Shown here piece by piece: positions 1 to 64,000 of a stretch of 64,000 nt of DNA. The stretch is from contig KZ538330.1 of the NCBI GenBank assembly GCA_000934665.2, positions 1 through 64,000 of the forward strand, written 5' to 3'. Under the pieces are notes generated by a model. The model did no database searches. It saw only the letters and a program-made list of their open reading frames with translations, and was not told where the DNA came from. This DNA comes from Catajapyx aquilonaris (lineage: Eukaryota). The position numbers were made by a program, and so were the translations under genes. The first letter of the stretch is position 1, and each line of letters opens with the position of its first letter.

Positions 1-2324
1 CCTCATCTACTGCAAGGTTACATTGGTAGGTGAATCACAACAGTTTTATGGATTTTAGATTAGGGACTTTCTTGTAATGCTATTTTCTACATACATATAA
101 TATAATACTCCTTGTATATACTTTATTTAAAATTGCAAAGCAAACGGCAGTGAAAACGGCACGTGCAAAGTAATCATTCTCTCTCGCCTTGATTTGCGCA
201 GGCTTAATTTTGGTGATGACCCTGAAAGCTGTGGTGCGGATACGTCAGAAGTACATTAGACTTGTAACAGGAACACCAGAACCAACTCCAGGAATTATCT
301 ACCCAGGCATTACCAGATCTGATGCTGACCTAGGTCTTGTCCCATTCATCAAGTTCTGCTTCAATTATGGGTTTTACAAGTTTGGAGTTGAGGTCAGGAT
401 GCATTTTTTGAATTTATAAGTGGCATACAATAGTAATAATAATTTGTTTTTCTGGAACAGGTGTGTCTTCTAACGACTGTGGGGCTGATTGGGGCTCGGC
501 TAGACGTTTTCTCTGTGCTGTATGCATTTTGGTTGGCAGCCATGTTTTTACTGAAGCGTCATACCCTTGCAAAAATTTGGATATTTTATCTAGTTTTTAT
601 CTTGATAATATTACCAATCCAGTACCTCATTTGTGTGGGGATCCCACCTGGATTTTGTGCCAGTAAGTGTGGACGCAGTTGCATGCTACTTCTATACGAC
701 AGTTTTTTGGCATTTCTTCTTCTTTTCAGTGTATCCTTGGGATATTGACCCAGAATTGAGCTACTGGCTTTTCCTGCCAGATTTCTTCACAGCTTTGGAA
801 TCCTACAAATTAGTCAGTAAGTATTCCGTTAGATTTCTCATTTTATTGCCCACATTCTTCACCTTGCCTAGCACCTGTGTGAGAAGTTCAGGTGTTAGTT
901 CTCTTGCCACCTCTATCCTATCAGTAATAGAATTGCTCTGTATTGGAATTGATGAGCTGAATATTAAAAGGACAGTGTTGATTTTTAGATGACACTGTGT
1001 GTACCATAATTGAAGTTCACATTTGCATTGTTGGAAATTAGATGATCTTGATGACTCCCTGACTGCAAGAGAGGGGAAATACATCCCTGGGAATTTGTAT
1101 TTCGATCTTTTGCCCCATTAGGACTTGGTGGATACACTTGAGCATAGGAGTACCCCCTTGAATTGAGATAGTCTGCAAAATTTTCACAAATGCAAATATG
1201 AGCTTAATTGTGATTTAATATGTTGAGGGTGTTATTATGTTCATCTTCATAAAAAGTCAGAGCTATGGTCACATCATGTGACCATAGTTTTTCAGTTTTT
1301 GTCAATCCACAAACAGGTCACAAAATAGAGCTCTTGATGGGGAGAGTGAATTTATGCTCATGTTCTATGCAGGTTTATGGCGATTGGAAACCGAATTAAG
1401 AGCCCCTCTTCTGGCCAGTATGTACTGCACACCTAAGCCCTTGTATATAATGATTCCTCCCTGTCCATCCATAAGAGACCTTTTTATTCATTGTCACTTG
1501 TAAAATACCTGGGACTCCCTCAAACATGCAATATTTCCAATCCCTTGTGTGGAATGTATGGTGTTGTGTGTGACTGGATGGACATGAAGACATACCCGGA
1601 TACCCCACAGATTTGTCAACCTGCAACATCTATTTGCATGCACCCCTCAGTATGCTTGTATTTCTGAACTGCAGTATTTGCATTACCTTCCTTTCACTGT
1701 TGACGCTAGCAAGATGTTGTTAGTGTATAGTGCCCGAGATATCTTGCCAGACATTTCATGTATCATAGCCTGACACAGCAATCTTGTAACCCTCACAATT
1801 TTTAAGCAAACATTTTGAGAAAACGTGATGCAAGATGTTTGCAGGAATAGTTATCACTGATACATAGGGGAAAATAGACAGAACTGGGATGCAAAAGGAA
1901 TAGGACAGTAAACTTTGTTAATGTAGTTGATATTCTGCTAGTGACAGAAGAGACATTGAATATTTTTAGGCATGCATTGATGCTTGATGACTATAAAACA
2001 TATTGCATATACTTGTATTTGTATTCTGATGAAATCTGTCACTTTGCTTGCCATTTGGCATCATGCATTTTGTATCAAACCAGGTCAGTTGTACTCCCTT
2101 AAGATAATATTGCCTAACAGGGAACTTGTGATTCTTAGCTTGTTTCCAGTGTCAGCTTGTGATTCGTGGTTCATCAAAGAACATACTGTAGCTTCTTACA
2201 ATGTTGTCATGGATAAAGAAAACCACAAATTTCTCTAATTGTATGCTATGGTTGTCATATTTTTGGAATTGTGCCATGACATTTTTTCCACCATCTAAAA
2301 TCCCAAGTTCCTTTGTGCATACAA

Positions 2325-2384
<60 letters not shown>

Positions 2385-5300
2385 TTGTACCCTGTGATAG
2401 AGCCATGGGCTCTCTTAGGGGAGTGGGATACCACCATATTTTTTAAAATCTGGAACTCTTGCTTTCGTTTTCACTTCTCGTATATGGGGACGGAAGGAAG
2501 CGGCTGTGGCCTATAATTATGGACACGACCCCAGAATTTTCCTGGTGAGACCATAGGAAACCACAGAAAACCACGGTCAGGGTCGGCGGCCAATCATACA
2601 AATTATTACAATTTATTGAGTAGAGAAAATGTTTTTGTTTTTGGAGTCACATGAAATTACAGTTGAGTGGGGGTTACGAGGGATATACATTAGGTGTCAG
2701 GAGGCTTGAAGCACATAATGTCATATTATTTGAGAGTAAAGAACTTCATTTTGTACATGACAATAATGAAAATTGGCCAACACCACCTTACACTGCATGA
2801 AATCATCCCAATGGATTCAGCATGCAGGGTGTGAAAATTTAATGACATGAAGACAGTACATTGGGACATCACTTCTCTGGACCAGTTATTTGGATATTAA
2901 AATTACAACAAAGTAATGCGTGACATCTGCTTTCAGCTGACTTCATTCTCCTGATGTTTGTCTGCTTGCAATATCAAGTATTTGCTATAGAAAGGAGAGC
3001 CAATGCTGAATATTACCCAGGAGGAATAAACGAAGAAGTTATGATTGAGACCATTGATCGCAGTGAGAATCCTGTCCCTGATTTCATCACTTACACTAAG
3101 TAAGTTTTGTTGATGTGTTAGGTGTATGAGACTGGACATAATTATTTTGTTATTGTTTTAGGAACTGGTTGGATGTGTTCAAGAAAATCACAATCATTCC
3201 ATTGTTTTGGATTACAGTCACTGTCATGTTTCTTGCCGGAACTAATCGAGTTAACCTGTTTTCTATTGGCTACATGGTAGGCTCATTTGTGTTCCTATGG
3301 AAGGGAAGTGACTATTACCTTATGCCCCGAAGAAAAATCTTGAAATGGTAAGCAAAGTAATGTACAAAACACCTGATTGCAACTCATACTTCAATAATTT
3401 AATTACAGGTGGAACTTGCTGCTGATTTACAACGTGTGTGTGATATTTATTAAGACACTACTGCAATTGGTGGGCTGTGTATATCTTAGGCACATCCAGA
3501 AGGACTTTTGTTGGGTGGCCCAACTATTTGGTATTGCTTGCCTCAAGAAATTTAGCGCATACAGGTCATGGGAAATAGCTAAAGGTGGGATCATATTTTG
3601 TGAAATCTCAGCACTGTGAGCTTGATGACACTGAAACTCACAACAATTCATGTTACATTTTAGAACATGAAGATTGTGTTGTGCCTTACACTGAGGCAGG
3701 TCTCATGTGGGACGGGATATGCTTTGGATTCCTTCTGCTGCAGAGGAGATTATTCTACAGTTACTACTTTTTCCATTTAATGGAAGATAGCAAGGCACAA
3801 ATGCTGCTGGCTTCCAGGTAAATATTTCGTATTTTAGTGTGACACATTTCTCATGAAGATGACTTTAAAATGACTAACCAAATGCCATGATATTGACAAT
3901 GGCAGGTCACTCATTGATTGATATGCCCTTCCCTACGGGAAATGCGAGATGAGGTGACATGTAACATGGAAGTGTCTTTTAAAAACTAAGTAAGAACATG
4001 CAAATGAGAAGTTTTTAGACAGCCCATTGCCATTGTAGAATGATGGTATTAAAAAGTTTTTAGCCTATTGCATACATTTCTGTAACAGCTTGTTACGGAA
4101 TATATTAATCCCGGGGCCGGCGACCCTGACCGTGGTTTTCTGTGGTTTCCCACGGTCCCCCCAGGACAATTTCGGGGTCGTTTCCATAAAAATAGGCCAC
4201 AGCCGCTTCCTTCCGTCCCTATCCTTGGCCCCACCCATGTGTGAAGCAAGAGTCGGCAAAATTGAAGAAAACTAACGTTGGTATGCCACCTCCCCCTAAA
4301 AGGGCTCCACCCTATCACGGGGTAAAGTAAATTTTTAAAAAATAAATAAAATATTACGGAATATATTGGAGTGAGGCAGTTACACAAAAAACTGCTATTG
4401 AAGCTCAATTCAATGTACTAGGTAGTAACGGCATGTCAGTTCCAATTATTCTCGTAGCATGACAGCAGTTTCTGATTTAATTATACCTGAAGTGCAAACA
4501 TTAGTATGCAATTATGATTACAGGTTATCATTTTTCATGAGTAATCACTTGTGATTCTGCAACAAAGTGCGCACCAGATTATGCCAACCCCTCAGTTACA
4601 CTTCTTTGATTGAGCTCTTTTCAATTTGAGTGTGAACCAAACTTTGATGCCAGTTATTGTATCACTCCAAAACACTACGTTATTGTGATGGCGTACTTGT
4701 TAAAGGATAGGATTTGAAGACAGGCTGAGACCTACTTTTAAGAAACTGCTTGGTATTGTATGTTTCCTTGCTCACAGGGGAGCAGAATTGATTGAACAGG
4801 TGTTACGGAAGCAAATAAAGGAGCAACAGGAAGATGAGCGCAAAGTTTTAGAGAAGATTAAGCAAAAAATGGAGAAGATTAAGGCTACACACCAGAAGAG
4901 TCAAGTTAGCACCAGACAACCCCAGAGTCATTATGAAGGTCAGTTGTTGCATTCTCACATTAACGCACTTGAAAGTATTATGCAACCTGGGAATCACATT
5001 TGTCACTGTTGTAGCAGTTGGATACTCACGAGGCTTAATGTGTGCATATTATTTCATTTCATTTATTATTATATGGAACATGAACTTAACCTTGCCTGAA
5101 TATTTATTTTCTCCAAAATTTATTGCATACCACTTTGGCTGGGAGAGGGCCTGTGTTGATTTTTGATTGTTGAGTAGGTTGATGGAATGCTAAGTACCAA
5201 CCTCCTCCTCTTGCAGGTGTCAGAGGTATTTTGATTATTCAGTGGCATCGAGTAGTGAGTTATGACTGTAAAATGAGTGTTGCTTGTGTTGCTAATACTA

Positions 5301-8300
5301 ATCATTACTTGCTGGGGATGCGGAGGAGGAAACTATTTGCTTTGGCACCATATAGACGCCATTGCCATTTGAACATTCTGATCTCTTGACTTGGCCATAC
5401 TACTCAAGCCTGCTGAGACTAACACTATGTGGGATGCTGGATGGTGTATATGCTTCCCTTTTCATTAAAAGGCTTATAACTCAGTACACTATTGTTGCAA
5501 AAATTAGCAAAACTACTGTTGCAGTAATAACTGCTCCACACACATGAACATACTTTCTGTGGCTGTGACGGAAGTAATTTACTTAGTAATTTGAAGTATA
5601 GAATTCAAGGCTTCAAACACAGTTGATTGATATAAATTAACAGGAATAATTTATTATTGGAGTCTTATGTATGTAGCTCTTATTAATTGATGTTTTAAAT
5701 TACTTGAATAATGATATAATTTCATTACTTTGTTCACTAATTGTACGACATACATATGGTTATGAAAATACCATCTACAATAGTAGGTACTGATCATTCT
5801 AGCAATTTTTGCGAAATGGAAAGCTGAAGCATGCCTGGTGTTTCCCCCTCTTTTTTTCTCTCTCCCCTTGGGGTGGGTACGTCTGCTTACAGGAGGTAGC
5901 CAGATGGACCCTCCGTCCTCTGGGGAACAAACCCCACAGGGCTTCCACACTCCCATCGAGGACTACTCAGATGCAGAAGGCATTGGGATGGATGGGGAAG
6001 GGATGGGTGGTGGCGGGGCTGGACTTGGGGTGGAAGGGGAGTCAGATCTGAGGGCTTCACTAGCCTCCCAGCATCACTCTCCTGCTCTGCTGTCATCTGG
6101 AAATGCCCCAACCCCATCCTCAGCAAACCTGACCTTATCCTTAGATGGTTACCTAGAGCAGCGCTTGTCCATAGTGGCATCACCTCAGGACACATCACTG
6201 GGTACAGGTGGGATGGGCAGTGGGAGGGAAGGCAGGCAAGGGTCACGCAGGCAGAGGAGAAGGCATCGTCAACGCACCCTGGAAAATTACTGCTCATCCT
6301 CTTCGTCGTCATCCTCTTCCTTTCCTGTCTTTTCCCCTCCCCCATATGAGACAGCCCAGGGGATGCGCAGACCCAGTCTTGGGCCTCCATGGCTCCCTCT
6401 CACCACTCCGAGGCAGTCCCTGTCTCTCTCTCCGGCTCCATCGCATCACACGTGTAAAGTAACCCTACACAAACTGCACTACTCACTAGCACTGTTCATT
6501 GCATAAATGTGTAAGAAGCAATGGAGGGGAGTCATAATCCTGGCTGATTCATTCATTCATTTCAATTGCGGCATATTCCCATCAAGATGGGGTTACTTGG
6601 CTGATAATTTTTTTAATTAACGAAATCGGACAAATAGAGCAAATGTAATGCTGTATTATGTGTGTCAGGCTTTGTTTATACATGTCATAGCAATATTTGT
6701 TAGAGTAAATCTACTCATTGACTTAATCTGAAAGATTTGCTGATTTTATTGCATTACCTGACTTGACTACAAAGTATTTTTGAACAAAGACTTTGCTTCT
6801 TGCTCTGAGCAGATCATAGTTATCACTCACTGCACAAGCTTGTTATCACTCACCATTTTTGCCACACATGCCATTGCCACCTCTTCATCACTGTCTCGAA
6901 ACAACTTTCCCGAGGTACCAGTAGAAATAGGGGTACAGAAAAAATTTGTCCCTTCCTTCACTGACTAATTATTATTAACATTTCAGGAGGTTCAAGATAC
7001 TTCCTCTGAACCCACTTTTTTTTATCCTTCCACCTGAGCTCTGTCAACAGATGTAGTTGAATAGTTAGTTAGATAGTGCATTTCTAATTGAGGAAAATAA
7101 TGGATTCTTCTTGTCAATAATGTCTATCCCATCTAAGTCTTCACTCTTTAACAAAGTTTGTGCTGATGGTGGCGGTTCATTCTTCCAGCTATTAGATCAG
7201 GCGACTATTACATGTTTGAGGAGTATGATGATGAGGAACTTGAACTTTTGGGAGATGTTGAAGAGGAAGACAATGAGGAGGAAAGAGAAAAGACAGGTGG
7301 AGTTACAGTCAGCGAGGTGAGCTTTTAGAGCACTGTGAATAAGTGAAGGTTTTGTGTTCATAGAATTTCCATGCATGCAAATCTGAGCTGAACTTGTTTC
7401 ACATAGTAAGACAGAATAACTTTAATACAGCAAAGTGCTTTACAATGTTATGATTAAAAAGTAGGTTGTTTTATATCGAAGCATGGTCATGTGTCTCATT
7501 ACTAATTTTGGTGCAACTTGCAGCTTTTGAGCTCAGCAATGAAGACGGACATGAAGCATGCCACAAAGGCTGCCAGAGAAAAGAGGAAGTCAGAAGGAGA
7601 GTCAGGTCATACAGATACAACAGATTCTTCAGCTGCACACATGGTACCTGCTCGTGCCCTTTCCAAGGATTCTGAGGTAAACGCATGGGTTTGAGCAGCT
7701 CTTGTTGGTCGAAGTGGTTTCCATCCTTAAACCCCTGAATATGAAGTGAATGCTCTACAGTGGTTTGTAAAGTATCACCACAAAAAAGTGGCACAAAATT
7801 GATTGGGTTCTGATCAACTTTCGCTAGGACAGGGTACTCAGCACATTGTAACTGACATACAACCACCTGTTTTGGGAACAGGCCTGAACTCATTGCTTGA
7901 CCAATGCTGATGCAGTACTCTCTAATGTAATGACACTTTCAGCCACCTGAGAAGCCACCATCAGGTGACCCACCAAAGCCAGGACCATCAGGAGAGGGAA
8001 CTTTGGCAGATGAACCACTTGAGGATGAAGAAGAGCCAGTACAAGGTCAGAATTGATGTATCAAATTGCAAGTGAAATTTTGTGCATTGAAAATCAAAAG
8101 TTTGTACACCTAATTTGGTCATGTGAGGCAATTATATGAAGCTAGTCCATTTGCTTTCTTAATGACCAACAGCAACTTGTTTTAATGTCTGCCAAGTGTC
8201 TCAAAAATGTGCATAAGTTTCACTTTGCATTCAGTTGATATCTTATGAAGTTATTAATGAGGCTTTTTTTTTCAGAGAGTGGACCTCGAAAGTTACTGAA

Positions 8301-11300
8301 CCTTCTTCGGTTTGCTTGGGAGCTCATTGAGAGCTGCCTTGTGAGTGCTACCATATGGCTGAACAAGTTCTCTCGTGACTATCGCTACGTGTCGAGCATA
8401 CTCGCAGATGAGAAGCAGCAGTTGAAGGAGACAGGGCGTGTGTCTCACTCACCAACCCCCATCTCCCCACCACCGCCACCTTCCATGAGTGGAGGGGGCG
8501 ACAGTTCTTCAGGTCTGCAGAAGAGCAGGTAAGGAGGCTTCATGGCCCCACTCTGAAGTTTCCCTTTTTCACAGGTGGTAGATAGAAAGATGTTCCTGCA
8601 CTCTGTTGTAGACATGCAAATTGTAGTTGTTCTTTCTAGAGTGCCAGTGTGGGGATGTTTGGTGATGTGTGTGCATTATTTGTGTTGGTAAGGTAACTGG
8701 GTTGTTGTGGTGTGTGGGCAGGCAGTAGTAAAGTGGGGATTTCTTACATGACTTTTTATGTGTCATCTGGGGGGGTGACTATAGGGTGGATTTGTCCAGT
8801 TGCTAATTAGATGCAAAGCATTAGCCCATTGTTACTAATTATTACAGAAACACTGAAAGGCTATACACTGTACTCATAATTATCTGGGTGCGGATTATCC
8901 ATGCATCACCAAAAAAAAAAGTCCAAAAATATGTGTCGAATTTTTGTCCCATTGCTAGATAGTGCTAACAGAGCAGTACCAGTGCCAACACTGGTACTGC
9001 TAAGTTAGCAGTGGGACGAAAATTCAGCCCATAGTCAGTGTTTCACCAACAAAGAAATATGACAGACTTTTTTTTAGAAAATAAGTAAAAATCTATAGTA
9101 AGTTGTATTATTTTGATTAAAGCAGCATATACTTGTACTGCACAGTACTGGAAGTACATTAAAAACCTATGAATAGCTCATTTTTACGGTGTCTAGGACC
9201 ATTTTCCCGATTACCGGCGACACCCATGCAGCCATTAGCCCGCATAATCGGGAGTACAGTGTATTTCTTTCCTTTGCCCTCCTGCATTGCATTAATCTAT
9301 TTGAGGTTAATTATTACTACAGTAGTACAGCCATAAATGCACTTTGGACAGAAATGTTCTCAGAGAATTTTCTCCAATAAAAAGGGCATGTCACCATGAT
9401 GATGGATTAAACTACTGCTGCACAAAAACACCATCTTACCATGAGACCAGATTATGTAATGAAATAGTTTAATTCCGTTTAATTAGACCCTATTGGTGAT
9501 CAATTTATGATTACAGAACACTATGTTACTGCATGTCATAAAAATTTCCATCTACTGCTTATGGAAATTTAAGAAATTTTCCTTTCAAGTACTACTAACT
9601 TACATATTTTAATATTTGTATCTGTCTGCAAAAATAAGTTGGAATGCAATTGAGGTGTTAAATTGCAAAACTTACTTCAAGTGATATTCAGGGATAGATT
9701 AACTACAATTGCTTCCACCTGCAAGCCTGATTTTAAAACACAAGATTGGGAATGTCTTTCTTAGTTAGGGTTTATTGTTTTAGATGTGTAACATTTCATA
9801 TGTAAATGTAAGGCTGCAGGTACCTTTCTTCATCAACTGAACTCACACCAAGAAGACTGATAAAATTTCACTTGCAAAGGTTTAGCTTGATTGCAAACTG
9901 TCCTTGCAGAATAACATGAGCAATGGCATATTTTTTTGTGGAGAAGTATTTTTGACATGGTAAAATTGTAGTGTGGAAGTTCAGGTACTATATCGCTCAA
10001 AAAGATGGATACGATTTTGCATTGGAACCAGATTGGAACCAAATGCACAATCATCTCCATTTTTGTGAGTGATATAGTACCTATAGCTGCATAGCAAAGG
10101 TACAGGGTGATTCTCCCAAATGGAAACCCAAACATTCCTCAATAACTTTTTCACTCTGGTATGGTTCCCGATGAAAATTGACATGTACTTACCTTGTATC
10201 ATGCCAAACAAGGTCTGACTATAGAATATACCTAAAGTGGTCCCCTCCAGCAACCAAGAATTTTTTAATGCGAGTTTGCATATTGCCGAAGACTCCTGCA
10301 GATGTGGACACTGACTTGGCGGGAGTGAAACACCTGCTTGGCGAGAGGGCATCTCAAGGCCACGGGAACAGTCAAATTCGTTTTGGGGTATGATGGGTTG
10401 TATTTTTTTCTCGTGGAGTTTGTTGAAGGGCTGTGTATACAAAAATAACCCTCGAACAATTGATGCTCTCAAAGATGCCTTGCGGCACGTGTCAGATGGG
10501 AGATTGATGCCATCCCCGCCGCCACATCTACAGGAGTCTTCGGCAATATGCAGACTTGGATTAAAAAATTCTTGGATGCTGGAGGGGACCACTTTTGGTA
10601 TATTCTTTAGTCAGACCTTGTTTGGTATGATACAAGGTAAATAAATTGTACATGTCAATTTTCTTCGGGAACCATACCATAGTGAAAAAGTTACTGAGGA
10701 ATGTTTGGGCTTCCATTCGGGAGAATCACCCTGTATTTTAGATGTGTGCATTTTCCTTAGAGATGCATTTTCATTTGTATAGCACTCAACCTCCCCACTC
10801 AGCAGAGTTGTATGTGGCTAGTAGCGAATGTAATGGCTGAGAACATTGTCATTAATTAACAACTTATGTAGTATGAGTAGTGAGTAGAGCTGGAGCATGT
10901 CCCCCCTCCCCCATTCAAGGCCTATGCCCAAAGAGCCAGTGGAGATCCGCATAGAGCAGGCGAGCGATGATGGGGGGGAGCTGGATGCATCCTCTGACAT
11001 TGCTATCCGCTCCCCAACACTCACCCCAGACCCGCAACAGGGTCTCAGGTATGGAAACAACTGATGGTGACAATTAGGTGCCTATAAGCTGTACCACTCA
11101 TTCTTGCTAGATGTTATGTTGCTACTTTCTGCTTTCCTTGTTTTGAAATCGCAACAGCTTGTGAGTGAGTGTTTCTTGGACTGCCAAGAGTGTGCTTGCT
11201 GAATGACTGCCACTGTGGAATCTTCCAGTAGGGCTGAGCCTGAATCTTTGGCCCCTTTGCTTGCATCATCCAGCTTAGAAGAAGGAGGGGGCAGATATAA

Positions 11301-14300
11301 AGATGTTTTTGAGTCCACCCACATAGATCATGGTCTTGACAACAGGTGGGCTCCCTGTCTCTCACTGAGCATTTTTCTACTTTTTTTCCTGCATTAGTGT
11401 TGCTTCACATGTCAATTCTTGAAGGGGTGATTTGGGAGGAAGACGCACTGCCTTTGATAGTAAATCATTTGTAATATGACATTTATTGCATTCCATTGAG
11501 TTTGAAATCACTCTTTTTTTAGTAGCGTGGCTAGTTGCAAGTCTTTTCTCAAAAGGAACCCCTTTTAAGCAAAGTGTAGCTTCATTTTAATTTTTTTCTC
11601 TCATATGCTCCTTCACCAGCCTGGATATTGTGTCATCCTCTGGAACCAAGAGCGCACAGGATTTCTCCAAGGACAAGCATGTACTGGTCCAGTTTGTTGC
11701 AGCCATGTGGTATGTGGTGGTGTCCCACTCCGACCTCGTCTGCTACTTTGTCATCTTCCTGGACCAGATCAAGTCTGCTAGCGTCTTGTCACTTCCTCTT
11801 CCCTTACTGGTGTTTTTGTGGGGAACTTTTTCAGTTCCCAGGCCCACCAAGAACTTCTGGGTCACAGTCATCACCTATACTGAAGTGAGTTTGCATCTGG
11901 GATGGAGTAGATTCGTAGGTTCTGAGGAAGTTTCACTTGCAAGGAGAAACTACTGTGGCTCAATTTTAAAAATTGTGGATGAATGTGGGAAAAGTACAGT
12001 GTGCAAAGAATGGAGAAGCACATTAATTAATCCATTAATTTCTACCACTGTACATTGATCATAATAAGTTAGAGGAGATATTTTAAGAGTTGGTTAATAT
12101 TAGGTTCCTCAGTGTCCTCCAATGATACCAGTACCATTGTAATAACTTGATGGTGAGGCATAAGAAACATTCAAGGAACTCGCGGATTATTATTTTATGA
12201 TGCTGTGTGACAGATTTATTGGCAGGTCTATATCACAGAGTAGTTGTGATCCTGGTATTAGTTTCAATTTGCTTCCTTTTCAGTTTATCATCCTGATGAA
12301 GTGGTTCTTCCAGTTCAACTTTTTTGCGTTCAACCTCCCTGGCATTGACCCATACGACACAGCTGCCATCATGGGAATATCCAAGAACAAGCGCTATGCA
12401 CTCTATGACCTTTGCGTCCTCATTGTGGTATTCTTCCATCGCTTTGTGCTCAAGTCCCTTGGTCTGTGGAAGAATAGCAGCCCTGTTGAGGAGGAGCTCC
12501 TCTCTGAGTCGCTGGTCACAACAGATGCCCCTGGGAGCAACCCTCCGTCCATTCTGTCTGGCCCCTCTGGACTCATGTCCACCTCCACCAATCAGGGCTC
12601 ATCTGCCTCACCAACAGGATGCGCCCCCTCTTACCACAAGCTACAGTCCAGCGTTAAGCAGCAGATTGGAAGGATGCCTGACATGAAAGATGTGTATGTA
12701 TAGGGTAGAATGCTTAGATTTCAAATTTATCTCTCTTGGGAATCTGTTAGCAGCTTATGACCCTGATAGAGTAGAAATGATGGCTGCATGAGGACCAAAT
12801 GAAGTGTCACATGTCAATGTTTGAGTATTTCAATTTTACATTTTGCAGTCAATGTTTGCCAGTTATACATTATACATGTGATAATTCAATTAGTTATTGG
12901 TTACTGATTGATTGATTACTTCTTTAAGGAATGCTACTGTTCATTTAGAAGGAAATGTGACCACTGATTTAGCTATGGTTTAAGAGAATCTTGCTAGCCA
13001 TTTGGGCACACTATGCTTGGAGTGTATTTTTGTAAATTCTTCAAAAATGCTTAATAGAAACTTACTAGTACAAAATAAGCACATGTGATTACACCAGTCA
13101 ACAAATTTTAACTTTTTTTTTGTTGTTACCGGGTCTATTCAATATTTTAACTATCTGTTGCCACATGGATAATCTCCACCAGGATAATATTGGGAGCACA
13201 GTGTGTTCAAAATTGACTTATTTGATCACCATAACATTTTGGTTGTTGACCAGTGTTATCAATAATCATGTCTTCTTATATACTGTTAGGAGAGTCGGTA
13301 GTTATCCCCCCTTTCATAGAGCACGATATGTAAACTTCTTAGACCCTGTCTGACATGCTGACCCTCACTCTTCCTTTGTGTATGCTCTAATCACCAGGAA
13401 GAAGGAAAAACAGACAGATGTTCGGTGAGCTTCTTTCCAGACTCATTTACAGCACTGCTTAACATATACCAGCACTGCTTGCTTTCGGGACAAAAGGAAA
13501 AAGCCAACAGTTCACTTACTTATTAGAGAGTGACTTTGTTATTGTCATTTCAGAGCAAAACGAAGTGCTTCGTCAGTGAAGATGTTTTTCAACCAACTGC
13601 TTTATCCGAGCTACCGGAAAACCACAGATGTCTATGCATACATGTTTATGTGTGACTTCTTCAACTTCTTTGTGATGATATTTGGGTTTTCTGCATTTGG
13701 GGTGAGATTTGTTACACATTACTGTGGATATTAATGATTTTATTGTAATGACAAGCAAGTCAAGAGCATCACAAAAGGGCATAAATATCTTCCATCATAC
13801 ATAGTGTTATGCCCATTTGTAAATCTGGCTGAAGTAGAGGATTTAAAATTGGTGTTCAGATATTTATTTGCTGCCTTTTTAAAGTAACTGTCTGAGTCCT
13901 GGATCCTTGGCGGTTTTTAATGAACTGCTATTCCAGGTGTATAAATTGACTCGTGTTCACTAGAAGTACAGGTTTTGAAATCATTATTCAGTTAGCAAGG
14001 TCACAGCTTAAGGAAATCATTTTATATGCTGTAAAACCTGGACATAACGCTCCGCATGTAACACTACCCCACTTTTAACTCCTTTTTTTCCGGTCCCTTG
14101 ATCAGCCCCATCAGACCCAATGGTAAATGTTCCTTCTTGTAGCAATTCCCGCTGATAACACTTTCCCATATATGTTGCTCGGTTTCCTGGTTCCCAGAGA
14201 AACTTTATTCCCCATATAACAAATCACCACTTATAATGCTACTTTTGGCAGTCCCTTGAAGAGCATTTTATCAAGGTTTTACTGTATATATATATATATA

Positions 14301-17269
14301 TATATATATGCAATACCCTTACCAATTTTATTATGCTGGAGTTCATTGGTTTCTTCCTTATATCCAGGCTCAGCAGGGAGATGGTGGAGTTGGTGCCTAT
14401 TTGGAAGAGAACAAAGTTCCAGTTCCATTCCTGGTCATGTTGATTATCCAGTTTGCACTCATCATCATGGACCGTGCACTATATCTGCGCAAGTTCATAG
14501 TTGGAAAGTTCATCTTCCAGCTGGGACTCACTGTGGGGCTGCATCTGTGGATGTTCTTTGCCCTTCCTGCTATAACTTCAAAGTAAGGGCCTCACTACCC
14601 CAATCAATCTCATAGAATGTCATAGAATGCAACCTAGTAGGCCATATCATGAAATGGTGCCATGTACAACTTGTCTGTGACACCCTGCTCCTACAAAGAG
14701 CAAAATACTCAACATTGGTTGTAAATTTTAATAACTAATTATGGGGAGAACAGCAATTGTGCCTGGCTGAGCTAGTTATTGCACTACAGGATGTGATTGT
14801 ATTCCAAGCATTGCATTGCGTTGGAAGATGGCAGGTTCTGGCGGATTGAATTTTTAAAATTAAATCGGCCCTCATCAACTTCAACTGCAGAATTTCACTG
14901 TGTGCTTGCATACATTATAAACATTTACATTGACCCTAATGTGTTTCATTTCAGGCCTTTCAATTCAGCACTTCCACCGCAGATGTGGTATATGGTGAAG
15001 TGCTTCTACCTGTTGCTATCAGCATATCAGATTCGATCAGGCTACCCAACACGCATCCTTGGGAACTTTTTCTGCAAAGCGTACAATTACATTAACATGT
15101 TCTTGTTCAAAGCATTCATGGCTGTCCCGTTTTTGTTTGAACTGCGAGCGCTTATGGATTGGATCTGGACTGACACGAGCATGACCCTTCCTGACTGGCT
15201 CAAGTTGGAGGACATCTTCGCTAGCATTTTCCAACTCAAGGTACACTTGCCATTAGGGTGATTATTGCAGGGTTGGGATAGCTGCTGTTCAAAAAGAACC
15301 AGAAAATTCAGAATTAATGTGATAGACCAAAACAGGATGAAAATTCTTGTGCATCATTTGTGTGTAGGTGTACGAGTAAACAACTTTTGTGTGTCTCAAA
15401 CAGAGGAGTGGTTCTTCTACTTTAATAAGGAAAAACAGCAGAAACACAAATTAGTTAAACCACTCTGGTAAAACAACTTGCTGAGAAGCAAAAACTCCAA
15501 TGAGAGAGACTGTATTCAGATGCATGAGGCATTGCCATCTGTTAGGTTTGTTTTCATTGCCCACATATACATGTAATATCATTAATATGAACGTGATATT
15601 ACATGTAACTTTCAGAATAAATGAACTAATAGTGTTTTGTTTTCCCTGCAGTGCCAAAGGCGAGTAGAGAAGGAGTACCCACAACCTCGTGGTGAGAAAA
15701 AGAAGCCACTCATCAAATATGGGGTGGGAGGTGGCTTCCTCTTTGTGATTATTGCCATCATCTGGTTCCCCCTTGTCCTTTTCGCCTTGGGGAACACTGT
15801 GGGTCAACCCAACCCACCTGAGTCAGTCAGTGTCCAGCTCTCCATAGAGGGGTACCAACCCCTCTTCACTGTCACTGCTCAGCAGACCTCCCTTAAGCGA
15901 TTTTCCGAGTATGACTATGATCAACTGAGCTCAAGCTACTCAGGGCAACCAGTGGCTCTCACTTTCCTCAATGACTTTGACTACCGAGATGTTGTCGTAG
16001 CCCAGCTCAACGGAAACTCAACTGCTAATTGGGCCATTTCACCACCTGCACAGAAGCGTCTAGTTGCAGAGATCAACTCAAATACCAGCACTATTATTCT
16101 AAAACTGAATGTAGCAATACGGAGGGTCTCAGACAATCCAAGTGTGCCTGCAGAAGTTATATTTGAGATGCCTTCCATTGAGCTAAAGCATGATGCTAAA
16201 GCAATGAAAACCAGGAAAGCATTGGCAGGACTGATTGAGGGCAGCTCAGAACTTCCTGTCACCATCAACAGGATATTTCCAAAGGTCAGTCTTGCCTTTT
16301 CTCTGGGTCAGACTTGGGTTTGCTGAAATGTGCAGGCATAATTTCTCTGTTCTTTGTAAAAAATGCATTGTCCCATGTGGTGATGTATCCTGCGAGCACA
16401 TAATCTGTGTTACTTTGGAGTGCATTCTGACCACAATTGTCAGTTGGAGAACTAACCATTGTTACTATCCTTGCCACAACAGGTCCTGCAGGTTTACAGC
16501 ACAAAAAAACCCAAAGTTGTTCGACAACTTACGAAGGACGCTGACTCTAACTACGAGTACAGGAACTTGAACCTCAACCTGCAAGAGGGTCGCTTTGAGA
16601 ACACCAGCTCACTGACCCAGTGGTGGGAAGTGAGGGAGGATTGCAGCGACATGGACTCTGTCCCACCCTATCTTGGGTGGATGAAGAAGTTCACTGATTG
16701 CCGATATCTTACTCTGTTCACCTTCAACGAAAAGGCCTTCCCATCGACACTCAACTTTCTCTCAGGCGGAGGGTAAGTGCCTTTTTCATCTGAATCATAA
16801 TTAAAGAAATAATGACAACATGGCATTGTTTCAGTATCATTGGCTTGTACACAACCATTGTCTTGGTGGCAAGCAAACTAGTCCGTGGTTTCTTCTGTGG
16901 TGTGGCCTACACAATTATGTTTGATGACATGCCCAATGTGGATAGAATTCTGCAGGTATGTAATGAGAATGGGACTAGATAGGTTTAAAAAGCAAATCTA
17001 ACCAGTCACATTCAAGTAGTAATTATTATGACTTGAATGAATGTCTCTTCTTAGACTAGAGCCATGTGCATCTGTTTTAATTCACTTGGTAACATTGACC
17101 TCCACAGTTGTGCTTGGACATCTACCTGGTGAGAGAGAGTCGAGAACTGGCCCTAGAGGAAGACCTGTTTGCCAAACTTATATTCTTATATCGATCTCCT
17201 GAGACACTTATTAAGTGGACCAGGCCAAAATATGAAGACGATGATGCAGCAGCAGAAGCAGGACAGTAA
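1..17269 (+). CDS. Piezo: Piezo-type mechanosensitive ion channel, 5'-truncated by the window edge; multi-exon
   Basis: Core exons with phase-consistent GT-AG junctions: <1-25, 202-392, 461-662, 730-816, 2937-3099, 3161-3347, 3409-3584, 3664-3817, 4778-4938, 7189-7316, 7524-7676, 7943-8045, 8276-8528, 11620-11884, 12284-12693, 13554-13701, 14368-14582, 14955-15240, 15652-16284, 16483-16772, 16835-16955, 17108-17269 (TAA). Candidate alternative exons are listed in findings. Piezo motifs: [70 protein letters not shown]...[15 protein letters not shown]...[24 protein letters not shown]. Confidence 0.97.
2329..2594 (-). mobile_element. 5'-truncated SINE (family A) with (ATT)n tail
   Basis: Body shared with 4107-4353 and 48670-48855. 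The (AAT)n run at ~2327-2383 is its tail. Flanking direct repeat CATACAAATTA (2318-2328 / 2595-2605). Confidence 0.75.
4107..4353 (+). mobile_element. 5'-truncated SINE (family A)
   Basis: GGTTTTCTGTGGTTTCC...AGGCCACAGCCGCTTCCTTCC body, A-rich tail and 14-bp TSD TTACGGAATATATT (4093-4106 / 4354-4367). Confidence 0.8.
8866..9261. mobile_element. pogo/Tigger-like MITE
   Basis: TA-CACTGTACTC...GAGTACAGTG-TA terminal inverted repeats, with an internal hairpin at ~8935-9025. Confidence 0.6.
9985..10080. mobile_element. ~100-bp hairpin mini-MITE, copy 1
   Basis: GTACTATATCGCTCAAAAAGAT...TGAGTGATATAGTAC; same family as 35803-35908. Confidence 0.7.
10103..10733. mobile_element. Tc1/mariner deletion derivative with ~200-bp inverted arms
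   Basis: TA-CAGGGTGATTCTC...GAGAATCACCCTG-TA. The central spacer translates [23 protein letters not shown], resembling the Tc1/mariner transposase C-terminus. Confidence 0.85.
14028..14285. mobile_element. Degenerate pogo-like MITE followed by a (TA)n run
   Basis: GCTGTAAAACCTG...CAAGGTTTTACTG-TA ends; (TA)n at ~14286-14308. Confidence 0.45.
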
Positions 17270-17987
17270 CCTGGACAAAGAGGAAAACCTCTTTGTTAAC
17301 AATTAAGCAACTTCCCAACTAATGCAAAATGTTAAAAAGTGATGTCAGGAGAGCAATCTCTCTTTATTTTCCCTTAGAAGTGCGGGAAACGGTTGAGCAG
17401 GCAAATATGTACTTCATTTATTTTCCACTCGGTGACATTGTCTAGTCAGATAGAGTTGGACTGGTTTATAAAGTGTCCCCTTGCAGGTGCCTGCTTTTTG
17501 TACGTCTTGTGTGATTGCCACTTGTGCTGCTTCTTAATTGGCGTGGAGTTTAACCTTGTTTTTTTATAAATGAAATATCGAGTCATTTGCCTAATGAAAT
17601 GTGCTCCTTTACAAAACCTTATTTCATGCTGTAACATTCCTGACCATATTTCAGTGTCTCTCTTGCACATCTAGAGTGGTGTTTGTGATACTATATTGAG
17701 TGCCTGTGGGGGATGAGGTCAGTGGTTGTATCATCTGCTCACACTGCAAGGCTGATAACCAGGCATTATGAAGTCCTGAGAACTAGTGGGGAGCATCTTG
17801 TGATTGGGGCTGCTTTTTTCTGCACATGCTCTCATCAACCTGTCCATGAAATTGACCTTGCAGTGTGATGCTTTAGGGCCAGTTTAATTGTTGTTTTATA
17901 CATTTCCCCAGTGCTATGACATGTGCCTACAAGCCCAGTTGAGAATTTATACACTTGTTTTCTTCCTTCCCGTTGACTCATTCCTTA

Positions 17988-17993
17988 AATAAA
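17988..17993 (+). terminator. Candidate Piezo polyadenylation signal AATAAA
   Basis: AATAAA about 720 nt after the stop codon, followed by GT/T-rich sequence. Confidence 0.5.
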
Positions 17994-18124
17994 GTGGCTA
18001 TTGTGATTTGATCTATTGATTTCTTTTCAAGAGTGCCTCCATGAACAGTACATTAAATCCAAGGTCCACTACTGGCAGATATTACTGAAACATTACTGGG
18101 CAAAAACGTCTCTTGTGTGCACCT

Positions 18125-18450
18125 TTTTTTTTCCTTTCTTTTTTTACAGTACCCCATTATGGGGCCCTGGGCCCTTGTTAAGGGAGTGGGATACCACCTA
18201 CGTAGTTTGGAACCGCACATAATGTGTATGTTTTAATTGTTCCAAGGGTAGGTAGGAGGGGATGTGCATGTGCAATGTTGTATATTGGTCATTTTGTGAA
18301 CTCCCCCGGGTGGATTAGTCTAGCGGAAATTTCCACCCGAGACGAAGCCAGAGATGGCCCAACTCGGCGCGAGATGAAGGGAGGCACGCGCCCACGGATG
18401 TTAAGCATCCGTGGGCGCGTGCGTCACCGCAGCACCACTCCGCCTCCCCT
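18125..18450 (-). mobile_element. SINE-like element in the Piezo/Jarid2 convergent intergenic region
   Basis: Minus-strand 5' end GGGGAGGCGGAGTGG (A-box-like). The 3' tail GGTGGTATCCCACTCCC...GGGGTAC plus an A-run is shared with the SINE at 2329-2594. Confidence 0.55.
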
Positions 18451-19764
18451 GATTGTGGAACTATTCATTTCAGCCGAGTGTCAAGAATGCCAATGAGAAG
18501 CTAGAGTAAATATGTAAATATATTTTCAAAACAAAAACACATGACACCTTCTCAGCAGCTGAGCGCACTCCTGACCTTATTACGCCTTGACCTGAAATAT
18601 CTTTCGTTTCTGTCTGTATCTATCCACCTGTATATCTTCTAATAGACAGCCATAGTTGCTTCAGCTTCTTTCCACTAAAACAAACCATAGGTAACAGCAT
18701 CATAGTGTTTGATTTAGAAATGCAGAGAACTCATTAATCACCCCCTGCTTTATTTGTGAAAAATTCTGCATTGTAAACAAACCTATTTCCAAAAACCAGC
18801 AGATTTACCCATCAATATGTCATCAATAACAGCCCAGTATCACAAATGGGTGGCAGTGAAACTGCGCTTCATATACAAACATCTCTCGTGATAGGTGTTT
18901 ACATATCAGAGGTGTCACTAATTGAATGCCAGGAAGGGCAGGCTTGTTACAATCGTTAACATGATAAAATACAACTAATAAGCAATGCACACATTAAAAT
19001 AAGGGAAACAAAGCGATGTAGCTTGTTAGCTGCCTCAATTCAAGTGACCTACATGCATTCTCTTCCCTGCACATCAAATCTCCACACTCCCAGAGCGTGG
19101 TGGGAGACAAAATGGCATCTAAGTGCAGAAGGTGCAAAGGCACAAATGCAACCCGCTACTGGTTGAAAAATAAAAGGCGTATGTATTTAGAGCGTGCTGC
19201 GTGATTGATGGTAAACCCAGAAAAGCGGTTGATCCATGTTCTTCCATATTCATCGCCTGCTCTGGATTTACAATTGATCATTCAACATACCCTTAGTGTG
19301 CATCCAGTATCTGTAGAGCCATTCTATTGCCTGCATAGAGTAACAATTCACTAACGTAAGTCCAAAAGCAATGAATGCAGAGAAGAATGCTTCCAGCCTG
19401 TACATTGTTTGTCACTCGGTGCCTACTTAAGAATGGGTCTACAAGCCAAAGCTCATTGTGGAGCATTATTACAAAAATAAGAAAGGGATTTACAAATTTG
19501 TCACTATATAAATGGGGGAATCTAAGACAGCTTGTACAAGCAAAAATAAATATGTAACTAAAATAAAATGGTCCAATTTCCATTGACTGCCAGTGTAATA
19601 AATAAGCCAGGTACATATGAAAATTGATACAGTGGTTTGATTGCAATGAACAACTTAAAAAATGGTATTGAGAAGTGGCTGGCAAATTTTGATTTGGTGT
19701 GCTTTGTCACTACCAACCTGTTTGCGGATCAAGAAAAGGAAGGAGGAGGAGGGGACGCTGTTGA

Positions 19765-22700
19765 CTAACTCTGAGACGATGTGGATGAGCATGAAGAAAC
19801 AGAGTCAGACTTCTTGTGGGATTTTCCTGAGGCCTTCTTTTGGCTCTTCACCTGAATTTTGTCCTGGACCTTCTGCACCAGATCATTCAACTCGTCCTAT
19901 TTGAAAAGAGGGGCAAATATTAATCGGTTTTGCTTAAGAGGACTATGAAACACTTGCTCAAAGTGTGGGATACCAACATTAGATATAATCACATATTTTG
20001 TTTCATGCTGTGCAAGATAAAGGTAATGGTACCCAAGCATAAATAGGTGTGGAAGCAAATGTTCTGTGGAGAGAAAGTCAGGATGTTAAGATAGAGTGAG
20101 AGAAAAACTGACCAAGGTATATGTGTAGAGAAGCTTGCACCCTTTGGACTGTTCCTTCCTGTCAGCCAGCCAATCAACTGCATGTGGCAAGCAGAAAGTT
20201 GAGTCCTCCTGGGAGCAGACCATCATTGAGAGGTAGAGGTTGGCCCTGCAAGTCTCACACTCATATTCCACCTCATCCTGCTGCTGCCCCCTAGATGTTC
20301 CCCCACTCCCACTCGATGCTGCTTGCTTCTTCTTCCCAGTACTGACACTGATCTTCTCAGTGGCCTTCAGGTTCAGCTCTTGCAGCTTCTTTCGCCATGT
20401 CACTTCCTCTCTGCGTAGCCTCTGCAGCATTGGCAGCACTTGTTGCAATACTGGAAGCTGGCTGCGGCCATCTTGCGCAATTCCTAGGACGAGGCGATCA
20501 AGTGAGAACACACTTGGCTCGCAGCTGTCACGTATGTCCCGGAATACCTCCTCTGCTGCCCACAGCCATGACGGACGTGCGAAATACACACTCTCCGACA
20601 CCAAGTATCCAGTGCATATGGTGGATGTGAATGCACGAGGAAAGACAAGTACGAACTCGCCAGGATTCTGTACCAGTCGTGATGGAGACACACCATGTGT
20701 TACTAAGGAAGAAGGTGGAACAGCTGCTGTGTCTGATGGGAGCCAGATGGCATTTCCAGACTTGCAGTATCGGGGCACCAACTTCAACATGGCAGATCTG
20801 AACACGTCTCCCTGTGACTCCGGGACACCATACCACACCTTGCTTGCTCCAGCATGAAGGTACTCAACCCATGGTAGGGCATGGGGGTCACGATACCAGC
20901 AACATGCAGTGAACAGCATGCCCACATGTAGCGTTGGAACTGTAACCCCCATTACAGGACCCATGCAACGTAGGACTGATCCTGGATTATTGGTCAGCAC
21001 TTTGAGGTTCCATGGGTGTCGTGCAAATGGACTTGTCTTTCCACATGGAAAACCATACCCCCATACACCTGAATCAATGGAGCCTGAGTGAACGCATACA
21101 TGATGGGATCGATCAGTCACGAGCCGCCAAAACTCAGCTTCAGCCTCTGTAACTGGGGCCTCTCCAGTTCTAAACCACATGCTCATTGTATTGCGTGCGA
21201 TACGATAAAATGCGTTCAAGGGCATAGTGCGGCCTTTAACCACGCATTCCTCAGACTCATCCTCTGAGGATTCATCATCCGAATCGGACTCTTCCTCCTG
21301 CTGTGACTTTCGTTTCCAGCCAGCCTCAACTTGGTCTAGCAAACGCTCACGTTCTGAAGGACTGAGTGTGTCATATGGTAGGAGATACTTGCAATAAATG
21401 TCATCCAACTTTGCCACGCGGTCTTGGGCAGCTTTGGGAATGCGCATGTAATCTGCCACACGGACCCACCTCTTCTTCTCTATCACCTCCTTCAGGCCAC
21501 CAAAGTATTGCACACTCTGGTATAAGCGAGGGAGGTCTACCTCCATGCCTCCAATCTAGAGGGAGAAAAATGCAAGGTATTCAGACAATGGCTACCCAGT
21601 CAGTGCTTCAGGCACATGCATCATTACAGAATCTGACGGACCAAGTAAAAACCCCGTATATTCGAAAATCAGGTAGATGGAGATACAAGGGCAGATCGAT
21701 AAGTAACGCAAACAATTTAATTTAGGCAAAAGTTTAATAGATAGACAAAACTTAAGATATACATGGCGACCTTCAATCCTTTGGCTATTTTTCAACATAT
21801 GAACCGTTCTGTTGATGCATTTGTCCCACTGTGGTACATCGTTAAATGTGCCATGTTTTTAGATCTCCTTTTTTTTGCCATAAGACCTGTTTTACTGGGC
21901 GTCCGGGACAATGCTGATCAGTAATGTCTTCTCGATCCTCAGAAACGGCTTACACCATCTTGAAATGTTGCTACGGTCCAGGCATGTGTTCCCATACACT
22001 TACGTCATGTCCATGTGAATTTGGGTGGGAGTTTCCTTGCGCCCACAAAAAAGCACAGCAGCTTAATGCTCAATAAGGGTGGGTGCATTCACCATCTTTG
22101 CTGGCTTGTTCTCTTTTGATGCACTTGGGGGCACCCTGATGCAGATGTGTACAGACCTGACCATAAACTGAGCGACTTTCGTCTCTTTTCCCCCTTGAAA
22201 AAAGGCCCTATGGAAAAAAAAAACTGAGCTCTAAAAACATGGCATCTTTAACTATGTACCACAGTGGGACAAATGCATCAACAGAAATGGTTCATATGTT
22301 GAAAAATAGCCAAAGGATTGAAGGTCGCTATGTATATCTTACGTTTGGTCTATCTATTAAACTTTTGCCTACATTAAATTGTTTGCGTTACTTATCAATC
22401 CGCCCTCGATAATGCACCACTGCACTCCTCTTTGCAAGCCACACCTGTTGGTACAAAGCCTGTAACTGTAGGAGCAACCATTGCAAAGTTTTGGCCAATT
22501 GAAACATGCACTTCCATATACGATAATGGAAGCAAAAAGCCTCAAACGTGAATATCTGGAAATGACAAAAATCCGAGATACAGGGTTTGACTTGGGCCAC
22601 CAGAACTCGACATAATCACTGCCATCATAAAATTTTCAGTAAAGCATCCATTCCTACTCACCCAAGGAGGTTGCTTCAGGGAGATGTTTTGAGTGCTAAG

Positions 22701-25700
22701 GTATTTCCTGATGGCTGTCATCTCTTTGACATTTGGTCCCCAGCGATGCATCATCTTGTGAATGTACTGGTTGTATGCAGTGAAGCGCATGTTGTCATTT
22801 ACCTTGCATTCAGGTTTGAAACTGGATGGTGGGACAATTCGGCATAATCCAAATTGCTCTGCCAGAGGCCTCACTTTGTCAAAATATTCCAGAGGATCAT
22901 TGAACTCCTCCTCAGTTGGAAAAAAAGATGGGGCCTCTAACATCGATGCATTGGATGAAGCTGCTGCAGTGGCTTTTGCAGATCCAGTAAATTTTGTGGT
23001 TGCAGTGGCCTTCGCTGCTGCTGCTGCTTTTTCTGCCGCTGCCATGGCAGCAGCTGCAGCCTTGCTGGCGCGACCTTTTGAACCTGCTGCTGCTTTCCTA
23101 GGAGGTAGTGGTGATGGAAGCAGAGGTGGAGGTGGTGATATCTCCTTCTTCTTGGTTGCAGTTGAAGTTGAGGCAGTAGCAAAGGCATTGGTAGATGCAG
23201 TGGTGGATGTTTGACAGGGAGAGGTGGAGGTATGGCAGGAAGAAGTGGAAGCCACGGGGGCAGGAGGCCGGGTCACCAGCTTGGCCTGCATGACCAGTCT
23301 TGGGGGCACACCACCCTTGCCAATGGTCCCTTCCGTGCCCAACTTGAGAGCCAGGCCCAATCCTTGCCCCCCTGCACCCACCAGACCACTGCCACCGGCT
23401 GCCTGCAAGGGAATGTAGAATAGTGGCCCACTCCCACTGCTCAGGCCATCCGTCTGGGTACTGCACTCCATGCTATGCTGAAGGGAAGAGCCCACTTCTG
23501 ATTCCAACACAGTGTATTGGCCTTCCATCATCTCGTCAAGATTTACCTGGAAAGAAGGTACAAGTTTCAGACGAGGCTGTAACTTTTGCTGTGGATTACT
23601 ATAGAGTTAATCAGATTTCAAGACCATTTAGCACACTACTGCAATGGCATTGTTAGATATTACAGAATTTTAGCATTTGATGATGCACCCAGTACTGTAC
23701 TCTAGCACAAACTCATACTCTGTCCACATACATCCTAGCAAAAGTGCCACACAAGTAGAATCCCCACCTATTATCACACCTTTACCCAATTAACCCTTTG
23801 CAAGTGCATACTGCTGAAGAATTTGCAAAAAGACTTTCCATTCCCTTCATACTGATGGGACCTGTGCAATGGCCATTTCCCAGGTGCCAACTGCATTTTC
23901 TACCCCGTCAGATAATTATTCAAATACTGAAGACTCCAACAAATTGTAGAGTGCACTCATGAACAAAAAAGCTACATGAACTAAACAAAAAAGGTCTTCC
24001 TAACCTGGACTGCAATAGAGGTGCTGCTGACATTCTTGGCGAGCAGATCTGCCGGCAACTGAAGCACTGCATTAGCCCCTCCCTTATTGGCAGCCACCAA
24101 TGCCCCAACCCTCACCCCTTTGGAATCTTCTCCTTCCCCAAGAGTAGCCCCAAAGTGGTGCAAGGCAGGTTTAGTGCCGCGACTCCTGAATGGGGTGTGC
24201 AATGGAGAACTTTCCGGCTCAGATTCAAAGGCATACACACTGCTCTCGTGTTCTGGAGAGAATGGGGCAGCTGTGGAAGTGGAGGCCGTGGTGACATTGG
24301 TGCTGACAGTGGTGGTGCCTATTGCAGTGCTGGTGTGGTGCAGATCCGTGACTGTGGTAGGCTCCCTCCGGTGCAAGAAGATGGACTTGCGCCCTACCTG
24401 TCTTAGGTCACTTTCTGAGGCTGACTTCCCTAGATTGCTCGACATTGTGGTAGTTGGGGGAGATGTGGATGGGCCATCCTGAAATGAGCCTGTGCGGACT
24501 TTCATCTGCCGCCACTGGGCTGTGCTACCCCTTTCTAATGGTGGGACGCTCCTTTCCCTTGCAGTAACTTTTTTGGGCTCTGGATTATTAGCCTTGAGAA
24601 AGAGAGAAAAAGAAGAAAACATTAAGATATGGTGAGTGCAGCAAATACAGTATTTAAAGGTAGGTTGTAGGCTTTACTTCTGTCCTTACATCTACTAAGC
24701 TCCTTTCCAGCATGAAAAGGTTTTTCCGTACCTTTGGGGCGTTGCTAATTGGTATGCTGCATGGTGCACTATCCTCATCACGTGAGCTGCTCCGCAGATT
24801 CCGATGACTAGGTGACCCTGGAGGTGAGTCAACCATGTTCATGGTTTTTCTCATGGCAGCAATGACAGCACTGCGGTCATGCTTCTTTTTTCTGGCCACA
24901 GCAGCTGGTGACAATGGCTTGGGAGGAGGCCCTTCAGCAGCACGTCGCTTACTTGCCTGCCGAGTTGAGGTGGGCTCATCCTTTTTTGCTGTTGCACTAG
25001 GTGCCATTCTGAGAGGAGCTTGCTTGTTGTCTGCCTTGGTTTGCAATTGAGATGGTTTTTTTTCAGGTGGAACTAGCTTTTTGGGTGGTGGGGGAGCTGG
25101 CTTTGGGGCTGGTTTCTTCTGCTGTGTTTTCTTAGGTGCAGAACGAGCCATGGATTCTATCCTTTCTGTGAAGTACACAAATTCATCTGCATAAACCACT
25201 GTACAGTACCAAAGTACCATGTCGTCTCCATTATTCACACACAAAAAAGACCAAGAGGAGCCCAGATAATTTGATCTAGATCATGCAGAAGCTCAAAGGA
25301 CAGGAGAAAAGGAAGTGACAAAAATAGGAACTTAGGAATTGGACAAAGGAAGTGGAGTGAGTGAGAGAACCCAAGCAATATTATGACATGCAAATGACAT
25401 TTTGACATCTTATGCTCTACCTCTCCTCTCCATCCTAGGCAAGTCCAGCAAACTGTCAACTGACAAGCAATCATCATCTGCATCATCGTCGTCATCATCA
25501 TTGGCAATCAGCTTCCTCCCAATTAGCTCCAGATATATAGCGGCAGCTTCTTTAGTCTTTCTGGTGGGTCTCTTTGAAGAGAGAGATGGTTCAGGAGACT
25601 TTGTGGAAGGAGCCGGAGGTTGCCGAGTGGGAGAAGGCGAGCGTGGAGTGGAAGAACGGTGGGTGGAATAAGGAGGGGAGGCTTGTGATCGGGTCTTCCT

Positions 25701-27431
25701 GCGAAGCACAACTGCCGCCTTCCTCTCCACTGACGAGTTAGCCTTTTTCTTTGCAGGAGGTTTGACCAACTGCTGCTTCACCTTCTTCACAAGTGGTTGG
25801 TCATCATCAGAAGAAAAGTCTGATGAAGGGCTCTTAAATTTCTTGGTCTTGTTCTCAGCTTTGTTGTCTGAAATAAAAATACAATTTTGTTCAGAATCCT
25901 TTTCGCATGGGCAGGTGGAGCCAACCATCCATTGCCAGCTACAACTTTGCAAGAGTGTTCTTTCATCACATCTCTCACTAATATGGCTCAAGAATCCTAC
26001 CTTTTTTGATGACTGGCTTTGACTTCCCACTTTTCTTTCCATTTCCATCTTCCCCCCCTTTCTTCTTGATTATATCTTTCTTCATCCTAACCTCAGGTAC
26101 TTCTTTTACACCACTCACTTCACCCCTTGAACTTCTTAAATTGAATCGCTTTTCTGGTTGTTTGCTCTTAGGTGGCGATGATGGTGTCCTCAGGGCCAGA
26201 CTCCTGGTGACCATCCGCTTGGGTTGAGACACCTTTAACTTTTTCTTTGCAGCAGCAACAACCAAAACTTTAGTCCCGCTTTTCTTCACGTGTGACACTG
26301 CAGATGTCACTTCAGAACATCTTGGTTTGACTGGAGTTGCAGAGGATGCAACCCGTGTTGCAGACCTCGTTCGCATTAAAATAGATCTCCCTTTAACTTT
26401 TTGGGCCAATTTGTTAATGTCAGTGGCTCGTGTCTTGAGTAACCGCTGCTCCTGGTACTTCTGCTTTAATGCTTGAACTGCCCCTTGATCACCCTTTGAT
26501 GCCTCTGGTCGGCAGATAGCAGCAGTGCGGTCAGCCTCCGCCTTGCGGTTGGCACCAGCTTTGTCACATGCCTTTGCCACCTGGGAGTGTGGCAGGGACG
26601 GGCGGCTGCTACGTCCCCTGCTTTCCCGTCTTCCAACTTCTCTCCCGCTTTCCCTTGTAATGCCTTCTTCACTACGACCTCCACCAGCTGATTCTGGTGT
26701 CTGAGACAGTGACTCTTCTTCTGGAGAATCAGGAAGTCCTGCCAAGTTAAAGAAGTCTAGGCTAGGAGGCAGCACTGGTGTACCTGAAATATTTTTAAAA
26801 AATCATTAGTGACTCAGAGTCAATTTTCAAGCAATTCATAGCAATATTAAATCTATATCTTCACAAATGATAATGCAGCCTGGTATTGTCAAGTTGCATT
26901 TACACATTAACACCAGAAATTAAATGTCCATACAAATTAATGAACATTATTATTATCATCGAGTATCTCACATTGTAGGGGTAATTTCTTTTTCTGCAAT
27001 TATTTCTCTGGCATGAAACTATGAGTTAAAATGCAAGTGAACCTACCTCGAAGGCAAAGAAATGTGAGAAAATCCTCTGTCTTTGGCCGCTTGGAGATGG
27101 GAACCAGCTCTGATGGAGACACATTTGCACCATTTGACTTTCCCTTGTCCTTGTCCTTCACAGGTGTTAAAGCTGGACTACTGAGGTTTGATCCCTGAGC
27201 AAACTTCCTCTGCGCATGCACCTTGGTCCTGCGGAGACAACTCCCACTTTTTTGTTTTGGCCAACACCCACCCCATTTTGTTGTTAATAATATTCCAGCA
27301 TACCCTTTCCATTCAAAATCCAATGAAAATCTAAAGACATAATCTCACCTTTTTGGGGAGTCCTGCGAAGAGTCATCCAACACCTCAGACTCCTTCTTGC
27401 GCTTCTTTGCCACTATCCTTCCCACAACCAT
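19765..27431 (-). CDS. Jarid2: Jarid2/Jumonji (JmjN-ARID-JmjC-zf-C5HC2), PRC2 accessory subunit
   Basis: Approximate exons: 27431-27349, 27228-27047, 26783-26001, 25867-25421, 25165-24732, 24592-24005, 23546-22662, 21555-20113, 19896-19765 (TAG). Motifs: [39 protein letters not shown], JmjN ([17 protein letters not shown]), ARID ([16 protein letters not shown]), degenerate JmjC (CCWYRDPH...PRAFTS), Cys/His finger (CETC...CLPH). Confidence 0.95.
21686..22408. mobile_element. mariner deletion derivative with ~180-bp inverted arms in a Jarid2 intron
   Basis: CAAGGGCAGATCGATAAGTAACGCAAAC...GTTTGCGTTACTTATCAATCCGCCCTCG. Each arm encodes a mariner-like C-terminus [16 protein letters not shown]. 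The spacer on the minus strand reads [16 protein letters not shown].../CPGRP (mariner HTH). Confidence 0.85.
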
Positions 27432-27639
27432 TTTTCCTTCCCTCGAAATCTTGACTAATCACTTAACTTGCTCTCATAATCTAGATCATTCCTTCCCTAG
27501 AATGAAAGTAGGAATGTCACATTTACAAGATCAAAACCATTTCAACTCCCCACATGCAGATTAATCACTAACATAACTGTAACATTGTTTTGTGCAGCTG
27601 ATCCAAACTCCTATCTTTTTTCATTAACTTGAGCAAATA

Positions 27640-28826
27640 CAGTTGACTCCGGATATGACAGCCTCAGTTATTACCGACTTGAATGGCTGGTCCCGGCATA
27701 CTTTCATAACACAGTGCGTATTTTTACTTGTGATATAACCAACGCATTTTCACCTCAACTAGGGTATAACACACCATTTTTTGGCCCCTCTGCACAGGAA
27801 AATGTGCTGTTTTTTTATTATTCAACTTCGATGCGCAGGAGGGCAGAGAATACTTGAGGGGGGTGATTTTCCCATTCTGTCACTGGACTAAGCTACTCAA
27901 AATCATACTTTTTCTGGTATATTTGGCAATAAGAAGATGGCAGAAGAAAATTAGTATTTTTTATTATTCTGACTAATTTATGGATGAGCTAATTTTGCAT
28001 TTTTGTGGATAGATTCATTAATAAATGCAGTAGTGTCCATTATAAGCATATGGAGAGCAGAAAACTCGTGCTTTGTTACAAAAGTGGTGATTTGGCTATA
28101 ACAGACCTCGGTTATAACACTTTTCCCCCTGGCACCTCGAAATCTGTTACAATAAAACTTCTAAGTCGAACTTCCCTCAGTCGGAAGTTCTGTATAAGTT
28201 GATGAAATCTATGATCTTGGTTGGTCACAATGTAAAATAATAGATAATAAACTTCCCTAGCTCAAATTTCTATAACTCAAAGCTCTCCATAACTCGAAGT
28301 GCTGGCAGGGCCTTACGATGGGATGTCAATGCATTTTCAGTCTCCCTAAGTCGAAGTTCATGTTGGCGAGTCCGGAAAATTTTCTCATTTCCCAGCCGAA
28401 GGGTCGAGAGTGGGCCACATGTACAGAAAAGCTCTTTCCTGATCTCCGTCTACCAGAATGACTCATGCCATGGAATAGTGTCAAGTCTTCGTGTGTGGCT
28501 GGAATCCCAACCAGACATACCACAAGAAGTGTTTGACTCGATTGTAAGAATACATTGAATCCTTTATTAAGAGTGACAGCCGATCTAAGAGTAGGCAAAG
28601 TTCCATGTTTTTTTTTTAGAACAAAACAATGAGGAACATTGTAGTGTGATGTGACAGTTACTTTTAAGTTTTGAAGACCTTGTCGCTGGATATAAATGTA
28701 GGCTTCCTTATGTGCTTAAAAAATTCCAAACTTGTCCAACTTGAATCTTCTATAACCGGAAAGATTTTTTCCAGTCCCATGGAGATTCGACTTATAGCAG
28801 TTTTACTGTATATCCAGAGTCAACTG
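27640..28826. mobile_element. pogo/Tigger-like composite MITE in the Jarid2 5' intron
   Basis: TA-CAGTTGACTCCGGATAT...ATATCCAGAGTCAACTG-TA, with a second nested end TTTTACTGTA at ~28801-28810. Confidence 0.65.
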
Positions 28827-29569
28827 TATTATTTACTGATGATTCAATTATGCTAGAAAAATCCCAGGTGCCTTTTGCCCTACAGAAAATTCTTTTACGG
28901 CACACCAAAACATATCTGAGGCAAAGTAACATGTTTTCTGTGGGCTGTTGGACTGCATTGGCATGAGAAGAGCATGTCATTTTTCAGAGTCCAGAAAGTG
29001 TCAAAAGGAAGTACAAGAAGCAGTGTCCTGCCTCCTTCCCCTCCAAAAAGCAAGAATCCCTGGAACCCTCCTGCGTGTGTTGGTCAGACGGAATGGGAGA
29101 GGTCATTCCCCCGCCCTCCTTGTGTTTATATGTGTGTACCTATCTCGTCCCCAGTCCTCTGAACGTCAACCCTTCATGTGTGGGCGTCGACTGCACACCG
29201 GGCCAACAAGGGTGGGCCGTCGACTGGGCACGTCGGTCTTCCTCCGCCGCTGCAGGGAGGGGCAGTCCAGCTTGCAAGTTGACAACACCTTCCAGGCGAG
29301 AGGCAGGCACGGAAGGAAGGCAGCAGCACAATGATCTTCGGGTCGTCGCTCCCCCTTCCCCTCTTCCCCTTCCTTCCCTCTCCCCCCGCAGCTGCCTCTC
29401 CCTCTTCCGCCTTCCCTCTCCCCACCTCCCTCCCTCTCTCCCCCCCTTTTTCAATGAAAGGGAAGGAGGAGGAGGAGGAGGAGGAAGAGAAAACCGACGC
29501 ACCTGGACACCCTCATCTACGCAGAATTAATTCAGACCACGATTCAGACTGAAGCCAATGTTGACTCAC

Positions 29570-29690
29570 TGGTCACTGTTTTTTACACGTTCTGAAACAT
29601 GATTGCATGAACTCCCATTTAAAGTTAAAGACTTGGCGCCACTGCGGAGGATAAGATCAAGATGGCGGCCCCCACATCTCGCCTTGTGTG
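29570..29690. promoter_or_regulatory. Compact bidirectional promoter region between Jarid2 and mRpL33/DAP3, with a YY1/Pho-type motif
   Basis: CAAGATGGCGGC at 29658-29669 matches the YY1 consensus. A strong minus-strand donor GTGAGTC at 29569-29563 suggests a non-coding Jarid2 first exon ending at 29570. The surrounding sequence is CpG/GC-rich. Confidence 0.55.
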
Positions 29691-29757
29691 AATCCCACCA
29701 ACCAACGAGGCCGCGAGGGAGGGAAGGTTGGCTGCTCACTGGGGAGGTGGTCGAGCG

Positions 29758-29952
29758 ATGTTCTTGACTCGGGTGCTGCTGAAAAAGACCAAGTCCCTGA
29801 AGATACTGGTGTCCCTGGAGAGCCTGGTGACGGGGCACAGGCGCAGTGCAGTCAGGCTCAGGCTGGCCGACAAGCTCGAGAGGGTGCTGTGGGACCCGTA
29901 CGTCAGGGAGCAAGTGGTCTACAAGGAGAAGAAGAAGCTCCGAAGCCTGTAA
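29758..29952 (+). CDS. mRpL33: 39S mitochondrial ribosomal protein L33 (bL33m), intronless, 64 aa
   Basis: MFLTRVLLKKTKSLKILVSLESLVTGHRRSAVRLRLADKLERVLWDPYVREQVVYKEKKKLRSL*. Length, the MFL...KSK-like start, RLADKL...DPY and the KKxRSL end match metazoan MRPL33. Confidence 0.93.
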   Translation: MFLTRVLLKKTKSLKILVSLESLVTGHRRSAVRLRLADKLERVLWDPYVREQVVYKEKKKLRSL

Positions 29953-29987
29953 CCCTGCATGCGATTCCCTTTATTCAGAGACACACC

Positions 29988-32900
29988 ATGATGTACAGAT
30001 TGATGAGCAGGCGGATCCTCATTCATGCAACCCCGCTGCAGCGATTACTTTCTACCCAGACGTCTGCTGTTGCTGCTAATGCTGACTGTCGCACTAGTCA
30101 GAGTGACCCGGTATGAGTGATCACAGTGGCCTTTGTTTAGGATACAAGTTTCAGAGAAGTACGTGCCTGGATTTAACACTGACAGACCATACGCATAGGA
30201 CTTTATCCTGACCCATTGTACCAAAGGTTTGCCCTCAGGGTTTTACCTCCTGCAATGACACAGTAATGAATTATTGTACAAGGGACTCACCAATAAATCT
30301 TATTAAAATCCACTTTCTCTCATTTAGAGACAGCACACCCTTCTACATGAAGCTCGCTTCTACCAAATCCCTGATGAGATCAGGCAGCATCTCTTCACGC
30401 ATGGAGGCCTGCCCAGAAAGTTTGTGGATCACATACAACCTTTCCGAGAGCTAAGCCTCATGGTACGCAAGCCTGCCCTGGAAATCATGTCTGCCATGAG
30501 GCTTGCTTCTAAAGAGAGGCCTGCAATCAAATATGTGATGTGTATCCTTTGTTTCTTTAATAATGCCACAGATTACAGTGCAATAAAACCTTAGCAGCTA
30601 ATAGATGGTCAAATGGGAAATGGGAAGACGTTGACCCTGGCACATGTGCTTCACTGTGCATATGAATCTAACTGGATCCTGGTCCACATACCCTGGTGTG
30701 AGTTATTTGGAGTTTGTTTATTAGTTTACAATTATTTACATGCATGTAGATATAGGCTACAAGATGCAGGTGTGATATACTGACCTACATTGAGGGATTG
30801 TATTCATGAGGGCCAGGCTTTAGGGTATGTTTTTGTAAGCGCTGTTGACCCAATCAGGAGACGATGTCACTCTTGCATCATGTGTCCATAATTTGTTTTG
30901 TCTTGCATATTACAAACGGATGGGCATTATTTTTACCCGAAGTAGCAGATATTTGAGTTAAATACTTTGCCTGGATATTTGAACATTATACAACCGGAAC
31001 TGGGAGACTGTTATTTGCATTACATGGAAAACAGTCAAAAATTTTCGAACACTGTAATACAAAATGGAAGATTGTAAATTGAGTTACTTTTGTCCAATTT
31101 TCCATTGAGTTTTGCATTTCAAGAGAAATGCATGTAGCATGAATTGTGTTGTACAAAAGTAGGATAATGTACTGTTGTATAGACAAATACTCTTGTGAAA
31201 TGATACCAATAAATTCAATTTCCAGTGCCTAACTGGATGCGCCACTTTAAAGAGGTGGCTCCATCTGCTACAAGCCCTGGAATGGTGGATCATCCTTTGG
31301 ATGCTGCCCTCTGGCTTCAACACTTTCGCTCCCAGAATTCATCTAGCTTGCAGAAACTGAAGGTACCTTCCATATGAGTTGATGTTACAGTCTCCTTTTA
31401 CTACACGCATTTACTTGACAGCTGGTGACCACACGTCAGTATGAGTGGAGCCAGCGAGAGTCCACAGAATCAGGAGTGCCTCTGGATCACTTGGTTGAGT
31501 TTGGGGTTGCCAGGGCCAAGTTTGCATGCCAGTGTGTGTCTGCACTTCTGGGAGAGCTCTGTGAGCAGGCATCCTTGGGAATGATCCAACTACTGGTAGC
31601 TGTGGATGGTGCAAACGCACTCTTCATTGACAAGTCTCGTGTGCGCAGAGAGGACAAGAGTTATGTGATACCCTCGTTCATGACCTTGCCCATGGCCTTC
31701 CACTCCATAATGCAGGGAAACTGGGTAAGTGTTTGGGTAGTTTGCATGATGTGTGAATTACATTTTTAGGTTTCTATGCAAATGTTGATAATTACTGAGG
31801 TTTTAAAATATAACTAGAAAAACCCTCGCTACACTCGCATTTTTTCTATGGCGCGGGCGTAGCATACCACTCGCTTTGATGGCTTTTTCTAGGCCTACAG
31901 CCTGCAGTGCCTACCATATTGTTAATCACTTCGGATTTATAGCCAACGATGATGCCCATCCCCCAATCATATGCATACACCCCCACCCGTTCCTCCTTGC
32001 ATTCACATATCCTTGATTCTGTACCCTGCGACCCATCTCCAATCCCACCTTTGCTTTCCATTGGCTGGGAAATATGCATCTTCCCACCTCAACATACCAA
32101 TACCTTTTGAATTTTAAAATACCCCAGTTATTGTATGAACAGAAATTCACAACCTCTACCGCTTCTACTCGCATGCACTCGCACATGTGTCTAAATTATA
32201 TGCACACTTTCCGGCCACGTTTTTCTATATAACTGCTCATAACTCCCCCCCTATTATAAACGTCCATGGAACTCTGCAGTGTTTGTATTAGATGATCAAA
32301 ACACTGGTTTCATTCTCCCCGACACTTTCTTTTGACGTTTCGACCTGCCTGGGTTCAGAGTCCATGTAGTTGGCACCACTGATAAACAACATCCCAACCT
32401 AGCCTATGTTCGGTTTGTTTACGACATTCCAATTCGACCATTCCTCCTCTCCCCCTCCCCTGGTGTGAGGTCACCGTGAAGACATGGGTGGAGGATGGTG
32501 GAAGGGTAGAGGGGTGTTCACGGGAGAGGAGATGTGTCCTCGTTCACGTCCAGCAAGCGACTGTGGCGTTCCTTCCACCCATTGCGCATGCTCGGAAAGG
32601 GGGCCAATCGGAGGCGTCATGGTAACAATACGTCCAGGTAACAATGGACCGGGGCCAATGGGGAGGTGGCGGTAACAACAATTTGGGGGCTTATACACAC
32701 ACCGCAAGCATTTTAATATTATATAATGTATATATTATTATTATGTAATGCCTTGCTTCCTCAGTTTACTGCATAGTGTACTGAACAAAATCTGGAACAC
32801 TGGTCATATTTGCAAAATTTGGATCCCATTTCATGGTACAGTGCTGGACATATTAGCCGTCGCTGAATGTTTTTTTCCAGCGACGGCGGCGGCGGGGTTA

Positions 32901-33569
32901 CCTGGCAACCCTGTCCGGCGGGCCAATTCAAACATCAGCCCATGGAGAGCGCTTCCATTGTTGCCACTGTTTACAAATCGAGTGAGTGACGCGGACGACC
33001 CAGCGACGGGTCTCTTCTGCCTGCTCACTCACTCACTCGATTTGTAAACAGTGGCAACAATGGAAGCGCTCTCCATGGGCTGATGTTTGAATTGGCCTGC
33101 CGGACAGGGTTGCCAGGTAACGCCGCCACCGCCGGAAAAAAACATTCAGCGACGGCTAATTTGTCCAGCACTGTATACCTAATGATCTCCATGATTGGCT
33201 AATTAGGCATCAGGTTAATAGTTTATGACAAGAGAGTAATGATATTACTACTACACACAAAACTTCATCTTGCAGAACAATGGAGTGGTGATATCAGTAG
33301 TGGACCAGCTGGCTGAACCTTCGCCCCCTCCCCCTTCCCATCTCCCATGGGCACTACTGGGAGAGCATGGATTCAAACACTTGGATCCATTTATTCCTCT
33401 GGAAGTCCCACCCTACACCACCAAAGAGTTGGAGAGCTGCTTGGACTATTATGATGATAGGATGTGGTTGCAGCACCCAGGTTCAAAGACTCCTGAAGGG
33501 CGCAGGCAATATGCATTTCTCTCAACACACAATCCATTTCGCTTGATGCAGCTCACCTATGCCTACTAG
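29988..33569 (+). CDS. DAP3: 28S mitochondrial ribosomal protein S29 / death-associated protein 3
   Basis: Exons 29988 (or 29979)-30110, 30328-30541, 30605-30697, 31226-31362, 31422-31724, 33276-33569 (TAG). Arg-rich presequence-like N-terminus, RTSQSDP, LMVRKPALE, P-loop YGQMGNGKT, LVAVDGAN, GFKHLDPFIPLEVPPY, FLSTHNP. AATAAA at 33582-33587. An upstream coding exon at 29662-29685 is possible. Confidence 0.93.
30542..30604 (+). other. U12-type (minor spliceosome) GT-AG intron in DAP3
   Basis: 5' splice site GTATCCTTT; branch-site-like ACCTTAGC at 30588-30595 close to the AG; no polypyrimidine tract. Removal restores KYVMY-GQMGNGKT. Confidence 0.85.
31812..32730 (+). mobile_element. Possible non-autonomous Helitron/Helentron-like (HINE/DINE-like) element in a DAP3 intron
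   Basis: ACTAG start with a subterminal hairpin (GCTACACTCGC...GCGGGCGTAGC), and an ACACAC plus AT-rich 3' end; no TSD seen. Confidence 0.35.
32839..33173. mobile_element. Tc1-like foldback MITE
   Basis: TA-CAGTGCTGGACA...TGTCCAGCACTG-TA; near-complete palindrome with ~140-bp arms. Confidence 0.85.
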
Positions 33570-33730
33570 ATTTTGTAGAGAAATAAATGTGCTTGTATTG
33601 GATGCAAGACTGACTTTCATGATTTAATTATCATTTAATTGTGATGTCACCTGCAATTCCAGTGCCTTCGACAGCAGACAGCACAAGCAATGTATTGGCC
33701 CTAGCAAAATATTTTGCTGATGCTCATAGC

Positions 33731-34399
33731 CAGTGGCGTTGCTAGGGGGGTGCGTAGGGTGCAGACCACACCGGGTGACACCCTCCAAGAGTTCAAAGGG
33801 GGTGACACCCAAGTGATTGTTAAAAAATTATTTCCTCATTTTATATCGCCTGACATTCATTGATATACAGGGTGGATCAACTTCAAGTGTCGTTTTATAA
33901 CGGCGATTAATAGCAGTGATTTTGCGACGACGTAGCAGCGACGTGTAAAATGACCCACTTCGGCACCATCGAAAATATTAGCTGCCAATAGCAGCACACA
34001 CTGCTGCTGGGTTGACCTGGAAGAAAGTAGGTGCACACATGACCTGAGATGCACCTGGGTGAAATGCCTTCTTTGCGGACTGCCGGATTGGCATTGGTGC
34101 CGCATGTGGTTGCACTCGTTGCAGCAGGTTCATTACATGTACGCTAATATTGGCAGCTAATATTTTCAATGGCGCCGAAGTGGGACATTATTCACGTCGC
34201 TGCTATGCCAATCGTAAAGCGCTTCTATAGCCATTATAAAACGACACTTGAAGTTGGTCCACCCTGTATGTGAGAACTTCATTAGTACAAAACAATAACC
34301 AAGTATTCTGTACGGTCGGGCATGGGAGAAGGTCCTGGCCCCTGGGCCAGGGGACACCACGAGTTGCTGCACCGGGTGACAACACTAGCGACACCGCTG
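33731..34399. mobile_element. hAT-like MITE carrying a nested mariner-type MITE
   Basis: CAGTGGCGTTGCTAG...CTAGCGACACCGCTG with an 8-bp TSD CTCATAGC/CTCACAGC (1 mismatch). Confidence 0.75.
33868..34266. mobile_element. Tc1/mariner-type foldback MITE (nested)
   Basis: TA-CAGGGTGGATCAACTTCAAGTGTCG...CGACACTTGAAGTTGGTCCACCCTG-TA. Confidence 0.85.
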
Positions 34400-35802
34400 C
34401 TCACAGCAATAACAACAGGAGCAGCCAAGGTTGCAAGAGTCTTCATATCATAAGCTGTATTACATTACAGCAGGGCCTGCCTTTACCATCATGCAGTATG
34501 GCCACATTATTCTCACCTGTAAGTTTGATCCCCTTGATTTGTTCACTCCAGGTCATAACACAGAGGTCAAAATTTCTGATGGGGGCTGTGCCGTTTCATT
34601 TGGGTTGAAGCAGAGACTGACATCACTCACTGGCCAATTCTGGCATGAATTGTCACTACTAAACCAACAAGTGAAAATGCTGCATAGAAATATATTGTCC
34701 AGCACTCGACATCAAAGTTTGCTCTTTCTGTTAACCAAGATGAACTAGCATAATTCCAGTGCAGACCCATCACATTACTATGATAACAGAGTTCAGGCTT
34801 TGCCTAGTGGTGGAATTTTTGCCAGTGCATCACAATCTTGATGTGACAAATCAATAGCAACTTAACTCATCCATAAGATAGAATTCTCGCCACGATGCAG
34901 CATGCAGCCTTGGTGTGCATTTCAAATAGCCTGATCATTCCAGCATTCACAGGCATGGAAAATACTCATTTTGAGAAACTTCTCCAGGATCAAAGTATAT
35001 AAACAACATGACCCAGCTACACTCAGCTAATCCACAAGTTCGGTACATGAGTGGTCAGGGATTTGATAAAGAAATAACTTTTTTGCCTGATCACAGCAAA
35101 CACATAGGATGGCTTACTTTTTATTCAGGCACAACAATAAAGGGGCTAAGAGTCCATCTATCGAGATTTGCAGCAAGGTGTTGGTTATGTACATGACTAT
35201 GTATAAGGTCTCGGCAGCAAAACAGGTGTTAGTTGCTCCCTTGCGAGAGAACCTTGGTCAAACATTGCTCCACCTACTCCGCTGGCTCATCTGTCTTGAA
35301 CTTGCCTCTGTAGAAGGGGATGTATGTTACTATCACCTTCCAGTCAGTAAAGTACAGCATCCCCACAAATGCAGCTCCACCGTATGCAGCAGCAGTTGGC
35401 ATCCTAAGGGAGGGACAATAATTAAGTCACGCAAAAAATGTTATATGCATAAATGTACATAACGTGAAATGTTCGTGTTTGTGCAATGAATATTATTCAT
35501 GGTATTGTCACGAGGAAAAGATAACAGAAGAGGCTCTCAAATTCCATAAAAACATGTCAATAACAATTAACACAATTCAAAGTATAATGTAGAACGATTC
35601 GATTTTATCTTGACATGTGCAAGCTGCTAAACATGTTCCAAGACATCTCGGATAGATGTAAATGAATGAATAAATGCAACTGGTAGGTCCTTCTGGGGCC
35701 AGTCCTTGATTGGAGCAGTATTCCACAACTGCATTAATCTGCGTTAAGTGTTTTATGTCTTTGTTATTCTTACCACCCTTTACAACTTTTGCATAATGTG
35801 AG

Positions 35803-35908
35803 GTACTATATCGCCCAAAAAGATAGAGACGATTTTGCATTTGACTCAAGTGCAACTTGCACTTGAATCAAATGCCAATCGTCTCTATCTTTTTGAGCGA
35901 TATAGTAC
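35803..35908. mobile_element. ~100-bp hairpin mini-MITE, copy 2
   Basis: Near-perfect palindrome GTACTATATCGCCCAAAAAGATAGAGACG...CGTCTCTATCTTTTTGAGCGATATAGTAC. Confidence 0.8.
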
Positions 35909-36134
35909 ATTGTGTAGATAGTAGAACACACAAAACTAGTCGTAAGTCGCACCTGCTCACAGCAAGCTGGTTTTTCAAATTTCGATTCTATGCTCAGTGG
36001 GTCAAGTGCCTGCACAATGTTACATGGGCTCCCTGACTCAGTTTCCGGTAATTATCCAGTTTCCTTACTTGCACTGTCCTTGCAATCAATTTCCATTCAC
36101 TGGGGAAGACATAAATCAATTGGGATGAAGTTAA

Positions 36135-36411
36135 CCCTGGAACCGTGCCGTGCCTACGAGTATTACGGTAACTGTGCCGTGGGGTCTTTTTGGACCCCAC
36201 CATATTTTAATTTTTATTAATTATTATATAATACTTTTCAATGTATTGACTATATACAATCATTCTATGAACAATGCCTAAAATGATCGCTAATTCAAAA
36301 TAAACATGCACTTCCTGTTATATACTGTAAAAAAAATGCCAAAAGTTCATTGTAATGATCATTTTAATGCATTTTTTTCCTTGGGGTCCAAAAAGAGGCA
36401 CGGTTCCAGGG
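36135..36411. mobile_element. piggyBac-like MITE (short copy)
   Basis: TTAA-CCCTGGAACCGTGCC...GGCACGGTTCCAGGG-TTAA; same family as 60077-62067. Confidence 0.85.
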
Positions 36412-37997
36412 TTAACAAGCATATCTTAATCATCAGTGCTTCTCACAGTAGGTAAAGCTACACTTGAGGACCAGATGTGCTCACAATGATGTTGGCACAA
36501 TTCTGTCTCTCCCCCCCCACCCTGGCTGAGTTGAACGCACAAGGCCATGCCTCGAGTGTGTCTGGCCTACAGCTGTATCAGTCCTCTTTCATGGTAGGAA
36601 TGCACAAGCAGCTACATTTTGTCAGTTGTACACTTGTGAAAATGTTGCAATGGCAATCACAACTTGCAACAAGCTTGTTCCGAGTCATTATTGTGTTTAC
36701 TATTCTTTCTCGTGCTGCTCGTCTAAATTGACCGGGGCCCATTTGCGAATCTGCCTCGTTAATTTGACCGGCAGCAGCGTTAAAAATACCAGGTGTGGAG
36801 AAAATGTGTCGAGGGTTCACATTTCCTGGACACCCTCCGCGTTCCAACCCTTGGCTCGCCTCCTTACCAGAGCCCAGCCTGCTCGAAGTGCTTCTTTCCC
36901 AGCAGTCTCAGAGGGCCCATCATGGCTGAGGACATTCCACTGACCACTCTTGCCTGGAAATGGAAGGAACCGTCCGCGTTCCCCTCAAACTCGGAATTTC
37001 CTGGAGGAGGCCGATCCCTAAGCTCCGAAGAATGACCAAAAAGTGAGGAGAATAGCCAACCCCGCAACACTGGATGTGACGTCACGCGACCAACACGTTC
37101 ATTGGCTGCCTCATTTCATATTGAATTTCAAGGTCTGGTACCTACCACGTGAGCTGCCATTTTGGATCCAAGACCCGCAGAACTAGTTGGAAATTATGAT
37201 TTTTTTTTAAACTGAAAAAGACGTGCTCTGTCATTTCAAGTCCAAATGACGTTGTTGACATTATGAAGCAAGTTATAACAACAATGGGAACAAAGGTGAT
37301 GCCATTTGGAGCTTAATTCCCATGAATATCTTATCGCTTTTGTCAGCAATGATTACAGTAGTACCATTCATTTCCAAAAAGTGACTCCCATATGCAACAA
37401 GAATACTGCACATTCGAATCTTTCACAGGGTCCAATCAAAATAATATCTGCCATGATTAAGTTTTCTGCCGTAACCAAGGTTTGTTCTAGACATGATCCT
37501 ATGAGGTATAAACAAAGCATTACATTGTACATAGGCACGGGACTCTGAGGTGGTGTCACGTTCACATTTTTCTTCACCTTTTCAGTTTAACTCTCTTGAA
37601 AGTCTTGATCCTGCCTTGTGGATATTGTGTGTGTGCAAAAACCTAAGAGATTGTCCTCATCTCTATTGCATAGCACTTGCTTGGAGGGACAAAAAGAAGT
37701 AAATGCTCTACAGGTATTTTTAAAAACTGGTTAGGTGATGGACATGAATTTTTAATGGTTGACTTTTTAACTGCAGTACAGCTGTAGCTCTCACTAGATT
37801 TGTGGGGATGAAAGAAGCCTCATAAGAAAAGGCTGCCAAGTAAGTGCATATACACAGCTGGACAAAATAGCAGGCCCTACAAAATTTTCCGGTGTGACCG
37901 GCACAAGCAGCTATCTCAACTCCCACCATCCATGCTGGAAAATTTCTGGAGACTGCTATTTTGTCCAACCATGTACTGTACATTGCATTTGGCCTTA

Positions 37998-38192
37998 AGC
38001 CGCGCTTACATGTGAGCGATTTGATGAGCGAATTTTTCGCCAAACAGTAACATCACTGAGTAACCCGAGTAACCAGTATTGTTTGAGGCGAACATCGATT
38101 GTTACTTTCACCTCAAACAATATTGGTTACTCAGCGATGTGACCACTCGGCGAAGACTTCAATTGTCAAATTGCTCACATGTAAATGCAGCT
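37998..38192. mobile_element. PIF/Harbinger-like MITE
   Basis: TTA-AGCCGCGCTTACATGTGAGC...GCTCACATGTAAATGCAGCT-TTA; a related partial copy starts at ~58760. Confidence 0.65.
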
Positions 38193-38959
38193 TTAGAATA
38201 GGACTGGCATCACCATGGGCAACTGTGACTGTCAGCATGTTGACAGTCACAATTGCCTATGTGATGCCAGTACTTGACTGCATGGTAAAATCAAACTGAT
38301 TGGCATCAATACACATCATGTCCTCCCTACTCCTCAGTGTGATTGCTGAAGGAAATTCCTTTGTTCTACCCACTACCAATGTCCAACTCACTCACTGTCT
38401 GGCAGTTCAGGTAGCATTCGCTGTGTCTAAGCAATCCATTCACTATGAAAAGGACAAAATTGTTCTGCATGCTCAAAATATCTCCATCCTCCCCATCAAT
38501 TCAAGTCTATACCATGCCACTGCTTCTTCATTTTTCATGGCAGTGATTCTTTATTCACGTTTCAAAAAATACTGAAGACTACCGAAGGAATTCTGGATAT
38601 TTACAATTTGTTTCCCAAATCCCAATTAATATATATCTAGGATAAATACACAGGGCCCAATTCCCCAGCTAAAGTGGAGTGTAAGTGGGTGCTAGGATTG
38701 TTCACTTCAGCAACAAGTTTAAAAAGAAGCAACCCATTTGAAGCAACAATCTGTGACACCTTCATTGTAGTAGTAGGCTCTAGGCTGGTTCCTTCCCTTT
38801 AAACTGGTTGCTGCGGTGTACAATCCACAGCAACGTCACCTATACCCCTCTTGAAATGGGATTTGGGCAGACTTCTATTCATGAATATTGTAAATTTTAA
38901 AAAACTCTCCATATAAACAGTGGTTTCAGTGCATAATTATTAATATCATAAGATGGAAA

Positions 38960-41900
38960 TTAGTCCAAGACAATCACATCCTTTGGTTCATTTGCCGGTG
39001 TATGCAGGGACAGTGTGCTTTTCACAACAGTTTCTGGCTCCTTGTTCAATGTCTTTGGCAGAGCAGTTTCAAGAACCATCTTTGGGGAGGAAGTATCTGC
39101 CCTTTTAGCTTGCAACAGCATTTCTGTCAATGTTGCTTGCCCTGTTCTTGGAGCCACTGTACCATTTTTCGTTGGAATGCTAGTCACAGGAGTTGTCTTG
39201 GCTAAGGCACTTTCAAGTTTATTAGCTGATGAAGTCTTGCTTGGTGTGGTGACTGGAGAGTTACCCAAGGTTGAAGCTGGTGCCAGCAAGTTTTTCTGCC
39301 GTTCCTCTGCCGTTAAAACTTTGGTGAAGTTAGTAATTAGTGGTGTTGATGGTTTCCTAGCCATTGGACTTCCACCTCTCTCGGATGTTGAATTGGTCGC
39401 AGTTGGCACCTCCTTAACGTATTCCCAGGTAGCAGGCCTGATAGACAACTCTTCCTTTCCAAGTTTCTTCCGGATATCTTTGTCAACCCACCAGCACATG
39501 GTAGGCCACACAGAGCTAGCAGTAATTTCAGGTGTAGGTGGCTTGCACCACTTGGCCAGCTCGGTAATCTTCCCCCTAGTGGTCTTGAGGCTGAGGGGCA
39601 GGGAAGGAGCAATAGAACCATTCTTCTGATGGAGTTGCCACCATTCACAGAATTCGTGTGCCACAAATGATTTTTTGTGGGGGTTCCCATGGACTAAATC
39701 AACAAGAAATGGGAGTCCATCAATAGGAAACTCCTTGCGCTGCTCTGAATTTGAAGTGGATGGGATTGTAGCCCTGCCTGGAGGGCTGGTGGGTGGAGTG
39801 GTTCTGTCAGCAGTAGGGGGAGATGGTGGTGGCAGTGACTTAGATGTGGAGATGTTATCTGCTGTGTCGACGCAGATGACAGCCCCAAACAGGTTTAAGA
39901 TTGCTTCAGCCTTGACATTCTCCACTGTAAAAAAAAAACACCCATTACCATTTGCTAACACTGATGTAAAGTACAAAAATGTTTCTTAGCTTGATGACAT
40001 GCATCTTTTTAGAATTCACATGAACCAAGAGTCATTTTTGCATTGACCCAGTTATGCCGGGAAAAGTTTTTGTTGAATTTCTGAATGTTTTTTGTTTCTA
40101 TTAGATCATATTAGTTCCCAAAACACAAAAATCGAGATAAAACATTTTTCTGAATGCTTCTTTGCGACAAGGTGGATTTAGAACGGTGGCTCCTCTCCCG
40201 GTTTTTTTTGTGCAGCCCATCAGAAAAGCAAAAGCGGGTTCAAATTTTCTCCGCTAGAGCACACTTGCGTCGACATTAGGTCGAGGCTGAGGCCCAGGTG
40301 TTGGTAAATATGTTAACTTCTCTACTTTCCACTGAAGCAGTCTATGAGTTTAGGCCTTGTCAAGCGTCTATGGTCTCAAAGATTAGAGAAGAGAAGAGAG
40401 GCCTATTCACTGTTCCATGGGTGGTCGACCTAGTGTCGATCATCACATGCTCTGTCGGCTGTTTTCTAAGCTGATTTTGCCTTCGAGAGGGGCTTCACGA
40501 ATAAGCAGCTATTTTGGCCGGAGAGGAGGCACCGTTGTAGCTCCACCGTGGTTTGCGAGAAAATGGCAGTTCCCTATAATTATGGGATGATAGGAAAATG
40601 TAACCTAGCATGGCTATAGCAGTTGTTAATTACATTACCATGGCAACAGTGACATTCAGCAATATCCATAGTTTCATAATATCACCAATGATTGATTGTT
40701 GTCGATTGGATTACCACGGAAGCAGGCTGTGCAAAGAATGGGTTGTGACTGAGTAACAATCAACAACAAGCAAGGATTGTTGCAACGGTTGCCATGTTTA
40801 TCAATTGCCATGTAGTCTCGTTTTAATTGCATGGATTCATTAAAATACAGTTCAACAAAGCGTACAAAATCCACACACATACTTCACTTGTCCAAATGTG
40901 GGTGCATTTGCCTCTTGTGTTCCCCCGAACCAGATTTCAACACTACTCTCAGACAAGGAAAGCAAAAAATATGCCTATATTTCCCCGTCGACATCATCAT
41001 TCATAAGTTTTCTAAGTATTACAAACAATAAATAACTCATAACATTAATCAATATTCGAGAATTAATTACTAATCATATTCGGAACATGAAGGTGCAGCC
41101 ATTATTTCCTGAGTTAAAATTCAAACACCTGTATCTTAAAAAGCTGAAGCAATATTTGAGCAGGTTTGAACTCGCATCGTTAGATGGTACTCTCCTGAAG
41201 CCCCCGTGACTGCAGCCAGTTCTTTAGCAGCAGAAGTACCAGCGCAAAAAAATTAAAATATAACAACTGTGCTGGTGTTCCCTATAGGGGACACTCGGCA
41301 TATCTGGGTTAATGAACAAATATGGAGTGATAAATATCTATCAAGTTTCCTATATAAGGGAGATTATACGACTTCTACATCTGAATTACTCGGATTCCTA
41401 AAGCAAGTGCCCAAGCCACTAACTTCTTGCTGTGGTTTCTATGAAACTATCACTCAAAAAGATGGAAACAATGTTGCATTGAAACCAGATGCAAGAGAGT
41501 CTTCATCTTTTTGAGCAATATGTACTCCACTTATCCGGGGGTTTCATAAGCTGTGGTTTCAGTTACCAGCAGTTTGAAAATATTTAATAAATATTAAATA
41601 AAGACAGTAAATTTTTAACACCAAAAAATTAGGCTTTCAGAAATTTTACTTCGTTAATTTTGCATGCACTCACCTAGTTCAGTTTAGAGGTGTATGCCAC
41701 TACCAGTAATGTTTTCATTGAGCGCTGCATTCAGCAATGACAATTCAATGAACAAAGGCACTACACTACATGTTGTTCAAATGACATCAATTTTGTCACA
41801 CTGACACTCAAAAGTGGGGTGTCTGCCCTGCAATTTCACCCCCCTCCACATGCACCAATTACACCGCAAATGCAAACATGCAACCACAACTCAAAACAAA

Positions 41901-44900
41901 TGACTGCACTAATGAAAATGTCTTCAGTGCACAGCCACTCTACATCAGCTACTTTTAGAGAATACCACAAATGGTACATAGAGCAAGTTCACTTAGCTAT
42001 GTCACATTTCACTACATTAGGTTGATAATATAATGTAGCACTCAGCTCACCTGGTCCGAGCCCAATCCAAATGCATCCAATGACTCGGGGTCGCACTTTC
42101 TTGGCCTTTGCATTCTTTTGTGCTAAGAATTCCTCTTCCTTCAGCTTCAGTCTTTCCTGCAGGTCACCCCCTTTTCCCTCTCCTCCACTATGATCATCTT
42201 CAACATCACCACCTTCTTCATCACTCAGGTATCCATGCGGGACAAAGAACTCATTGTCCACCTCGTAACCAGTGTCATCCATCTCCTCCTCCTCCCCGTC
42301 TGACCCACTCAAGCTTTCCCCAGGTTCTTCTTCCTCCCACTCATCATCAGAGTCCACTTCATAGACCAACAGAGTTGCGTCCTTTCCCAGTGGACGACGA
42401 GGACCTATAACCTGATGATTATTGATATTCAGGTGAGTTAGTAGGTGTGCATGTGGGTGAATGTTTGTTTTTTTAAACACATGGCTATGAACACAATTGT
42501 TGTAATAGTGCTTCATTGGCAGCATAAATGTGGCAAAAATCACCAAACTCAAGAGTACATGGCAATGCAGAAAATGCTGTTTGAATGTTGGAAATTCTTC
42601 TTCCGTGCTGAACTGATGCATATTTGGGGTCATAATGTCCGCGTGTCACCTAGCCCGCACCAGCTGGCTTAGATTTGGGGCTTTCCAAAAAAAAAAAAAA
42701 TATGCTGATTTGGTGGTCATGTGACCACAGCAGCCATTTTGATTCAATAATTTTGTGTTAATGGCTGGAAAGCAATATTATTTATCACGTTGAAAATCAT
42801 CAATACTCAGCGATTTCTCTGAGTGATCGTCTACTGCTCTAATTTACAAATGAAAATCAAGAAATATAACAAAAGTCTGGCAAGCCAGGTCAGAGCCTGA
42901 GACATGCTGTCATCTGTTGTTACAAAAAATAACCACTATTTTCAAAGCAAGCCCATGGTCTTAGAGGGCAAGCCCAAGTCTACAGACATGCTGCCCTATG
43001 TTGTAAGAAAAACTAACCATGCCTACATTTTACCCAGAGGCACATTTTCGATCTAAAAATATAACAGTCACAAAAGGGCTATATCAGCTTGCCGGTCTCT
43101 GAAGGTTAAGGGCTTATTTTTTATTTGGAAAATAACATTGCTATGAACATTTTGATATTTCTGTAAGAAAAGAACTACCTGAGGTCTAGTGATGACATAT
43201 GAAGCATTTTGCTAAAATTGGGGAGGGGCTGATTCCAAAAAGAGGTAGTGTTTCAGATTTAAATTAGTTTGTAGGCATCATCCACAAACAAAAATCAGTG
43301 CTTCTATGGCATTTTCAGGCTGACATATTTCTGGTATACGTTATATATATTTTTGACACTTAGGTTTTTATATGAACTCTTATGTACTCAATGCCTTACA
43401 ATTAATTTTCCCACGAAATTCCCTGGCAGCTGAACCACAACTTTTGTCAAAAATGACTCAGTTGCAATGGAATTAACTTACTGGTAATTAAAATACCATG
43501 ATTGTACAGGGTGTTTCAGAGTCACGGGTCAAGCGCGCGCGGGGGTGAGGAAAAATCATAGGTGGCGACAACCCCGGTCGGTTTTATAAAACAATAAGAA
43601 ATACGGCAGTAATCAATTTATTTATTACGGCCGTACGGCGTACGTCACATCCTACTTTCTGCTTGAACTGACAGTGAGGGGTGCGGAGTGACAAATGCTC
43701 TTGCTTTTAGTCCTTGAACCTGGGCGACACGGTGGCCGAGTGGTTAGCGCCCCAGCCTTCCATCTCTAAGGTCCCGAGTTTGATCCCCGGACCGGACAGA
43801 GGATACTTATGTGGATAGAGTTTCGATGGGCTCTCTCCGTGTGCGCGTGGGATTTCTCGGGGTTCTCCCGTTTCCTCCCACTATCAAAATCCATCACATT
43901 ACAAGCAAATGATTAAAGTCGGTCTATTAAAAGATGATCCCCTAAAAAACCCAAGGAGGCTTATCACGGGGTATCCATTATATTATAGTCCTTGAACCTG
44001 CTTGAGCAGCTTTTTAGCCTTGCGGGTTGCACTGAAAAGGCGCTCTCATGTTATACCGGTAGGGTACTGTACAAAGTAGCGTACTACTGTACAGTGGTGT
44101 ATTCAGTACCTTGCCGGTGTAGCAGGAGAGCGCCTTTTTCAGTGCAACCCAAGGCTAAAAAGCTGCTCAAGCAGGTTCAAGGACTTCAGGCATTAGCATT
44201 TGCCACTCCGCGCCACTCACTTATCAGTTCGAACAGAAGGTAGGATGTGACGTCACGCCGTGCAGCCGTAATAAATAAATTGATTACTGCCGGATTTCTA
44301 ATTGTTTTATAAAACCGACCGAGGTTGTCGCCACCTACGATTTTTCCCCACCCCCTCGCACGCGCTTGACCCGTGACGCTGAAACACCCTGTATATGGTG
44401 ACTCATGCTAATAAAATCCCACTGAAATAAAAGCCAATGATTATTTCTCAAAGCCACCATTGGTGGCGGGAGACATCAGGGTAGGTTACAAGGTTGGCTG
44501 TGGGAATGTGGCATTTAGAGTGGGAGTCTGTCTCAGGACAAGAACCTACCAAAATAATGAGCATCTACCCTACTTGAAAGTGGTAGCCGTTAGCAGTTCA
44601 GAATCCCATTTACCTGCAAATAGTTCTGGCCCCAGTTCTCTTTTTTTTGTGGCAGGAAGGGGGAAGTTGTCATGAAACAGAGATTTAATAATATTTCTAC
44701 AGTGATAGGTGCACTGGTGTAAAATCTCCACATCACAGGCACTTCAACACATAACAACAAATTGTCAATTTCACGAAGGAAAGCAGACTATCTATCATAT
44801 TCCTCACAAGGCTGAAAAGGCATGAAGTGACTATCAACATAATTATATCTAACCTTGCTTCTCTTACGCCATGAGCCCCAATATGGTGGACGCCTGTTCT

Positions 44901-47900
44901 CACAGAACTGCAAGAGCTTGGGGGCAGGCATCTTGACAGAGGTTGGTGCTTCTGCCTCACTCCACTGAGGATCATCTTCATCAAGAATCTCCACATCTGG
45001 TGCAGGAAAGAGAGTGCGATTCGATTGTCCAGGGGTGTAAAGACCTGTGCGAACTTCTTCTAAGTAGAGACGGGAAGGCAGGATTTGTGAGAGAGCTTTG
45101 TCAAGCTCACATCTGCGTTCGGGGGAAAACTTGGTGCGGCAAAGTGGTGCCAGTTGCATGTCTGCTTTCACCTAGGTTAAAAAGTTATTTTAAAAAGGTA
45201 CATTAGCATACGATAGGTTCCACCCTTCTAATTATGATATATACCTGAAAATCCATAAAAGTGGCTTCAGCTGGAATAATCTTGACCTCTTCCTCCTTGC
45301 ATATTGAGTTTTTCTTCTGAAAAAAGCTCACAAAAGAGGCAGCAGCCTTTGCCTTCTTTTTCTCCTCCTCCTCTTGCTTCAGCTTCTTCTCCTCCTTCTT
45401 TCGTTGCTCCTCTTCCTTTTGGCTGCGTTTTGCCTCCTGCAATCGTCTCTTCTCCTCTTCTTTTTGTTTCTTCTCCTCCTCCCTTTTCTGCTTTTCTTCC
45501 TGTCGTTTCAGTTTCTCCTCTTGTTTTGCACTGCACAACCCAATATTACTACAATGTTCAGGGGAATAAATTCAGTACAACTTACTCCAACTCAGCCTGT
45601 TTCTTCTGCTTCAGTTCTTCTTTTTTCTTGCGCTTTTCTTCCTCTGCCCTAATCTTCTCTTCCTTCTTCTTCTGCCTTTCCTCCTGGAGTCGCTCCTTTT
45701 CCTAAAAATAGTCAATGTCATGTTTCCACACACTGAATGCTTTTGATGCAACTGTAACAATAAATTTTGCTATTGATTTCAGAATAACTTTGTAAAAGCA
45801 CTTGCACCCTACCACTTGTCACAGATATACCTTACTTTTGCACTCCTTGTTCAGTGCAATTACAACACAAAGAAAAAATAACTGGTCATCATCATCATGA
45901 ACAAGCCACTGCCAATTTAGTGAAGGCTGTCCTTGCTGGAACCTGCAAGCTACTATCTGTTTATTTAATATAGAGCCCTGTGTTTGACTCGTAACAACTC
46001 CCAGGCAAATGAAAAAAAGATTACATTGTGCTCTATTACACTCAGAATTTTAAAATTATTGTTTTAGTCAGTTGAATAGAAAAGGACCCAGCCCGCTGTC
46101 TGGCGGGAATAGACGGCGATACTTTTAAATACGTTTAAAATTTTTAGTGTAATAGAGCACAATGTAATCTTATCACACACATTTCTGGCTTGCCGTCGAT
46201 GCATTCGCGATGTAATTCGGATTATAACAGCCGAGATAACAGAGGTGCGCAATTAACTTAATTATGATTACAGAAATGGCGATCTCAATGTTTCAAATAT
46301 ATCATTAGATAGACAAAGATGTGCACTATCCAGGGTTCACAGGTGGATTTTTTTGGCCTCCTGAAAGTGTCATAAAAAAATTCACTTTGCGGTGTAACGT
46401 CAGAAACTAGTCAAAAAATGACACATTTCCACCTTCTTTTTACGATAAAAAATTAGAGACTGACGATAGGAAAACAAGTCTCATGTACGTAACATGGATT
46501 TAACCCTGTAATGCCACTAATCTAAGTAATGCCCACTGGGTCATATCTGGCACACCATTGAGTGCAATTTTTATATTTTCTGTAAGTGTGCCAAATTGCA
46601 CTAAATGGTGTGCCAGATATGACCCAAGGGGCATTACAGGGTTAAACAAGCTTTCTAACGATACATACCATTATTTTTTTGGATAATATGCCTGGGAGTT
46701 GTTACGAGTCAAACACAGGGCTCTATATTAAAAAAACGGATAGTAGTGTTCATGGCACTCCCTGTGCTGATGTTGTAACTTATTAATAAGCTTTACTATG
46801 TCGCATGGCCCACCTAGATAGCACGAGAAGCACAACGTTTGAAATTTTGTTGATAAAAAAATCTGACAGGAAGGTTGTTTGCCATAAAATTTCTAATCAT
46901 CAATGTCACAAAGTTTATCCAGTGCCATTACATTCCTCCATGCATTGTGTAACAAAATTTATGCTTTCACCACCTTGCTACAAAGCTCACTAGGAAAAAT
47001 AATTTCACAGACCTTGCGTCGGTCCACTTTTTCCTGATATGACAGCCTCCGCCTTTTAGGTGGTGGACATCCATTTGCACCACTTGCTGGGGTACAGGGA
47101 GTAGAAGTGGAAGCAGTGGATTTGTTGGCAGATGCTACGCTGCTGGCAGACGAAGTGCGTGATGAAGGACTGGATGTCCGAGGAGTCACCATCTCACAGT
47201 CACTATCCATCTTATCCACCTCAATTTGCTCTATATTCTCCACCTCCTTCTCCTCTGCCTCATTGTTTCCAGAGGAAGATGACACAGTGGGAGACTGTCC
47301 ATTTCCATGACTTAATCCATCACTGGTGGATTTCTTCTCGGGGGTGATAAGACTTACAACAGCAATCTGGGTAGTCTTACTAGGTGTAGAAGGTGCTTGA
47401 GTTTCAATTTTTTCCACTGAAGAACCATTTATGTCAGTTTCTGAACTCGCTTTTCTCTTGCGACTATCAGTAACAGCTGGTGATGCTGGGCTTTCCACCA
47501 ACTTAAATGGCAACATTGCTGGAAAACAAGAGGAAAACTTCACTTCTTTGATCCTGTACATCAAATGCACGATTTCTTGAACAGTAATTTTGAAACCTTG
47601 CTTCATTAACTGCGATTAATATCCTGCCTCCCTTGCAACATCATAAGATTGCACAGTTACACCTACCCCTGTTGTGGACATAAGGAAGTCACCTACAGGG
47701 TACCCGGTGAAGAGGGTAGGGGATGGTACAATATGGTACAATATGGTACAATACAACAGGATGCCATAATATATGTTTCACCTGTTCTCCACAAACTCCC
47801 CCTACTTCAAAAAAAAAGGATGGGTGAGAAATTCAACAGGGTAACCACTCTACAGAACAGGTGTGTAGGCAGTGTGCAGGTTATTGTGGAACGAGAACTG

Positions 47901-50592
47901 AACCAGACGGATCCATCAGGAACTATGTGGTCATCAACAAGTCTCAGAATGTCGATATATGCACTGATGAAAGATAATACAGGGTGATCCGTGTGGGTAG
48001 GGATAATTTTAAATATGTATCACAATCAACACATAAGCCGTACCAAGTTGAAATTCTGCCAGTTTGGTGAGGTAAGTTGGTGAGGATGGGAGATTCATGC
48101 ACTGTACTCACAAGGGAACGACCAAGGTCGATCGCCTCCGATTTGGTTGAAACTCGCTTTAGGGGTGACTCATGTGCAAAATACACAGTGGTGAAAGTCC
48201 TAAATGACACTGTCCAGCCTTTTCCGAGATATGAGCACAAAAAATTCGAATTTCGGCCATGCGTACTGGTGCGTACAGGTGTCGGGCGGGGACAAGTGCA
48301 AGGCCCGACAAGGTCCCTATACGTGCGGACAAAATTCAGATGTTTCTGTCACTCATATCTCAGAAACGGCTGGACAGTGTCATCTAGGACTTTCACCACA
48401 GTGTCTATCACACATGAGTGACCCCTCAAGCGAGTTTCAACCAAATCGGATGCGACCGACCTTGGTCGTTCCCTTGCCAGTGCGCCTGCATTGGCCCTAC
48501 ATCATGACCAAAGAGGCTGGATGTGGCGTAACCAGCTGTAAGGACGTTTTATCTTTTCTGAGGACACAACACAAGCAGGACCATACTGTGACATACTAAT
48601 TCATACCCAGTTATCAGCCTTTTTCAGCTCTTTAGGGGGGAAGTTTGTTTTTGCCTGGAACTCTTTGCTTTCATTTTACTGCACTTTTTGGGATGGGATA
48701 GGGACGGAAGGAAGCGGCTGTGGCCTGTTAATTACGGAAACAACTCCGGAATTTTCCTGGAAGGACCGTGGGAAACCACAGAAAACCATGGTCAGAGTTG
48801 CCGGCCCCGGGATTTGATCCCAGGACCTCCCGATTAGCAGTCGGACACCGTATCCCCTCCTCCAAACTGCTTCGGTTTTGACATACCAATTCATGGTACC
48901 ACAACTGGACAACAATGTAATTTTCCAGCAAGACGGGTCCCACCCTACCGGTTACTGGAAGTCAGGAAGTTCAACAACACTTTCAATGACAATTGGAGTG
49001 GCTGTGGTGGCCCTATTCCTTGGCTTGCAAACTCCCTGGATCTCACTCCCCCCCGATTTCTTTGTGTGTGGTTTGTGAAGACTATCATCTACGGAAAACG
49101 ACCTCAAAGCCTGGATGACCTGGAGGTGAACATTTCTGCAGCGTTCGCACAAATAACTCCAGCAATGTTACAAAACACATGGCAGGAATTGAGCACCTGA
49201 TATCAACTCTACCGAGTACGCAAAGGGGGTCATGTGGAGACCTAGACAAACTCCCAGTCCCACTCATAAAGGTAATCTCTGCCTAATTTGGATCAATTCT
49301 GTCTGTTACAAGATATACCACAGTATTTTAAAATTATCCCTACCCAAACTGATCACCCTGTACTTTAACTTACAATGTACTTTTTAACCCTTAACTACGT
49401 AGGTGGAGCCTGAGAGGCTCCAAGTACTATTTAAACGCATGTAACTTTTTCATTGAATTTTATTTTCCCCTCTCCTTCCGTGACTATGTCAGAAAAACCT
49501 TCCAAAACATTAAAAGGAAAGAAAAAATTTTTTTGTCCCTATTCTGTAGTTGAAAAAAATTCGTAACAAGGAACAGGTCCCTCCAGGAACCGCTCAGGCT
49601 CTACCTATGCAGGTGAAGCCAGAGCAGCTCAAAGATGATGTAACCTTTTAATTAAAAATTTTCCCTGTCGGAATATGCTGACTCAGCATGTGATTTTTAC
49701 ATTTTCGGAAGCCTAATGATCTGAACTGCACTCTCTGTATGTGAAAAGTCCAATATAACAATTTAGTTGATAAGCAGAAATTTAAATATACCGTTGGAGC
49801 CTCTCAGGCTCCACCTACGTAGTTAAAGGTGTTTCGCCCACCTACGTAGTTAAGGGTTAAATACCAATCACAAACATGACATAGCATTTAAGTTCAATAA
49901 AATTTAATATGCACCACACTTATTTCCTGAATTCAAGTTGGCAAAGAACTTGGGGAAAAATGGTACCTATAACTGTGTGTCAAGGAAGAGGTACCAGTAA
50001 GCTTTACACAGGAATAGGAACTGCTTGTGACGGTTCCACGAGATCCAGATTGAACCAGACGGTACCAGATTGAACCAGTGGAAACAAGGGTGTAACAACT
50101 CCCCAAAAAAGTGTATGCCAGATCCTAGAACCGGGTAGTTCCACCGGGTCCAGGCCAGTTCCACCTGGTTCCAAGCTGGTTCAGTAGGACCCTGTACACC
50201 AGTTCTATGAAGTTGTTACCCCCTCGAGTGGAAACAGCTAACCTTACCATGTTCCAAACAGAAATGAAATTTGATATCAAGACCATTCTGGATTTTTTTT
50301 CAATGATCAAACTAATTCATATGCACATGTCTTGGCACATGTCTGGAATTGACTTATGCATGGAGGTAGTGTTTGGTCCAATTGTAGTGATAGCAATTGT
50401 TGGAGCATATGATTATGATTATTATTATTACATGCTGGTTATATAGGCATGCATTAACACCTCACTTTAGTAAATCAACACCGAAATTAGAACGTTGACC
50501 ACGGCACAAAATGGCGTGTGGTACCCTCCAGTTATTAACAATGGCCCGGTATGCAACCAACCTTGCTTGAGTTTCTTGTTCGGAGTAGGCAT
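38960..50592 (-). CDS. CHAF1A: Chromatin assembly factor 1 subunit A (CAF-1 p150)
   Basis: Exons 50592-50562, 47518-47013, 45701-45586, 45530-45245, 45171-44854, 42411-42051, 39924-38960 (TAA). N-terminal KKLKQAMLPFK (PIP-like), KER coiled coil, KLLQFCENRRPPYWGSW, YEVDSDDEWEEEEPGESL, FFVPHGYLSDEEG, LVHGN winged-helix region. Confidence 0.95.
43507..44391. mobile_element. Tc1/mariner-type foldback MITE interrupted by a SINE
   Basis: TA-CAGGGTGTTTCAG...CTGAAACACCCTG-TA; becomes an almost complete palindrome once the SINE is removed. Confidence 0.85.
43723..43985 (+). mobile_element. Full-length tRNA-derived SINE (family B) with a V-domain-like core
   Basis: A box TGGCCGAGTGG, B-box-like GAGTTTGATCC, core GTGTGCGCGTGGGATTTCTCGGGGTTCTCCCGTTTCCTCCCAC, (TAT) tail, and 15-bp TSD TAGTCCTTGAACCTG (43708-43722 / 43986-44000). 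Confidence 0.88.
45950..46746. mobile_element. MITE with ~55-bp TIRs (superfamily unassigned)
   Basis: CTACTATC...TAATATAGAGCCCTGTGTTTGACTCGTAACAACTCCCAGGC, with its reverse complement at ~46690-46746. Confidence 0.75.
46504..46641. mobile_element. 138-bp piggyBac-like hairpin mini-element (nested)
   Basis: TTAA-CCCTGTAATGCC...GGCATTACAGGG-TTAA, largely palindromic. Confidence 0.75.
48111..48476. mobile_element. Foldback MITE with CAAGGG termini (nested)
   Basis: CAAGGGAACGACCAAGGTCG...CGACCTTGGTCGTTCCCTTG, with ~140-bp arms; no clear TSD. Confidence 0.75.
48670..48855 (-). mobile_element. SINE family A copy retaining part of its tRNA-like head (nested)
   Basis: Same body as 4107-4353, extended by GGGAGGTCCTGGGATCAAATCCC (B-box-like) on the minus strand. 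Confidence 0.75.
49388..49856. mobile_element. piggyBac-like MITE with a duplicated right end
   Basis: TTAA-CCCTTAACTACGTAGGTGG...CCACCTACGTAGTTAAGGG-TTAA, plus subterminal GGAGCCTGAGAGGCTCC palindromes. Confidence 0.8.
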
Positions 50593-50794
50593 TCTCGTTT
50601 CTCTTCCGGGGGCCAGGAGAGGACTGCACTGGACGCAGATGCGTTCCACGCGTGTCCGGGGGAGCAATGCAGCGCCTGGAGGTGTGCAGCAATGGTGGAG
50701 ATGGAACGGCACCGGAGAAGGAACGAGAAGCGCGCCAGAAGGAGGACGGGAGGAGGAGGACAAGGCAAATGACTGGCAACCACCAGGCCTCGGA

Positions 50795-50930
50795 GATTTT
50801 CCGCGGGAAATGCTGCCGCCTGATTGGCCAACCAATCGGAAGGGAACATTCCCATCCGGAATGACGGGTTTGGCCGATCGGACCTGGATCGGACCACGCG
50901 GGAGTTTCAACTCGTCTTTTTCAAACGTGA
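50795..50930. promoter_or_regulatory. Cell-cycle-type bidirectional promoter elements between CHAF1A and PGPEP1 (E2F, CCAAT, CHR-like)
   Basis: TTTTCCGCGGGAAA (50797-50810, overlapping inverted E2F-like sites); GATTGGCCAACCAATC (50822-50837, opposed CCAAT boxes); TTCAAA (50920-50925, reverse complement of the CHR TTTGAA). Confidence 0.55.
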
Positions 50931-51360
50931 CAATTTGCCACTGAGCACTGTGATTCATCCAGGAGTGATGCAATGCCATGCAGTTTATGCGGATTAGTGC
51001 AGGCAATTAATCTGTGCAGGGAGCTCGTCGGAGGGACCGTTCCACACGTGATTCCACTGATGCCATTGTCCTGTCCGCCCCCCACGTCCGTCTCCCATCC
51101 ATCGGCCTCGACTTCGCCCCCCCATTCTGGATAAGCAGAATGAATGGGAAGCCGAACCAGCTGCCTCGTGTACGTGTGGCCAGATGGCGCCGTGTTCCAC
51201 TGGGGTTAGAGCAGTGCTCACCTCGAGGGCCATCGAGCGGACTGGGGGCGAAACTGGCTGTAAATAGAGATCAGCCGAAAGCCGCACACCTTGAAGGGGG
51301 GCCCTTATTGTGAGAAGACGAGAGGGGAAGAAGAGCAATAAGAGAGGGAGAGAGAGGACA

Positions 51361-54300
51361 ATGGCAGCGACTCCGGAACTGGACGAGTCGAGAGCTGCAG
51401 TGTCGGTGTCGGGCAGCAGCGGCAGTGCGTCGGCGGACGATGAGGTCAGCGACGAGGCTGACCCCACGGTGCGACCCACCGTTGTGGTGACCGGGTTCGG
51501 CCCCTTTGGGGCCCACTCGGTCAACGCCAGCTGGGAGTCCGTTCAGCTTCTTCCAGACACTGACCTGGAGAAGGAGATGGGGGTCAGGCTCAAGATCGTC
51601 CACGTCCCGGTCGAGTACCAGGCCGTACAGGACATGGTGCCCCGGCTGTGGGACACCCATCACCCAATCGTACATACACTCACTATGTTGTCATTACAAC
51701 ATGTCCACTCTTTGCCGTGCCTCAATGGCATCAGGTTGAACTGGCTCTAGGTTCATTTCATAGTGCAGAGCCGGCACTGTCAAATTGTTCTGCTAGCTGC
51801 CGGTTCTGCTAGGGCTCTGCTGCCCGTTTTGAAGTTATTGAAATGAGCCAACAGCAAATATCAAACCATGGACACAGATCATGCGAAGAACGAGTATCAC
51901 AGCTAGTTTAAGGCAAAGAGGTAATGACAGATGCAGGTAGTGTCTTTTGTAACAGGACAAGCCAAATGCTTGGCCACTCTACCTGGAAGTAGACAACTGA
52001 TTATGCTTCAGCTTGCAAGTAAACAAGGAACGTTATTATCGGCAGGCCACGCTAACTTCTAATTAACTTCATCCTTTTGTTTACCAATTCCTAGTCAATG
52101 GAAATCTGCCAACCTCACCCCTGGAACCTCACTCTTTTGAAGTTTCCATGGAAATGCCCTCACACAACAGTAGGAGTAAACGGAGTAAACATAGACAACA
52201 ATAGAACCGCTAATAGAACACTGTTTACATCAAAGAGTTCTGCTATTATATAATAGGCGTATTCGGCAATTCAGATTTTTCTGAGATGTGTCACGTGATA
52301 TCTGAGTTGTTAGCCCTGCCCCTCAGAAGATTATTGCCGAACGGCCGAACTGAGAGACCCCCCTACCCGCCTGTGCTGCATCCCAGTGATATGCCAATGT
52401 TCGGGTATTTCGGTGCCGTATTTCGGATGCTTGCGGGTAACGGTGCGGGTAAAATCGGGTATTTTCAGGTCCTCTCGCGGGGTTTTTGGTCATTTTGCAT
52501 TGGCAACACTGCTGCATCCATAACAATATTTTGTTTGTTAATAGTTTCTCAGCAAGTAAGTCAGGTCAGGAGTACACTAAGTGTAAGTTCCTGAGCTTGG
52601 GAAGTCAGGTAGGGCGCATGCGCACTTACTTCAGGGGGCGTGGCACCTGATTTGCCGAACATCCAAACTGCCCAGGAAGTCAGATTCCTGAATTGCCGAA
52701 TACGCCTAATATAATACCTCGAGGAGGTACTCCCTATCCTTTTCCATTAGACAGGCTGAGGAAGCCTCCATCTTGTTGGAGGTAATATTGTTCTAACAGT
52801 TGTCTAGCAACTGGGACAACAACCAATAATGACAACTGGGCGACAATTAGTTCAATAATGTCAGGCGTCCACCATCTTGTTGGAGGTAATATTGTTGCCT
52901 GCATTGTTGCCTGCCTCACATTTCAGCCCGAGTGCCTCCTCTAGGTATATACATATAATATAGCAGAACTCTTTGGTTTACATTCATGTTTGCTCCCGTT
53001 GTGTGAGGGCATTTCCCTGGAAGCTTCAAAAGGGTGGTTCCAGGGCTGCGTTTGGCAGATTTCCATTGACTAGCAGTCGGTAAACAAAAGGATGACGTAA
53101 GGTCAAAGTAAGGGCGGGCTGCATATAGAGTGGACTGCCTATAGGATGAAAAACAGGATGAAATACAGGAAATCAACTGATTTGGGATGACATTGATTTA
53201 TGATTTTTTTTAGCTTATGGTCCATGTCGGAGTGTCCAGTTTGGCTCAGGCACTAACTTTGGAACAGCAAGCATGCAACCGGGGGTATGAGAGTCCAGAT
53301 GTATCCCTGTGCTTGCCTGCGGCTGGCTGCTGCGTGGCAGATCCAGACACTCCAGACATGATAGTATCATCCATCGATATGGGTCAAGTGGCACAGCATG
53401 TGGATTGCACAGATTGTGGAGTCGTTTCCTGTATTTCTAGGGATCCTGGCAGGTCAGCACAAACCCTTTCTGATAAAAGAGAAATAATGAAGATTTCACT
53501 GATAGCATCAACCCTTAACAAATGATCTCACTGCACTGTAAAGTAGGAGTGGCAAGCATCAGTGCACAAGTTTATTCAGCCACGTGACATGTAGTGACAG
53601 CAATGCAGGATGAATTGTTTTGCTAATTTGAACTAGGGATGATTTGGGGAGGTGTAGATGGCCGAGATGGCTTGCTGAGTGAAAGGCCCCAGGTTCGATC
53701 CCCGCCTGGGAACTTCCCTTTCACCTGCGTCAGGAGGGTCTCTGACCTGCACCAAGGAGGTGTCTGGCAACCTAACCTCCTGGGGAACAGCACATGACCC
53801 TTTTACAGACCTTGCACTTGCACCACATGTTCCCTCCTCAAAAATCCCTATCCTCACCCATGTCCCTGTCTCCTTGCACGGGTGAGCGAAGGAAAATAGT
53901 GCACAGTTACTAGAAAACTGATGGTGGTGTGCCACCCCCCAAAAAAGGCTAGTAAAAACTAGTAATGATTTACTCATTGGGCAACCCAGTCTTTGTGAAA
54001 TAATTGTGAAATGTTACATCATAGGAAATGCACAGTATGTATAGTGGATATGATTACTTATTTAATGATAACAATTTTGACTGAGATTTGATGTTAAAAA
54101 TGACTGTCTGCCAGTTTCCAGATTAAATTTTAATGTGAAGATATGTATCAGAAACCATTTTTTGAAGCACGTGATTTGAAATTTTTCGTTTCTACAGATG
54201 AATAGTCATTAAACTGTAAATTCCCTCATAGGCCGTACATTTTTCTTCAAAATTATTAATAGTTGCTTTAGGAAACACTTTTTGCAACTGTGGAGGTCAT

Positions 54301-54693
54301 GCGTTGTATGACAATAATATGATTGCAACAGTGGATAATTATAATGTATGTCAGTTTCATGAAATCATTACGGAAAATTGAGGGGAAGTAAAGTATTAGA
54401 TGGAGTTAATCACATGACATCATGCTGGAAATGTCACACTTTGATTTGAAATGTTCACTAAAGAGTACATGGTTTTCATAATACAATAGTGCACATGTTT
54501 TCCTTTTTACAGGTACCTGTGTGAATTTATCTACTATCGCTCACTCTCTATAAATCGAGAGAGAACAGCTTTCATCCATGTGCCCAGTTTGGATGGGCCA
54601 TACACAGCACGTCAGTTGGCCAGTGGCTTAAAAGAAGCAATTAAAGCCATGCTGATGCAGCTCCGGGGTCTTGAACTTCGAGACCGAAGTTGA
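51361..54693 (+). CDS. PGPEP1: Pyroglutamyl-peptidase I (peptidase C15)
   Basis: Exons 51361-51669, 53214-53452, 54513-54693 (TGA). Motifs VVVTGFGPFGAHSVNASW, VHVGV, LEQQA (catalytic Glu), DPGRYLCEFIYY (catalytic Cys), FIHVP (catalytic His). Confidence 0.95.
52255..52707. mobile_element. MITE, possibly PIF/Harbinger-like, in PGPEP1 intron 1
   Basis: AGGCGTATTCGGCAATTCAG...CTGAATTGCCGAATACGCCT in AT-rich flanks. Confidence 0.65.
53645..53880 (+). mobile_element. Possible tRNA-derived SINE fragment
   Basis: B box GGTTCGATCC at 53692-53701 with a GC-rich head; no complete cloverleaf. Confidence 0.4.
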
Positions 54694-57600
54694 ATGTAAA
54701 CTTTATATGCAGAAATTATGCTGGGGTTGTTAAGGTGCTTTCACAAAGAGTAAGTATAGTGGATTATACTAATGCTATTCTGTTTTTATATGGAGATTAG
54801 AACAATTGGATTCCAGAGGCTTTTTCCTATTCCTAAATGGTTTGCTGATTTTCCATCCCCTACAACCTTTCATGCGGGGTATGACTAGAAGTAACGAAGT
54901 TACACACGGGAATTTTTTCCTAATATCATGCCTTAAACTTGGTACAGATTTTTATCCTTCCTCCTTTGTTACAATCCCCTACCAGCAGTCATCAAACAAT
55001 GGCCCTTGAACTTCCAGCATGCCTGGGCCTAGATTTGCCAAGTTATTTTGGTGTAATTGCCAATTTATTACTCTAGTAAATCTTCCTGTAGCAATAATGC
55101 TACAACTTTCTGGCTTCATTATTCATACGTCATAACAGCTGCAGCAGGAAAGTCATATGAGATATTAATACAGTGAAACCTGCCCATAACGGACCCTGGA
55201 TATAGCGGAAACCTATCCATTACGGAATTTTTTCTGAGAACGGACATATCGACACCTAAGAATTATATTGTCGTATGTCCACTTTTGGACTTTTGGACAT
55301 AGGACAATATAATCCTTGGGCGTCGATATGCATAGGACATGCAATGTATTTTTCGATGTATATTATGGAACCTGCCCAACGCGGAAATGGAAGGTATTTT
55401 CAGCTCCCTTCAGAGAAATTCCTGGTTCGTAATGGAAATCAAAAGGTTCGCATTAACTCCTGCGAGTCACAAAAATAGAATCTACAGCTGGTTCACTATT
55501 GGCAATTTCAGGTGGACTCTGAGTAAGCCTATTTGGACCACATGTGTCTAGTAATTTCTGGAATTGCTATTGGCCTGTGGCCTTGGAAGATATTTTTGAG
55601 GAAAGGGGGACTATTTCTGGTTGGAAAACCAGCTTATTGAGGGCAAAGAAGATTGTGACTCATGTGAAATAATGTGGGTGCCCTCCTGCCTTCATGGTTC
55701 AGTCCAGTGTTAAAATGTCGGGGAAGAGGAAGGGGCCCTCCGCAAACGAGGAAGTGTGGGAGGGAGGCAACTTGCACACACGTATCCAAGTATTCATGTT
55801 GCCCGTTAGAGGGTACAAGTGTCGCGGGCCAACCCAGCCCATGTCAGCACGCCCAGATTGGCTCCAAATTTCTTGGCTGCAAGAAATCCGCACACGCTCA
55901 CTGACCCAGGAGAGTGCATGCGCTGTGCCGTCCTGGGTGGGTAGGCAGGCAATAAATTGTTCCCAAATTTCCCTGTTTGCGCTGGCCCTTAGCTCAACAG
56001 ATCGCTGTCATCGAGCAAGTGGATAAGGGAGTATCTGTGAAAACTGTTGCCAAGAGTTTTTTTCACAAAGATGTGACACATGCATGCCTAAATTAATACA
56101 GTGCTGTATCACTAGTTGGGCATCCAGTCCATATGCGCAGCACCATAACTATAAAAGGAACAGGGGCAGAAAGGCAGTGGAGCCCGTGACTTTAGAAGGG
56201 CTTTGGTGGGTCCAAATAAAAAAGGCAAATTCTCTGTGGATGGGACTTACACTAGAATCGAGCAATTACTGATAATGATTGTTGATCATAATGATTGTTG
56301 ATCATAAGCATTACTATAAATGTTAGTGATAAAAATATTTTCCTTATTAATCTTTCTGAACTGAAACTCATAAAAACATTTATGAAGGAGCGTGGGGTTA
56401 AGACAGCATGTTTTCGTATGCAATTCTTCACATTGAAAATGTATGTGCCGTGAAATTAGATGTGGAAATAAGCAATGATGACTTTGCAGAATTAAAAGTC
56501 AGCTGAAGAAGCAGTAGTGGGTCTTGTCTTAGTACGTACAGTTAGTTGGTCATTATAACAGTCCAATGATGAGGACAAGTTTTACTTTGTGAACATAATT
56601 ATTGTATGCCGTACACCTATGATACTTTATGATGTCATGGAGTGTGGAGGGAACTAAAAGGATGTGGGGGCTCGTGTGTGTAATGTGGTGGGGCTCTGGT
56701 TGACCTGAGTAGGGCATTGCATATGCAGTAATGCCATAATAGATTTTAAAGCGGAACTGTAATGCAAAGCACACTTCCTTGTGGGTGTATAGGTACAGGC
56801 ACTTAAAGAAAAGTCACATCCCATTCAGCTAAAAAGAAAAACCTTTTTCAGATGTCAATTTAAATGTACCTTTGTTCTCAGAAAGAAAAGAAAATTACCA
56901 GTTGTCTACAGCAACGAAGATTGTCACAGACATATTATCTTTTCGTATTTCCTAATACACATTCTTTGCAAATCCTAGGACATTCACTGCATTGACGAAA
57001 ATCACACTCTAAAATATGAGTGCTGAAGTGAACCCCAGCTGCCAACAGATGTGAACTTGTTTTCTTCTACTCAACTTGAGACTGTTAAAAGAGATTTCAT
57101 GAACAGCATAGCAGAATCCACTATATTCCATATAATTAATTTTTATCTCATTGTGAATGCGCCTTTAGTAATTAACTATACGTAAGGCTGCTATAAAAGT
57201 GCACGCACAAAGTAGTGCAACTCAGATCAAGCATGCGAGTATGAATGAATCGACACAGTGTGTCTCTTTTTATGTGGTGGTGCCTGTAATCTTTTACATG
57301 ATATATGCAATATAAAAAGACATTGATATAATTATTGTCTTAAATCATTATCACCTTTCCATATGCTAATACAGTGAAACCTGCTTGTAATGTAATAATT
57401 GTTCTATTCCAGGCACCAAAACGAGTAAGTTATTTCAATACCTGGGAGACAAAAGTGCATTGAGGTAATATATGGCACACTAGCTGGGAACAACAACAAC
57501 AAAAACAGCTTTAGAAAGTTTCCAGTATATCTGGGGTCACCTGCAGGGTTTCAAGGTATGAATGAACGTAGAGGAAATGCAAAAGAAATCAATGTCACAG

Positions 57601-58038
57601 CATTATCCTTTAGGACTGTTGTACAGACAGCAGGTGACCTGCCGAGTGAAGAAATGCTAACTGTGAAATTACTCTCTAAGTCATGTTTACACAATCATAT
57701 AAGACAGTGGCAGTTGTGCAGTTGTAGTTGCATTATTGCAAGCAAGAATAAGTGGCAGTACCGCAATTTAATTATGAAATCAATGAGATCCCATTGTATT
57801 GGAGGAAACATGTCCAAGACCAAATAGATAAGTTGCAATATGAACTTCTGGATCAAATGGCAATGCACAGGAAGCAACCACCCTCTTACTAGGGCGATGA
57901 CATGATTGTATAGAAATTATTACAAGAAATTTGTCGTAATAAACCAATATTTCCGCCATTTGGTGATAACATCGCACGTACTACGTACTGCCACTTTTAC
58001 TATTAAGATCACGTGTCGATAGTGTATGTCGAACAAAA

Positions 58039-61000
58039 ATGGCTGCCTACTGTGGAAGCAGTCTCAGCGTTTGCTCCCGTGGCCTGGTGCGGTTAGCGGC
58101 GAGGCATCTATCTTATGGACCTCGGGTAACTGAGCAGAATAATTATTATGGGACGGGGCATTCCCTACGATAATATTGGGACCGGGGAGATCGAATGGAC
58201 GGGAACTTTAGAATGATTCGAAATCATTGTTGGATTCAGAAGTAGGGGAATGAGCGGATTTTTGAGTTACGAAAGTAAATTAAATTTTTCTCGTTATTTA
58301 CAACCGTTCACAGAATTTAGCCGCGTTCTTATACCTGTGATAACTAGGAAAGGAGTAGGCACCATGTCTTTCATCATTCCTACTGTTTGGTTATGGGTAG
58401 GTCAGTGGGATTGACAGAAGTATGGGTACATTCCAACATTCGCAAAGTTTGTAGTCAACAAGAACGGTTTTGTATACATAAGTTTATCATACATGTTTCA
58501 TAAATATCACCATTTTAAAATTAGACTGGCTTCTGTAGTGCAGCAATTGCTGTTTCTTTACTGAACTGTGTTGTCCACTGAAATTATTATAGGCTAATAC
58601 AAGGCAGTTGTAAATATCACAGAAATCTATTTTACCCTACAAGTGCACTCATTTTCACAAGTGCATGAGTAATAACTGATTTTTAAGCCATTAATGATAC
58701 ATTATAAGAGAGAATGTTCCTTTCTCCACCTCTCAGCAACACCTGCCATTCTTTGATAAAGCTGCGTTTACATGTGAGTGATTTAATCAGCGATGTTGCA
58801 GTGATTTCATCGCCGAGCAAAAGTAACAATCGCGGTAACAATATATTTTTGCCCCAAACAATTGGTATCATCACTCAGCGATGTACATTGCTGCAACATC
58901 ACTGATCAAATCCAAAAATATGGTAACAATGTGGAGCCCTTGGTGACAACCCAAACAAACTTGCTTATGCATGGGCAGCATATGGGGATTCAACATGTCT
59001 ACACTTCTGTGGCTGTATGGCCGTAAAAATGGTGCAATCGACACAAAAATTGCACCAAAAAATATTAGATGAACTGGTGCAGGGCACCTAGTTCATCTTT
59101 TTTTCAATTTGCGAAATGACCTTTTCATCGAATTGAAGTGAGAGGAAAATGGCGGTCCCAAAAAGCCCATTTGAATAACATGTCAGCAGGAAACACGACT
59201 AAGTCGGGCACGCTTCTGTGCCTGTATGTCCACAATTTTAATGCAATCATATCGAATATGGTACCATTGTAAAGGCCAAACCTTTGCACAGGGCACCTAG
59301 TTCGTGTTTTCTCAGATTAATGACCAGTTTTGTGACAAAAAAATTAAGTTCCCTACGAAATGCGCCTACCGCATTTTTGCTACTGCGCCGCCGTAAGAGA
59401 GAATGTGTTTCTTTCTCCATCTCTCAGCAACACCTGCCATTCTTTGATAATGTGCTTCCCTGAGCCTCCTCTTATACAGCCTTGTTAACTTCATTTCAGA
59501 ATGATGGTGGGGCTACTTGGTCAACATGTTGCTGGAAGGTTCCAGCTCCCTCTGCTGCCTCCCAGCAACCCAGCCTGAGAAGGAATTCCCCTCTTCACAT
59601 AGGATCGTCATTGAGGCTTCACACCAGTTCCAACTATTCACACCCTCTCGTGCCCATTGTAGTTGAGCAGACAGGCCGGGGGGAGAGGGCATACGACATC
59701 TTCTCCAGGCTCCTCAAGGAAAGGATAATTTGCCTCATGGGACCGGTAATGCTCTAGGAAGGTGTTCTAGAGAAGTTAAATTCTCTGTGTCATTCCCCCT
59801 TGCCCCAGCAAAATTGCTTGATAGACAGGGAGGCCAAAAGTGCACCTGTTTATCCCCTGATGGAAACTAATTTTCTTGAATAGAGCTTCAATGGGAGGAG
59901 ATCTTGTCTAAAAAAACCATTTAGAACTATTAGAATCATGAAGGCCTGGTTGTAAAATCCTATTGTAGGTCCCAAGTTCAATCCCCAGATCAGACAGAGG
60001 ATACTCATGTGGACAGAGTTTCGATGGGTTCTCTGCGTGTTTGCATGGGGTTTCTCTCCCTTTTCCTCCCACTTAACCCTGAAACCGTGCCGTGCCTAAA
60101 AGTTACGTTAACCGTGCCGTGGGGTCTTTTCGGACCCCAAGCCATATTTTAATTCTTATTAATTTTTGTATAATACTTTTCAATGCATTGACTATACAGG
60201 GTGTTTATGACCTAACTTTACAAACTTCTAGGGGTAATAGAGGGGCCCAAGACAAACATATTTCACATAGAAACCAGTGTCCGGAAACGCCATCTAGAGG
60301 GGGTTCATAGACAAGGAACGGGTGCGCTCGGACGCGTCAGGCGGGGGGCGTTAGCGGTCGGAGCGTTTAGTTGCTAGGTGGCGCGCGGATTGTACACAAC
60401 TCAGCAATTCGCCATAACCTGGCAACAACAGAGTTGTTCTTTATTATCTGCGCGCTACCTAGCATGCTGACTTTAGTTGTTATGTGGTTCTGTTGTTGCC
60501 AGGTTATTGCGAATTGCGAAGTTGTGTACAATCCGCGCGCCACCTAGCAACTAAATGCTCCGACCGCTAGCGCATCTCGCCTGACGTGTCTGAGCGCACC
60601 CGTTCCTCGTCTATGAACCCCCTCTAGATGGCATTTCCGGACACGGGTTCCTATGTGAAATATGTTTGTCTTGGGCCCCTCTATTACCCCTAGAAGTTTG
60701 TAAAGTTAGGTCGTAAACACCCTGGTATACAATCATTCTCTGAACAATGCCTAAAATGATCGCTAATTCAAAATAAACATGCACTTCCTGTTATATACTT
60801 TAAAAAATTGCCAACAGTTCATTTTTGGGAAAGTCTGTCGTTTATCCGCATCTAGCAACGCGGTGGGATTGGCGGGTCCAAACATGTTGGCTACGCGTCG
60901 CAAACAACCGGTTGCCGGGAGAGCATAACAAAGGGCGTCTTCTTACCCCTGCCACGCGAACCTTTAAGACGAGTGCTAGGACCACAGTATTAATGAAGGA

Positions 61001-64000
61001 GGTAGGAAATATGAAGGCCATGATGGTTGCTGCAGTCAGTTAACCCAAAGAACGATATGATGTCACACCAGCCGTGTTTTCTGAGCGTGTGCAGTAGTGT
61101 GCCTGCAGAGTGAGTCGTGGGCATGATTGGAGGGGAGAGCCGGGTGGTGGCGGGCGGAACTTGGCGTCATGACTGTGTGAAGGTGCACTTCGCGCTTGGC
61201 AAAGCCACAATAACGTTCGTTGGCCTGCGGCGCCACAAGACGGACAGTAAATGTTGCGGATACAGAAACCCACAATAAGCGCCCAGCTCCGCTATCGCTC
61301 CGCAAAAACTAAAAATATCCCGCACGAGCGATGTACTGTGCCTGGCAGGGCCACAACAATGTACAGTGCAGTTGCGGTAACAAAAAGCCATACAGCAACA
61401 CCAAGACAAAGGGCTATTCCATCCACTTAATCACCTCAAAATCCCGAATTGAATCCCCGAAAGGCCGAAAAGAAGAATAAAGCACAGTTCCATGTAACCA
61501 TGCAGCAGTATCAATAGGCACCCGATTGTTTGCAACGCAACGTTGCCCACCGTTGGGAGGCCTAACACCGACCGTGTTGTTAAGGTGCGGATAAACAATA
61601 GTTTACCCCATTTTTGTAGTGGAGAGTTTTATTTCGAGTATGACGGGAACCGTGACGTGGGGTCCTTTTGGACCCCACACCCCAGCCTCTACTTCAAGGT
61701 TCAGATCGTCCATAAAGTACACCAAACGGACATTTTTGGCTGTGCCGTACCGGATAAGAAACGGGGAGAGAACCCCCATCACACATGACGTCACCCCCTG
61801 CGCCCTTCACTGAAAAAATAGCTTGCAATAAGAACTGACACAAACTAGTATGCCGGGAACCGTGACGTGGGGTCCGAATGGGTCCAAAAACCACGACTTA
61901 TCTACATTTTGGTAGGTGTGAAAATTATGAAACCGGATTTGATCCATGAAAGGAAGTTTTTTTGAGGAGTACACGGAGTTTCAGGTCATTATCGTTTCAG
62001 GATCACTCATGGCGATGAATTTTAACTCCTTTGGGGTCCAAAAAGACCCCACGGCACGGTTCCAGGGTTAAAAATCCATCACATTACAGGCAAATGATGG
62101 AAGTCAGTGAATTAAAAGATGATCCTCTAAAAGGCCCAAGGAGACCTATCACGGGCTAGCCATTATATTATTAATGCCTAAAAGATGGGTTTGCTAGGAT
62201 AGATTTTTTAAATGGGAGAGGAGGGGTCTGGGGGTAGGAGGAGGGAGGGGGAAAGAGTTAGTCCACTTTTGGTGGAAAATGAGTTATGGGTGGTTTCAGT
62301 TTCAGTCCCAGTACCGTGACGGACATTGGGGACAATAGCAGTAAACATGAAAAAGTCTTCTCTAATCACGCTCACGTAATTTGCCAATATTGTTTTTTTT
62401 TGCAATTTCTGTGTCAATTGAACCATTTTTGTGGACATAGAGTGTGTGTGTTCTGGAAAGGGGCCATTTGTAGGAGGGGTTGGGGAGATGNGGGGTGGCA
62501 CACATTTATGAAACCATGTTTAGGGTGTCACAGTTGGTAAAAGGTTGGAAACCAGTGATTTAAAATACATGGTGGACGGAAAGTTTCCCCCTCTTCTGAA
62601 TGAACACTGACAATAAATGAAACAAAATACATTCAATTTTACATCTTAACCCTAATAAGACGGGCGTCTCATATGCTGAGACCCTGACTTTGAACAATTC
62701 TGCTGGCGAAACTGTAGCCTTTTGCCACTATGTAACGTGGTTTCTGTGTGGCTTTAAATTTTCTCTCGTGTAAAAAATCGCGAGTTTTGGACTACAAAAT
62801 CGTGCATAAATAAACCGGATTAACCAGATTAACTTGAATGAAATCATCTTTTTGTGGCTGCTGAAAAAGAAACTTCAAAAAAATCCGACCTTGACAGGCA
62901 AATTTTTGGCATACATATAGTTGCCCCCAAACCTCCTCAAGAGATTCCACCCTAAAATTAGTGCAAAAGATGATTCAATAGTTTTAAAATAAATAAATAA
63001 TGGGTGCCTCCCTGGGGGTGCGAGCAAGGTGCACCTCTGGACTTAATCTAACCAAGAGGTAATAACTGGACTAACTATGAACTTAATCAATCACCCCTGG
63101 TGTAGGGGATGCGACAAGGACCAATATATTGTCTACAAAGGGGTGCGGAGGCCCGGAAAGGTTAAGAACCTCTGCTTATATAATTATGTTCCTGGGCTTG
63201 GCTCAATTTTGACATTTTTGTGGGTTGACAAATTATTGCACAACACCGTCCATGCACACGATTCATGAGTTACCTTTTCTGTCATTTGTGGCAGAAGTAT
63301 GGAGATTTCGCCACCTTGATTTTAACTGAATACCGGTACTATCCTTTGGATGTATGTTCCTGGGCATAACTCAATTTTGAAATTTTTGTGGGTTGACCCA
63401 TTATTGCATAACACTGTCCCATTATCCCTCCTCTTTCGATCACTTCTGTGTACGTTGACTGACACCAAGTTCAACATATGTACCAGACACTACACACGGG
63501 TTTGCTACTATAAATTAATTACTTAATAACATGTTTTGATACTCTACGTATGTAAGGCAAAATTTCTTTGTTTTTTTGTTTGCCCATGGCAACAGCATTT
63601 TGCTGGTGATTATCATGGAAACAGGCTGTCGAAGAACGGGCTCCTCTGCTAGTGAGATTATAAGACTACTGAAGAGATTGCATAAGCAGCATCATCACAC
63701 ACTGTATTTCTTTCTCTCTTTTTAAGATAACAGATGACTTGTCATCTCTGGTGGTAGCCCAGCTACTCTTCCTCCAATCTGAGAGTAGCAAGAAGCCCAT
63801 CCACATGTACATAAACAGTCCTGGCGGTGTGGTGACTTCAGGACTGGCCATCTATGATACCATGCAATATGTTCTTCCTCCCATTGCCACTTGGTGCGTG
63901 GGACAGGCTATGAGCATGGCCAGCCTACTGCTGGCTGCAGGAAGCCCTGGGATGCGACATTCCTTGCCAAATGCCCGCATCATGATTCACCAACCATCTG
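58039..64000 (+). CDS. ClpP: Mitochondrial ATP-dependent Clp protease proteolytic subunit, 3'-truncated by the window edge
   Basis: Exons 58039-58125 (presequence-like [24 protein letters not shown]), 59500-59745 ([28 protein letters not shown]) and 63727->64000 ([10 protein letters not shown]...YINSPGG...GQAMSMAS...IMIHQPS). Both introns are phase 0. Confidence 0.95.
58705..59450 (+). repeat. ~55-bp direct repeats flanking ~630 bp in ClpP intron 1
   Basis: TAAGAGAGAATG...CTCTCAGCAACACCTGCCATTCTTTGATAA at 58705-58759 and 59394-59450. Confidence 0.75.
60077..62067. mobile_element. ~2-kb non-autonomous piggyBac-like element
   Basis: TTAA-CCCTGAAACCGTGCCGTG...CACGGCACGGTTCCAGGG-TTAA with internal repeated GGAACCGTGACGTGGGGTCC motifs; no transposase ORF seen. 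Confidence 0.85.
60197..60724. mobile_element. Tc1/mariner-type fully palindromic MITE (nested)
   Basis: TA-CAGGGTGTTTATGACC...GGTCGTAAACACCCTG. The empty site GACTATATACAATC is visible in the sister copy at ~36248-36261. Confidence 0.88.
63185..63420 (+). repeat. Diverged ~65-bp direct duplication in ClpP intron 2
   Basis: TATGTTCCTGGGC...CTCAATTTTGA..TTTTTGTGGGTTGAC...ATTATTGCA at ~63185 and ~63354. Confidence 0.6.

Follow-up and report, generated by a model that had tools for sequence, protein, structure and literature searches.

Dicistronic nuclear genes are an established kind in arthropods, and the mRpL33-DAP3 locus of Catajapyx aquilonaris would add another case. FlyBase records 159 dicistronic pairs in Drosophila (Crosby et al. 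2015, PMC4528330). One of them is mRpL53-CG33155, and fly mRpL53 has the dicistronic form as its sole source. Our locus resembles this pair in having two unrelated ORFs on one processed mRNA, a short spacer (8 nt in the fly, 35 nt here) and a small mitoribosomal protein as the upstream cistron. Unlike in mRpL53-CG33155, both cistrons here are mitoribosomal, one belonging to the large and one to the small subunit, and they are known from the ORFs together with an RNA contig. The locus is also similar to MOCS2A/MOCS2B (Mocs2-CG42503), in which one mRNA encodes two subunits of one molecular machine. MOCS2 is conserved across distant eukaryotes, whereas the mRpL33-DAP3 pairing was not found outside the DNA analysed here, either in Drosophila or at 12 metagenome loci.

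Two further systems share parts of the layout. Operons resolved by spliced-leader (SL) trans-splicing occur in nematodes and tunicates, and SL trans-splicing is known in amphipods and copepods. Like these operons, the locus has close same-strand cistrons and a 3' splice-site-like motif just before the downstream cistron; unlike them, its upstream cistron lacks a poly(A) signal, no leader is seen on the contig and the contig is continuous over the site. Retrogenes that borrow a host promoter are comparable in that an intronless copy of a gene with introns in its relatives lies within the transcribed leader of another gene, but the 35-nt spacer carries neither a poly(A) remnant nor a target-site duplication. 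Overall, the locus looks like an ordinary insect-style two-protein mRNA rather than a gene hidden in an intron. Our preferred reading, which we consider probable, is that it is a dicistronic nuclear gene in which DAP3 is reached by leaky scanning or reinitiation.

The mRpL33 and DAP3 cistrons

The window, meaning the whole stretch of DNA that was analysed, comprises positions 1 to 64,000 of the forward strand of C. aquilonaris contig KZ538330.1 (assembly GCA_000934665.2). When rechecked on the sequence, every feature listed by an earlier sequence-only reading of this DNA was found at the coordinates given. Two non-overlapping ORFs on the same strand encode distinct proteins, bL33m (mRpL33) and DAP3 (mS29).

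The intronless bL33m cistron occupies 29758..29952 on the plus strand, with 64 codons followed by TAA (29950-29952), and its start lies in the context cgagcgATGt (G at -3, U at +4). In a phmmer search of the PDB, the protein matched human bL33m (3j7y_1) from end to end (E 2.8e-8, residues 1-64 vs 1-65). All 12 of its insect matches are named mitochondrial L33 or bL33m and align at 55-64% identity with 100% coverage. An alignment of 13 rows, the window's ORF included, contains 28 invariant columns, every one of which is kept by this ORF. For the segment 29692-29949 no Pfam family, and thus not Ribosomal_L33 (PF00471), was matched at E <= 0.001; PF00471 is precomputed on only one of the 12 insect bL33m proteins, so that animal bL33m is poorly captured by this model. 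A collection of 5.8 billion proteins contained none identical to the bL33m frame. A fused bL33m-mS29 form was likewise absent among 84 representatives at E <= 0.001, none of which is >61% identical and the longest of which has 222 aa.

The DAP3/mS29 coding sequence starts with ATGATG in the context cacaccATGa (A at -3), and the N-terminus read from 29988 is Arg-rich and presequence-like. Its first part (29988..30110, plus strand, like the rest of the gene) provides 41 codons and is followed by intron 1 (30111..30327), which is bounded by GT..AG, with AATAAA (30292) and ATTAAA (30302) inside it. Exon 2 (30328..30541) is defined by contig joints and the spliced model, while exon 3 (30605..30697), carrying the P-loop region with GNGKT, exon 4 (31226..31362) and exon 5 (31422..31724) are defined by contig joints and matches to PF10236. 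The last coding exon (33276..33569) ends in the stop codon TAG at 33567-33569, the RNA contig itself stopping at 33392, and a sequence scan placed the first AATAAA/ATTAAA-type signal past the DAP3 stop at 33582..33587. PF10236 (DAP3) was matched on four exon segments, with E-values from 4.6e-15 to 3.6e-5, and the six-exon model yields an intact protein of 387 aa with no internal stops. Daphnia mS29 is 45.6% identical to it over 353 residues of the spliced model, and 49% identical as best match.

A single RNA contig spans both cistrons

RNA evidence comes from X1, the only public run containing the stretch and the product of one study. Record 3 of this run is a 1258-nt contig that agrees with the window with 0 mismatches and has a depth of 34.7. 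It is joined at 30110/30328, 30541/30605, 30697/31226, 31362/31422 and 31724/33276, in each case across an intron with GT..AG borders. These five intron-less joints, together with the perfect match, indicate that the contig derives from cDNA of the same species; the library type is not on record, and the cDNA origin is judged only from the intron-less joints. Such a contig strings overlapping reads together and does not represent one molecule, its depth is a single figure, and rare forms are dropped. Cover by X1 is absent at 29283-29716 and 33393-33774.

Exon 1, as present in this RNA, extends unbroken over 29717..30110 (plus strand) and comprises the leader and the bL33m cistron together with the spacer and codons 1 to 41 of DAP3. 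That the contig has no break from the bL33m ORF through the spacer and on through DAP3 exon 1 supports the proposal of the sequence-only reading that both cistrons belong to a single transcription unit, and its fallback of a dicistronic mRNA fits this one RNA-derived contig, which is spliced like DAP3 further downstream. A spliced transcript thus covers both ORFs, as represented by one contig from a single run, which is not equivalent to a single molecule. Between the cistrons a poly(A) signal is absent (12 hexamers scanned, 29700-30330). Neither AATAAA nor ATTAAA occurs between 29700 and 30291, leaving a bL33m RNA without a canonical end before the donor of DAP3 intron 1. It had further been suggested that the signals within intron 1 (30292 and 30302) could terminate an mRpL33-only mRNA; the contig joins across this intron and lends that idea no support.

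The presumed promoter region (29283..29716, no strand assigned) is placed between the 5' end of the contig and the likely first exon of a gene on the other strand (about 29140-29282, minus strand, from the contig in X1 record 2); within the region, 29354-29448 is CT-rich and of low complexity. One promoter upstream of 29717, probably arranged head-to-head with a Jumonji/Jarid2 gene on the opposite strand, would give rise to a single pre-mRNA. Its exon 1 would contain the intronless and complete bL33m cistron followed, 35 nt on, by the mS29/DAP3 start; the five DAP3 introns would be removed and the RNA would end after the DAP3 stop. The neighbouring Jumonji protein has its best matches in Jumonji proteins of insects, a scorpion, a centipede and a horseshoe crab, at 52-60% identity. 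No RNA families or tRNAs were detected in the whole window (Rfam at gathering threshold; ARAGORN).

How the second cistron may be translated

In the dicistronic reading, translation of bL33m would start at the AUG that comes first in the assembled RNA, in the G at -3 and U at +4 context described above, and some scanning subunits would bypass this codon and reach the DAP3 AUG pair with its A at -3. The bL33m ORF contains no ATG after its start and the spacer contains a single weak one, an arrangement that permits scanning. This ATG, the sole one to occur between the bL33m and DAP3 starts and flanked by T at -3 and C at +4, opens a mini-ORF of 10 codons, MRFPLFRDTP and a stop (29959..29991, plus strand), whose TGA overlaps the DAP3 ATG as ATGA. 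A sole AUG en route that is weak and whose 10-codon frame ends on the DAP3 start points to leaky scanning, possibly helped by reinitiation. The depletion of AUG within the bL33m ORF is not statistically significant, either by synonymous resampling (P = 0.36) or by shuffling (P = 0.15). Counting against the dicistronic reading, a first cistron of 64 codons whose start has a purine at -3 would be expected to take away much of the initiation at DAP3. Work by Wall et al. from 2005, going by its title, reportedly ties the second cistron's translation in a pair of fly dicistronic mRNAs to first cistrons that are free of AUG.

An acceptor-like motif in the spacer

The intercistronic spacer (29953..29987, plus strand, 35 nt) contains the acceptor-like motif TTCCCTTTATTCAG at 29965-29978. 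A sequence check placed its AG at 29977-29978 and CTGTAAC at 29947-29953. Acceptor-like sites with at least 10 of 11 pyrimidines and a YAG number 62 in 128 kb, both strands counted, and about 0.017 of them would be expected by chance in a 35-nt spacer, a figure obtained post hoc. The motif at 29978 is stronger than four of the five verified DAP3 acceptors and equals the best of them, at 30327, with AGAC coming next after both. This strength, combined with the low chance expectation, hints at a splice that is absent from the contig. Further upstream, the motif AAGATGGCGGC (29659..29669, plus strand), which we take to be YY1-like, contains the ATG at 29662 that opens a potential 9-codon upstream ORF, MAAPTSRLV and a stop (29662..29691, plus strand), with GTGTGA at 29686-29691.

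From these elements the sequence-only reading had placed mRpL33 inside a first intron that is removed from DAP3, a model that the RNA does not uphold: 0 of the 11 joints listed end at 29978/29979, and the contig crosses the site. The accompanying suggestion of a MAAPTSRL exon stands in so far as a join from 29685 to 29979 is in frame (..SRL/RHTMMYRL..). The N-terminal extension that it would provide is not needed, since DAP3 read from the ATG at 29988 is already as long as the Daphnia protein (387 vs 388 aa).

The motif could instead serve an added isoform, in which a short first exon ending at 29685 (or 29687 or 29726) would be spliced to 29979, removing the whole bL33m cistron and producing a DAP3-only mRNA. 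The unspliced form would be the dicistronic bL33m mRNA, and relative output would follow from how much of each form is made. Such an isoform would make use of an acceptor as good as the best verified in DAP3 and preserve the DAP3 frame, and it would have counterparts in Drosophila, where some alternative monocistronic forms arise via splices disrupting one cistron (PMC4528330). We nevertheless regard it as unlikely, given that the contig reads through without any listed joint at this site, that the candidate donors (CTT/GTGTGA, TGT/GTGAAT and AAG/GTTGGC) are weak, and that DAP3 has no requirement for the extension.

Origin of the intronless copy and remaining alternatives

The mRpL33 copy in the window has no introns, unlike other arthropod mRpL33 loci, in which introns follow about residue 15-19 (five loci) or residue 48 (two loci). 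An intronless copy, either retroposed or having lost its introns, may have come to sit in the DAP3 leader. The same difference would be expected if the bL33m ORF were a passenger retrocopy, acting only as an upstream ORF that damps DAP3, with the working, intron-bearing mRpL33 at another place in the genome; the occurrence in another arthropod of mRpL33 copies that lack introns and carry frameshifts would also agree with this. However, the ORF is complete, has no frameshift and retains all 28 invariant columns, and even though a young retrocopy would look alike, we find this explanation improbable.

A more elaborate scenario, to which we give only a slim chance, combines an origin by retroposition with the putative splice. 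An mRpL33 retrocopy would have inserted into a DAP3 5' intron that was once tiny (29686-29978 today), taking the place of its parent gene. Retention of the intron would then yield a dicistronic mRNA as the only source of bL33m, its removal would yield a DAP3-only mRNA starting MAAPTSRL-RHTMM, and one splice decision would set the large:small subunit protein ratio.

Very unlikely, in our estimation, is the existence of two overlapping but separate transcripts, with DAP3 mRNAs starting from an internal promoter that lies within or immediately ahead of the bL33m ORF, the two RNAs having been merged by the assembler. Contigs are unable to show single molecules, and at 45 of the 159 Drosophila dicistronic loci each of the two genes additionally has monocistronic forms (PMC4528330). 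A separate bL33m RNA would need a 3' end of its own, yet no AATAAA or ATTAAA precedes intron 1, which the contig bridges by a joint, so that an RNA bearing bL33m most simply continues into DAP3. Least credible of all, and scarcely to be expected, is an operon resolved by SL trans-splicing in which the AG at 29977-29978 would accept the leader for DAP3: a strong acceptor does stand directly ahead of the downstream cistron and SL trans-splicing is found in some crustaceans (SL sequences of the amphipod Parhyale appear in PMC5111886), but no poly(A) signal that could serve the upstream cistron occurs in or near the spacer, the contig is uncut across the site and no leader is present at its 5' end.

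Conservation and meaning of the pairing

Using a scan based on the bL33m alignment, DAP3 was found near mRpL33 at 0 of 12 metagenome arthropod loci (tblastn E <= 1), an absence that is weak because the downstream flanks cover only 388-5664 nt. The Drosophila genes mRpL33 and mRpS29 are unlinked, mapping to X:4B6 and 2R:58E1, respectively. The mRpL33-DAP3 pairing is therefore not general among arthropods, and a search of open-access papers and bioRxiv found no description of it.

Gene callers readily overlook short upstream cistrons such as this one, and the genes concerned may consequently be scored as 'lost'. If the splice-choice reading were true, the balance between a large- and a small-subunit mitoribosomal protein would hang on one splice decision. 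If the dicistronic reading is true, the locus would provide a simple test bed for the passage of ribosomes past a 64-codon first cistron to a second, and a clean natural case in an animal in which one part of each mitoribosomal subunit is bound to a shared promoter and a shared mRNA.

A closely spaced pair of mitoribosomal protein cistrons

Checking the sequence, we found every feature listed in the sequence-only reading. On the forward strand, an upstream ATG at 29662, within AAGATGGCGGC, opens the frame MAAPTSRLV*, with GTGTGA (29686) at its end, and a 64-codon ORF then extends from the ATG at 29758 to the TAA at 29950-29952. This stop is overlapped by CTGTAAC, the DAP3 ATG (29988) lies 35 nt beyond it on the same strand, and the spacer holds the acceptor-like TTCCCTTTATTCAG, with its AG at 29977-29978. 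Further downstream are AATAAA (30292) and ATTAAA (30302).

The upstream ORF encodes a complete bL33m. In a phmmer search of solved structures, human bL33m (3j7y_1) matched it over its full length (E 2.8e-8, 1-64 versus 1-65), all 12 matches in a word-indexed protein search were insect mitochondrial L33 proteins (55-64% identity, full coverage), and a 13-row bL33m alignment that includes the window ORF has 28 invariant columns. The bL33m segment did not reach Pfam PF00471 below E 0.001, to which we attach little weight because PF00471 is precomputed for only one of the 12 insect proteins. Within the ORF is an 18-nt tandem duplication (29793-29829; 2.1 copies, 84% matches) coding for SLKILV/SLESLV. 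The protein had no self-match in a collection of 5.8 billion proteins, and bL33m (29758-29949) is probably missing from the annotated gene set of this species.

Similarity likewise identifies the downstream gene as DAP3/mS29: PF10236 was found on four exon segments, and an exon model built from RNA joints (387 aa, no internal stop) showed 45.6% identity to Daphnia mS29 (residues 35-387 versus 36-388). This alignment indicates that ATG 29988 gives an N-terminus of normal length, leaving the proposed MAAPTSRL-RHT extension of DAP3 unneeded.

One RNA-derived contig supports a dicistronic mRNA

RNA evidence came from contigs placed on 27500-35000 from X1, the only public run containing this stretch, which comes from one study and whose record gives no library type. 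Record 3, the X1 contig over both cistrons (1258 nt, no mismatch, depth 34.7 as one overall figure), is a chain of reads rather than a single molecule. It is unbroken over 29717-30110, covering the entire bL33m ORF and DAP3 exon 1 together with the spacer between the two frames, with 29717 being the 5' contig end rather than a mapped TSS. The contig is then spliced across five GT..AG introns (30111-30327, 30542-30604, 30698-31225, 31363-31421 and 31725-33275), whose absence indicates that it is cDNA-derived. It thereby crosses intron 1, the site of the AATAAA/ATTAAA that had been assigned to an mRpL33-only mRNA, and a hexamer scan found neither motif from 29700 to 30291, so that a bL33m-bearing RNA would have no canonical end ahead of the splice donor of DAP3 intron 1. 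Most simply, these data are read as a mature mRNA that carries both bL33m and DAP3. Record 3 supports a single transcription unit with a dicistronic product, whereas the suggested nesting of mRpL33 in a removed DAP3 intron gains no support: 29978/29979 is not an end of any of the 11 joints listed for the X1 contigs, which drop rare forms and perhaps short side branches too. The stoichiometry switch proposed in the sequence-only reading likewise gains no support.

The 29978 site could still function as an acceptor, giving a minor DAP3-only form by cis- or trans-splicing. With a post hoc cut-off of 10 or more pyrimidines out of 11 together with YAG, 62 such sites occur in 128 kb on both strands (~0.017 expected per 35-nt spacer), making the motif rare by chance in the spacer. 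It resembles the verified DAP3 intron 1 acceptor (both ...YAG/AGAC) and is stronger than the four other verified DAP3 acceptors. The candidate upstream donors are weak, as is one verified donor (TGT/GTATCC). Alternatively, the site could be a relic of a former DAP3 leader intron.

On the dicistronic mRNA, DAP3 would be reached by leaky scanning, which the layout permits, or possibly by reinitiation. The bL33m AUG is flanked by G at -3 and U at +4, and its ORF contains no further ATG in any frame. The single spacer ATG (29959; T at -3, C at +4) opens a frame of 10 codons whose TGA overlaps the DAP3 ATG as ATGA, and the DAP3 start itself is ATGATG with A at -3. This ATG-poor layout is not statistically unusual: 36% of trials lacked an ATG in synonymous resampling of the Met-free bL33m sequence, 15% of shuffles of 227 nt had at most one, and internal Met is absent in half (6/12) of the insect bL33m homologues.

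Neighbouring genes and the upstream region

Pfam searches placed Piezo channel exons at 4704-16567 (plus strand), Jumonji/Jarid2 (JmjN, ARID, JmjC, zf-C5HC2) at 20089-23606 and probably further (minus), CAF-1 p150 at 38963-45571 (minus), a pyroglutamyl-peptidase-like segment at 51295-51747 (plus) and mitochondrial-type ClpP at 63673-63999 (plus). The Jumonji/Jarid2 protein shows 52-60% identity alike to insect, scorpion, centipede and horseshoe-crab proteins, which points to a lineage without a close annotated relative in the protein collection.

Another X1 contig, 239 nt long with a depth of 5.3 and 95 nt placed elsewhere, lies on 29139-29282, and its boundary is a minus-strand GT (gagatag/gtac, reverse strand). 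This segment is probably a non-coding first exon of Jumonji/Jarid2, transcribed away from mRpL33-DAP3; if so, 29283-29716 would be a head-to-head promoter region. Between the divergent genes are a CT-rich low-complexity stretch (29354-29448; period 18, 5.2 copies) and then a GGA/GAG run (29460-29490); 29347-29497 was skipped as repeat in contig placement. At 28002-28754 and 33775-34276, summed depth was high, with many X1 contigs at just 90-95% likeness, and this cover probably comes from expressed repeats or transposon copies elsewhere in the genome.

Origin of the arrangement

Scanning metagenomes with the bL33m alignment yielded 12 arthropod-like mRpL33 loci. At five, an exon for residues 16-48 follows ~200-1100 nt downstream of exon 1, which covers residues 1 to about 19, and at two, residues 49-64 follow a further gap. 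Neither intron is present in the window copy, which fits retroposition or intron loss. Such copies do arise, as indicated by an intronless mRpL33 copy at one metagenome locus (L001, 107-316), which has a frameshift near residue 48, adjoins an unrelated minus-strand 378-aa ORF and resembles a processed pseudogene from a different arthropod. A second mRpL33 copy may exist elsewhere in the genome. DAP3 was found in the short flanks of none of the 12 loci, and a table in PMC2246290 places the Drosophila mRpL33 and DAP3 genes on different chromosomes.

Relation to known dicistronic mRNAs

Literature searches of open-access papers and bioRxiv brought up no account of an mRpL33-DAP3 pair. PMC4528330 reports that dicistronic mRNAs are routine in Drosophila (159 pairs, 2.5% of gene models), with both members encoded solely by the dicistronic form in 45 pairs; in its File S1, mRpL53-CG33155 has an 8-nt spacer and mRpL53 is made only from the dicistronic form. 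The same paper describes monocistronic alternatives that in some cases come from splices disrupting one cistron, which is the splicing idea of the sequence-only reading in general form. Spliced leader trans-splicing is present in amphipods, according to PMC5111886; the arrangement here differs in that the upstream cistron lacks a poly(A) signal and no leader is seen at the 5' end of record 3. Dicistronic mRNA as such is already known, and mRpL33-DAP3 would be a further case, notable in that its two cistrons encode mitoribosomal proteins, one for each subunit.
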